From the NCBI GenBank assembly GCA_964187785.1, contig OZ076418.1, forward strand, positions 34,596,001 through 34,660,000: a stretch of 64,000 bases of DNA. The letters are read 5' to 3'. The notes beneath the pieces were generated by a model that ran no database searches, had not been told where the DNA came from, and saw nothing but the letters and a program-made list of their open reading frames with translations. Of this stretch, positions 1 to 64,000 are shown one piece after another (within the stretch, counting starts at the first letter, position 1; the number at the start of each line of letters is the position of its first letter). The stretch is from Amphiscolops sp. MND2022 (lineage: Eukaryota). The position numbers and the translations under genes are program-made.

Positions 1-156
1 AAGGCATTAGAAGCCAAAGAAATGTGAGAAAGTCTTGGTGTGTTCAAACGAATATACCGGGAAAAAAGAAGAGATCAACAAATGAACGATTTGATCAATC
101 AAATGGAAAAAGTATTTAAAAACTTTCTGAATTGCAAAAGAAACGTCAAAAGTTGG

Positions 157-1560
157 TGTCACAGCCGAGAGCATGTGCTGGATCCGGGGTGCACGGCAAA
201 TGCTTCAAACCGTCTACTGTCCTCCATTCAAAAACTTGTCAACACGTAAAACTCATGTTATGTTAATTTATTTGCGATGTTTTAACACCAGTTGTGTTAA
301 GTTTTATTTGCTATTGATGCTATGTAAATACCCTTACTACTGTTGATTTATATACACACACATGGTACTAGTTGTTCATTCGCCTTATGCCTAATGTTAC
401 CTTGTTCAGATGTTTGTGAAATGAATAAATTATGCGGTAGTATAATACTGTTATACATAATAGCATGTGACTTGCAACTGGAAGTATTGATTCTGCATAA
501 AGTTTGTAGCACAATGCAGTATAATTTCATTCCTTTGAAATTTATAACAAGACCTTCAAAGATATGACTCATGTGTATTCACACTTAGTTACTTCGGCAT
601 TGTGCTGGTATAGAGTCAAATGAATCATGATGTAGTATTCACTTTTTATCAGTACTCAATGTGATCTATACGTAACCAATCAGAATGAAGTATATGACGT
701 CATGCAGGACGCTATTAATAGATAATTGTGTCATGTAAGAATCTATTTATATAATTTTGGAAAATAACGGAGTGCTATTTTCAGTTATTACCTAATAATG
801 ATGCAATGATGATTTGTTAAAAAACGCTTGTCTTATTGCTAAAATTAGCTCTCCCCAGAAAAGAAGAGTAAGAAAATAACTAGACACACATGAGAAAACT
901 TTCATACAAAACAGTCGCTTCATTTAATTAAAATTCTTTTAATTGAATTTAAACTTAATTAAAATTCTTCTCTCCAAGACTGCATTTTAATCTGACCAAA
1001 ATGGGCAACAAGAGAAATAGAAGATCTAGACGAGGACAATCACCTTCACTTGAGAGAGAGTTGAGCACGTCCGAAATAGAAACATCACAAGGTAATGAAA
1101 CTGTTTTCGAAACTTTGAGTAACTTTGAAAATGTTAGTTCAGTTAGGGATGAAGAAATACCTCTAGACAGTGGAACACAAAACGAAAATGAAATTCAAAT
1201 TTGGACTCAAAGGATATCAGATAAAACGAACAAAGAAGTAGCGAACTTAAGGAAAGAAATGGATGAGAAACTAGAGAAAATACTGAAAGAGATGAAAAAT
1301 AACAGAAGGACACAATCCGTACCAAACAGACGGAGAACAAAACACCCCCAGAGCAGGAACTTCAAAATACGCAAGTAATGAGGACGGTGAAGAAAACGCA
1401 TCTGAGACAGAAAATCAAGAATGTGGAATACAGGATAGTCCTTTCAGGCTATCTAATTTAAACGAACTTAGAACACCAATACAACCTTTGACCATGCAAA
1501 ACATTGATCTAAATGACTCTGTGATCATAAATGAGGAACGCACAGGAGAGGATTATCACA
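157..1560 (+). mobile_element. Solo LTR (1404 bp) of a Ty3/Gypsy family with long, gag-containing LTRs
   Basis: Starts TGTCACA (157) and ends TTATCACA (1560). Identical 5-bp flanks GTTGG at 152-156 and 1561-1565 (TSD). No PBS or internal region follows. Confidence 0.85.
1001..1560 (+). pseudogene. gag: Gag N-terminal fragment encoded inside the solo LTR (frameshifted)
   Basis: ORF 1001-1378 (basic N-terminus MGNKRNRRSRR plus coiled-coil). After a frameshift near 1340-1370 a second frame reads YASNEDGEEN...EERTGEDYH to the last base of the LTR, the same arrangement as GSY|MVTG at 59242. Confidence 0.7.
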
Positions 1561-1744
1561 GTTGGTTGATGATAAAAATGTCCAACAGACGTTGAACGAG
1601 AACATATCTGATACTGTTATATCCAATATAGTTGTCAAGAAGTGAATAACATTAATCATTTTGTTGTTTTTTTTATATTAATTAACAAACCGGGAACGGC
1701 CAAAGTCGGCGCGAACTTTCTTAAAGTGTAAAAGAGGGGACCCT

Positions 1745-2000
1745 TCCCTAGTTGAGACTGCTGGAACACTTTTTACATGCTGCAGGCCTGCATGCAGGGT
1801 AATTTGTTATAAAACCTAGTAAATTCAGAAAGTCTCTGGTGGTAAATCTTTTAGAATTACACTGCATTTTCCACTACTGCAATCAAATTTGAAAATATTT
1901 CCGCCTTCTTTTACGGACACGATCACGTTGTGTTCACACATTGTTTTCTCAAATACTCATCTGATTTAGTCACCGCTTCTCAAAGAGGACGTTGAAGATG
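1745..2000 (+). repeat. Interspersed repeat family with core TGCAGGCCTGCATGCAG (other copies at ~8530-8800 minus and ~14130-14400 plus)
   Basis: Three diverged copies share ACATGCTGCAGG(C/T)CTGCATGCAGG and downstream similarity. Confidence 0.6.
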
Positions 2001-3884
2001 ACGCTAGTTCGCTGTTTACATTGTGAATGAATTTAGTTTGCATTAAAATGGCGGCAAAATTGTTAACGTCTGAGCTGCATTTAAAATTAGAACTGATGCA
2101 TATTGAAACTTGCAGAACTTCACGGCTTGAAATTGCCGCCAAAACTTTGATGATTCTTTAAAGCAGCTTGATAAAAGTTAGTGACAACATGAAAATATTG
2201 ATGCATTAAAGTTTCCGTAAGATATTTAGATTATCATAATAAAAGTTGCTGGTAACATTAAAGTACATGTAAAAAGTTCAAGCATGCTCAACAAGGGTTT
2301 GCACTTTTTGACACTCCAGTTTGGAAAATGAAAATTAAAAAAAAACTGAATGGGGACCATTCGGAGACTTTAAAAAAATATCGATAAAATCAAAAAATGA
2401 TATTTTTGAACAGTGTCACATTGCCGAAAAATGTGGGACCCTTTGGGAATTTTTAGCATCCATTCTGATGCAAAATGAAACAAATGAATGGGGCACCCTT
2501 TGGTGCAATCCAAAAATTCCAAAATGAGTCCCATAGTCACGAAAAAAATATAAGTGAAAAACACCTAAGATAGCCAAAGGGGGATCCTTAGTATGTTTTT
2601 GAGGCTCTGGACGTCGGTGCTGTTTTTTTTTAGTTTTGGACGAGCTTCTGAGGTTCAAGTGTTTTGAACCTCCGTAGTTTAAGTTGTTGAAGAAATGAAC
2701 ATTAAAGTGGACCTTACGCGTCTAAAAAAACTACCCACTGTAAGAGTCAGGCACTTTTCTTCAAAAGCGCCGACTAAAAATGTGGGTAGTGTTCAAATTC
2801 GTAGCGTATTTTTCAGCTGTCAGATTTATGTTAGTCAGCTGTTGGTCACCCTGGGTGCACAGTGATTAATTGTGCGCTATGTAATGATTAAACAGGAGTG
2901 CATAGTTTTTCCAGATATGCTTCTACTAATGTACATGAATGCCTAAAGCAGAAATAATACTGCTGCAATGCAGTGGCCTGTTTTTAACTATGTGAATTTT
3001 TTTTGAAAGTCATTTTTAGGCAGTGCGAAGCAGAACAGAAAAAGCAACGTTGAGCAAGTCCCTTTGAAACAACAACTTCAAGCCGACCAATCCTTGACCA
3101 CTTGGCTGGTACCATAGATAGTATCCGAAAAGGCACCGACTTAGAGAAGCAGAATTGCTTATTGGGAAAATGCACGTTATTAGGTTAAACCTCGCAGAAT
3201 TGGGGAAATGAATTTTGTTCTTCTTTTAAGGCCGCGAATTGGAAGAGTAATTTAAAAGAAGTTGTCTACAGCACCCGAAAACTTTGAACCCGCATAAGCA
3301 AGTAGCTGCAGAAAAGTCTTGAAAGTCGTACAAAGCATTCAGTACCTTAGTCCAAAACATCTATTAGAGACTAAACAAAGACTGAAACCCAAAACATCGG
3401 CTATAGTCTTCTGTGAATGATTTGGCGCCCCAGATTTACTTGGCTGGTTCAAGAACAAGAATTTTTTTTGCGTGGATGAATCGAATAGCAAGCCGATTAA
3501 TATTTAAACGCAGAACCAATGCATTCCTTGAGTTGAAGTTGTAATGTAAAACCTCCGAAAAAAACTTCCCCGAAAAAAGAGGCTGAAAAATGATAAAGAA
3601 ACAAGCAACATGTTTTTTTCATTCTGAATCTTTGGGATTCGTTTTTAGGTACCTAAAGTTCAATGTTACGAGTGATCATGACTACAAAAACGCCTGTAGG
3701 TCTGTGGCAGAGCGTTAAGCGATGCTACGTAACTCACTAAAAAAGAAAACAGGTTGTTGATCAACAAAACTTTAATAAAGAAATATATGCTAAAGATCAA
3801 TTGCCACATGGTCTATACGTTACGTACAGTTGATTATCAATTCATTATTAACAACTCATCAGTTTTATCGAGACCTCTAACATG

Positions 3885-6800
3885 GCGCTGCGAGAATTGC
3901 AATCCAGCGGGGGAAGTTTCCACTTCGGGGGGAGCGTCAGCTGCTTCGGGATTGCCAATTTTTTGGGATTCGGCAGATACAGCACGTAGGACAGAATGGG
4001 AGGAATGGTGGGATCTATCCTAGGTTGCCACTAATGCAAAATATTCAATATCAGTGACAGAAGTGTTATGGGATGTAACAGAACAACAACCCAGAAGTCC
4101 GACACTCCTAAATAACATGAACGAGCAGGCGGCCGGAAGGAAAATAGTAAATGTCCCTTTCTTATGCTTGGGATCGGCAGCAAGGAAAAGCCTAACCGAC
4201 AAGTTCCCTCACATCAGAGTTGCGACAATATCACTACGAGAAATAAAATCAAACTGCGGCGAAGCCTTTCAAAAGCCCAGAAACAGAACGTTGGAAAGAT
4301 ATAAATTCTTTTCACTAAAACAAAACACCAAGGAATCACTCAGACTCTTCTGGCACACTCTAACCGGCATGGCCGCGAAGTGCGACTCTGGCAAACAGAC
4401 GGACAGCATCATAATGGACACATTCATTCAAAAAATGATAATATAACCGTACAGCAGAAGCTGTGCACGGAACCTAAAAACGACCCACATGAAGCATTCC
4501 GTTTTGATTTGCAATTGCCTATGAGGAAGGCATAAATCAACATCGAGCATTTGAAGGAGGAAGTGCAATCCAAGAAGTTAAAAACGAACCTGTATGTGCA
4601 GTCAACGGAAGAAGAAACCCATGTAGCAGATGCGGACTGGAATTCACACAAGACCACCTAGCTGTGTGTAAGGCGAAAAATGAGAGTTGCAGAAATTGTG
4701 CGCTAATTGGTCATTCATGTGCAAAAAGCCAAAAACTGGCAACATGAGGGGAAAAGGCACAAGGGGAACAGAGAAGATAAGCAGTAGATCAAACTGATTG
4801 AACAGGATGACGACCAATCAAAAGACTGCAACGACCAAGACGAAGACAAAATGGTACTACACGTAGGCGGCGGAGGTAACCAACCATTTATGATGAAAGG
4901 CAGAATAAACAACGAGCCGTTCACAACGATGATAGATTCGGGCTCACCGATTACCATATTCACACAAGCTGACCTAGGACGATTACTAAAACAAGACGTA
5001 ATCTTCGCAAGACCACTATCAAAAACAGAGCAGTACGTGGACTACAACAACACACCATTGAATCTCTACGGGTCTACGACAGTAAACGTCTAAAAAAACG
5101 GAACGGGCGCAGAATCCCCCACAATTGCAACAAGCAGTGGAAGCGGATATAGAAAAAATGCTGAAAGAAGGCCACATTAGAAAGGTGGAAAGGATCAACG
5201 ACGAGGTCTCCATCCAACCCGTGGTCATTACTGTCAAGAAACACAAATCTTTCAAAGTGGCGTTAGATGCCATATCCCTGAATGGTGCCATCCAGAAGGA
5301 GAAGTATCAAATACCTAATCTGGACAATTTGATGGAGCAAGTGGCAGAAATCATCAATGAAGAAATCGAGGGAGAAATCAGGTTTTACATCACTAGACGT
5401 GGCATATGCATATGGGCTACCGGAACTACACCCGGACACAGCCCGACACTGTAATTTTCAGATCATCGAGGCAGAGAAATGGTACATATGCTTTTAAGAC
5501 TGGATACTACGGCTTAACGATAATGCCGCCAGTATTCCAGAAGATAATGTATCAGATACTAACCAACATTCGAAAAACATTTGCATTCCTTGATGATATT
5601 CTTACCGTCACAAAAGGGACAAAGAAGCAACACATGGCTAAAGTAGACGAAGTGCTAGATGTACTACATGAAGCGGGCCTTCGACTGAAATTGGCAAAGT
5701 GAAGAATCGCACAAACAAAAACTAAATGATTGGGATACAAGTTATCAGAAGATGGAGTCAAACCTATCGATGAGAAAATTCAGGCGTCTACGTCCAAAGA
5801 AATTGAGAGAACTGCGCTCGCGTATGGGAGCATTGAATCAAATGAATAAGTTCATTCCAAAGCTAGCGAGACTGTGTGCACGGTTACAACCCCTGTTCTG
5901 CAAGACGAATGAATGGAAATGGACTGACGAACACGAGAAGACATTTCAAAGAATAAAGAAAGAAATTCAAACGATCACCGAAATAAACATTTCAAAAGAA
6001 ACCAACCTTCAAAAACAGTGTGTGACGCAAGCAGAGATGGCTTGGGGGTAGTATTGCAACAAGAAACGGAGTGAGGTTGGAGAGCAACACACTTCGCATC
6101 AAGATTCTTAACGTCCTTTGAAGAAAATGACTCCATAAATGAATTAGAACTTTTGGCAGTTGTTTGGGCTTTTGAGAAGTTTAGAAACTTCGTACATGGC
6201 ACAAACCGTGTCAAATCATAAGGCCTTGACATCAATTTTAAAAGGAAATACGGCAAATAAGACTTACTCTAGTCAATTAACTTGTTGGGTAGATCGATTA
6301 CTGCTATATCAATATATTGTAACGCACGCACCAGACCGAACCCTGGGAATGGCAAACTACCTGTCAAGACATCCATCTCCAAGCAATAATAACGTGCAGG
6401 TAAAAGCGGAGGAATTTAGGAACAACTGGTTCACAGTAAACAAAATAAAAAGTGAGAGAATTGTTTCAGATGAACAAATTACACAAGAGAGTGAGAATCC
6501 ACCAATCACAGCAGTGTTGATAGAAAAGAGCAACCGGACGGACCGCAACGGAATGGCAAGCGAAACGACGTTGAGTAAACAAGCAACAAACAATTAAGAA
6601 CATAATTGCGTCAATATGTGAACCATCAAACAGCTCTCCAATGGACAGCCAATCAGATAACGAGATATGGGAAAGTAGCACAATCAAATTCGCTGTTAAG
6701 CTGCCGTTGGAAACACCAATCTCTCATTCCATAGATCAAATGGAAGGGATCTCCAAAGCTTAGAGAATTAAACCTTTGCAGCTCAATTTTAGGCCAATGA

Positions 6801-8200
6801 CTCAATCCAGAAAGTTATATCTCCCATAAAAAAGCTCGAGCCAACAAAAATCAATCGCCTCACTGCGCCGTGGCGCGAAAAATTTAGATGTTTCAGTCTG
6901 GACGACAACGAATTTCTCTACATGGATGAGAGGCTGGTCATTCCAAAATCGTTACGCCCCATCATATTGCGCAGTCTGCATTACGGACACCCGGGCCGCG
7001 ACAGCATGCTTCCAACAGTAGCTAATATGTGGTGGCCGAGGCTTCACCGCGAAGTAGTGGTAATCGCGCTAACGTGCCAGCAACGCAAAACTGCCGGCGA
7101 GAACATTAAACCGCTCTTGACAAAAACACGTAGCTATCAAGTACCTCTGACAAATCAACTACCTATACGTAACGAAATAAATCAAGAGATAGCAACCAAC
7201 TTCGTGGACCCTTTTCGAAACGCAATAGGAGCTACTAGCTCCTATTGCGTTTTGAAAAGGGCCCGCGAAGTCGATTGCTATCTCTTTATTTTTATTTGCT
7301 TCAGGCCAACCTGTATTGTGGTCTGTTGAAACTAGCATATACTTCTTAGAAAGAAGTATATGCTAGTTTCAACAGACCACTATACAGGTTTGCCTGAAGC
7401 AAAAATTCTTCCGAAAAAGCAAACACGGATAAGTAAACTGAGTTTTTGAAAAAATATATCGTACGACACGGATTTCCAAAGACAATAAGAACGGACCCAG
7501 CCACAATATTCTGCAGTAACAAATCTAATGAATTTTGTAAAAACAATCGTGGTCCGTGAAAAAACGCGCGTGCCAAAACTAGAAGGAGCTTTCAAGAAGC
7601 GAAAAGGGACCCTCTTTGAACATAATAATCGTACGATTACTTTCTTCCCAGCCGGGAGAACTCAAGCCACAGTAATCTTCAAACGAGACATAGAGTACGA
7701 CGACCAGCAGCCATGTTGCTCTAAGTAGCAACCAAGAAGAACAAGCACAATCACCACCACACAAAATCAAAGGAGCGAAAGCTCAATCGAGTGCGATGTG
7801 CAACTCGAGAATGAAATGCCACGATTGGACGGAATGGCAAGCCAGCCAAAGGCGACAAGCGACAGCGAAGCAGATAATGAGACTCAAGCTACAACTGAAG
7901 AACAAATAAAAGTAGCAAAAGTCGCAATGAAAAAATTGAAGCAAAAAGCACACCAAAGAAAACTTTGAAAAGAGAAAAAGAAAGCAAAGAAGCTAGTACA
8001 TTTAAGAAAACAGGCACCAGCACCAAAACAACCCGAACCACAAACGGAATCAGAATCCGAAGAAGAAAGAGAGGAGGAAAACCCGCACGAAGAATCCGAA
8101 ATATATTATAACCCAGTGAAACAAGAAAGCCCGACACCACAGCCAAACAAAACCCAAACAGAAGAGCAGAAAATACAACGACGTTGAGAACAGAACAGAT
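3885..8200 (+). pseudogene. pol: Disrupted gag-pol of element A (Gag, zinc knuckles, protease, RT, RNase H, integrase)
   Basis: Fragments read MIDSGSPITIF (protease), VVITVKK..VALDA and AFLDDIL (RT), CDASRDGLG and NELELLAVVW (RNase H), LHYGHPGRDSM...MWWPRL (integrase zinc finger). Many stops and frameshifts. Confidence 0.9.
7175..7402. repeat. Two back-to-back inverted duplications (double hairpin) inside the integrase of element A
   Basis: 7236-7297 is the reverse complement of ~7175-7234. 7296-7347 is the reverse complement of 7351-7402. Removing 7235-7348 restores ...AIGARKKYMLVSTDHYTGLPEA. Confidence 0.9.
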
Positions 8201-9399
8201 TCAAACCAAACCTCTACGGCAATATTATTATGGTAACCCAACTGGTAACACTGAGAAGGAAGTGCCAGAAAAGAAGAAAAGTGCAAACAGCGAGAAACCG
8301 CTAAAAGAGGGGGAAGAGATATACGGAGAAAAATAGAAGAAAACAAGACATAAAACTACAAACGAACAACGTACTGTGTATTTCCTTTATATTAATTTGA
8401 AGTAATGTAATCAAACTACATATATACTAAAGCACTTGTAAACAGGTTGTAAATTACATTATGCAAGCTTACCGAGATTTATTAACAGATACACTTTTTT
8501 AGTTATCGTGGGGGATGTGGCAGAGCGCTAAAATTTTTTCAAAGTCTATTTGGGAAACGGTGATCACATCATACGAGTAGTTGAGAAAACAAAATGTAAA
8601 TACGAAGTGATCGTGTCGGTAATAAATGAAGTGGAATTTATTTTCAAAATTAAGTACGGTAGTGGAAAATGCAGTGCATTTCTACATACTTTACCATCCG
8701 AAGTTCACTGAATTTTTTATGTATTATAAAAATTACACTGCATGCAGGCCTGCAGTATGTAAAAACTTTCTGCTGTTTCAACTAGGGTGGTCAAATAGAA
8801 AGGATTAAAAAACAAATAGATACATTAGCGCTTTTCGAAAGTAAGTGTTAATATAAAAGTACCGTCGTCTAAAACTTTCATTTTGGAAACCAAATGTAGG
8901 GCTTGACGTTAGGAATTCAATTTGAATGCAATCAGTTGATTTGACAGCTGAACGCCTACAAACTTCGACAAGCCGCATGAAAGAAAATATTAAGGAAATT
9001 AAGTTAAAGACAAGTTCCTGACCTTCAGTGAGTGTTTAAACAAAAACATTATTATAATCAGTAGCACAGGGATTTCAACGAAAAAAAATGAAATTTAGGA
9101 GCCGTCAGCGCTCACTGAAAGTAATTGAGAAAATCGACAACAAAGCATGAAAAGTAGTTGTCAGGGCAAAGATAAGGTTCATATCCCTTCTTAGATAAAA
9201 CTGACTCACAAAGACTCAACTAAAACGCAACATACGTACGTCAAACTCTAGAGCAAATCGAAGGTTCCGCAGAAAATGTTTCATTCCCCGAGTATATATT
9301 GTTATTGATGTTATTGATGTTATACATATTGATGGAATCAAGATCTCGCAGAAAAAATACAATTCAAGAGTCAAGTATAATTTCTTACAACCTTTGGAT

Positions 9400-10350
9400 T
9401 AGGAAACTAAAAGATATCTTATTTTGCTGAAAATGGTGGGAATTTTTGTCTCCCGTCTACGAAATTCTCCAAGAATTAGATTTTCAATGATTCCAGTTCA
9501 ACTTAACAGTTTAGGTCAGAGCAAGCTCGTAAATTTTTTTCTGAATCTGTCGTTGTTTTAACATTTTAGCATTTTAGCTTTTTTGTATTCAAGCCACGCT
9601 CTATTTTGGTTCACTAACATTTGGAATTTACTATTTTTAGAATCGTACAGTAGCGTTTTTCTCGGATATCCCTGATCAATTTAGTTAGACAGAAAAATAA
9701 CTTCCAGTTACAGCAAGCATGTTGAATGCCTCGGGCGTAGTATCGATACAAAAGGGATGCTTCTCTATTGGCTGACGACTTGCTTTTTTGAGCGAAAGAT
9801 TTGATTGGTTGAAAGAGTTCCGAATGCGGCCATGGCTGTAATCCCTGCGCACTGGGAGCCAAGAGAAGGAATGGCTTTCTATGTTCGGTTGTATACTTTC
9901 GCAGCCTTTGGGACAACCAGCGATTGATTTCGTGCGCATGTAGGAAATGATTCCAGTGCATTCGGATTCTGGTTATTTCAAATGCATTGTGAATTTATGC
10001 TTGGATATATTTCAGAGTTCAAGCGAAGCTTTATGCTTGTGCTAGTTGGTGCAACCGTTGGTCCCTTTCCTTAGTTGGTTACTTACCGTGCTACCATCTA
10101 TCAATGGCCTTGTATGGCTCAGCTTTAAGCTCAAGAATAATATTCTTACATAATAACAAATCAATACACGATCAAATCCAGAACCGTTTAGTTCAAAAGA
10201 ACCGGAGCAGCGCCAATTAATTTTTCCATCTTGTCTCCCGCTTTTTGCCAAATTTATTTTCCATTTTATTTTCTTGAGGGCCCGCCAACATCGGAAAACT
10301 TCAAGTGAGTTAAATTCACAATCCAAGTTTGCAACAAAAAGTGCAATCAA
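9400..10350 (-). pseudogene. Possible very degraded Mutator-like transposase relic
   Basis: Only weak motif resemblance: GKINWRCSG (FLYWCH-like) and PFCIDTT. No TIR or TSD found. Confidence 0.2.
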
Positions 10351-12311
10351 TTGCCGACTGGTTTATCTGGCTTCAATTTAGAAAATGAATTGAACAAAAG
10401 CGCAGACTAGGCGTCACAGACATATTTTCATCTCTTTCTTTTAATATCCTCACATAATACCCTCCGCCTTCTCAGGAGTTACCCGCCATTTTTGGCTACA
10501 TGATGTCTATTTTAATCGCAGCGTCTCCGCGCCCCTAGGAATTTACCTCTTGTTACCCCACGTCTTAGCGAAAACGCGGGAAAAATAGACGAGCATCTTT
10601 GAGGTTGTGTTGCAAAGACGATAGGTTACGTAATCTAGTTACGTAATTTGAAGATAAAGGACCAGGGGCGACTCAACACTAGACGGCCGGATCTACATAG
10701 TCCATATACAATTTACATACATATAGATACATACATATATGCACCCAAGTTACCATTCCTTTATTTTCAAGGCAATATAATTGTGAATAAAAGGGGCGCA
10801 CATCCGAAACTCGGGGACATGAAAGCCTTTTTCTGAAAAAAATGATTGGGTCTTAGTGTAACCTAATTTTGCTTATTTGTGTTGTTATTTGCTTATATAG
10901 AGTGGTTTCTTCCTTATATCATTCCTACCACTTGGTTGCGCCTATATCCTATCCTGACAAATTTCCTTCTCACAGATTTATTACACTTTGTCTTAGTTGT
11001 GAGCGTGACAGGCGAAGCTCATTTGTCTGAAAGATTATGTTCCTTTTTACCAAATTTGGTTATCACAGTCGAGCTACAAAACAGGCTGCGTTCAAATTAC
11101 TTTAATGTAGGCTAATTACCGCCACATTTACTTTGGAGGGAACCGTGAATTTTGTCTTTCCTGTTTCATAAATTTCCTTATATTCGCTCCGTCTGATGTT
11201 GCATTGAAGTAAATCTCCAGTGATATTGAATTGCCGCCCGCGTATTGTTGGGAAGGAGCAGGAAAAAGTCAAAAAATGGAAAAATCGAAAAACACGAGAG
11301 CGGGACGAGGAAAAAAGTGGAAAGCATTGAAATTGGGAAATAGACTTCGATTATGTTTTTACAAACAGAATTTTTTGAAAATGCGAGCTTTCATTGAAGT
11401 GAAAAGCGCTACAAGCGGAGGCCGAAATCGAAGTTCTTTGATTTAAATTCACGTTGAGTGTTTTAAAGTGGACGAAGAACAACGCTAAGAAGACAATTCA
11501 ACAGAATAGACTGATTTCCTCTTCCTGCAAAGACCAGCTACCTCTTCTTTAAATATCAATACAAAAGAAGCTCTCACAAAAATGGTGTGCCAATTTTCAC
11601 ATTGGAACCAAGTGTGAAAAAATGTATTTCTCCATTTATTCACCTCGTCCTTGATTGGTGCTATTTCCTTTTCCCTACATTTTCCCAATTTTTCTACAAG
11701 CCTCTTTTTGTTGTAGTCGACAGTAACATCTTCAGCTGATAACACCGCATTGATTTTCTACATGTTATCCCAAACGCATTCATGAGACATGAAAAATTCA
11801 GGCACCCACAAGCAGTGTTTCATCAAGTGCTTATACTTCTTTCCATGAACGTGACAGGATACGTAAGTTGCGCGTAAAGATCTTTTCACCTGAAGACGGC
11901 ACCTGAACAACAAGAATTATTCACGTGTTTTGCTTGCATTTGTGTTCGTCAATCTCATCAAAATGTCGGTGGTAAGTGTCATTTCTGCATTTTCGAGAAC
12001 TGAAATTAAAGCTCTTTAAGCAGTCGAATTTAGAAATGAAAAAATTAGCAGATTTTCTAGAAACCACAGCGGAATACCATTAGCAGTGAATCGTTAATTA
12101 AAAAGACGTGAAAATGCATAAAATTTCTATTCATAAGCTTCTTCCATATTTGAAAATCATACATTGGTAATGTCGATTCGTATTTACATGCGTGTACATG
12201 TTTGTACATGTACAACTGTGTGGGAGTCTGATGTTTCCACATTTTCCCTAAATATATATAACAAATTTATCTTGAAACAAATTTAGAGAACTCACCCACA
12301 GTTCATTACTA

Positions 12312-12494
12312 CAGTCAAATTCGGATAAAAGAAGCTCAGAGGGCGGTAAGAAAAGAGTTTCTTTCATTCATAGTTTCTTTTATCAGTGGTCTGATCAACC
12401 TAAAAAGTTTGTCTTGTATCAAAGCGGAAGAGTAAAAAGGTTTCTTATATCTAATTTCTCTTTTATCCGTGTTTCGTTTATCCGAGTTCGACTG
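12312..12494. mobile_element. MITE of Tc1/mariner-pogo type
   Basis: TIRs CAGTCAAATTCGGATAA and TTATCCGAGTTCGACTG, with TA on both sides (12310-11, 12495-96). Confidence 0.75.
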
Positions 12495-12804
12495 TATTTG
12501 TTAAATTGGGCTACCAGTAGGGTCCGCGGAAATTAAAGCTGAAGGACCAGTAAATTTCATGTTTCTATTTCACGCTAATTTCACGTATTTTTATTTTACG
12601 CCCATATTTCATATGGGAAAGGTTTCTTATATCTAATTTCTCTTTTATCCGTGTTTCGTTTATCCGAGTTCGACTGTATTTGTTAAATTGGGCTACCAGT
12701 AGGGTCCGCGGAAATTAAAGCTGAAGGACCAGTAAATTTCATGTTTCTATTTCACGCTAATTTCACGTATTTTTATTTTACGCCCATATTTCATATGGGA
12801 AAGG
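12436..12804. repeat. Apparently exact 182-bp tandem duplication
   Basis: 12436-12617 repeats at 12618-12799. AAAGG recurs at 12800-12804 (junction microhomology). Confidence 0.95.
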
Positions 12805-14499
12805 AAAATATTTAAATCAAACGTTTTTTTTAACAAAATTTGCCAAGAATTATTGTTTACGTAATATGAAGAAGTACATTCACAGAATTCAACTGACATA
12901 AATTTAGTTCCATGCGATATGTATTTGTAAAGATTTTTGGACTTGAAACGATTTTGTTGCTCAAATGATTTGGGGCGGAAAATATCCCGCTGATCCGCTG
13001 GCGTCTTGTTGAAAAAAAATACTGTATTTCCTGCTTAAAATACTTTAAAAAATACATTATTTCAAGAGGCAGTGTATACAATATAAGTTATTTAAAACGT
13101 AATTAAAGGGTAAAGGGGTGATTATGGGAACGTATTATGTAAAACGGAAAACATTTTGTTCCATATTGTGGTCGGTCTATTTCATCTTCGTACCTTTGGA
13201 AAAGAAAATATATGACTTTTTGATTGTTTTTTATGAAACTTTATTTATCATTTTTCTCGGTAGGGTGTTCCACAAGGGGTTGTCAAGGGAGTTTTGAATT
13301 TGAAACAGACTTAGTTTTCAAAATCTAAAATTTAGCGCTCATTAGAGAAAATTTTCAGTTGGCTCTATCGGTGACTTTAGAAAACGACAAGAATTTTTGG
13401 CCAAAATTGGTAGTTTTTGTATTTTTCTTATTTTCACGCCATATTAGGTAATTATAAACAAAACCTGAATTATTTCACGTTGTTTTAATCGGATGCACGC
13501 TAAAATTTGATTGAGCACAAGTTCGCGCGATTACACGATTTCAGGCAGCGTGAATATCTGCGGAGCTTAGATACCACTATTTCGAACGTAAAAAATGAAA
13601 GCTTATTTCTGAATTCAAAATGGGAAAAATGTAGAGAGTTTCACCCCAAAAAGACGTTTATCCAAGAAAAAATTTTTTGGAACGCTGCTTTGGTAATTGA
13701 ACATAAATGGTCGGAATAATAGTCAGAATTCAAGTCAGCAATCCATGCGTTTCAAATGCAATTGGAAAATTTTGTGAAAAACCCCCAGAAATGTTTGACT
13801 CCAGCCCTGAAAGAAGAAAGTCTTGAGACAAAAACTCTTGACTTCATTTTCGGCCCACGCTATGACACCATTGATCTAAACTTGACCCCAAACAAAAAAT
13901 AACTGATCCAAACTTCACACCGTTCAAATAACACTGACCCAAACTCGGCCCATTTGCCCAAAAAACTGATGAAGGAAGTAATGAGCGAAAATGTTGAAAC
14001 ACATTGTTTCTAGACCAACCACTGTGGAAACCCAATTTGAAAACAAGACGTGGGTGAGCTGAGCTACGGAATATTTTCCGCATTTAATAATTTCAGCGAA
14101 AATTTATGTCAATTATGGTTTTTGTGAAGCCTACTCGAGACTGCTGGGATGTTTTACATGCTGCAGGTCTGCATGCAGGATGATTTTGTGTAAAACATTT
14201 AAGTTGAAATAGCAATTGAAAATATTTCTTTCCTTTCAACAGGATCATTTTACGGTCGGCTCTTTTCTGGAGAAAGGTGTCGAGTATAGTCATGGTCGGT
14301 GTTTTTTTCATGCTTTGATTTCTCAACTATTCATCCAACGTAGTCAGCACTTCTCTAATAGCATATTGATCATGATGCTAGTTTGTTATTCACTCTGTGA
14401 CAGAAATTTATTTTGCCTTGAAATGCCCGTAAAAATGATAACATCTTAGATCCATTTAAAAATAGAACTGTTTCTCTATGAAACCTGGAAAAGTTCAAG

Positions 14500-15000
14500 G
14501 CTTAAAGATGCCGCTAAATTAAGGATGCTTCCTTCAAGTAGCTTGATAAAATAGTCGAAATAGTAGATAAAAAATGTCGAAACGAACAGGGAAACATTTT
14601 GGGATGAAACTTTCCGGAAGAGTTTGAGAAAATTTTTTGAAAGTTGGTGGCAACTTTAATAATGAACATGCAAAAAGTGCAAAGAGTTTCAACAAGGGAA
14701 GCCAATACATTGAAAAATTTTTACCACAAAGTTTTTTAAAGCAACTTGTCATTTTTAGTGTTTTGTCGTTCATTTTGTTGGACCTTTTTAATATAGCTAA
14801 TGGTTTTGCCGTTAATCGCTATGTATTTTCACAACCACCAACGATTTCAAAATTTCAAAAGAATAAAACGGACAGAATTTTCCGTGAAACATTTTGTTTT
14901 ACGACGAAGTTTTTTCAAATATCTTCGCAAGTAGACATGATACTAAGCTAATTGTTTCGTCATTGAAGTTGGCGGAACCTCTATTACTTTTTTATAAACT
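14500..15000 (+). pseudogene. Possible degraded integrase relic (Polinton/Ginger-like C-terminal region)
   Basis: Fragmentary motifs only (GSQYIEKF, YDEVFSNI, EPLLLFY) across frames. Tentative. Confidence 0.2.
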
Positions 15001-15019
15001 TGGAACCTAGCGAATTAAA

Positions 15020-15490
15020 GAAAGCAAGACGGGAACGTCCCAAGTCGGCGCCATATCTAACGCTCAAAAATATTCAAGGAACAACTTTTGGAAACATTTG
15101 GATTTTTTTTTCAAAAAAAATATTGGGGTAAAAACGTCGCACAATGCCGAAAAACCCAAAAAGAGGTCATTTAGGTTTATTAAACGTTTTTTTAAACCTT
15201 AAACATCAAAAAAATGCAAGGGGGTACCCTTTGATAAAATTCGAAAATTTTCGAAAAAAGTCGCATAGTGCCGAAAAATACCCAAAGGGGGGACCATTTG
15301 GTCTCACTTGTACTTTTGGAAGCATAAAAAAATTTATGGTTTAGTGCGGGAATCGAACCCACGCTCTCCGGGTTCAGAAAATTGGTCGAAGTTGAACAAA
15401 TGAACAAATTGTAAAAAGTGGACCACTCAGAGTGAGATTGCCAACTGAAAAAAAGAAAAAAACTACTCACTGTAATAGTCGGGCTTTTTT
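15020..15490 (+). repeat. Abundant interspersed repeat (core CCCAAGTCGGCGCCATATCTA); other copies at ~2340-2790, ~17890-18490 minus, ~43460-44130
   Basis: Shared motifs GTCGGCGCCATATCTA, GGGGACCCTTTG and TACCCACTGTAATAGTCGGG across copies. Confidence 0.7.
15345..15385 (-). other. tRNA-like T-arm/B-box fragment embedded in a repeat
   Basis: Minus strand reads GCGTGGGTTCGATTCCCGCA (GGTTCGATTCC B-box with stem). No complete cloverleaf. Confidence 0.3.
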
Positions 15491-16185
15491 TTTCCTTTTT
15501 TTTTCTTTCGACCGAGATTGGCTTTTTTGAATGGTAGATGGGCGGAAAGTGATAAGCAACAAAAAATTGATATGATCATTATCAGTCCCATATCACGTAT
15601 AGAGCTGGCTATAGAATGTAGCACTTTGTAAAATACCTTTGTGCTAAAATATAATTTTTTTTGAAAAACTTTTTTTCGAAAAAAGTTTCACTTTTTAGTC
15701 AAAAACTGAAATTTGTAAAGACAGTTTTGAAAAGTCACAGCACCACAAGAGGATTTAGAAAAGGTATTAAACGGCCCAGCGAAAATGGCTTATCGAGAAA
15801 AAAATTCCGTATCGAGTTTTGTTTGAAAAAGTCAACGTTATAAATTTTCTAAACCTGTGATTTCTAAGATTTGTAGCTCTCTGATTAAACACTAGGGTAC
15901 CGAAAAGCTAAAGACACTCAAATTTGCTGACAAAAAACTTGAAATTGCAATAAAATTATTTCATAATCACGTGACACAAAAGTATCAGGAGCCAAACTTT
16001 TTTGATTGAGAATTATAGGGGTAATTCTCGTTTCAAAACCAAACAAAGTTACAAAAATTATAACACGTGGCTGATTTTTGACTTTTGGTTTTTTCTGAAG
16101 CGTATCACGGATTATCTCGAAAACCGAGATATTGTTCGTAACGAAAAATCCTTGCTGCAAACTTTGTACCTCTGATTCAGATATC

Positions 16186-17545
16186 CAGGGTTGTTACTGT
16201 TAATAACACGATGTTAATAACATGTGTTAATAACATGTTAATAACATGTGAAAAACTAGGACTTTGTTAAAAACTGTTTTTGTTTGCAAGTGTTGAAATA
16301 TTTGTTCATACTTTATGTTTCTATTTCAGATATAATGCCTGGAGGCCGTAAACGCACCCCTATATGGAACTTCTTTTCCCAAGTTAGTGGAAGGGCAAAA
16401 TGCAATGATTGTAATTATTCTTGTTCGATGGATGCTAAAAGAATGCAAAAGCACCGACTTGAATTCCACAGCGAGGAGTCCTCTATCTTAGATCCTATAT
16501 CAGATGAATCGCAAGATGATCAACCGAGATTCGCACCGAAACAAGCAAAAATGGATGCTTTTACCATTGCAACATCGAAGGCGGACAAAGAAAAATTTGA
16601 CATATCCCTTGCTAAAGCTTGGTTTGCCTGTAATTTTCCGTTTATGTCTATCGAAAATAAATGGGTAAAAGAACATTACAAAGAACTTCGACCACCTTAC
16701 CCACACGTCAAAAGCTTTTTGGGCCTCTGCTTGATGCCGTGCATGAAGAAATGACCACTAAGGCGTGCGAGTTTTTATCTGGCGCCAAAGTGACCCTTTC
16801 GGTGGATGCTTGGTCAGACGTTAACAATTCGCCCGTTCTTGCATCATCAACAATTCTAAAAATGTCAGAAAAACCATCAAAGACGGAGCAATTTTTAATG
16901 AAGTATCGAACTACATTGACTTCCTTGCTCCAGTGAGTGAAGCAATTGATAAAATGCAATCTGACAAAGCTACTGTTGCTGATGGCACAGAAATTTGGAA
17001 AAATTTGACGGAGCAGTTTCGCAGTGGTGCTAAAAGAGAGTGGCTTGAGAAAGCAGAGAACCGCTATCATAAAGCTCTCACGGGGCCATGGTTGGGTTAA
17101 AGTCAAGTTTCCATTGTCACATGGTGCCGTGTTTGAGTTTATCGGGGAGGATAGAGATGCAATCAAGCAAAAGTTTGAAGGGATGGAGGGTGTTGACCCC
17201 TTGAAGTTTATGAGGAGCCAGATAGCTCTTGGGAAATTATCATCAAAATTGAGTGATGTCCTGATGATTTTGCACGTCCTTGTCCCGTCAAGTGCAGGAA
17301 TTGAACGGGTGTTTTCAACCATGGGGCATATTCACTCAGACAAGCGAAATCGGCTTTCAGCCGAAAAAACTACTAAGCTTACTTTTATAAATAAGCTTTT
17401 GAACCAAAATTTCGAATAATTCATTTTTGGCTCAGTATTTTTTATTTTGAGTTTTTCACAAGATGCCGAATTTTTCACGCCTAATTATGTTAATAACATG
17501 TTAATAACAAAATTTTGAGTTTTCAACACAAATATAACAACCCTG
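16186..17545 (+). mobile_element. Internally deleted hAT DNA transposon (1360 bp)
   Basis: 11-bp TIR CAGGGTTGTTA/TAACAACCCTG. 8-bp TSD CAGATATC (16178-85, 17546-53). Subterminal TGTTAATAACA x4 on the left and x2 on the right. Confidence 0.95.
16335..17419 (+). pseudogene. Deleted/frameshifted hAT transposase
   Basis: BED finger (IWNFF..AKCNDC..MQKH....H), first catalytic Asp region TLSVDAWSD, C-terminal dimerisation motif PSSAGIERVFSTMGHIHSDKRNRL. Confidence 0.9.
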
Positions 17546-20279
17546 CAGATATCTATTTTTTCATTTTTTTTCTGAAAGCGCCCTCATGAATATACACAGC
17601 AAAGTGGTCACAAAATGCGAAACCTTCAATCTTTACTCCCTAAAATTATTGTCTTGAAGGAATAACAACTGTTTTTCGCTACAAAATTAATCCAGGGAGG
17701 ATTTCATACTGACCAGTAGTTAGAGATAATGCGTAAAAAAATTTCCAAAACTCTTCAAAATACCATGTGTTATAACTTTTGAAATCAAATTTTGAAATGA
17801 AAAATTGGTTAAAATTCCTATCAAAAACTGACTGAGATTTTATTGTAAAATGAATGAAATTAAAGATATTGCGCTTTGAATGTTTTCGTTAGTCAAATCG
17901 AGTGTTTTCAGCTTTTTAGTCGGCGTTTCATGAAGTGAAACACGACTATTATAGTGACTGTTTTTTTCAATCCACACGAACTGACCAAAATGGTTCTCAA
18001 AAATTCTACGAAATTTTATGGTCCCAAATTGAATCATTCGGCCTAGCGAACTGAACCAAAAAGGTTTTTCTTCTTTTTCCGCGTAACATACAATACCGGG
18101 AGAGACTAAAGAGTCCCCACTTTCAGTCTTTTCGGCGTTGTGAGACTTTTTTCAAAATATTTTTCTGCCAAAGTGTCCCCCCTTCAATTTTTTTGATGTT
18201 TTACGGCAGCATAGATGTTGAAAAAACTCAAAGGGTCCCCCTTTCAGTTTTTTCGGCATTGTGAGATTTTTTTTCAAAATTTTTTAATCCAAAGGGTCCC
18301 CCCTTCAATTTTTTTGATATTTGACAACAATGGATGTTAAAAAATCCGAAAGGGTCCCCGTGTGCCAATTCGGCACAACTTTCGTACTTTAAAAGAAAAC
18401 TTCACACTTTCAGGTACTGCAAAAGAATACTTGACACTTTGACGTCCTTTTCCTATTTTTGAGCCGTAGATATGGCGCCGACTTATGCCAATCCCGGCTT
18501 GTTGGCATCCTATTAATGCTCAAACTACAAAATCTGTTCCCTACGGATCGCAGCCTTGACAGGCCAAAAATGTCTGATCTACCTCTGGGTGGACACGAAC
18601 AATTTTGTAGGCGCATTTTTCTCTGAAAACTTATTCGAAAATCAGGAATATCATAAAATTGACATAACTTACATGCCATATTATGTACATCAGAATATAC
18701 CGGATTATTAGTGACACCAACGACTTTTCATGTCTTCTTGCATTGGGTATACGATGCGTACTTCAAAGATAGTTTCAAAACTTGAGGCAAGGCTGCTACG
18801 GACTCATGTTTTTGTTTTATGGAAGTTATTCAAAAATCCTTCAGCCTGCGTCGAGTGTTGGGCGATCCAAAGACTACCAAGTGCGATTGATTTTGGTTAA
18901 CCCGAATTTTTGGAATTCCTAAACTTTTTTCCCAAAAAACAAATTTTTAGATGTTTCGGTGTGTCAAGATTTATCTATGAAGAATTGACGAAACATAATA
19001 TTCTCGGTACACCAAACCCAAAAAGTTGCTTCCAGCATGTTGCAATTTCGTTTCAGTCGTAAAACGTCAAATAGGAAAGACTTTTGAAAGTATGGCTATG
19101 TTCGCCAATAAAAACAAGCTCTCTGCTTATACTTATAGGTGTATACTTATAAACCTCCCCTTATGAATCATAACTTGAAGAACCCATGAACAAAAGCATA
19201 GAAACTTTGAAAATTCGAGAGAAAAAAAATTAGATTTTTTTGACAGATTTCTTTTGTTCTTATTTTCCTATTCAACTATGGAGAACATAATTCAGCCTTA
19301 ATTGAAAGGAACTGTCAATCATTGAGCTGATACGGATCACCGCTGGAATATTAGGTTGTCCAGAAGCCAACAACAGATTTTTGGAGTGCTCTGGCAACAA
19401 AAGATGTCCGGAAAAGGAATCCGTAGAAAATTATACTTGAATAGCTGTGGTTTCGATTCGTCGATCAAATGAGATAATCAATTAAAGTCGGGGAATTTAC
19501 CTTTAACATAACAGAAAAATGTTTTCCCATATTAATGTACGTAAAATTACATTAATGCACGAACAATTTCCAGAAACAGCTTTTTGACATAGCAAGCATA
19601 AAATGCTCACAACTCGCGTAAAGTAATTTTCAATAACTCAACATTGTGAAATCTTTTTGCAAAAACACGATTTCAAACAGTGTGTATTGGTGTTAATGAG
19701 TTTTCACATTTGAAAACAAATCCAGGTTCAGTGAAACCATGGAAACAATTAACAAGGAAACATCTCGGAAATGTCTGTCAATTCTTTATACTAGATTTTG
19801 AAAGAAACATTGACTCTAAAAACCATAATTAGTGTCATTATTAACCCTTGATTGTGAAACAAAACATTCCTCTGAAAAGTGGAGTGACATGAAATCAGAG
19901 TAATCTCCCAGTTTTAAGAGCAACAATGAACTGAATTAATGTTGTTGATAAACAAATACACAAAACTGTTGGTAATTTTAGTTTATTACAGAACTGCCTG
20001 CTACACTCTATCTATCATGTCACCATAGATAACATTTAGCAGGAAATAGACAGCTCTTTAACGACTTGATTCTCACTCTTTTGAATTGAGATGTTCTAAA
20101 TTGGGATTACTTCATGACTAGGAAAACTAATTTTCGGCCAAAGTTTGCGTTTGCGGCGGCAAAAATCTTACTGGTTTTAGCGGCAAAAAACGGCATTTTT
20201 GGCAAAAAAATAGCTCGAATATCTTACAAAGTAGAATTATACTTGATGCAAATAAGCTTATTTACAGTTGCCTGGAGAA

Positions 20280-20421
20280 TGTTTGGACGATCAATTATGA
20301 ACACCTATAGCACAGAAAACAGTCTTTCTACATCCATAGAAGTTCTTAAGCGTAGCTATGTAAGCATAAACGCAACTGAAATGAGGCAAGCACAAGTTTT
20401 GAGTAGTTACCAGCTGCCACA
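20280..20421 (-). mobile_element. Candidate LTR (minus strand) of a truncated Gypsy element
   Basis: Minus strand starts TGTGGCAG and ends CCAAACA. It lies on the expected side of the accessory-gene homology block. No PPT or TSD visible. Confidence 0.4.
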
Positions 20422-20639
20422 GTGATGGATTAACAGCTTAAATTTGATTGAGAAAATTTTGGTACATACCGTGAGTAAAAATAAATCCAAAGGATGCTTC
20501 CATCGCTCTTAGAATGGTTAATAATAACTTTTTATTGTTAACAGGGGCAGCAGCTCAGCCGGCTGGCGCGCTGCTCTAGTGATCACTATATACTTGTAGC
20601 GAATTTGTTTTCAATTTGACGCCTGAATATGTATCACAA

Positions 20640-21420
20640 TAAGTACGGTTTTTGGCTGGCGTAGACGTTGTAACGGCAAGCTCTGGTACAGCAATATCAA
20701 CCGATTTTGCAACTTTGGCATGTTCAGAAATTTTGTCAAAAATTCTAATCCGATGTGTGACGTGGTACTGAGCATGTGATTGCTCTTTTCGCTGTTTCTA
20801 CGAAATTGGCAGGTAATTCGACAACAAAGAGCAAGAACGAGCACAAACACGGGCGCGCCGCCATGACAGAAGCCAGAGATGGCAAGAACATCCGAAGATA
20901 GACTCTTTTCGAGGTGCTAACCCCGGTTTTATCGATTTTCAGCATTATGCTACCCTATGTAGCGGAAACCGTAAAAATGAGTCTTTTCGCCTAAAGATCC
21001 TTGTTTGGTGTTTGGAGCCCCTGCGCCCCAGCTTGTAGCTGTGTGGTTTGCCATATTCGTGCCTGTTTTCATGTATTTTCAGTGGTTTTAGCTGTATTTA
21101 CTAGCGCTAGCGCTACTTTAGATCTTATTCGCCAATTTTAGATCTTATCCCCATGTCACCCTGGAACTGGAGATTTACCTTATTCTTGGCATTGTTTTTA
21201 TATGCTAGTTAAGCGGTGGTCTTTAGAGAGCGAGAAAGATGCCCGTTACTATTAGCAATCAAAGACTAGGACCGGTTGGACAGTATTCGTCGAAGCACCC
21301 GCGGCCCCGGGACGTATTTCACCCCTGGAGGCAAAACGGATCTGTGGCGATGGGCGCCTGTCCCGAGCGATTCACCCATTTCTGCAGGTTCCTCCACCTC
21401 TGTTAACGCGTTAAGCGACC
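20640..21420 (+). pseudogene. Relic of a retrotransposon-borne accessory gene, homologous to 50960-51800 (minus)
   Basis: Shared peptide blocks CNG(K/S)LWYS and DW.R..SI...GG...L..W..VP, plus ~330 bp of nucleotide similarity (20895-21230 vs 51185-51510 reverse complement). Confidence 0.55.
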
Positions 21421-22511
21421 GATAACAGCTTGCCGTCACACGTTTTCGGCAGGCTAAGGGCGTTTTCGGCAATTTCGGTATTTTTCGGCTCAGCCGAAAA
21501 TAAGTTTTCCTACTAATGAAGCAATTAACTTATGTTAATTAGGTTGTTTTATTGAGAAACAAAAAACTATCCAGAGGTGAACGAAGTTTCGATGGAATAG
21601 AAACACTGAACACTGGAAAGACGAACAACCTCACACTTGCAAACGACACAACGACAAGATCGGTAAAACCGACATGTGCCCAAAAACTGTCACTTCTGAC
21701 TTTAGCAAATAACAATCACACCATCGCAAAACTTTTAAAACTGTAGTGGAGGAAATTCGTTCAATGCATCAAAATGAGCCGTGATTTGGACCTATCGAAG
21801 ATGACCTTCAACGAAGTTTTTCCAAAAAACAGAGATCAGCTCGAATTTCCTGATCTAAATCCCACGTATCAATGACCTTTTCTGCCAACCACTACAAATC
21901 TACTACTCTGCTACTCGTATTTCATTTCCCTGTTTCGAAGCGTAGAAACTATGAAGCTTCCTTCTTTGATCTTTTTTTGGGGAAACTTGTTTATCGTACT
22001 TAAATATTGCTCGTATACTGACCAACCATGGCAACTCATAGAAACATGGTCTTGTTTTATGCAAAGCAAAAATTCCAGAATTTGGAAACTTTTAATTTTT
22101 TGGATTTTCTGACTGCTAATTTTTCTTGAAACCCATTGCCTTCTTTAAAATAGCTTGTTTTGAGTATCCTTATTGTAATATTGAGAGTTTCTCGGCACGA
22201 GGTAATTTGAAATCGCATCGTAAACACCATTACAGAGCAAATAAAACAGTTTTGAATCACTAGTTTTGAGTTGTTTGGATTAAAATATTGAATGCTCTCG
22301 TTAGACCCACCGAAGTGGCTCTGAGTAAAAAGCCCATGGCGACGGATTGCCATCTATGAGGTGTCAACCCAGGTCATAAATTTTGACTAATTCGCGAATA
22401 TCGGATGTTCAAAACTGTTCTATACACATTGCTGCTATTTGTCGAGTAACATATCAAAGAGTATAACCGAAAGTAAAAATGAATTAAATTTTGTGTTTGT
22501 TTTAGTTCGTC

Positions 22512-23102
22512 GTGGTGCTTCTTGTAATGATGGTCATCCTGTTTCCTTTGTTATGTCGATACACAATACGGATGTTTCGAAAATGCGCCAATTTCTGGGA
22601 AGAAATTCGGGGTTCACCCAAAAGCCACATTGTTGAGCATTTCTCGCCTCTAGTAGACTTCAAAAGTGACAAAAGGTCTCGAAAAGCTACTGCCTTCTGG
22701 TCGCAAGATGCCCACCAATCAAAATCGAGAGACGGGAAAAAATATAAAGCGAATATTGACTTCAGTCCTGACCAATCACAAGCCAAAGAATTGACACCGG
22801 ACCAGTTTGCACAGATGTTGCGACCAGCGGCTCTGGCTACGTTTTTATCATCATATTCTCCTTCCAGCAAAAAACCAAACCCGCCTCCCCCGGAAATTCT
22901 GTCACATCAGGCAATCCAGTTTTCTCCGGTTTTGGTCGAAGCGCTTTTTTCAAACATGAACCAATCGTCAAACGTAGCTCCATCGTCTTCAAGTTCCAAT
23001 AGCAATCCAACGACGAGTAGCAGGGACCATCAAAAGTTCACATCCAATTTTTTTTCCGAAAAAAACTCCATATTTCATCAAAATGGTAGTATTATTTTGT
23101 GA
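22512..23102 (+). CDS. Orphan ORF (196 aa; likely start MFRKCANFWEEIR), Ser/Pro-rich C-terminal half
   Basis: Long ORF for an AT-rich background. No recognisable domain. Probably part of a decayed mobile element. Confidence 0.3.
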   Translation: MVLLVMMVILFPLLCRYTIRMFRKCANFWEEIRGSPKSHIVEHFSPLVDFKSDKRSRKATAFWSQDAHQSKSRDGKKYKANIDFSPDQSQAKELTPDQFAQMLRPAALATFLSSYSPSSKKPNPPPPEILSHQAIQFSPVLVEALFSNMNQSSNVAPSSSSSNSNPTTSSRDHQKFTSNFFSEKNSIFHQNGSIIL

Positions 23103-23449
23103 GAGTTTGTAAAGATCTTTTCGCGGAGTTCAATGACTCAGAAACATCTCAGAAGAATCTTACAAAGGTTGTTTAAAAGAAGCAACCAGTTGTTAGAAAC
23201 TGTCCCAATTTTTGTTGATGATTCGGAAAATCTTTAAAAAATAAACTTTGAAATTTCTTCTCAATTTCATCCTGATAAATAAACCCGGGCCAACAATTGT
23301 GAAGAGTTGAACGTTTTTTTTAAGAAAATGATTTTCCGATGATCAACTTTGTAGCTTTTCAACTTTCGAACAAAAATGGACACTTTTGGAGAAATAAAAT
23401 CCGATTCCGATTGAATAAGTTTTGATGATCTCTGCCCGACAGCTCAAAG

Positions 23450-26400
23450 AAACAGGAAAATGACGTCACTAGCAAACCCAGCAGTAGCAGTAGATCTACC
23501 GCCGGGACTGTAAAGGAACGAATGGTCGGGATAACAGTCGTGAATGAAAAAAGTAAACATAAACAAAAACAGAAACAACATCAACAAAAACCACCACCAT
23601 TAACAACAACAGTATGCAGAAGTGTTAATTCCAGTGCTAACCATCCAGACACCTTTCCAGACCAGTCATCCACACCCTCGCCTGTGGGAACAAATGGGGT
23701 GTACTCAAACTGTTTCGTGTCCCCCACTGCTGATTCTATCATCATATCTTCCCCGCCCTCCAGGAAAAACATCTACACCAAAAACCACACCCTAAGCTCC
23801 ACTGGTGCTATTCACCCCAAACATCATAGTACAGGACACCCATCTCATCAACAGGTGAGATTATATCCCCGGATGGTTGATTGAGAAAACTGCAATATTG
23901 CAATTTTTTTGCAGGGATCCTGGGAGGTATGTAAGGATTTTGTTGGAGGATTCAGTCCAGGTTTTCAAGGGCAATACATTATTTTACAGCATTTTGTAAG
24001 ATTCTTGCGAGAATAGCATTGGTTATCAACCAGGTCAGACATGTTTCAAACTCTTATCGGGTATATAGAGGATAAAGGTTGTCCTGAAGTGGCATCATAA
24101 CTTTGTCAAATGTGGACCAACACAATTTTGACTTAATAAGTCAACAAATTTTTGGAGATTTTTCACTAATTCTTATTGGAGTCTGAAAAAACTGAATGTG
24201 GAATCCGCTAGCATTTGCTGTGCAGGAAGTGAAATGATCACGCAGAAGGCACTAAAAAGACATTTTTATGTATCTGTTTCAATAATTTTTAAAGGTTGTG
24301 GAATCCACTAAATCCACTGAAATGGATACATCAAAAGGTGTTTAAAAAGCCATTTACGACTAAAATAGACCTGCTGCAATGCTTGGAGATATTCAAATCA
24401 ATTTGGTAACTGAAGTAATGCTCGAATCCACGGTCTGAGATTATCTTCTTCTTGTTTCTCGAATAGGCGTTCATCAATATCGGTAGTGTTCAAAGTTAAT
24501 CTTTCCATGGGATTAATTTTTTTGTTGCTAATCTCTAACGAAGCGTGTGGTTGAATGGTGACCGCAGTTGATTCGTGAAGCTTTTTTTAGTAGTTCGAAT
24601 GCCATTTTATGTTATTTAGTCCAAAATCAGGGTTTTCCTTCTTCAGTAACTACTTGAGAACTCCTGTCTGTTCTTGATGGAAGTTTTTCAGTATACATTG
24701 ACAAGTTTTGATTTGCTAATGAAAATGAATTCAACTCTTTCTCATTGGTTCTTGATATCAAGTTTTTCTTTCACTGCCTCCGGTTTATTTTGAAGCTAGC
24801 GATTTTTTATGTCCAGTTTTTGACCGATGTATTCCTCTATCTGAAAATTTTTCACCTAGTCCTTCTGATTATATCTGAGGTTTTGTTTCTGTTAGATCCT
24901 ATTTCGGTCTTCTGTTGTTTTTTCGGTACGATTATGATGCCGCCTGATCAGGTAGGTTACCTGCCCAATGTTGCATTTATCTTTTCTTGAGAGATGGTGG
25001 CAATATTACCTAAACCATAAAAGCAATGAAGAATCTCCAAAAGGCAACGCTGGTACCGCAATGATACACAAGTCGTTTGCAGCATTGTAAATTTTGAGTT
25101 GACTGTATGTGTGAGTGAGGCTAAGCTAGAACTTTAGAAACTGATCTCTAAACAATTGAGAAAACTCTTTGGTTGTTGACAAATAGTATTGTGTCAAGCC
25201 ATAAAACAAAAGAGTTCATTTTCCATATGGTCTTGAATAGAATCAGTCAATTTACAATTGTCACAACATTTTTCATTCTTATAACTTAGCAGTTTAGAGA
25301 CATCTCTCGTCTTACTGGAAGTCATTTTTAACATGGCGCTGCGAGCAGATCAATCAGACTCGAGCGAGAAACAGCAACAGGCGAGGCGTCAGCATTGGAG
25401 GGCTTGCCAAGTTATTGGGATGTGGCAGAATGTCCTCCTAAAACAGACTGGGAGAAATGGTGGCATTTATTCGTGATGGCGGTAAACGCAAAGTATTCAA
25501 TCTGCGTTCCTGAATTAACAAGAACAGTAATTGAACAACAGCCACGGCAAGCGGCACTCATCAACAATCTGAATGAACAAGCAGCTGAAAGAAAGAGCGT
25601 CAGCATTTTATTTCTGTCACTGGGATCAGCAGGGAAGAAAAACCTCACAGACGTGTTCCCATACATGGTTGTAGCAGCAGCAGCGACATTGAAGGAAATG
25701 CAGGAAACTTGCGAACAGACGTTTTTGAAGCCGCGTAACAGAACACTCGACAGGTATAAATGCTTCGCACGTGAACAAAAACAGGGTGAATAGTTGAGGA
25801 ACTTTTGGAACGTTCTTACAGGGCTAAAAGCAAAGTCCGAATTCGGTGATCAGACTAATTGTCTGATTATGGAGCGTTCATACAGAATATGAGCAATAAA
25901 ATTGTGCAACAAGGAGGATCGGCCAGAAAGACAATTACTGGCAGAATGAGAAGAGTGAACACAACATAATTGGGACCAAAGCCCAAAAGCCGAAGCAAGA
26001 AACAACAATCAAAGAGACTAAAACGAACTTTAAACAAACTGCAGGTCAGACCTCTGCTAACCAAGTGTTACGGTGCTAAAACCATTTTATGTTTTGAGAA
26101 TACTAGCCTATAATTACTATTGTACATTTGATTACATTACTAACCGATTGTACATTTAACTATAGCCTAGCATTAAAAGGGGGATGTGAGAGAGGCTGAG
26201 CTAGAACTCTCGAAGCTGACCTCTAAACAATTGAAAAAACTGTTGGTTGTTGATAAATAGTATTGTATCAAGCCATAAAACAAAACAGTTCATTTACCAT
26301 ATTGTCTTGAATAGAATCAGTCAATTTACAATTGTCACAACATTCTTCATTCTTCTAACTTTAGCAGTTTAGAGGAATCTCTCGACTTACTGGAAGTCAT

Positions 26401-26620
26401 CGTTAATAGTATGTATGAACCAGTTTAATTTTCGAAAATCAGATTCCTCTGCATCTTCGTCTTGTTTTCGTCTGGAAATCCGTGACATTAGTTCCTCATT
26501 ATTCGGTTGTGTGCCTTTCTCGGTATGGTATTGTTGTTGCAGTTAGTGTCCGAGAATCAAAGTCAATTTTGAATGAATTGTCGTTCTTTACGGTAATCAC
26601 TGCATGAGTTACAAAACACA
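23450..26620 (-). pseudogene. pol: Old Gypsy pol relic (RT-RNase H, element D), interrupted by element B
   Basis: Minus strand across the empty site reads AVITVKNDNSFKIDFDSRTL...SKIKLVHTYSQLK...FYGLGNIATISQEKI..., the same RT family as 45812-46230. Confidence 0.75.
25110..26408 (+). mobile_element. Internally deleted Gypsy element B (1.3 kb, non-autonomous)
   Basis: 224-bp LTRs at 25110-25333 and 26185-26408. PBS TGGCGCTGCGAGCAG at 25334. PPT AAAAGGGGGA at 26175-84. TSD GTATG. A gag fragment (25395-25793) is fused directly to the 3' UTR. Confidence 0.92.
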
Positions 26621-26630
26621 GTTGTCAATT

Positions 26631-26760
26631 TTTGGGGCACGAGCTTTGGGAGATGCCCATATGGTGACCTCTTTGGTGCACGAGCTTTGCGAGATGACCA
26701 TATGGTGACGTTTTTGGGGCACGAGCTTTGCTAGATGCCCATATGGTGACGTTTTTTTCG
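26631..26760. repeat. 41-bp tandem minisatellite x3 (x2 in the duplicate at ~30040-30120)
   Basis: GCACGAGCTTTG..AGATG.CCATATGGTGAC at 26637, 26678 and 26719. Confidence 0.9.
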
Positions 26761-27414
26761 CAGATTTCGTGACATGTGCCAATTTTTCAAATTTGTGAGG
26801 CAAATTTCTCAAAACCCAGAACAGATACGGAAACCATGTTTTCGGTAAAAACTGCGCAAGGTCCTAGGCTACATTTTCGCCGAAAAAAGTGTTCGAAAAA
26901 AATTCGGCTTCAGGGGTTTTTTCTAAAAGAATTTTTGAAAAAACGCTATTTTTGACTATTTTTCATATTTGATCCCCTATATCTCAGAACTGGGACCGAA
27001 TACAGGGTCCATGGTTTCGTAAAATGTACAACCGATACCTAGGCAACGTTTTGGCCTAAAAACGACGTCAAATTTTTTTTCAAACTTGATGTTTTTGGGC
27101 AAAAAAGAGGACCAAAAAAATTTCGAAAATTTTTTCTCATTCGTTGCTCATATTTCTCAAAACTGAAAGAAGATATAGAAACCGTTCTTTTTCGAGAAAA
27201 ACAGCATAGATATGGGCTACTTCTTGCACCAACAAAGTTACCGTCATCAACTATGACGCCTTCGTTTTTCTGCCGAAAAAACTTCATTTTTTTCAAATAA
27301 ATTTCTTGGTTCTTTTTTACTTGAGCTCGTATATCTCATGACCGAGACCAAATATGGGGTTCATGGTTTCGTTAATTTTATGATGATTATGTAGGCCACG
27401 GTTTAGGCTAAAAG

Positions 27415-29815
27415 TAATAGTAACGATAACAAAATTAAAGCAGAGGAATCATGGCACAACTGGTTTACAGTAAATGAAATAACAAAAGCTAATTTCGTTT
27501 CAGCAAATCAGCGGCAGCAGAACATTGCCAAAGAGCCAATCAGAGAACATGTGAAAGGCGTGCGCGAATTGGCAAAATGCAAGCGACGTGACAAGTGCGA
27601 GCAAACTGCATGAAAGTGCGAATGAGTCAAGTGGCTCGGAACAGCGTAAAACAAATAAACAGACTATCAAACAATTAGCGTCGATAGTTAAATCACCGTC
27701 CCAAACAAGTGAACACGCGCAAGAAGTTGACATTGCAATATACAACGAATTGATTGACGCGGCTAATCAGCCACCAATGAAAAACCTAATCTGTTACTCA
27801 GTAAACCAAATCGATGTTCTCCAACAATCGGGAAATCATACATTTGTGTCTCAATTTGAGTCAGACGAATTTATGCAAAAATTCATTGGGCTCCTAAAAA
27901 GCCAGAAACAACTAAAACCAGCTGCGTCCCTTCACCGTGGCGCAAAAAGTACAGATGCCCAGTTTAGACTCGAACGATTTTGTATATATGGATTGGTGAT
28001 CTCCAAGGCATTACAACCGATTTTTATAAATCGATTCACTACCGCCACAATGTTGGCCGCGGCTCCACAGGGAGGTGGTTACAATTGCCAGAGAATGCTC
28101 GCAATGCAAAGAGTCCGGTAAGATTGTAAAAACTTCACTTCGACAAAAATAAATAGATAAATTACCAGAAAGCAAACAGTGTAATCAAGAAACAGCAATA
28201 AATTTTGCGGGGCCGTTTCAGAATGCAATAAATACCAAAAAGTACATTTTAGTATCGGTGTATCATTTCTCGGGATAGCCGGAGGCAAAATTCTTACGAA
28301 AATCAACTACGGAAAACGTCATAGAATTTTTAAAAAACTGCATAGCTCGGAATGGAATCCCGCAAACTATAAGAACTGACCCAGCCACAATTTTTCACTG
28401 TAAATGGTTTGAAGAATTCTGCCAGAAACGCTCAATTCGCGACATCGAATGTCCTGTAGGCGATCACCGAGACAACAGGAAAATCGAACGCTTAATTCGA
28501 ACAGTGAACGAAACAAATAGCAAATAGTGGTAAGTAAGGTCAATTCAGGATTGTCTTAACTTCTTTTCGCACTGAGAATGTACCTGTCAGCAAAAGGGAA
28601 GTCAGCATACAAAAAATATACGAGTGAAGAACCAAACACAATAAAATAAAAAACTTGTAGGAAACTTCTTCAGGTCTATTTCAGATCCTCCTACAGTCCA
28701 CCTCAGCGATACAGATTTCGAGTCGTGCCAGGACTCAACCATCCTGGTACGCGAAAGGACACGAGGCACAAAACTGGAAGGGGCCTATAAGAAGCGCAAA
28801 GGCGTGCTACTCGAGCAATCAAATCACGTAATCACCATCCTTCCTGCCGGAAGAAACCAATCTACAGTACTGACAAAAAGAGACGTCGGTATCAGTACCA
28901 ATCAATCATGTTGCTCACGCGAGGCGGCCAAGCAGAAACTGCCACAATTAACAAATCTGGCAACACAGAGTGATTCGCCAACTACCAGCGAAACTGATGC
29001 AACACCAGATAGGCCAGAAATCTCAGCCAATCAACAAACAGAAAACCCGCCAAATTCGCACAGCGAGCCACAACGAAAGAAAATGCCGCCAATCAAACAA
29101 CTAAAACAACAAATCTCAAAAACAAAAGGGGGAAGAAGATGGCAAGGAAACAGCCACCAAGACCAATTGAAATTGCATCAGAATCAGAAGATGAGATGGA
29201 CGAAGAAAACACCACAAACAGCAATCCGCAAAACATAAAAGAAGAAATCACAAGCGACGAAGAAAAACATACATCAGCACCGCAAGAATCAACAATTTTG
29301 ATCGAGTCGACCGATCAAAGTGAAGTGCCAGAACCAGCAGAACGACCACGCCCAGGAAACCGAAACAGGCCCAAAATAGATTTCTTTCGACACAGCATAA
29401 ATGGGACCAAAGCCCAAAAGCCGAAGCAAGAAACAACAAACAAAGAGACTAAACGAACTTTAAACAAACTGCAGATCAGACCTCTGCTAACCAAATGTTA
29501 CGGTGCTAAAATCATTTTATGTTTTGAGAATACTAGCCTATAGTTACCATTGTACTTTTTATTACATTACTAATCGAGTGTACATTCAACTATAGCCTAG
29601 TATTAAAAGGGGGATGTGAGAGAGGCTAAGCTAGAATTGAGAAAACTGTTTGGTTGTTGACATATAGTATTGTATCACGCCATAAAACAGAACTGTTCAT
29701 TTACCATATTGTCTTGAATAGAATCAGTCAATTTACAAATGTCACAAAATTCTTCATTATTCTAACTTTAGCAGTTCAGAGGAATCTCTCGACTTACCGG
29801 AAGTCTTCGTGAATA
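27415..29815 (+). mobile_element. 3' half of a Gypsy element (C): integrase relic, 3' UTR, PPT and 3' LTR (29615-29815)
   Basis: KAEESWHNWFTVN, GIPQTIRTDPATIF and KLEGAYKKRKG match element A integrase. The LTR and downstream flank duplicate 26185-27413. Confidence 0.85.
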
Positions 29816-30029
29816 GTATGTATGAACCAGGTTAATTTTCGAAAATCAGATTCCTCTTCATCTTCGTCTTGTTTTCGTCTGGAAATCCGTGACATTAGTT
29901 CCTCATTATTCGGTTGTGTGCCTTTCTCGGTATGGTATTGTTGTTGCAGTTAGTGTCCGAGAATCAAAGTCAATTTTGAATGAATTGTCGTTCTTTACGG
30001 TAATCACTGCATGATTTACAAAACACAGT

Positions 30030-32870
30030 TGTCATTTTTTGGGGCACGAGGTTTGGAAGATGCCCATATGGTGACGTCTTTGGTGCACGAGTTTTGCGAG
30101 ATGACCATATGGTGACGTTTTTTTCGCAGATTTCGTGACATGTGCCAATATTTCAAACTTGTGAGGCAAATTTCTCAAAACCCAGAACAGATACGGACGC
30201 CATATTTTCGCTAAAAGTTGCGCAGGATCCTAGGGTACAATTTCGCCGGAAAAAATTTTCAAAAAAATTTCAGCTTCATGGGTTTTTTTGAAAAGAATTT
30301 TTGAAAAAACGCCTCTTTTGACTGTTTTTCATATTTGATCCCCTATATCTCAGAACTGAGACCGAATACACGGTCCATGGTTTCGTAAATTGTACAAGCG
30401 TTTTATAGGCTACGTGTTGGCCTAAAAGTGACGTCAAAATTTTTTTCAAACTTGGTGTTTTTGGGCAAAAAAGCAGACCAAAAAAAAATTCGAAAAATTT
30501 TTTCTCATTCGTAGCTCATATTTCTTAAAACTGATAAAAGATACAGAAACCGTTCTCTTTCGAGAAAAACAGCATAGATATAGGCTACTTTTTGGACCAA
30601 CAAAGTTACCATCATCAAGTATGACGCCTTCGTTTTTCTGCCAAAGACTTCAATTTTTTTCAAAAAAATTTCTTGGTTCTTTTTTACTTTAGCTCGTATA
30701 TCTCATGACCGAGACCAAATATGGGGTTCATGGTTTCGTTAATTTTTACGAGGCTTGTGTAGGCTACGTTTTAGGCTAAACTTGATGTCAATTTTTTTTC
30801 GCTCTGGATTTTTTAAGCAAATAGGGTAATGAAAAAATTTTTCTGAATTTTTTCCATTTTTTTTCCAATTTGTAGCTGATATTTCTCAGAACTGAAATTA
30901 GATACGAAAACCATTCTCCCTCACAAAGTGAGGCAAGTATGTTGGTTTTTTATTGTACTGTCAAAGTTTCCGTCATGAAGTATGACGCCTTCGGGTTTCT
31001 GCCAAAAATTTATTTTTTCATTTTTATCAAAAAAGTTTTCCTTCATCTTTTCAGCTCTTTCTTCAAAATATCCTCATCTGAGACTGGATAAGTTCACAAG
31101 GTTGTGGGCCCTGGAACACGAAGGACTTGTAACACCTTCTGCAGACCATTGAACGTTTCTGCTCGTGCCCAAGCGCGACATGCGGTCGCGCCTATGTTTT
31201 TTTTCGCAGATTTCGTGACATGTGCAAATTTTTCAAACTTGTGAGGCAAATTTCTCAAAACCCAAAACAGATACGGAAACCATGTTTTCGGCAAAAACTG
31301 CGCAAGGTCCTAGGCTACATTTTCGCCGAAAAAAGTGTTCGAAAAAAAATCGGCTTCAGGTGTTTTTTCTAAAAGAATTTTTGAAAAAACGCTATTTTTG
31401 ACTATTTTTCATATTTGATCCCCTATATCTCAGAACTGGGACCAATAACAGGGTCCATGGTTTCGTAAAATGTACAACCGATTTATAGGCAACGTTTTGG
31501 CCTAAAAGTGACGTCAAAATTTTTTTTCAAACTTGGTGTTTTTGGGCAAAAAAGAGGACCAAAAAAATTTCGAAAATTTTTTTTCATTCGTAGCTCATTT
31601 TACATTTTTTCATTTTTCTCAAAAAAAATTTTCTTCAACTTTTTAGTTTTTTCATCAAAATATCCTCATCTGAGATTGGATAAGTTCACAAGGTTGTAGG
31701 CCCTGGAACACAAAGAATTTGTAACACCTTCTGCAGACCATTGAACGTTCCTGCTCGTGCCCAAGCGCGACATGCGGTCGCGTTTATGTTTTTTTTTCGC
31801 AGATTCCTTGATATGTGCCAATTTTTCAAACTTGTGAGGCAAATTTCTCAAAACCCAGAACAGATACAGACACCATGTTTTCGCTGAAAGTTGCACAGGA
31901 TCCTAGGCTACATTTTCGCTGAAAAAAAATTTCGAAAAAAATTCGGCTTCATGGTTTTTTTTCAAAAGAATATTGAAAAAACGCCATTTTTGACTATTTT
32001 TCATTTTGATCCCCTATATCTCAGAACTGAGACCGAATACACAGTCCATGATTTCGTAAATTGTACAAGCGTTTTATAGGCTGCGTGTTGGCCTAAAAAT
32101 GACGTCAAAATTTTTTCAAACTTGGTGTTTTTGGGCAAAAAAGAGGACCAAAAATTTTTCGAAAAATTTTTTCTCATTCGTAGCTCATAATTCTCAAAAC
32201 TGATAAAAGATACAGAAACCGTTCGAGAAAAACAGCATAGATATAGGCTACTTTTTGGACCAACAAAGTTACCGTCAACAAGTATGACGCCTTCGTTTTT
32301 CTGCCAAAGACTTCAATTTTTTTCAAAAAAAATTCTTGGTTCTTTTTTACTTTAGCTCGTATATCTCATGACCGAGACCAAATATGGGGTTCATGGTTTC
32401 GTTATTTAATGAGGCTTATGTAGGCTACGTTTTAGGCTAAAAGTATGTCGAAGTTTTTTCGCTCTGGATTTTTAGCAAATAAAGTAATGAAAAAATTTTT
32501 TCTGTAATTTTTCCAATTTTTTTCCGATTTGCAGCTGACTTTTCTCAGAACTGAAAATAGATACGAAAACCATTCTCCCTCACAAAGTGAGGCAAGTATG
32601 TAGGCTACTTTTTGTACTATCAAAGTTTCCGTCATGAAATATGACGCTGTCAGGTTTCTGCCAAAAATACATTTTTTCATTTTTCTCAAAAACAATTTTC
32701 CTTCATCTTTTTAGATCTTTCATCAAAATATCCTCATCTGAGACTGGATAAGTTCACAAGGTTGTGTGACCTGGAACACAAAGAATTTGTAACACCTTCT
32801 GCAGACCATTGAACGTTTCTGCTCGTGCCCAAGCGCGACATGCCGTCGTGCCTATGTTTTTGCTTTTTGA
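30030..32870. repeat. Compound tandem (satellite-like) array; a partial unit also lies at 26759-27413
   Basis: Unit start CGCAGATTTC..GACATGTGC at ~30126, 31206 and 31798 (spacings ~1080 and ~590). GTTCACAAGGTTGT...GCCCAAGCGCGACATG module at ~31093, 31684 and 32755. Confidence 0.9.
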
Positions 32871-33654
32871 TCGTGCTGGACTAAATGACTTAGTTTAGCT
32901 CATTTGTGAATCCTGGCTTCGTGTGGATTGGTGCCAGTCTGCTTTTTGTTTTAATTATTTCACCCCTTTTTTCACAGTTAAAGATCCGTCAATGTCAATG
33001 ACGGTTGTGTTGAATTTCAATGATTTCTTTTTCACACCGAGTTTTTTTTTATTCTGTCTAACCCTAACGCAGGGTTCGGTGTTTTCGATGGTATGAGAAG
33101 TTCGCGGTGATGAATAATAAAATTCTACGTCTTTGGCTGGTTTAATTGTAAATTCGTGAATGTTACTACTGTTCATGCATTTGTGTTTGATTATAATAAA
33201 CTAGCTTGATTGTTGTTGTGTTGTTGAATTTGCACGTTGCGATTAGTGTTACCCGACTAGAGCTGTCAACAATAAAATCTTCATTTGAACTGGATGCTTG
33301 TTTCTCCTTGATTTGGTTTATGAAATATTTGATATTTGATATCTTCTTTGGCGTTTTTGAACGTTTTTCAGCTTTTTCATAAATATACTCATGGAAAGTT
33401 TCTGTAATTGTTACAACGGAAAGTCGCTTCGTTTCATTTTCCGTTGAATTCATAATCGGCGGTGGTGTTGCCAATCTGCGATCTGAAATTCAGCGCTAGC
33501 ACTTCCACTGGTATTATTCCTTCAGATTCACAGCGTTCTCTCACACACAAAGATATTTCCATACATCCGCTGACGTGGTTTCGGCTCCTTTTGGGTCCCA
33601 ATAAAATTGGTCCGGCTGTCTTTGGTCCGGAATTTGTTTTTTTACGGTGTGGAG

Positions 33655-34440
33655 CAGGGGCGGTCAAAAATTGATTGCGCATCCAAAAATTAAATTGCAA
33701 TTAATTGCAAAGGGAAAACATCAGTTTTCAGCGACAACTTTGGACACGAGTTCATTATCCCAGTACTTTATGTTGATTTTCAGAAATAGCTGCATTTCCA
33801 GATTTTGCGGCAAAAAATTCTGCCGCAGCTCAGAATAGGCATATTCCGGAGTACTAAAAAATCTCTCAAGCAAATTCGAAGTGGGAAGTAGAAAATGCGA
33901 GTCCATATATCGGGGTTGGGACCGCGAAACCCCTGTGGCGATTTTTATATTCTTTATAATACTTGCTGCAAAGTCGCTCTCATTTTCAGGATTCTGTGTT
34001 TCTTCTCGGTCGGATGTCTCTCGTTACTTTAAATTTGAAAGTTGTTCTTTTTCTTCCTCTGAGAGGGTGTCAGTTGTACAGTTCTGAATTTTGGTTATGG
34101 CATTCTCAAAATCTTGTGAGTGAATGATTTTGCCATCAGGTTTCAGATACTTTGACATAATTGGATAGTCAATGCACATCGCTTGACTATAGCCTTAACG
34201 TCTTGCTGCGGCATTTTCAAAAATCTGAAGTGCAAAAGTCAACATGGCCTTTTCTAAGAAATATGGACTTGATTTCTAAGAAATGCACTTGATAATTGTA
34301 AGAACTAAGATATCCAAATAATTGCAATTAATTGGTAAGAGCGCAATCAATTAATTGTAATTCCACAAGTGAAGCAATCAATTAATTGCAATGAAAAATT
34401 GCAATTAATTGCAATGTCAATTAATTTTTGACCGCCCCTG
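33655..34440 (-). mobile_element. Non-autonomous hAT element (786 bp)
   Basis: 18-bp TIR CAGGGGCGGTCAAAAATT. 8-bp TSD GTGTGGAG. AATTGCAATTAATTG subterminal repeats. Minus-strand remnant PTSNLLERFFS...NLEMQLFLKIN (33721-33906) matches the hAT dimerisation domain. Confidence 0.93.
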
Positions 34441-36030
34441 GTGTGGAGTTTAGCCTAAAAACTATATAACTTGTATAATGGTGGATTGGTCCTTTTTTGA
34501 CCAATTTTGTCAAGTTTTGTCGAGTGCGGAACTGTTCTCAAATAAAAGTGTCTATTCTTTCCATCTCCAAGCTGTTTCGGTATTCCAGCAGTATGTCTCT
34601 GATATTGTATCTTTCGAAAATCGATGTCTTTTGTCGTGTTGGTGTTTTGGCTGAATCTATGCCACCATAGTTTCTTACTGGGGATATCAGTCTTGTCTAA
34701 GATTGTGATACCTGTTTACCGGTAATTTCTGTTTACCGGTCAGTTCTACCGTTCGTGTTAAATCACCCACCGTATTGCCTAAGTATAAGCCCGATTGCGC
34801 TTTCCTCATTCTCATCAGCCATTCTTATCAGCCATGTTTTTGCTTCACTGTGCCATGTTTATCAAAAGAGAACGTAATGAAGACAGCATTCAAAATTTTC
34901 TAACTGGCTCGACTAGAATCCACCATTCAGACAATGAATCGTTAATGTCCCCGTATAGATTTCGTCAACTTGACTTAAACCATTTTCATAGGTTTTATGA
35001 GAAAAGCCATAATTTCTGCCAGCATCTTCTTATAGTAACTTAACAATTCGTAGCTCTGGTAACTAATAATAGTCATCATCTTTTCTATTGTTTTTCACAT
35101 TAGTGAGTTTTTTTAAATACTTGAGTAGTACTTTTTTTGAACATCAAGTGGACAAACTCTAAGTCTTGATAAAAAGGCGGTCTGGTGTGCCTATTGAAAC
35201 GCAAAGGAGAGTACGAGCCCAAAAATGACGTCGGAAAATTACTTTTACTCAATTTTTACTTCAAAGACATTTTATGTTTGAATTAAATGTTAGGGGGGAA
35301 ACTTTTGCATTGTTTCAAACTTTCATAAATCCGATTCCAAGTTCTTTCTCCTCTGAATGATAAATCAATTTTGGTTATAATAAATGCCATTTAATCTCTC
35401 GGAAATATATAATTTTCTTGTAATATTATAGGGATATGTTTTTTTCAATTTTCTACCGACATAATTTTCAATTTTTAGTAATCGTATTTCTTTCAATTTC
35501 ACTTGAGTTTTCGCATGATTGGAGTTGTCAGCCTAGTGTTGTGTGTTTCGTTCATATCCCATATTTTATTTTAATAAACAGGTTCATCGGATGAACCGAG
35601 CGCCCTCTTCTAACTTTGAGACCCCCTGTAGCATGGTGTGTGCCTCTGTGCACCAAAGCGAGACACACCTGAACGAAGTCGGAGCTCGGAGAGGGGATGG
35701 CACTGGCGAATGGGGTCCAAAGCCTCTCAGCTACCACGAATCTCTCACAGGCATGACCAACAAAGCATGTGTTTCATTAACATTTTCCTGCAATTCGAAT
35801 TTTTCAAAGTTATGCACAACCTTTAAAATCCGAGAAATGCGATTTAAGAAAAAATTTAGAAGTGGAGAAAATTGGCCAAGCTGTGCTGTTCAATTCAGAT
35901 TCAAGGCCGAGATTACGAGCTATGGAAACTACAAATAGTTCTATATCTCAGTGTTAATATTCGATTGAAAATATTTGCTCGTACAATGGTCGCGTTTTGC
36001 TTAGGATAGGTTTTGTGGGAGATCTTGCGA

Positions 36031-36926
36031 GGGGAAACGGAAATCGGACTTAAAAATAGACCTAATGGAATTAGGACTAACATGCTCAAAATTTCTGAAA
36101 CGTTCATGTGAAATAGAACTAATTTCGTATTTTCTCAAACATGAATTAGAACTAATTTGTTACGGGAATTGGAAGTAAAAAAGAATTGGAACTAATAACG
36201 TGGGAATAAGACATGAAATGCGGAATGAGACCCAAGGGGAGAACGGAATAGTATCTAAAGGAATAATATCTAAAGTTTTTGAAAGTATAAAACGTGCCTC
36301 TGACATTTCCCCATTTCCTCTAGTGCCCCGCGGCCCCATGGGGCCGCTAATGTTCTCATTTTGCTAAGCGAGGTCGAACAGGAGCAAAGACCTAGCGGGA
36401 ACGCGAAGCGATCGTAATGGGAGCTGGTCTGTGCGACGGTGAGGGCATACACCGAATATGCCCACATTAGAAGGGGAGAGTACTGGAAATTTTGTGAGAC
36501 AGTTACGAAAAGTAAAATTTTATTCTTGAATGAAATGATTTGAAATCTGGCTATTTTATAAAATCAAGGGGAGGAACAAATGATTGTATCAATTTTGTGT
36601 TGATCAATTGTATTATGTTACTTATGTACTACTTTCATGTTCCACGTTTCTAATTTGCATTTTGTACCATGTTTTTATCGGCTTCTGCGTTTTTTTGTTG
36701 TTCTACTTTTATGTTCGATGTTTACCATTGAACTTGTCGTGATATTGTCAATTTGATCTACGTAATTGCAAATTTTGCGTGCCAAAAGTTGTTTTTAGTC
36801 CTATTTCAATTAGTCCTGTTTCCATTAGTTCTGAGGCGGCACTAAAAAGAATTAGTCCTATTTCCATTAGTCCTATTTCAGTTTTGATCATTAGTCCTAT
36901 TTCATTAGTCCGAATTCCTGTCTCTC
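36031..36926. mobile_element. Non-autonomous Mutator-like element (896 bp)
   Basis: 9-bp TSD ATCTTGCGA (36022-30, 36927-35). G-starting imperfect TIRs ending in TCGGACT. Inverted arrays of TTAGTCCTATTTC-like subterminal repeats. Confidence 0.8.
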
Positions 36927-39900
36927 ATCTTGCGAAGACGAGGGAGGGTCTGTGTCGTTCATAACATCCGTATTTCTTTCTCTGCTATTGTTCTTGATAT
37001 TAGACACAAGAATTGTATAGAAATTCAAGGACTCGAGACAGTTTGAACAACATCTTTAAACTGCAGAAAACACCGTCCCAGGTTTTTCTGGTTCATTTGG
37101 GTAACGCTGAAAATGGTACGGTCGAATTATTGAATTATTGGAGTACAAGAAATTATTGGAGCAAATGAATATATAAAGAGTCAAGAAATTGGTTACCAGG
37201 GAGCGCTAAGACATAATGCCACCCCAAACTACCACAGCGCAAAATGCTCAGTCACAAAGCTGGCAGGGAAATGTACCTTAGGAGTCTTGCCATTCGCAAA
37301 ACATGAGGTGCATTCTGGGTTGATTTTTTCGTCCCAAATCCATATTGTTCACGCTTTGCTCACATCGTGGATGTGGCCTGGTGTATACATTCTGACCGAT
37401 GGATCATTATGCTCGGATTGGACCACCGAGGGGCATCTGCAGCCTTTGTGGTGATAGTGTTGCACCAGAGGCCACCGATGATTCGAATGGTACCTCAGAC
37501 CTCGGTACCAGATACTTTTAAAAACTGGTCCTCCCCGGAATTGTGGGAAGTCGGAAATCGGGAAAATCGGATAAGTTAGCTGCTGATTTGGAAGTTTTGG
37601 ACACTGAAATTGCAGGAACGGTTTGCCGTCCGGGAGTGCAATACGGGTGGTGTCATTTCTGAATCCCCTTTTTAAACGCACATTTGCAAATTTATGTGAG
37701 ACCCCGAATTTTAGCAAAATTTCCGTCGGAATCTACCGACGCGTGTTACATTACTTTCAAAGTTGTACTTTTGTAGAAAATTTCATAATTTCTACTTTTG
37801 GACACAAGACTCCAATTTGTGACTCATTGCAGAAATCTAGACTTTCGGATCGAATTTTGCAGGAATCGGAGCCTAAGTCGTACAGTTTCTAGTGCTTCTA
37901 CGTCAAAATCAATGCGTCCAACTTGTCACAAGTGGAACTATCCAACTTACGTCACAAGCTTACAGTTGAAACCTCTTTGAGCAAACTTTGGATTGTAAAA
38001 CTTTGGTTTAGAAATATTCGGCGGCTAACGTATTAACCCTAATTAGCATCGCGGTACGTATTTGCACCACTTAAGATCTGCAAACTTCTGAAGGCACCAG
38101 CCCACCGTATGGTAAAGAAAACTCTTGAATAAGATTTTCAGACAAAAATACATAGCATTGCACGCATTTTCACGGGTTGTTGACTTGATGTCTCCAAAAT
38201 AAAAAAAACGGGATCAAAAAATGAATTAAAAAATGCGCCAAATGTCAGTTTTTCCTGTTTCCTTGTGTGGCCACTTTATAATACTGGGGTCAAGAGTAGG
38301 TCAAAGGGGCGATAGCATGTTTTCGAACAAGCTGAACTGTAGCCAGAGACACCACGCGTGCAAAGTTTTGGCGCAAAGTCCGGAGCCAGTGCGGGCCCCC
38401 AGCCCAGCAGTTTAAATATTGATTTGAAAGCTGTGATGCTCTTCTTTCGAACGCTGTATAAATTGTTTGTCGGACTTGAATAGTTTAAGAGATATTGCGG
38501 TTTAAAGTTTGAGCACCAGAATTTTGGATGCATCCAGAAATTTCAACCTCCATTCCTGGTTAAAAAGCTGATTAAAATAAACTAAATTTTGTCATTTCCA
38601 TGTTTGGAAACTATTAATTGGTCATGACTGGTTTCAATCAGTACTGTCAAACATCGCTCTCACCCAACAAGAGAGGCTCAACTCCTGCTCAGATATGCAA
38701 GCCCGTTTTTCGACTCCTCAAAACTCAAACTTCAGAAGATCTCACACCGAAAGACCCCATTACGAAAGCAATGACCAATCAAGCCAATTTTGTATAACTT
38801 CAGTTTAATGAACCTTCTTTTTGATTTTTTTTTGTGAAACTTTTGATGCTTTTGTATCTTCTGAAAATTCTATGTTGACCTTCATAGTTTCATATTTGTG
38901 CTGTTAAGAAACAAATATGAAGGAAAATAGAAGCTCAATCCTTGAAGGAATGATTTTGATCTTCTTATAGAGCTATTGGGTAATTAATTTTTGTAACTTT
39001 TTAAGACAATCCAGCTTTGTATTTTGCATGATAGAATCGTTTTTGGTCAAATCGAGTATCTTCTTCTGCTCGCATTGATTTTCTTCGGTTTTTTTCATTT
39101 AATCATCTATCTAAAGGTTTTTATTTGGAATTTTGTACATTTTTTCAAGTAGCAACTGCTGCCATTATTGCTAACAATGTTCATTTAGTTTATCAACTGA
39201 TAATTCAATTCATGATCACACTCGTTTTTTTCTCCTAAATTTCCACTTCGATTTGATGACCTTACTAAGCGAAAAAGTGTCAAAATTCTTGTTATTTTCA
39301 TCTTCTCCAGGGATGCTGGGAGCCGTTTTTACTGATGAATGTTGTAATCTCAATAAGGGTGTAATGACTGCACTTTCGCAACCATTGAAGTTTTTCGGAA
39401 AATGGCCAAGGATTATTTCTCGTTACATTTCATTTTTGAAGAACTCACAATTTTTGCAGGAGTTCTTTGTTTTGAAGAACTTTAATTTTTTCAAAAATCC
39501 CAGTCGGTTAGTAACATACACTAGGGTACCAAAAAGCTAGAAGCTCTCCATTTCGCTGATGAAAAACATCAAATCGCAATATTCAATTCACACAAAAGTT
39601 TCAAGAGCAAAATTTTCACAAATTTCAATGAAATTTACAAGTTTTTTTGTTTTGGCGTTTTCCGAAATTCATCATGCAGTATCTCGAGAACCGCTGATCG
39701 TAACAAAAATGCCAGATATAAGCTTTACATCTTCGTGTTTCTTTGCACCCTCAGGAAAAATCACAAAAACCGAATTCTTCAATTTTTACCGCGTAAAATA
39801 TCGCTTTAATGAAAATACAACTGTTTTTGGCTGTTCATTTTTCAAGAAAGCATTTTCAGAAATTGTTGAGTATGAAAATTGAAGAATTCAAAAGCGATAC

Positions 39901-40054
39901 GAGAACTTCTTTCTCTTCTGACCCGTAGTTTTTGAGATGCTGACTTGGATATAAAACATTTCGAAAAATTCCTTTTTATCTAAAAAAAAACAAGTGAAAG
40001 ACCATTGCGAAAAGCATTTGTTAAAAATGCCAGTTCAAAAAACTTTGGCCAGTG

Positions 40055-40366
40055 AACGGTGTGGTAAATTCTTTAAACAACTCCTCGTTTCGTTAGCTTT
40101 TTCAATGGGAGCATGTTGGAAAGCCTCTGATGTCCCCTTTGGTGATGAATGCTTGTCGAAGAAGTTTCGGCCACTTAGCCTTTCGGTCAAAACAAACACT
40201 CTGAAAAAAGTGTATACACTTTGTTTGTTTTGATCGAAAGGCTAAGTGGTCGAAACTTCTTCGACAAGCATTCATCACCAAAGGGGACATCAGAGGCTTT
40301 CCAACATGCTCCAAATGAAAAAGCTTACGAAACGAGGAGTTGTTTAAAGAATTTTACCACACCGTT
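40055..40366. mobile_element. Foldback MITE / near-perfect 312-bp palindrome
   Basis: Arms of ~145 bp (AACGGTGTGGTAAA...CAAAACAAACA vs TGTTTGTTTTG...TACCACACCGTT) around a ~22-nt centre. Confidence 0.9.
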
Positions 40367-43300
40367 ATGAGCAAAAAACCTATGAAGCTATGAAACCTAA
40401 GAATAATGAACAACAATTTTTTAAAATGCCAAGATCTTATGAGACCTTGACATTTAAAAAAAAATCGTTGTTCATTATTTTAAGGTAATCTTAACGTTTT
40501 TCTTTTTTGTTTTCTAGCACGTATCACATACTCTACTATTCACTTTGGAAAGAATCAGATAAGCATTCGTCAATAATAAAGGTTTTTGGGCCAAAACCTT
40601 GATGTTCAACTGAAAATATGACGTTTTTCAACAAGAAGCTTGATTTTCATAGCACGCAGCAGAGATTCACAAAAGTCCCGGAGTTTCTTGGTGCTGCAGT
40701 TTTAGTGGATATGTTATTTTACGACGACTATATTTCGTCACAGTTTTTTTTCGAAGATTCGTCATATTGCGGTAATTCGACAACCTTACCATAGTTGATT
40801 TTATTGTCCGCCCCCACAGTTTATTGTGTGGGGGAGAAAAAATATACAATCTGTGTTGCGTTTTTTTCCAAATTCATTTTTACTGCATTTTATATTAAAT
40901 ATTGCATTTTACTAAGGAGGAGGCAGAGGTTCGAACACAAGCGCTCCCATTTGTCCCAGCACGCTATATCCAAACTTTTGACGTCATATTTGAATTAAAT
41001 GCATTTTACCAAAAAAGAGGTAAATTTTCGATTAAGTGTATTTTGTTAGCCAATTGAAGTCGGAAAATATCCCGGTGCATAGCGGGTGTCTTGTTTATTA
41101 TAGCTTCTTTCTCGTACAAAAGATCTTAATCAACACTTGAACAAAACGTTCATTCTGTAGTCGGCTGCTTTTGAATCCTATTCCACAGTCTCCGCCAAAT
41201 AGCGTTTCCAGCTAAAAGATACAGGTAAGCATTTTTACGAAACACCTGCACATCGGTTAAAAGCTCTAGAATCAATCTAAGACTTTTTCTCCAGCAACTG
41301 GTTGTCGTTATCAAAAAAGGAGAGAATAATTTGATTTACGAAAAATTTCGAATCGACTGACCGTCTGCTTTATTTCGTTCTCTTTGCAATTCCTATACTT
41401 GACTATTTACAGCTTTTGAGAAGGGTTTATGTTTTTTGCTCTTGCTATAGACCTATAGTTCTTGCTTGAGCAAACAGTAAATGTTGTCGAACAGTGAGTT
41501 ATGTTCATACGTAATGAAACTGCATGTATTAAGTGTTCTACTTTCCCCAAGCGATAACTCATGTTATAAAACTACCGATGCTTCATTTGTCTTCGAAACT
41601 GTTTTCGAAAATTCTGCTTCTGTTGATTGTTCACAGCAATGTGTCACAATGAACCTTCCGGTCTCAATTGTTGATTAAAAATCACAGGAGTTTTTTGGGA
41701 AAAAATATCTACAGCTTTGAAAGCTAGTTCCGGCACAAATGCAAATACAGCTCCAAGACGGCAATCAGGATTGAGCGTTTTGATGGCCTTCACCTTGACA
41801 AGGTCCAAGATAATTCGGATAAAGACCATTTTTATTTTTTTCAATATGTTATGTTGGGTGTATAGTAGCGAAAAAACTTTCGATGGAATTGTTTCTCACG
41901 GTCGATTAACATTCTTTCTGCCTACGAAAAACATGGAAACGGAATTACGAAACAACTTTTTGTTGTTCAGTTTTAATACTCAAATAAGACGCCCGCTGAA
42001 AATCGTACACTGTAATTTCAGGCTGAGCATTGAGAACGAGATGTGCTAGAAGCGATGTTCATCTTAGCTACTTGAAAAATTTAGCAGCTGACTGTCAAAT
42101 TGCATTCATACTGAAATCTTTGGAAAAGGTCGTCTAACCTATTGAAGTTGCGGACTGGGTGATATTTTTGGATGGGGTGCGCACGCAACTCATGCTGCCA
42201 CATAGGGACGTTCAGAGTTGCTCAGTGACATTCGCAGAGAAAGGTTAGCTCGAATGTACGAGTCACAACCGTTGCACAGAGAGCACGATGCGTTCACGAT
42301 GATACAAATGACAGGGTTCTTGTTTTTTAGGCAAGTTGTGTTCCTTGTTGGAGTTAACCTGGATGACCTGATAGCGGTGATTGACCAGACTTTCTGGTAT
42401 CATCGTAACTGCTCGCTAACCACTGAAACCGCCAAATGTCGCTGTTGCTGCAAAAAGCACGACTGTTCAACGTATCTGAGGCTCTTCGCTAGTCTAAGCT
42501 ACCTTTCGTCATTGTGGGACCCGAATCAGGCTTCAAAATGGATCCGTGCAGAGGGTGTATGACGAGGACAGTACCGCGTGCCTGCCTCCTGAGCTTATTC
42601 GCAGTACGTGAAAATGTGTGACGCTGCTCTTGCACTTGCATTCGTACAGTAGTGAGTTCGTTGAACAACACAGGAACAGGAACGTTTGTACGATAGAAGA
42701 AAACGCCCGGGATCAGAATCAAAAAGAGTTTCAAACAAGTCGAAGTTAGATGTCAGTTCAGATATATAGAAGTCGATTGATAAATGTCGAACTTCTTCCA
42801 CACTAAAAACTACAAAAAAACCTTTCAGAAAGTTTCCTCTCGGTGCTAATAGGAAACCTTTTCAGGGGCTATATTAAACATAAATTTATGTTTATATGAT
42901 AATGTAAATGGTTATATATAGCATATAATCTGCGAAATAAGGAAATTTATGAAAAATGCACCCTGATAAATTCAATTATTAAAATTTTTACAAAAAGGCA
43001 GCTGAACGAGCAACTCCATATTAAATTGAGACTCATAGTAAAGTGTTGCGAGTTTCATATTTTCCGCAGGAGAAAGCTTTCTTACTTCCACTTCTATGGT
43101 AGCGTGTATTTCTTCCATTTTGCTTGCCAGTGTGTATTGTGCTCACTGGTGTAGTTTTTTACCAGACTATTCAGTGTTCATTTTTAAACCCAAACCTTGT
43201 TCTTTTTTTTGCATCAGTTGTTGAAAGCAAATTCGAGCGGTTACTTTGAGAATGTTGACTTCGGAACATTTCTCTTGTGATGGGTGAGTCCAGGAAAAAA

Positions 43301-44412
43301 CAGTATTAGAAGCATCAGAGCGACGTGCCGTAGCATATCTGGACAATGACTTGTCAGATGGTTGTCCGACAGTTGCAACCGCACACTTACACGTGCCGGG
43401 GCTATAATTTGTGATCAGGTGACTTTCCAAGTGTAAGCAAAGATTTTAAACTGTTTTTATTTGCCCAAGTCGGCGCCATATCTAAGGATCAAAAATAGCA
43501 AAACGACTTCAAGGTGTCACGAAAACGTTATATCATAACTCTGAAAACGTTACATCCGAACTTTGAAATGTTATACCCGAACTTTGAAATAGGTTTGAAC
43601 AAATGAACAAAAAAGTGGACGATTCAGAGAGAACTGAAAAAAACTACCCACTGTAATAGTCGGGTACTTTTCTTAGGAAACGCGCCGACAAAAAGACCAA
43701 AATGGCAAGAACTTAAACTACGATCCAAGAACTTCAACATCATTGGGTTCGAGAAAACAATTCTTTTGAAAAAACTATTCATTGTTTTATCGCCGAACAT
43801 CAAAAGCCTTTCTTTGTCTTTTCCGCTGACATCCATTGTTGCAAAACATCAAAAAATTGGAAAGGGGACCCTTTGGTGAAAAAAAATTGAAAAAGGCTCA
43901 CAATGACGCAAAAAATGAAAGGGGGATCCTTTAGTCTCGCCCGGTATTGTATGTTACGCGGAAAAAAAACCTTTTTGGTTCCGTTCCCTGGACAAACGGG
44001 TACAATTTAAAATTTGGTAGAAATTTTGGTAGAACCATTTTGGTCAGTTCAGGTGTATTGAAGGAAACAACGCTGACGAAAAGCCATTACTATAGTCGAC
44101 TCTTTTCTTGAGAAAAGCGCCGACTAAAAAAGACACTTGTGGAATATGGCGTAAATGAGTTCATGAAGGTCGGAAAGTCATGCAATTCTAAACTACCATA
44201 TTTGACCGCTTTTATGTTATGTATTGTACCTGCCACAATGCTGACGTTTATTGTAGTATTACACGTAGACACAATCACATACGATCGACTACATTTCAGT
44301 ATTACATTCCTTAATTGCTTAGTTTTACTAATGATATTCAACGAGGCGCAGTCAGAATGAGTCAAGAGAACGAAATAAACTCAGCACAAACAACAAGCAG
44401 CAATTCCTCAAG

Positions 44413-47400
44413 TTGGGAATCAGGAGAAAAAAGGGAGGAACCACAACACACCAGAAGATAACATTGCCAATGTTCGAAAGAAAAACCATTCAAGAGGCAA
44501 AGTTATGGTGGAGACGATTCATACAAGACGTCAAGATGACGCACAAAATCGATTCAAACAGAATGACAACTGACAGAGAAATCATAGAAGAGCACAGAGA
44601 AGAACTGGAGATAAAAATATAAGATATTTTTATCTGGGTTCTAGGAGAAGAAGCAGTAACCGAAATGACGAAAACAGTGAGAGACAACTACCCGCACAAA
44701 ATGAAAACAAACCTGTTATATTCACTATTCCGCCTCCACTTCATCCCAGAAAGGAACAAGTTTCTTAGTCGGGCTGATTTTTTGGAAAAGTGCGAGAACC
44801 GAATGAAACAGCCGAAGACGTCTGGACTAGATTACTGCAGACAGAGAAAAAATGTGAATTCGACAACGTTACACCAGCCGAGCTTACCGCATCGAAGTGT
44901 TTATCAGTTTTTATCGGAAGATCAACCGGAGATTATGAATTGAAGAAAAAGATACGGAAGAGCAACATGACCATTGAAACAATCACCGATCTAATCCACG
45001 AATATATGTATGACCGGTTGAATGACTCAAACAACTCGAATGACGGAAGAAATGTGAAGCACGATACAAGAAAGGCCACAAAAGAGAAAATGGTCAGAAA
45101 TATCCGGATACGAAAGAGTTAAAAAACGACCGGAATACCAGAGACAAAAGCACAAAGACAACCGTTGCGGACAATGTGGAGCACCAAACTGGTCAAGACA
45201 ACTCGTGTGTCCAGCCAGAACGGTAGAATGCCGCAATTGAAGAAAGAAAGGGCATCATGAAAAAATGTGTAGACTCTCGAAAAAGATCCAATACGTCGTT
45301 AAAGCAACATCTTCGGGTGATGAAGGCAACTGGGACTACAACAAAATACAGAGTATTAACAAAAACAACAAGACGAAAGGAGATTTTTTCACGTAACGCT
45401 ATTGGTCAATTACGTACCAAAAAAGTTTGAAAAAGACAGCGGATCACTGTTACACTAATACATCAACACTGCTTCAATGAAATCTCAGATGTGAAAAAAT
45501 TAAACACCAATTACAAATATGTAAACGCTAACAAGATTGAGTTCCTGGGACAAACAAAAGCAACGGTAAAAACAAATTACACGACACTGCAACTACCACT
45601 ACTAAATGCCAAAGCCAATGCAACACCGTTGATGTGACTGGGTTGGATGAAACGGCTTGGAATAGCACTCCACACGTCAACGGACAGTATCAAAATACAA
45701 ATAATGAAACTGGACGACACTGAAGAGAAAATCCTAAAACTGAAGAACAAATTTATTTGTTTATTTCAAAAATGTTGAAGATAAAATTTCCAACAACACC
45801 GAAACACAACTTTGTCAGTGACAAAAAATCTGAAAAAAGACGCAAATATAAGACAACAGAAAAGCAGACCAAGACCGATACACCTAAAAGACCAAGTAGC
45901 CGATGAAATTAAGCAGCTATTAAAAAATCGTTACTTGGAAAGAGCAACCGAAATAATCGAAGGCTGCTTCGTGAGCCCTGCAGTCATCAGGGTAAAGAAA
46001 GACAAAACGTATAAAATTGCCATAGACTCAAGAAAATTAAACGAAGCAACAATAAAGAGGAAAGCCCAGATGCCAAACATGGAAGAACTAAAATCAAGAA
46101 TATCACCGAATACTACCGTTTTCTAAAGGGATTCTACGGACTGGCAGATATACCAACTGTCTTCCAATAACCGATCGACAAAACATTAGAATTCAAACAC
46201 CCCGCTTGGTTAGATGACATCAAAATATCATTACGATACACGTAGCGGTAAATTGGATTTCAGTCACGCAGCGTAATCTGTGTAATCCGTAAAATGGTCA
46301 TTCAGCGTAAGTTAGTCAAGACGGTCTATGCTTCAACGGTTTAGCTGTGTCAACTCGCGTAATGGAAAATAGTGTAAACTAGTCAAAGCACGTAGTTAGT
46401 GAAAAGTGGGAGTCCAAAAATACTCTTTTTCGTAATTCAGTAAAAACTTTGACTAACTTCCACTTTTTGCAAATTGCAGATCGCTATACTTGCAATAAGT
46501 GGAAGTTAGTCAAAGTTTTGACTAACTTACACCATGTTTATATGCATTCAAAACTCAGTGTTCATTTTAATTCTAATTCACACCACAGCATCGTAAACCA
46601 GTCAAAGTAAACAATGATTCAATAAATAATTAGTTATCATTACTAAGCTCTACCGTGCATAGTACGTATAAACTGCATTCAATGCAAGTTGCACACGTGA
46701 ACACGTGTTTAATCCACACATTTACGTGCAAATAAAATACCTTGTAGCTTCTAATTTGTACAATTATAACAATTGATTGATCTGTCAACAGGTTTCCTAT
46801 TTTAAGGAAACATAATTTCAAAGCAGCCCTCATTAATACTTGCCTAACTAGTTTTAATTTTGGTCCCTGTCGTGACACGGTCACTGGAAGGATTGGTCAA
46901 CTTGTTATTTTGGTCTGGGTATTTTGAGCCAGGGTATTGACAAGGATCTATTTTGATCCCTGTCGTGAGCAACATCAAGAAAAGTTGTAACAAATAGTCT
47001 ATACGAAGTTGAAACTTTATCAAACCGAAAACAGTAGTTTATGGAATACCGATCTTGAATTATTGAACTAAAAACGAAGTTTGGACCATGTGCCTAATCC
47101 TCCCTCAGATAAATACTGTTTCTTATCCATTAACACCCCCCCCCATCCAAGTCTTCCCAAACAATTGAAAGTAGGTCTCATAATGAAGGGGCGATTGCTT
47201 CATTGAACTTGGTAATTTTGGTCCCTGTCGTGAGCACTTCCATTAGTAGTCAGATTTAATTGTTTATGCGATTTGAAACTGTATATGCGAATCAAGCAGT
47301 GTAGTTATGAGTCGGCGTGTGTAACTCACCAGTAACAACCCGTAATTACCAGAACTATGTGTAAACATGAGATGCACAGTGTAGTTAGTCAAATTGCTTA

Positions 47401-50400
47401 AATTATTCAATTGGTGTAAACTAGTCAATTACTGTACTATCCAATGGTGTAAACTAGTCAACGTACGAAGCTGTGTCAACTAGCGTAACGTCCTATCAAT
47501 GCGCGCAAGTGTAAAACTTCCAAAAAAAATATTCGCGCTCTGATTGGACTAAAATCGAACTAGCAGGATCCTGCTAGTTCGTACCGGGATGGGTATCGTA
47601 ATGATGTCCAAAGGAACAATAGAAAAACATGAAGCGGAGGTAAAAGAAACCATGAAGAAATTGAAAACTGCCTGGTACAGATTACACCCAAAGCAATGTG
47701 ACTTTTTCAAAAAAAAGCTGATTGGGTGGGACACCGATAAGCTCAAAACGAGATCAGGCCATTACAAGACAAACTGGAAGTGACAACAAAGATAGACATA
47801 CCAAGGAACGAGAAAGAGCTGAAATTCTTCCTGTGAGCAATCCAATACCTACTGAAGTCTATAGAAAATGTCTCAGCGCAAACAGATATTCTCAGAAAAA
47901 TGCTTTAAAAACAAAACGAATGGAACCGGAGACAAGAACTCACGGAGGAGTTCAACAATCTGAAAAAACTGATGACACAACTCCCATGCCTAGCACACTA
48001 CAACTCACACAGCGAGAACATCCTAACTACAGACGCGAGTGTGAAGCGACTTGGAGCGACACTATGGCAGAAACAGAAAAACGGAAATTTAAAACCGATT
48101 GGATTTTTATTTAGATTTATAGAGTAGATTTTTGTCGGACACGGAGTAATACGCAATTAACAAACTGGAACTATTAGCCGTGGTATGAGGACTGGAACAT
48201 TTTTGCTTACACATTTACGGAAAGCCAATTGTTGAATTACTAGGCAACCATCAAGCACTGGAGCCATTAATTAAAAGGAACAGATCAACTGAAACGTAGA
48301 GTGCAAGATTAACAAAATGGTTAGACAGGCTAGCGCACTTTGATATAAAAATAAAGCACGTTGCTGGAAGACATCTAAATCTGACGGACTATCTAAGCAG
48401 AAATCCAATAGCAAAGCCAATGCTAATTGAAAATTACGACAAAGAATACGTAATTATTTTGCATAATAACCTTCCTCGAGTTCATTAACACTCACGGCAG
48501 AATCACCGATGAAAAGAAAGCGACGTCACGAACGAACGAAACAATAGCACAACAGACAACTAACCAATCACAAGCGGGAAGCGTGAACAAACAACCATTC
48601 AAAAACCGAACAACTGAACAAACACAAGTCATTCCAAACGTACCAGGCTAAAGTACCATGTGAATTAAATTCTGAAATTCAAAACCGCCAAAACAAAATG
48701 GATGGTAAAATGGTAGAAAGCATCGATAAGGACGACCCTCCCGACAAAACATTACAACTGACCACAAGATGGAAAGAAATTACAAAGCCAGGTGATTATC
48801 GATTCACAAAAGGACAGTGGCGAAAATACACCCCACCCAGAACACTGCGAGCAAAACAAAAATGAATTGAAGTGGAACTGTGGCAGAAACGAAATTAGAG
48901 AACAACGTCAGGGAAACCCAGGAGGAAGAAGACAGAAAAAGAGAGTTCCACAGAGTCATTGAGAAAATCAGGAACATGCTGAAAAGAGACGAAGCTGTAA
49001 CCAGTAACAGCAATACCCAACAACCGCCAGAGAGGGAACAAGAGCTGGAAACAACAGAGAGACGAGATTGAAACAATGTCTTCCGATTCTGACCAAACTA
49101 TCGCAGTACCGGCAATAAATTGTAAAAGGTATCTCGGAGCGACAAGTGTGATATACCTCCAGATGGGAACGGCAAGCAAGGTGCAATACCACGATCAATG
49201 GGACTTTGAAGACACTGTGAGACAGTTAGAACAGAAATTCTTTACCGATCAACGGACCATTGCAGAAGAGACCACCAATAACGAGAAGCTATTTAAAACA
49301 CTGCTATACTTGGAACGCAGAAACAAATACCGGACGAGTATAGAGATCACAAAAAACACCTATCAACGAGATTCATAGTCGTGTTCTACGACGATAAATG
49401 TGTAAAGCCCAAACCACTAAGACAAACAGTCATCATGCTATGACATAAAGGGCACCCAGCGATCAATAAGATGAACCACGCAGCCCCACCTTTCTGGTGG
49501 CCAAAATTCATCAAGGATATACAAGCCAAGTGCAACGAATGCAACTCTTGCAAAATGTCAGGTACGAGCATCAAGCCTCAGGTACCATTGACCGAAATTT
49601 ACTATCTACTATCTGTAGAGAGACCAAAGCGAAAAAATACAATTGGATTTCATGGAACCAATAAGATTTGAGCACCGGAGATTTTACATACTAGTATCGA
49701 TCGACCGGTATAGTTGATGACTGGCAGCATGCGTTTGCAAAGCCACCGCCAGTGAAGCAGCGAAAGGTTTTCTGGAACAAAATATATTACAAAACTCAAT
49801 CCCACAAACAATTAGAACAGATAAAGGGACAGGCTTTACTGGGAAAGATTTTAGACAAATAAGCAAAAGCTGGCATATAAAATTTTTATATGGGACCCCA
49901 TGTATTCATACAGCCACGGGGCTAGTGGAAAAGGGTATAAAAACCTTAAAGGATCTCATGAGAACAAATTTGGAGGACATTTTTATTCTAAATGAGGCAT
50001 TATAGCGTTCAATAATGGTAATGCGAACGACCGTCCATTCCAAACTAAAAGAAAAACCATTCGAACGACATTATGGTAGAAAACCACGAACGGAATCAAA
50101 TAGCGATCTAAACCTACCGACCGATGATTATAAACATATTTCAGCCCAACCGGAAACACTACCGGTCTACTCCTTCAACATTAGAAAAGAAAGCTATGAT
50201 CAACTGATCACGAAGATGCCAAGACGACTGTAATGCGATGTTAGTAACAATTTTCCGTATAAATTCTTTGGGAATAAACAAAACAAAAACAAATTCGAAT
50301 GCGAAAAACAAACAAAACCACAAATATCGCTGGAACAAAACATACGATAACCACGGACACAAATAAAATAATACACCGAAAACTAGTAAGTAAACCTTTA

Positions 50401-50913
50401 CCAAACTAATTTCAGAACAATCTATCTCGCCGGGGGAAAACAAGAGGGAATGGATGGAAGATTCATTCAGATGTCCCTACCCTCGTTAGACACAGAGGAA
50501 GACGAAGAACAGGGTTTTCAGTCAAAAACAGTGGACAGAAGAAAGAGAGCACGACGGCAAGACAGACATCGACTGAACAAATGGAAGCAAGCTTTGACTT
50601 CTTTCCACCGAAACCAATAGGACTGGGCAGACCATAACTAATCCGAACCCGCTCACCAAAACAGCCAGGTTCAAGCAATCTGAAGTTGCACGTAGACAGG
50701 ATGACGGAACAACAGCTAGAACAGGCCATAGAGACAATCGACGAAGACCCAACAACCATCACAATCGTCGATAATAACGGTAACGAAAGCCAATTACAAA
50801 CAGAAATAATTGAAACACCAAACACAAACGAAACAAGTATCAATAATAACCAAATTAGAAGATCTTCAACAATAAGATCCATTTATCCGAATGTCAGACT
50901 TGGAAACCGTTAA
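44413..50913 (+). pseudogene. pol: Disrupted gag-pol of element E
   Basis: Gag (AKLWWRRFIQ), knuckles CGQCGAPNW..C, RT SPAVIRVKKDKTYKIAIDSRKLN and HPAWLDDI, RNase H TDAS.KRLGA, integrase HKGHPAINKM..FWWP and GIPQTIRTDKGTGF. Confidence 0.9.
46227..47605. mobile_element. TIR-bounded non-coding insertion (~1.38 kb) splitting the RT LDD region of element E
   Basis: 13-bp inverted termini ATCATTACGATAC/GTATCGTAATGAT. The RT frame resumes after it. Perfect 26-bp palindrome at 47556-47581. Internal repeats GTGTAAACTAGTCAA x3 and CCCTGTCGTGA x3. Confidence 0.75.
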
Positions 50914-50959
50914 CACATTAACATTTACAGGGAACACCGTTGAGAAGATCAACGAGCAG

Positions 50960-51800
50960 ACAAACTGTAACGGCAAGCGCTAAGCGTTTGTATCGTTATA
51001 TTGGAGTGGAGGAACTGGTACCATGGATATGGTCCGGGACAAACCACCATGACATCAGCTCACTTTGTCCTCCTAAGGATAGCCGGTCCCGAGGAGGGGG
51101 AACCGTCTCAAAGGATACTCTCCGGCCTGTTCCAGTCTGTAACTGTTGAGAATAACGGGCATTATGCTTATTCTCTTCACAACCACCGTCTAGACAGCCT
51201 TTAAAAACAATGCCAAGGAAAAACAGTGTAAATTTCCATTTCCAGGGTGAAATTCCAGGGTGACATGGGAATAAGGTCTAAAATGGGGAATAAGGAAACT
51301 AGCGCTCGAGCCAGCTCAAACAAGTGAAAATACATGAAAACAGGCATGAATATGGCAAACCACACAGCTACAAGCTGGGGCGCAGGGACTCCAAGCACCA
51401 AAAAAAGATGATTAAGCGAAAAGATGCATTTTTCCGGTTCTTGCTACATTGGGTAGCATAACTCTGAAAATCGGTAATAACCGGGGTTAGCACCTCAAAA
51501 AGAGTCTATTTATCAGTTTTCTAAGCGCTTGGGCTTCTGCACTTCGTGTTCCCGTTCGGTCGTCTCCGCGGGCGGCTTGCTTCGTCATCTGAACAGCTTT
51601 TTGACAGGTACTTTGGACAACACATGCTCAGTTTGCCACGTCAGATTCGAACGAAGATTTGGTCGACTTCTGAAAACTCGCTGTACCACAGGCTTCCGTT
51701 ACAAACCACTCACAGAAGAAATGAACAACAGGCGGAAGAGAAGGAAGAGTGAAATTTTACCCCGATGATGCAGACATCACCGGAGTAATCGCGGTTCCGC
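50960..51800 (-). pseudogene. Antisense accessory-gene relic between integrase and the 3' LTR of element E
   Basis: Minus-strand CNGSLWYS (51680-51703) and DWNRPESI..GGQSELMSWWFVP (~51000-51138), homologous to 20669-21400 plus. Confidence 0.55.
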
Positions 51801-53128
51801 AGCCATTGGAATAGCCGCAACTTTGTGTTGACCCGATACAGCGAATCAACTTGCCAACACTGAAGCTACTGACTAGTTAAAAAACCCATGTAATCTACAA
51901 CTATTTATTCGTCTATTTATTGATTAGTCCGTTGTCAAAACAAGTTGTACAAGCCTTTAATTTATCTTTATTAAAGTGTACAATTTGCTCAAAAGGAGGG
52001 AGGGGTAATGTGGAATGTGGCATAAATGAGTTGAAGGTCAGAAAGTCATGCAATTCTAAATAATCATATATGACCGCTTTTATGTTATGTAATGTACCTG
52101 CCACAATGCTGACGTTTATTGTAGGTAGTATTATACATAGACACAATCACATACGATCGACCAAATTCAGTATTACATTCCCTACTTTCTTATCTTTACT
52201 ATATTCAACAACACTAATTAGTTGAAAGTGCTCAAACATTTAATATGTGTTTTGATTTTTTCATAAACTGCTTGGAAGTTCTTTCGGGTGGATAGTAGTG
52301 GATCGACTAGTGTAGATATCGAGTTTCAAGACGACCAACTTGTTTAAATTACATTTCGAAGTTTTTGACAAATGGACATGGGATATTCTTTTCACTGTGT
52401 ATTAGGAAAACCGTGCATTCAGGGGCAAAGCGTCGTGCCACTATCTGAACACAACACCAACACTTTTTCATCTCGGTTGACTTGGATCAGCGCGCATAAT
52501 GCTTGGCACACAGATATAGTCTGTCCGCAATTTTAGTTCTTGACTTCGTAGGGTGTGTTTTGTTTCCGAATATCAATTGTTCGATTCTTTATTGTTGAAC
52601 TCTAGACTGGTAACCAGCAGAGAACAGCGGACTACGCATCAGTGATCCTACATATCTTTTGTCTCGAGAAAGTATGAAATTTAAAACAATGACAAAATTC
52701 AGTAAATTCATGTAGATCCACATGAATTTACCGAATTTCGTCATTATTTTAAATTTCATACTTTCGATGCAGTATTCCAGCAAAACATGTTACAATGACT
52801 AAAATTCTTATTTAGTTTCTTCAACGTCTGCATCAACAAAATGAATCGAAACATCTATTTATTCTTTTGGCCAATGCGTGTTTCCGATCTTCAAAAAGTA
52901 AGGCAGATTTTAATTATTCTGATGAGAAATTCTAGTTTTATATGCACCTGCAACCACTTCCCTTTTACTGATCCAGTTATAATTTATTGATGGTCCCAGA
53001 TATTCCGAAAAAAACCATGCAATGGGATTTTAAAAAATTTTTAAAAGAATGTTTGTGGTCATAAAACGAAAAGTCAAAAAGTACTGAGGAAGCAATAAAT
53101 GCTGCAAATTTTCGTCCTGAACAACATT

Positions 53129-53346
53129 TGTGAGAGCTGTTAGACTCTCGAACTGATCTCAAACTTAATGAAAAAGATTGGTTGTTGACAAACAAATACA
53201 TGTATGCCAAGACAGAAAATACAGAACGCCATTGACCACATGGTCTTGACAGAGTTTAGTTAATTTAAGATTGTCAGCTCTTTCTTTTCTTCGTACGTCA
53301 GTGATTAACATAGCAGATCAGCATTTCCAGAAGTAACCCGTTAACA
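53129..53346 (+). mobile_element. Solo LTR (218 bp) related to the element B/C LTRs
   Basis: TGTGAGAG...TTAACA with 5-bp TSD ACATT. Shares TTGGTTGTTGACAAA and ATGGTCTTGA motifs with 25110-25333. Confidence 0.85.
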
Positions 53347-54705
53347 ACATTGAACAGCTTCAAACACCGAGAAGAAAACCAAAATGCTCAATCGCCATTC
53401 GTATGTTCTTTACTGAATTTTTACTGCCCAGACCTTTACTGATTTTTATCCTTCTAGAAAATAACTTTTCAAAGAGTAGTCATGATATACTATAGTAGTG
53501 GCTAAAAAGTGACATGTAAGCCTTCAAAAGCAAATATTTATACTTTTTTACAAGTTTTATAGAGTTTTATACATCTCAGCCGCCTCATTAAAACAACTGG
53601 CGTGAAAATTAAGTTTCGATTAATATTTTCAAAAGCTTGACAGTGATTTGCTCCATTTCAACCTTTTATCAATCAAATGTCATAAATGGATATTGCAGTT
53701 TCATGGGATTATACGGACACCCGAAATTACAATGGTTTTTTTACACATTTTTACCAATTTGTAACTTTGTACTTGATACCGAGCTCCATCCACAGAATTC
53801 AGCAACAAAAGAGAAGATTGGTAGCATAATTACTTAGAGTTGAAAAACGTGTTATAAAATTGCTAAAAAACGAATAAGTTCTTCTGTGAGTGTTATGAAA
53901 AATTCTCCGAATTTTCGTTGTTGAAAGGAATTGAGGGAAGAAAGTATCGATAGAAAACGGAGACTATAGTAGCGGCTTTTCAAAGCCAGATTTTGAAACT
54001 GACAGATTTTCAAAGTTTCTGGAAGATTTACTTTCATTTTCACTTTACGGACGGAATGTTTCTCATCTTGAAGTCGTCAAAGCAAGAGCAGTGTAAAATT
54101 TTTCGTATCCTGGGAGAAACGTCTCTAGGAAATGTTGAAACATCATCAGAGAAACAAACATTTTTTCACTCAATACAAATACAATGCTAAATACAACTGA
54201 AGTCACAGGTGGAAAGTTTAAAAGTCACTTTTTGGGACATAATTTGACAGAAATCTGATGAATTTCTGAGAAGCTCAGAATATTCTTGAAAAGCATCGTG
54301 CAATATCTCAAAACTAGCTGTCAGACATAAAACATCCCAAGAAAAGCTCTGTAGCCTTGATACTGTGCTTCAATTTTTACCCTGATTGTTGTCCGAAAAT
54401 GTTTTTCAATGAACATCCGTGAACAATTGTAACAGCATATGAACATTATATTCACAAACATTTTAAGCAGTTGCATTTTCTGCTCGTTTTGTGATATATA
54501 TCAACACAATCCTTCTTTGCCCCTTCTTCTTCCTCCTCTCAAGGAAATCCAACAGCGTTTTCCAACGTCATAGACTTTAATTGGACACCGTGTCTTCGTG
54601 GACATCAATCGCCAAACTTCTTGTCCAGAGCTGTCTTCCCTGCCATCCCGTCCGCTTCCAACTGCACGCAACACAACTTCAACATCTTCTCACATCAAAA
54701 TCCAA

Positions 54706-54922
54706 GTAAGTCAGTTGATCTTGAGTTTCCTTTTGTTCCAATATATATTTTGAATTGAAATTAATGCTTGATCAGAGCTCTCATTTCATTCACGTACTTC
54801 CTGTCCAAATAACACAAGTGTTCACAAGTGTTCAACGTAGTCTGCTTCCGGAAGACTTTCATACGCGGAATATTGGTTCATACAGGAAGTTCACCGCTAA
54901 CCTTCATTTTGTTTCTATTTAG
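54706..54922 (+). other. Predicted spliceosomal intron in the 5' UTR (217 nt)
   Basis: AA|GTAAGT donor, GCTAAC branch site (~54896), pyrimidine tract, TTTAG| acceptor 2 nt before the ATG at 54925. Confidence 0.7.
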
Positions 54923-54924
54923 AC

Positions 54925-57266
54925 ATGTCGTCCAATGAAGATATAACTCCTGGAAACCCAACCAAGGAAACAACCAAAAATCAAACAACGGCAGAAATCG
55001 CTAAGGAAGCTGTTCCAAATGAAAATGCCCCTACTGGACGATCTCCCTCGTCGAATTCAAGTGGGTCCAATGCCGAAAGCCTGAGTGCTTACGCTGAGCG
55101 GACCGTGGCTACCATTGTCCAGAGAGACAACGAGTCTTCCGAGCCACTTCCCAAGAGTGCTGCCCAAATTGAAGCCGAGCCAAATAATGTACTGTCCCAA
55201 AAAGAATCAGTTTCCGACCTCATGGAGATCAGCACTCCCCTGACAACAGATGCAGTAGAAGAGACCAATTTGGGAGGAGAGGATTTAGAGGATACCCCTG
55301 GACACTTCGCTCAGGACCCATACTCTACTGACACGAGCGAGTTCGGGGAATTACTTGATGGATCAGGAGTTAGTGGTCCTACTCTACAGGGCGCCAACAA
55401 CATTTTCGTCACACTCCCCTCGCCATCCTCAGGAGATGACGCTGAAGCAAAGAGGGGGAATTCAAGCAGCGACGATTTGCTAGATGAACCACTCAGCACA
55501 AGCAAAGCTACCGCTACACCCAGGCAGCTTTCCATCACCGGGCGAGCAGCTTTACGCAAATGCTTCACGGAGAATAGACCCATCGATATTCCCGTTAGCC
55601 AACCTGTCATTGCCCTAAGTGAAGGGCAGATGCATACGGTCCTTCGCACCATCTCGGACGAGTCACTCCTTTCATCTTTCCATTTGATGAAATCCCTGCT
55701 CCTTCAAGCCGCTGACGGAAAAGTCATCTCGAAAGAGCGTTGTCGCCATGTAAGGCGTGCCGGCACTCCAGGCCCTGGACAACAATCTAGCTCTGAAGGA
55801 GAAAGCAGCGGGGAAGACTGTGCAAGCGGCAGTTATACAAGTGGTGCCATCAACTCAGATGACGCTCTAGATAGTTTGGATTTCCATATCGAGCACAATT
55901 ACTCGCCAACTTCGCCTAGCTTCAGACCACAATCTCAACCGACCAGAACTGCTACTCCAATGTTGCCAACAAGTCCTGGTAGTGGGTACAGCGCCGAGGA
56001 TTATGCCCCATTGGCCACATTATTTCCCAAATCCACAGGAAACAAGACCCCAACTAAACCAGCACGAAAACGCCAGAAAATATCCGGACGACCAGGGAAA
56101 GTCATGAAGGAGTCCTACTTCAAAGGAATCAAATGGACTAAAACTTTCGTGACTGGGCCTTTGGATCCTGCCCACAATCAACACAAGTTCTATTGCCAAA
56201 TTTGTAAGACCAATGTTTCCATCAAGACAAAAGGGGCGCGGGAAATCATCAGACATTATCAAGGCGAGGCTCATCTGAGGAAAGACCAGAGATGGCGCTT
56301 TGAACACTTAAGCGTGACAGATAAAGTGACTGGCATCACTCGACACCAGGTCCGGGGAAAAGACGGACGAATCTTGACTCCTTTGGAACTTGAGCGAGAG
56401 AAACCCCTCTTTGAAAATGCACCACAAGTCGACGTGGGGGAGAGGTACCACTTTTATGATGAATATTTAGCCAATTCGGAAGGACAGCAGACTACAGAGG
56501 ACCAGCGTGCCAGCGTTCAAATAGCTCTCGTTGGGAATTTTGTTCCCTACGATGGCAACATCTCGCTGCTACAGACATTGTGGTCCCAAGTAGGGGAATA
56601 CATGAATCACAAAGAGCAGTTCTCCCCTTTTGATTGGAGTTCAGCCACAATGACAGTAAGTCTCTTTCTTTTGGTGGTTGAAATGAGGTTCTGCTTTTTC
56701 CATAGCTAACAAGATCTTTCATTTTGGTTTAGGTGATATCTCATCACATCTTTACCTGTGCCATTGAGGATATGTCTCACCACATTGCTCTGAACGACAT
56801 GTATGCCCTTGAGTTTGAAGCAACCGGAAGAAATCAAACTATGTCAGTCCGTTTTTGGAAAGAGAACACCTTGGTCCGGGTCCCGTTGTTTCGATGTCCT
56901 TTGGTTGCCGGGTTTCCCTCCAACTTCATTACGGGACTGTCTCGACTCCTTTCAGTCATCTCTTTCAAGCCTGGCCTCGTGAGCGTGTCCGGTTGTCCCG
57001 CTTCTCTGGTTCGGACCTTGGACAATTGTGGTTTATTCTCACGCGGGGTTCAGTACCCATTTCGATTCGACGTGCTGTCTCTGCAGGCCTTGATGTACAA
57101 AGAAGGAGGAAGTGTCTTTGGGCCAATGGATTTTTTCTCACAATTGCGATATTTGATCGTGTTCCTCAGCGGCATTTTGACAGAGCCCTGGACGCTGGAA
57201 TCGCCTGAACTGACAAAGGACTTCAATACCTATGTGAGCCTCGTGACGATTCACCATCCTCCATGA
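54925..57266 (+). CDS. Spliced 754-aa protein (exons 54925-56655 and 56733-57266): disordered N-terminus, C2H2/BED-like finger and degenerate hAT-transposase-like core
   Basis: Both ORFs are intact and join in phase 0 (577+177 aa). Finger FYCQICKTNVSIKTKGAREIIRHYQGEAH and NLS-like ARKRQK. YALEFEATG...MSVRFW resembles the hAT first-catalytic-Asp strand with the Asp lost. Confidence 0.8.
56656..56732 (+). other. Predicted phase-0 spliceosomal intron (77 nt)
   Basis: ACA|GTAAGT donor, GCTAAC branch site (56705-10), TTTAG|GTG acceptor exactly at the start of ORF 56733. Confidence 0.85.
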
Positions 57267-57598
57267 ACACGTCAATGGAAGCGGTGGCAAGTCATTTCGA
57301 CGAGATGGTCCTTGCCGAGCCACCCTCCTTAGTCAACTACTCAGACTGCGTAGTATGCGGGAAATCAGTCAAACAAATTCAAGAAGAGACCGTCAACGAA
57401 TACCTGGACAGGACAGTAACTGTAGGAGAGACTTTGGCTGAGACTCAGGCAAGGAGGAGGGCATTCCTAGATGGCATGAACGCAAACGCTTTTCTACTTA
57501 TGCCAGGGGGAGTGTCGCGGGCTGCCGCCTGCGACGGCAATTGGTACTCAGTCGGATACAACTACAGTACTCTCCCTGGTACCCTCCCAATGAACTGA
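57263..57598 (+). CDS. Small 111-aa protein with a CxxC motif, overlapping the upstream stop (ATGA)
   Basis: ATG 57263-65 overlaps TGA 57264-66. Intact ORF with DCVVCGK and coding-like composition. No recognised family. Confidence 0.65.
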   Translation: MNTSMEAVASHFDEMVLAEPPSLVNYSDCVVCGKSVKQIQEETVNEYLDRTVTVGETLAETQARRRAFLDGMNANAFLLMPGGVSRAAACDGNWYSVGYNYSTLPGTLPMN

Positions 57599-57755
57599 GG
57601 AATGGACTATTAGTCCAAAAGTCTAAGAAGACAAACTATAAACTTATCTTATTGTGATTGATTTCGCATATGTTTATATAAGTATATCATTTTATTCGGG
57701 GCTTTTATATTAATGAAGTTTGAAACGCTTTGGAATAATTATCCGGAACTAGCCA

Positions 57756-59242
57756 TGTAAAGTATGTAGTTGAAAATTGAATATAGCGTATTAATACATG
57801 TATAACAGTGATAGATATATACCACGGTTGAGAAATTGGACACCAAGGCGTACAGGTAAAGGAAACGAGTTCAAATGTTTCCTTTCCTGTCTCGCTAGAC
57901 GCGCTGTCCGTCCAATTTCTCAACCAATCACATTGTTCATTTGCTCGCTCCTGTGCTGTATTCTAAATTAAAGGACTCAAGGGCCACACGCCACCACAAC
58001 GACGCTACTCTTGTATTAAATAAAGACGCGTGGACACTGAGTCCAAAGTAGAATAAAAGAAGTGCGTATATTGAAATTGATAATGTACTATCTCAGAAGC
58101 GGTATATTTACTCTGATTGGAGATCTGTCACCTTGTTTACAAAAGGACCATTAGTCTTTCCCCCCTCTTTTGTGTTCTCTTATTTTCCAGAACTTCCTGG
58201 ATAGAAAGTCAAAACGAGCTGTTTGTATCTTAAGAAGCCACAAAGGACAGCTTAATGTTCACACACCATCTTTGCATGTATTTATTTCATATGATTTAGC
58301 ATGTATTGTTTTACATGAAGTGTTGCTACTGAAACTTAATTGGATGGCCTGAAGGGGCACATGTACATCTTTGAATGTAACCACTTCATATATGTAGAAG
58401 CACGTAAATCAATTACGTCATGGTTGTTGCTATTTTAAGTATTACGATAATATACTTGTAAAGACACGTTGTATGTTGTTTTTAGAATACCTGTTACTAA
58501 AATTAGACTGATGACTACCACTATTATGCATGTCATGTTTGGATGATTATAAATAACCGGGACCCGTGGTCCTGGGGACATAATCTTCATACGACAAGTC
58601 ACAGTCAAGTTCGCTGTTATAATACCGAATACAATATTATTTGCAAGCTTAAAGATTTCAATTCAAATTCTTTCCTCTTGCAACAATCTCTCATGCCTTC
58701 TACGAGACGTCAAAAGGCGAAAGCTAGAAAGTCTAGAGAATTGGACATGATGTCCGATATTGACAACTTGGACGTAATGTTAGGTAATGGGAGTGAAAAT
58801 CCCATAGAGAGAGAATTAACTGAAGCAATTGAACAATCTTCAGTTCGTAGTGGCAGTGAGGCTAATCTGTACCAAAGGGATGAATATAGAAACTTCTCCC
58901 ATGAGAATAGTGAGTACAGGCAGAACGATGTTAGGCAGTCCTTTGAAACTTTCTCAAATGAATTTAATCTTAGACTGTCTCAAGAAGTGGATTCCATGAT
59001 GGCCATGGTACATAGTCAAATAAATAGGGCAATCAGTACTGCCATATCAGAAAAGGTGCTGCCAGAGATTCAAAATATTGTGAGTTCAATGTCTTCCTCT
59101 GGGAACAGGGACACTGAGACTAGCATGTCCCCTAGCAGTCAGGAAAATAGGGAAAATCCATCCGGCTTGAAAACAAAATTATTGAAAAAGGACTCGCGGT
59201 CCGTTGGTGATTTGAGAGACACCGCGGGACGTGGCTCTTACA
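57756..59242 (+). mobile_element. Long LTR (~1487 bp) of a near-intact Ty3/Gypsy element continuing past the window end
   Basis: TGTAA...TTACA terminal inverted repeat, immediately followed by a PBS. AATAAA at 58019-24. The 5' boundary is inferred from the terminal repeat only. Confidence 0.7.
57826..57925. promoter_or_regulatory. Nested stem-loop within the LTR
   Basis: Perfect 16-bp outer stem GGTTGAGAAATTGGAC/GTCCAATTTCTCAACC. Inner stem ACAGG(T)AAAGGAAAC/GTTTCCTTTCCTGT with a 10-nt loop. Confidence 0.7.
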
Positions 59243-60381
59243 TGGTGACAGGAGCTAACGAAGCCCAAAAGCCTATACCTGAATTTCTCACTGGACGAAT
59301 CCACTCAATCCCGAACCTAGAGAGACAGCAATCTAACCACAATGTCTCTTTGGACACCACTCTGCCAGCGCCAGAACCAGAGGTCACAGAGCCGCCTCAG
59401 GACCCGCTCAATAGATTGGCTGATGTACTAGTCAATTTGCAAAATAAACCCCAAACGATGACTATCCGACCTGTCCAAACGACACCTATGACGTTTGACG
59501 GAAAGAGTGAGAAATTCGAACTCTTTGAAGATTTGTTCCACACAATGATCAAAATGCAACCGGCCATGACAGAGCAAATGAAAATAAACCATTTTCACTC
59601 ATTGCTCAGAAAAGGGGCCCTGCAGACCTTCAGGAACATAAACTCAATTAACCGTCAAACACTCGAGGATGTGCTAATCATATTCCGGAGAAAATACGTC
59701 AAACCGGAATCCCAAGCAACAGCAAAACACAAATGGCATCGGCTGACTTTCGATCCGAATACCATGAAATTGCCGGATTTCTTGGAAGAACTGAACCAGG
59801 GGGCAGAAAAAGCTTTCGGCGAAAATGCAAAAAGCATGATTGACAGCTTATTATACGCAAAACTGCCTCCAAAATTGAAACGATCTGTCAATATGGCCCG
59901 CCTGGAGAACGGGACATATGAAGAAATCGTCGCTCATCTTGAAAGAGAGCTTGAACTCAACGCATTAGAAGAGTCAGACGATTTGCCAATCGCCACAATG
60001 GCCTCTGCGTCCACCAGTAACAACAATTTGCTCTCTAATGGCATAAATACTAATAAGGACGCACAATGCTCTTATTGTAAAGCCACAGGCCACTTTTATA
60101 AGAGCTGCCCCAAATTGAAAAAGAAGAAAGAACTGGAGGACAAAAATGGCAAAAAGCCCCAACGTCCTAGATACCCAGAATGCCCTACTTGCGGAAAGAA
60201 AAATCACCCTGTTGAAAGATGCTGGAAAGGGGCTGGAGCACATTTACGACCCAAAAGGACACGTCCTGAGGATAAGGCTGATGACACCTCTGGCGATGAA
60301 AAATCGTCCAAAAAGTCAACTAACCCTGAAACTACAACTTCAGGCCAATCAAACTCACGTAAAACGGACTCAAAAAACTAA
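58693..60381 (+). CDS. gag: Gag (562 aa from MPSTRRQK; ORF open from 58543) with two CCHC zinc knuckles
   Basis: CSYCKATGHFYKSC and CPTCGKKNHPVERC. Capsid-like core FDGKSEKFELFEDLF...HFHSLLRKGALQTF. Confidence 0.92.
   Translation: MPSTRRQKAKARKSRELDMMSDIDNLDVMLGNGSENPIERELTEAIEQSSVRSGSEANLYQRDEYRNFSHENSEYRQNDVRQSFETFSNEFNLRLSQEVDSMMAMVHSQINRAISTAISEKVLPEIQNIVSSMSSSGNRDTETSMSPSSQENRENPSGLKTKLLKKDSRSVGDLRDTAGRGSYMVTGANEAQKPIPEFLTGRIHSIPNLERQQSNHNVSLDTTLPAPEPEVTEPPQDPLNRLADVLVNLQNKPQTMTIRPVQTTPMTFDGKSEKFELFEDLFHTMIKMQPAMTEQMKINHFHSLLRKGALQTFRNINSINRQTLEDVLIIFRRKYVKPESQATAKHKWHRLTFDPNTMKLPDFLEELNQGAEKAFGENAKSMIDSLLYAKLPPKLKRSVNMARLENGTYEEIVAHLERELELNALEESDDLPIATMASASTSNNNLLSNGINTNKDAQCSYCKATGHFYKSCPKLKKKKELEDKNGKKPQRPRYPECPTCGKKNHPVERCWKGAGAHLRPKRTRPEDKADDTSGDEKSSKKSTNPETTTSGQSNSRKTDSKN
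59243..59255 (+). promoter_or_regulatory. Primer-binding site, located inside the gag reading frame
   Basis: TGGTGACAGGAGC directly after the LTR-terminal CA. One mismatch from a tRNA-Leu-type PBS (TGGTGTCAGGAG). Confidence 0.7.
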
Positions 60382-63300
60382 TTTCGCCACGACTCCAAAT
60401 ATGTAACAAGATGTCAGTACGACAGTACGTCATATCTGACCCTGCAAACATTACTTATAAACAAACTCAAAACGACACCACAGGGATGCCATCGACTGTC
60501 TGGCAGCAGCAGATGGCCGACGCCCGCAGAGAAACTCAATATATCATTCACAGTGATCACCCATACCTATATCGACGGAATAGCAATTACAACGACTCTG
60601 AAACTCAATTTAGACCCTTACAAACTGTCGAAGATTATAACCCTCAATACTATGACCCCCAGTATGGCAAAGACCCGTACTGGGACGAAGAACTATATGA
60701 CAAAACAAATTTACAATTTCGAAACGAAGATTACTCTCCAACTGACGACGCGGACGACCCAGACATTGAAGACAACAAACTGTCTCGGGCCCTCATTGAT
60801 CTTTGGCAGCCGAACTTTGAGGCAACTATACAAGAAGTAGACGCCATACACACACAGGAGGACCACAAGGCTCCTAATAGTCTTTTAGACGAGACAGCCT
60901 TCTTACACCTCCTAGTGACCAAAGAAGGAGAATTACCATACGTTCCCCTTTCAACAAACCTTGGACTTAAATTCAAACGACGAATGCTCTATTTCCCAAT
61001 GGACTTTGGGGAATTAACTCTAGATGGCCTGATAGACACTGGAGCTCACTCCAGTGCAATCCCGGAGGCAGACCTCAGGAAAATACGCCTGTTGGCCCCC
61101 CAATCCATTGTAAAAGAAGGTCCTGCCCCATCCTTCCAAATAATGGTCGCAAATGGAGACTTAGAAACCCCAAAGAGCACAGTCGAACTAAAATTTGAAG
61201 TGGGCGACATAGAATTTCACGAAATTTTCATTGTAATGGAAAAACTGTCAAGCCCCATAATTGGACTAATGTTCCTTCAAAGGAACCACACTGTCCTGGA
61301 CATGCGCCAAGGTATACTCAACTTTCCCTACTTCTCGATGCAACTCAAGACGGCTGACCATAAATACTCAAATGTTTTGGAACCCATCCTCAACCCTGAG
61401 GATGTCACAATTTCGCCCAATGACCATGTGGTCATACCCATTCAATCACAAATTTACGCAGAAAATGCAGTTACGGGCATATTGCAACCCAGCGATCTTC
61501 TGCACGAGGAAGGCGACATAACCTTCTGTGCCGCCATAGTCACACTACATGAAGGGGCTATGAGAATACACGTCAACAATTTCACTGATCAACCCTATAA
61601 AATAAAGAAAGGGATGCACATTGCAAACTTTTCAGTGATGACCCCTGAACAGATGAAACACGTCAGGCCAATAGACCCAGTGTCCACCTGGCACTTACTG
61701 AATGAAAATGAAGACGACGCTATTTATTATATTAGTAGCCTTCTTAAAGCTAACAGAAATAATGACCAATACGAACAATATTGGTTCCCGACGCCTGAAA
61801 ACCCAGGGGACGAAACGACCCATACCCCAATACAACAAAGAATTCTCAAAGAATTACGAAACCTGCAAAGTTTAGAACAACTCAACCCGCACGACGATGC
61901 GGAATCTCGTCGAAAATTCCTCAGCAATTTTGATTGGAAGGACTCAATGTTACAACAACATGAAATCAGACAAATAGAAACTCTATTAGTGGAATTCCAT
62001 GACATCTTTGCACGCCATAGATTTGACATTGGCGTCAATGAGGAATTTACGGTCAAACTGACCCCAAAGGACGAGTCGCCTGCTTACAGTCAGAGCCTAC
62101 CTACTCCGGTCAACCTCAAAGAGGACATATTGGTCGAACTGGCATTACTCCATAAATATGGGATTATAACAACACTACCATTCTCGAAGTACGCCAGTCC
62201 AATATTTGCGCCGAAAAAACCCAATGGAAAACTGAGACTGTTGGTGGATTTGCGGAAGATCAATAATCTGATTTCGGATGACTACGTCAATAACAACCAC
62301 CCAGTCAGCACCTTGATGGATGCGGCGCAACATATGGCAGGCAAAAAGCTCTTTTGCAAACTCGACTGTTCCCAAGCTTATCATTGCCTTCCTATGGCAG
62401 ACCAGAAATCGATTGAAATGCTAGCTTTTAACTTCGCCAGCAGGACATTTGCATATAGAAGATTGGCCCAAGGACTCAGTAGAGCCCTGTCGGCCTTCTC
62501 CAGTTTCATGAGAGAATACCTGGATCGTGTTATAAAAGCAGACCAATGTGCTCAATATGTGGACGATATCGGTGTCGCGGCGATAGACGCTAACCAGCTC
62601 GTCGTCAACTTAAGAGCAACGTTCCAATGTATCAGGGAAGCAGGATTGAAATTGTCCATGCACAAGTGCCATTTCGGCGCTACTGAAATTGACTTTCTTG
62701 GGAGAACCATTACACCTGAAGGCGTAAAACCCCAAAAAGAAAGAATCACTAATTTCCTGGAAAAGACGAAATTCCCGAAGTCCAAGAAGGCCCTACAACG
62801 TTATCTTGGTTTCCTCAACTACTACATGAATTATATACCCAGATTATCGGAAAAATTAGTTCCCTTCTTCCAACTGCTCAAGAAGGATGAGAAAGTCCTA
62901 GTGACAACCGAACTAGTTGAACAGTTCAATCAAATCAACAGAGATTTAGACAGGTGCAGTCAACTAGCGCTGAAACAACCACTGCCCAACAAACAGCTAG
63001 TCCTCATGACTGATGCAAGTTTTACGGCAGCCGGTTACGCCATACTGACCGAAGATGACCCAAATCAAAAATACACCTCTGTCAAGAAATCATATGCGCC
63101 AATTGCTTACGGATCAAAAACCGTTACTCCCTCTCAGCTCAAAATGTCGATATACGCAAAGGAATTCCTAGCCATATATTATGCGTTCAAAGAATTTGGA
63201 CATATCTTCTATCTTCTGGGGAACCCCTCAACCTGTGATCATTCTCACAGATAACAAATCGGTCACGAGGTTCTTCCAGACGAAAATAATCCCACCGCCA

Positions 63301-64000
63301 CTCTGGAATGCTTGCGATTTTGTCATTCAATTCAACTTTGTCATAGCGCACATTCCAGGCAAAAATAACACAGCGGCGGACTACCTGTCACGTATGGAAA
63401 TGGACCCTACTGAAAAGTTAGTCCTAAAAATACGTGAAGACGTCGAAACCCGACCGATTGAGGTCAATGTTCAATCAGCGGGAGTATCTGAAGAAGAGCA
63501 GGTCTTCTTTACTGAGGCAGACGATGAGACAGAGCAACAAATTTGGGAACGGAAACAACAATCCAAAAAGGACCTCATAGTCCCTGACACAGTAATCCAA
63601 ATTGACGCTATATCAGAAAATACCGTCGAAGAGATTACTAATTTCACGCAGAAATTAAGAAGAACAAATCAGATACTGCTTGAACAATCCAGAGACCCGA
63701 TTCTCCTCCAATTGAGGGCGAAACTTCAAAAAGAGGAATACTCGGAAGAAATCCTTCAACAGGATATTCGGTACAAGTGTTACTTGAACAACATAGACCG
63801 AATAATCCTCAAAGACGAGATAGTGACGCGGCAGTACTATGATGAAACCGGACAGGTCAAATATCATCAAATCTTATTGCCAAAGCATTTACTCAAAGAA
63901 TTATTACAAGCAATACATGGCACGGCACATCGACACCCGGGCATTTCTAAGATGCTACAGGAAATTCGCCAAAAATACTACTACCCCGGAATTGCAAAAC
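60363..64000 (+). CDS. pol: Pol (protease, dUTPase-like insert, RT, RNase H, start of integrase) with one frameshift at ~63210; truncated by the window end
   Basis: LIDTGAH (61035), LLVDLRKIN, KLDCSQAY, YVDD (62556-67), MTDAS. A 7-nt duplication ATCTTCT shifts the frame. The downstream frame is open to 64000 with NTAADYLSR and HGTAHRHPGISKM. Confidence 0.92.
60372..60378 (+). promoter_or_regulatory. Predicted -1 ribosomal frameshift slippery site A AAA AAC
   Basis: In gag frame immediately before the TAA (60379-81). The pol frame (-1) is open from 60363. Confidence 0.75.

Follow-up and report, generated by a model that had tools for sequence, protein, structure and literature searches.

Positions 54706..57266 of a 64,000-nucleotide window from Amphiscolops sp. 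MND2022 (contig OZ076418.1) raise the question of whether a retrotransposon can carry a DNA-transposase derivative together with its introns. A sequence-only reading had described this stretch as an intact, spliced, hAT-transposase-derived gene in the accessory (env) position next to a Gypsy long terminal repeat (LTR). The stretch is a one-off inverted, 3'-truncated duplicate of an accessory gene of the Gypsy family. According to our main reading, to which we give a probability of about 45%, the full gene lies antisense in its elements and would encode a nuclease-dead, hAT-derived DNA-binding protein, produced from its own spliced antisense mRNA, that binds a word repeated in the LTRs of its clade to keep the elements transcribed.

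The coordinates of the features are given in Table 1. Both introns of the sequence-only reading are found in the sequence (GTAAGT at 54706 and 56656, GCTAAC at 54896 and 56705, AG acceptors at 54922 and 56732), as is the 754-aa frame from the ATG at 54925 to the TGA at 57266. This frame is not the gene of the family. The duplicate is fused via an imperfect 18-nt microhomology to a second open reading frame (ORF-B), and the last 15 codons are ORF-B sequence in another frame, foreign to the native gene. Past 57219, all 29 other loci run on into a third intron and three more exons, and the junction-spanning sequence occurs in the window only (1 of 40 scored matches; 154 candidates). The GTAAGT of intron 1 was correctly seen at 54706, but the nine diverged relatives all conserve a GT 4 nt downstream (54710) and none at 54706; similarly, the branch site GCTAAC of intron 2 is present in the window but not kept in relatives. 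Most other coding sequence of the window had been described as decayed, but this does not apply next to the duplicate, where gag (open frame of 624 aa) and pol are near-intact. The window copy lacks the native upstream region and exons 4–6, and therefore probably yields no functional product. A TATA-like word, a putative promoter element, lies about 300 nt further upstream in the native copy and is missing from the window copy.

Table 1. Annotated features of the window (positions relative to its first nucleotide)
Feature	Position	Strand	Remarks
Non-coding first exon, remaining part	54502..54705	+	Native match begins at 54502, the left breakpoint of the inverted duplicate
Intron 1 (5' UTR)	54706..54922	+	GTAAGT at 54706 particular to subfamily; GT at 54710 is the donor conserved in relatives
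Exon 2, 577 codons from ATG 54925	54923..56655	+	Acidic Ser/Thr/Pro-rich N-terminus, basic NLS-like patch, CCHH finger, helical block
Basic patch, candidate nuclear localisation signal	56065..56109	+	7 K/R, no D/E in 15 residues
Zinc finger C-x2-C-x16-H-x5-H	56194..56274	+	Ligands kept in relatives and both clades
Intron 2, 77 nt, phase 0	56656..56732	+	Absent in protein P0026
Exon 3, 162 codons	56733..57218	+	Predicted RNase H-like core, seemingly degenerate DDE/CxxH positions, conserved Trp
Imperfect 18-nt microhomology junction	57202..57219	+	ORF-B sequence replaces native intron-3 donor
Terminal 15 codons and stop of 754-aa frame	57219..57266	+	ORF-B, other frame
ORF-B 3' part (second, sense accessory ORF; CxxC motif)	57212..57598	+	Ends inside LTR
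Polypurine tract AGGGGGAG	57505..57512	+	
5' LTR, TG...CA, 1,730 nt	57513..59242	+	98.6% identical to 3' LTR beyond window; holds the first 183 codons of gag
RGAC-N5-GTCY, 7 sites in 5' LTR	57604, 57897, 58032, 58145, 58560, 58743, 59190		
Primer-binding site TGGTGACAGGA	59243..59253	+	Complementary to host tRNA-Leu(CAG) 3' end plus CCA
gag	58693..60381	+	Start lies inside LTR
pol: protease, dUTPase, RT, RNase H, integrase start	60363..64000	+	Runs beyond window; frame break near 63.2 kb in window copy
RGAC-N5-GTCY in 5' UTR of the gene	54583..54595	.	Other sites at 54921, 55125, 61673

The native gene is found antisense between the integrase and the 3' LTR of Gypsy elements of 15–17 kb in all 42 elements examined, i.e., 20 close copies, 10 diverged and 10 distant ones, the neighbouring element, and another one at a distance of 16 kb. 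The accessory position next to a Gypsy LTR therefore stands for the family, but not as drawn from the window, as the LTR that starts at 57513 belongs, as 5' LTR, to the gag-pol downstream of it, and the native gene follows the integrase in antisense. With about 1,196 codons and five predicted introns, it includes the C-terminal half that had been thought missing, and its end lies about 260 nt from the stop of the integrase. Downstream of the 754-aa frame, the first AATAAA is at 58019, inside the LTR, and none precedes the LTR, but a possible use of the LTR poly(A) site belongs to a single rearranged copy. Nor is it required that the genomic RNA escapes splicing, because the native introns are antisense to the packaged RNA and hence are copied intact by reverse transcription. 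These three readings are not family features, since all of them came from one rearranged copy. The carrier is a Ty3/Gypsy element with the Pfam order Asp protease, dUTPase, RVT_1, RT_RNaseH, Integrase_H2C2, and rve. Target duplications of 5 bp flank 18 of the 19 close copies with two LTRs, and LTR pairs of close copies are 97.1–99.9% identical; the element in the window has no canonical left junction. Two other identities of the gene were rejected: a single-copy host gene (706 first-look candidates, 40 scored at 92–100%) and an env gene (antisense in 42/42; maximum 19-residue mean hydropathy of 1.01–1.31 for exons 2, 3, and 6).

Intron 2 is confirmed by comparison, as all 16 lineages tested have AG and GT at the borders of the 162-codon exon 3, and the database protein P0026, in which exons 2 and 3 are contiguous, supports it. 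In element f3, the intron-2 acceptor is present and the frame merely reads through. Introns 3–5 have GT donors and AG acceptors in 11/11 lineages, and the identity of intron sequences falls to 26–50%.

What such a protein would do can be approached from its predicted parts and from the DNA of its elements. An ancestral hAT element (or its gene) would have been taken up in reverse orientation, and its introns would for this reason survive reverse transcription. Catalysis would have been lost, while DNA binding was kept and the protein was retained as a regulator. Translated from its own predicted spliced antisense mRNA, it would bind the short word repeated in the LTRs of its own clade, and those elements would stay transcribed. 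The acidic N-terminus may serve as an activation or anti-silencing surface, as proposed by analogy to VANC and TnpA of plant DNA transposons. A nuclease-dead, element-specific transcriptional regulator is the best reading of the protein, and a regulatory role remains our best guess. More tentatively, a Gypsy clade may have domesticated a hAT transposase as a five-intron antisense gene with a silenced nuclease, used as a sequence-specific activator or anti-silencer with a word that co-evolves with the LTRs.

The candidate target of the first clade is the palindrome RGAC-N5-GTCY, with 115 occurrences in 10 lineages compared to 2–32 for other spacers, and 2–7 per LTR where shuffling gives a mean of about 0.06. 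It occurs 4–26 times in each of 15 clade-I elements and 0–2 times in 6 clade-II elements, while AAC[AC]GCAT occurs 11–35 times in the 6 clade-II elements and 0–2 times in clade I; the words were found post hoc, and the match between motif and gene is a single clade contrast. Flanking DNA (27 kb) contains neither word. In clade II, the gene region itself holds many of the sites, some of them within tandem repeats. A third LTR element has its own palindrome (AGCG-N4-CGCT, 9 sites) and no detectable accessory gene. One lineage is poor in sites, and a spacer-6 variant did not account for it. A DNA site is tentatively preferred to an RNA hairpin: the inner positions are complementary in 54 of 145 cases versus 39.6 by permutation, a slight excess among related sites that are not independent, but asymmetric flank pairs favour A..C over G..T (22 vs 7) on the gag-pol strand.

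A possible though rather unlikely alternative is that the dead transposase acts after transcription, tethering the pre-integration complex to chromatin or aiding nuclear import, and that the words are bound by something else. ORF-B or a host factor could bind them, because the two clades differ in gag, pol, ORF-B, and LTR as well as in the accessory gene. The gene is kept in every element examined, its product has an NLS-like patch, and it has been exchanged freely among elements whose U3 and ORF-B are unrelated, as would suit a target without subfamily specificity. However, target duplications show no obvious shared sequence by eye, and between clades the divergence of the accessory protein, about 30 times faster than that of RT, accompanies the switch in DNA word. 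The same clade-specific words and DNA-binding evidence would also suit a protein that binds element DNA but represses it, limits copy number, or lures away a host silencing protein as a decoy, and antisense transcription ending by the integrase could dampen the genomic RNA, an idea put forward for plants (PMC7264820). We consider this unlikely as well: residues 1–200 contain 35 D/E against 12 K/R, which is more activation-like, and the carrier families are young and very numerous.

The protein itself likely descends, as far as structure models can tell, from a hAT transposase that lost its cutting residues. Each ligand of the CCHH finger is kept in about 85–95% of the database relatives that cover it, and in both clades. 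The catalytic positions, located by eye with the help of secondary structure and known hAT motifs, look degenerate: the putative first DDE position is E in 42/43 and the second S in 51/51, with other residues in clade II, and at the expected third position, in exon 6, no conserved acidic residue is seen among aligned relatives. The stretch equivalent to CxxH reads F-D-V/A-hydrophobic among relatives, and CxxH is absent from 21 aligned exon-3 rows. The Trp after the core, putatively equivalent to that of Hermes, is W in 43/46 and in all of these 21 rows.

The AlphaFold model of P0026 has an RNase H topology; the structure models are of modest confidence (mean pLDDT of 58.5 and 65.9). A Foldseek search of 350,542 chains with the core model placed Hermes first (E 2.8e-3, probability 0.91, 410 columns) and again at ranks 7, 9, and 12, and the sole BFVD match below 1e-3 is a viral hAT-family protein (E 2.6e-4, probability 1.00, 325 columns). 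In the ESM Atlas (scores of 0.93/0.92/0.91), hAT families appear from rank 2 on, the named families among the matches listed are all hAT-type, and DUF4371 and ZBED clusters are among the neighbours. For the exon-6 model, 160 residues (3–293) align weakly to Hermes 369–609 in the right order (Z 4.5, rmsd 8.6); Foldseek on the same model gave a best E of 1.2, a second look gave nothing above Z 3.7, and the ESM Atlas returned only TBC-like matches (0.76).

Sequence comparisons gave no such match. Pfam searches of the exons, of 55 and 58 aligned relatives, and of 18 distant exons had no significant result; zf-BED appeared weakly (E 0.048) in 1 of the 18 distant exons, and PF05699 and DUF4371 were not matched in the exons or in the 55/58 relatives. 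No significant match was obtained between PDB sequences and three exon profiles, or between exon profiles and 374 ORFs from host hAT loci, and hhalign scores against host hAT alignments were off-register and within or near the shuffled range. Exon 6 had 0 matches among proteins of 701–2000 aa, DUF4371 had 0 matches in the own genome, where the control was equally silent, and no inverted repeat of at least 60 nt surrounds the native gene. The claim of a spliced, hAT-like, catalytically degenerate gene is supported for the family. For hAT ancestry, the top hAT matches of Foldseek and the ESM Atlas speak in favour but the profile comparisons are non-significant, so that it is supported but weak.

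An origin from another RNase H-fold enzyme, such as a Mutator/IS256-type transposase or an integrase, is distinctly unlikely. Besides the missing sequence similarity to hATs, it can draw on VIA-align, in which the core fits integrases, Argonautes, and actin-like folds equally (Z up to 7.5), integrases and ISCth4 (Z 5.9, 138 residues) score as well as or better than Hermes, and Hermes is not in the best 50 rows for the exon 2–3 model. On the other side, a hAT protein ranks first in both Foldseek libraries over 325–410 columns, and the Atlas families and the exon-6 alignment to the C-terminal half of Hermes point the same way.

It is quite improbable that the inverted copy in the window is an assembly artefact, which would leave the family-level gene unaffected. 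The junction is unique in the assembly, but the join lies at a microhomology, and over 2,718 nt it is 19 substitutions and one small gap that separate the duplicate from the adjacent native copy, a divergence similar to that of the two LTRs of the window element (11 substitutions and 3 gaps in about 1,730 nt; 98.6% identity).

Codon comparisons indicate that the exons of the accessory gene are under purifying selection, with dN/dS of 0.03–0.30 in nearly all unsaturated pairs (0.05–0.30 for exon 2); a value of 0.96 on exon 3 in one close pair comes from very few changes. A passive status of the gene, as a decaying DNA-transposon insertion that the retrotransposon takes along, is hardly credible: 15 of the 21 close copies contain stops, frameshifts, or splice changes (6 are disruption-free) and two distant copies have internal deletions through the gene, but these disruptions are mostly private to single copies, as expected after insertion, and this reading is largely refuted because synonymous sites are saturated and dN/dS lies far below 1, and because splice sites and exon lengths persist between lineages that are about 22% identical.

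Antisense ORFs are known from plant Ty3/Gypsy elements, such as maize Grande gene23, rice RIRE2, and the Retand ORFs (Transposase_28/TRP28 domain), and from Botrytis Boty (PMC7264820; PMC11963269). For gene23, its own promoter and nuclear localisation were shown and a regulatory role was proposed but is unproven; reviews of the plant ORFs describe origin and function as unknown and report no similarity to other transposons (PMC7264820; PMC11963269), and the word “intron” is absent from PMC11963269. The accessory gene resembles the plant and Botrytis ORFs in its antisense location between pol and the 3' LTR, in its conservation, and in being carried by nearly all copies, and it corresponds to the aORF-3R type (this orientation and position, most members, conservation like gag/pol). 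It differs from the plant ORFs by five predicted introns, about 1,196 codons, a CCHH finger, and a predicted hAT-like RNase H fold; PF04195 (Transposase_28) was absent in Pfam scans of the exons and of 55 and 58 aligned relatives. With hAT transposases (Hermes; Buster/ZBED-type, DUF4371), the protein shares the predicted order of finger, helical block, RNase H strands, helical insertion, and C-terminal region, the conserved Trp after the core, and its best fold and embedding matches. Unlike them, its candidate catalytic positions are not D-D-E, CxxH is absent, it is about twice the usual length, its sequence similarity to them is undetectable, and its gene is seen only in LTR elements (42 loci). 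The ZBED family and DREF are domesticated hAT transcription factors encoded by single-copy host genes. The accessory protein would likewise reuse a transposase fold for DNA binding without transposition, but its gene is kept and spread by a retrotransposon.

In Arabidopsis DNA transposons, VANC of VANDAL elements and TnpA of Spm, the latter reported as transposase-derived, are sequence-specific anti-silencing proteins with binding established by ChIP and EMSA (PMC5735166; bioRxiv 10.64898/2026.08.24.746577). The Gypsy family is similar in that an element-encoded accessory protein goes with a repeated short word that differs between related families, here as two clades with mutually exclusive words. 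In contrast to these plant class II systems, a class I element would use a class II-derived protein with putative binding, and the word of clade I has the form of a spaced palindrome. In the published papers covered, few of them from subscription journals, no title or abstract opening pointed to an intron-containing antisense gene of hAT origin carried by an LTR retrotransposon.

The family gives antisense accessory ORFs a traceable origin, which would be a dead hAT-like transposase with its introns still in place, and antisense introns offer a route for a retroelement to carry an intron-containing gene without suppressing splicing. In the LTRs, the clade-specific 13-bp palindrome is a concrete candidate target, for which the second clade supplies a built-in control of specificity. 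Should the binding be true, a retrotransposon would have domesticated the enzyme of a DNA transposon as its own transcription regulator. If the domestication reading holds, this would be a transposon-to-transposon domestication and a retroelement with its own VANC-like system.

The two donors, the acceptors and the 754-aa frame from which the sequence-only reading assembled an intact, two-intron gene are present in the window, but two of the signals are not the conserved ones. In the lineage alignment, relatives share an intron-1 donor 4 nt downstream of 54706, and they do not conserve the GCTAAC of intron 2. A search of the organism's own genome with the gene gave 706 candidates, 40 of which were scored (92-100% identity), including one copy on the minus strand 9 kb past the window. 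The C-terminal half that had been described as lost is missing from the window copy but not from the family: at 29 of 29 other loci fetched, the antisense gene runs on beyond the position matching 57219 into a third intron. In the window, an imperfect 18-nt microhomology (57202-57219) swaps the intron-3 donor for 3' sequence of ORF-B, another accessory ORF, and the final 15 codons of the frame are ORF-B read out of frame. This junction is spanned by the window alone (1 of the 40 scored matches; 154 candidates). The left end, at 54502, cuts the first exon, and the native upstream region is gone. Across 2,718 nt, 19 substitutions and one small gap separate the duplicate from the neighbouring native copy, a divergence similar to that of the element's LTR pair, which favors a genuine, old rearrangement over an assembly error. 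The 754-aa gene as such is an artefact of a single rearranged copy, yet it exposes a real and unusual system.

Downstream of the flagged gene, a 624-aa open gag frame and a pol with protease, dUTPase, RT, RNase H, and integrase domains (Pfam) identify the carrier as a Gypsy element, as had been proposed. The adjoining LTR is the 5' LTR of this downstream element, so the "env" position suggested earlier applies to the native gene before the 3' LTR and not to the window copy. With the next 30 kb attached, the order is LTR, gag, pol, antisense gene copy, ORF-B (sense), and LTR. We compared 42 elements: 20 close ones, 10 at 57-86% and 10 at approximately 22-45% protein identity, the adjacent one, and a distant one 16 kb on. 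The gene or its remnant is antisense and ahead of ORF-B and the 3' LTR in all 42 (two copies are internally deleted and keep a remnant only); pol is present in 41, the remaining copy being 5'-truncated. An antisense accessory gene between pol and the 3' LTR is almost certainly the family layout. Target duplications of 5 bp flank 18 of 19 close copies with two LTRs, and the LTR pairs of close copies are 97.1-99.9% identical, hence the family is young.

Further features of these elements were recorded. The gag frame begins 183 codons ahead of the PBS, inside the LTR, so every 3' LTR and solo LTR holds a gag fragment. The gag and pol frames share 19 nt, where a run of A-AAA-AAC is, judging from its sequence, a likely site of -1 frameshifting. 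The elements (L034-L073, L104-L123) are mosaics: copies with unrelated U3 and ORF-B, and with RT identities of 83-99%, have accessory genes 98-99% identical, and others show the opposite pattern.

Features of the window, its flanking DNA (L031, L032, L033, L186 and L187, beyond its right end) and the organism's own genome (G000); unprefixed positions are those of the window
Feature	Location	Strand	Remarks
GTAAGT donors	54706, 56656		window copy
GCTAAC	54896, 56705		window copy
Acceptors	54922, 56732		window copy
754-aa frame	54925-57266		ATG to TGA
ORF-B	L031:7014-7898; 57212-57598	+ (L031)	~270-295 codons; acidic N-terminus; both clades conserve CxxC and a C-terminal block; Pfam negative; not hydrophobic
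5' LTR	57513-59242		TG...CA ends, PBS after, PPT before; coding-flanked on both sides (ORF-B stops within U3, gag begins within LTR)
PBS	59243		matches host tRNA-Leu(CAG)
pol	60363-63251		dUTPase domain between protease and RT, E 1e-4 (Pfam)
Near-perfect palindrome	L031:1730-1752	-	two TGTA words; begins at native stop codon; in 11/11 lineages
Shared 14-mer	57833; L031:6451	- (L031)	in LTR U3; on the opposite strand, just past a TATA-like word upstream of native gene
Probable solo LTR	L032:2100-4700 (window-extended 76.1-78.6 kb)	-	related family; gag fragment; 8 RGAC-N5-GTCY sites
Second full Gypsy element	L033:1981 to L186:8528	-	distant clade; LTRs 97% identical; own antisense accessory gene; tandem 77-nt repeats in gene region; different repeated word
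8.6-kb element	L186:9429 to L187:8025		788-nt LTRs; 9 copies of AGCG-N4-CGCT; neither this pol nor the accessory gene matches it; nothing clear in Pfam
Nested direct repeats	25100-32900		periods 3.4-kb, 1.07-kb, 41-nt, around decayed retroelement sequence
Hairpin-type inverted repeats	52668-52765, 46432-46530, 40066-40354		perfect or near-perfect; MITE-like
164-aa ORF	16260-16751	+	opens with BED-finger-like sequence by eye; no Pfam match; possibly unrelated DNA transposon remnant
Gene copies spaced 13.5-14.3 kb	G000 C9:14.56-14.62 Mb, C11:38.66-38.69 Mb		suggests head-to-tail element arrays
Dense tandem cluster	G000 C8:35.59-35.63 Mb		tRNA-Leu-like 3' ends; pattern has 940 matches genome-wide, most of those listed being in this cluster

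The native gene carries three further predicted introns (71, 119, and 150 nt), aligned with GT/AG ends in 11 of 11 lineages. Its coding exons of 1731, 486, 135, 82, and 1154 nt give approximately 1,196 codons. Exon 3 (162 codons) is preceded by AG and followed by GT in 16 of 16 lineages from both clades, and in the database protein P0026 exon 2 is directly joined to it. Between lineages, dN/dS is 0.03-0.30 where dS is measurable, many dS values being saturated; exon 3 of one near-identical pair gave 0.96. Introns drop to 26-50% identity between lineages. Among 21 close copies, 6 carry a gene free of disruptions. Since the gene runs antisense to the packaged RNA, that RNA would not be spliced at its introns, and by established logic they would survive without the escape from splicing that had been supposed. 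The palindrome at the stop codon may signal 3'-end processing of the antisense mRNA. The U3 copy of the 14-mer is kept between LTRs that are otherwise unalignable.

The encoded protein has an acidic, Ser/Thr/Pro-rich region (residues 1-200), a basic stretch (381-395), and then a CCHH finger; exons 2, 3, and 6 show no transmembrane-like segment. Of 1.84 billion representative proteins, 496 matched an exon-2 profile at E <= 0.001. The 10 looked up are unnamed ENA sequences, as are all matches to exon 3 (57) and exon 6 (65). AlphaFold modelled P0026 (58 alignment rows) as three strands, helix, strand, and helix, with pLDDT blocks of 74-92 over residues 451-550 and a mean of 58.5. The best Foldseek match of this exon 2-3 model was Hermes transposase among PDB structures (E 2.8e-3, probability 0.91, 410 columns) and, in BFVD, a hAT-family protein of Pandoravirus (E 2.6e-4, probability 1.00; runner-up 1.4e-2). 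ESM Atlas scores were 0.93, 0.92, and 0.91; the best cluster is without a family assignment, and DUF4371, FAM200-ZBED5, ZBED1, DUF659 or zf-BED label the remaining rows displayed, with 18% of members labelled at rank 2, 11% at rank 3, and up to 100% further down. For exon 6, folded separately, 160 residues aligned with Hermes 369-609 (Z 4.5, rmsd 8.6, rank 22), other rows covering 41-68 residues only; Foldseek returned no match for it. The hAT derivation proposed from sequence is therefore favored by structure and embedding matches, but sequence methods (Pfam, PDB sequences, and profiles or hhalign against host hAT ORFs) detected no hAT link. In VIA-align, integrases and other RNase H folds match the core equally well. 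On the predicted models hAT ancestry is probable; another RNase H ancestor, a question independent of function, would agree with the VIA-align result and the silence of sequence methods and is rather improbable.

Catalytic positions were assigned by placing the known hAT motifs on the strands of the predicted model. Where the first Asp is expected, 42 of 43 relatives have Glu; S-G-C stands in place of DGA, with Ser in 51 of 51; and 43 of 46 retain the Trp. Among aligned relatives, CxxH is absent and no conserved acidic residue occupies the expected third catalytic position; clade II has yet other residues. The loss of the catalytic Asp and CxxH noted earlier appears to extend to the family, and such degenerate positions suggest that the protein is nuclease-dead.

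Clades I and II each have their own repeated word. RGAC-N5-GTCY occurs 115 times in 10 lineages, compared with 2-32 for the other spacers in the range 0-12. Each LTR has 2-7 sites, compared with approximately 0.06 in shuffles (0/300 shuffles reached the observed count for five LTRs, 1/300 for a sixth). It is also found in the gene's 5' UTR and in the related solo LTR beside the element. There are 4-26 per element in 15 clade-I and 0-2 in 6 clade-II elements; AAC[AC]GCAT reaches 11-35 per clade-II element (2-11 per LTR) and 0-2 in clade I. Neither word is present in 27 kb of flanking DNA. Between clades, RT shows approximately 0.15 changes per site and exon 3 approximately 4.7. In clade I, the gene has been swapped among elements with unrelated U3 and ORF-B, all of which retain the word. 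From this single clade contrast, the word is a candidate target of the accessory protein. Alternatively, ORF-B, which has a conserved CxxC, or a host factor could bind it. Two further points limit the case for the accessory protein: many clade-II sites are located in the gene region, part of them in tandem repeats, and a palindrome of its own is repeated in a third LTR element that has no detectable accessory gene.

The most likely reading of the whole, with a probability of roughly 0.45, is that an antisense promoter between the gene and ORF-B would yield a spliced mRNA, whose nuclear protein would bind its clade's word via the finger and transposase scaffold without cutting, and that its acidic N-terminus would promote or protect LTR transcription. 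A role as an integration or import factor is unlikely, and one as a repressor or decoy equally so. That the gene is a passive passenger is very improbable.

The native gene belongs to the antisense accessory ORFs between pol and the 3' LTR, together with those of plant Grande, RIRE2, and Retand and Botrytis Boty (PMC7264820; PMC11963269), and not to active hAT transposases; the relevant parts of those papers give the origin and function of these ORFs as unknown. VANC21 is described as binding a short word enriched solely in its own VANDAL family (PMC5735166), and by analogy the accessory system may work like VANC. The available text of a 2026 preprint (10.64898/2026.08.24.746577) presents transposases as intrinsic transcriptional regulators and TnpA as transposase-derived; "retrotransposon" and "LTR" are absent from it as whole words. 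No paper turned up by the literature searches, judged mostly from titles and abstracts, describes an LTR retrotransposon with an antisense gene that bears introns and derives from hAT, and repeat-database annotation may exist. One rearranged copy thus leads to an unusual, family-wide accessory system in Gypsy elements.
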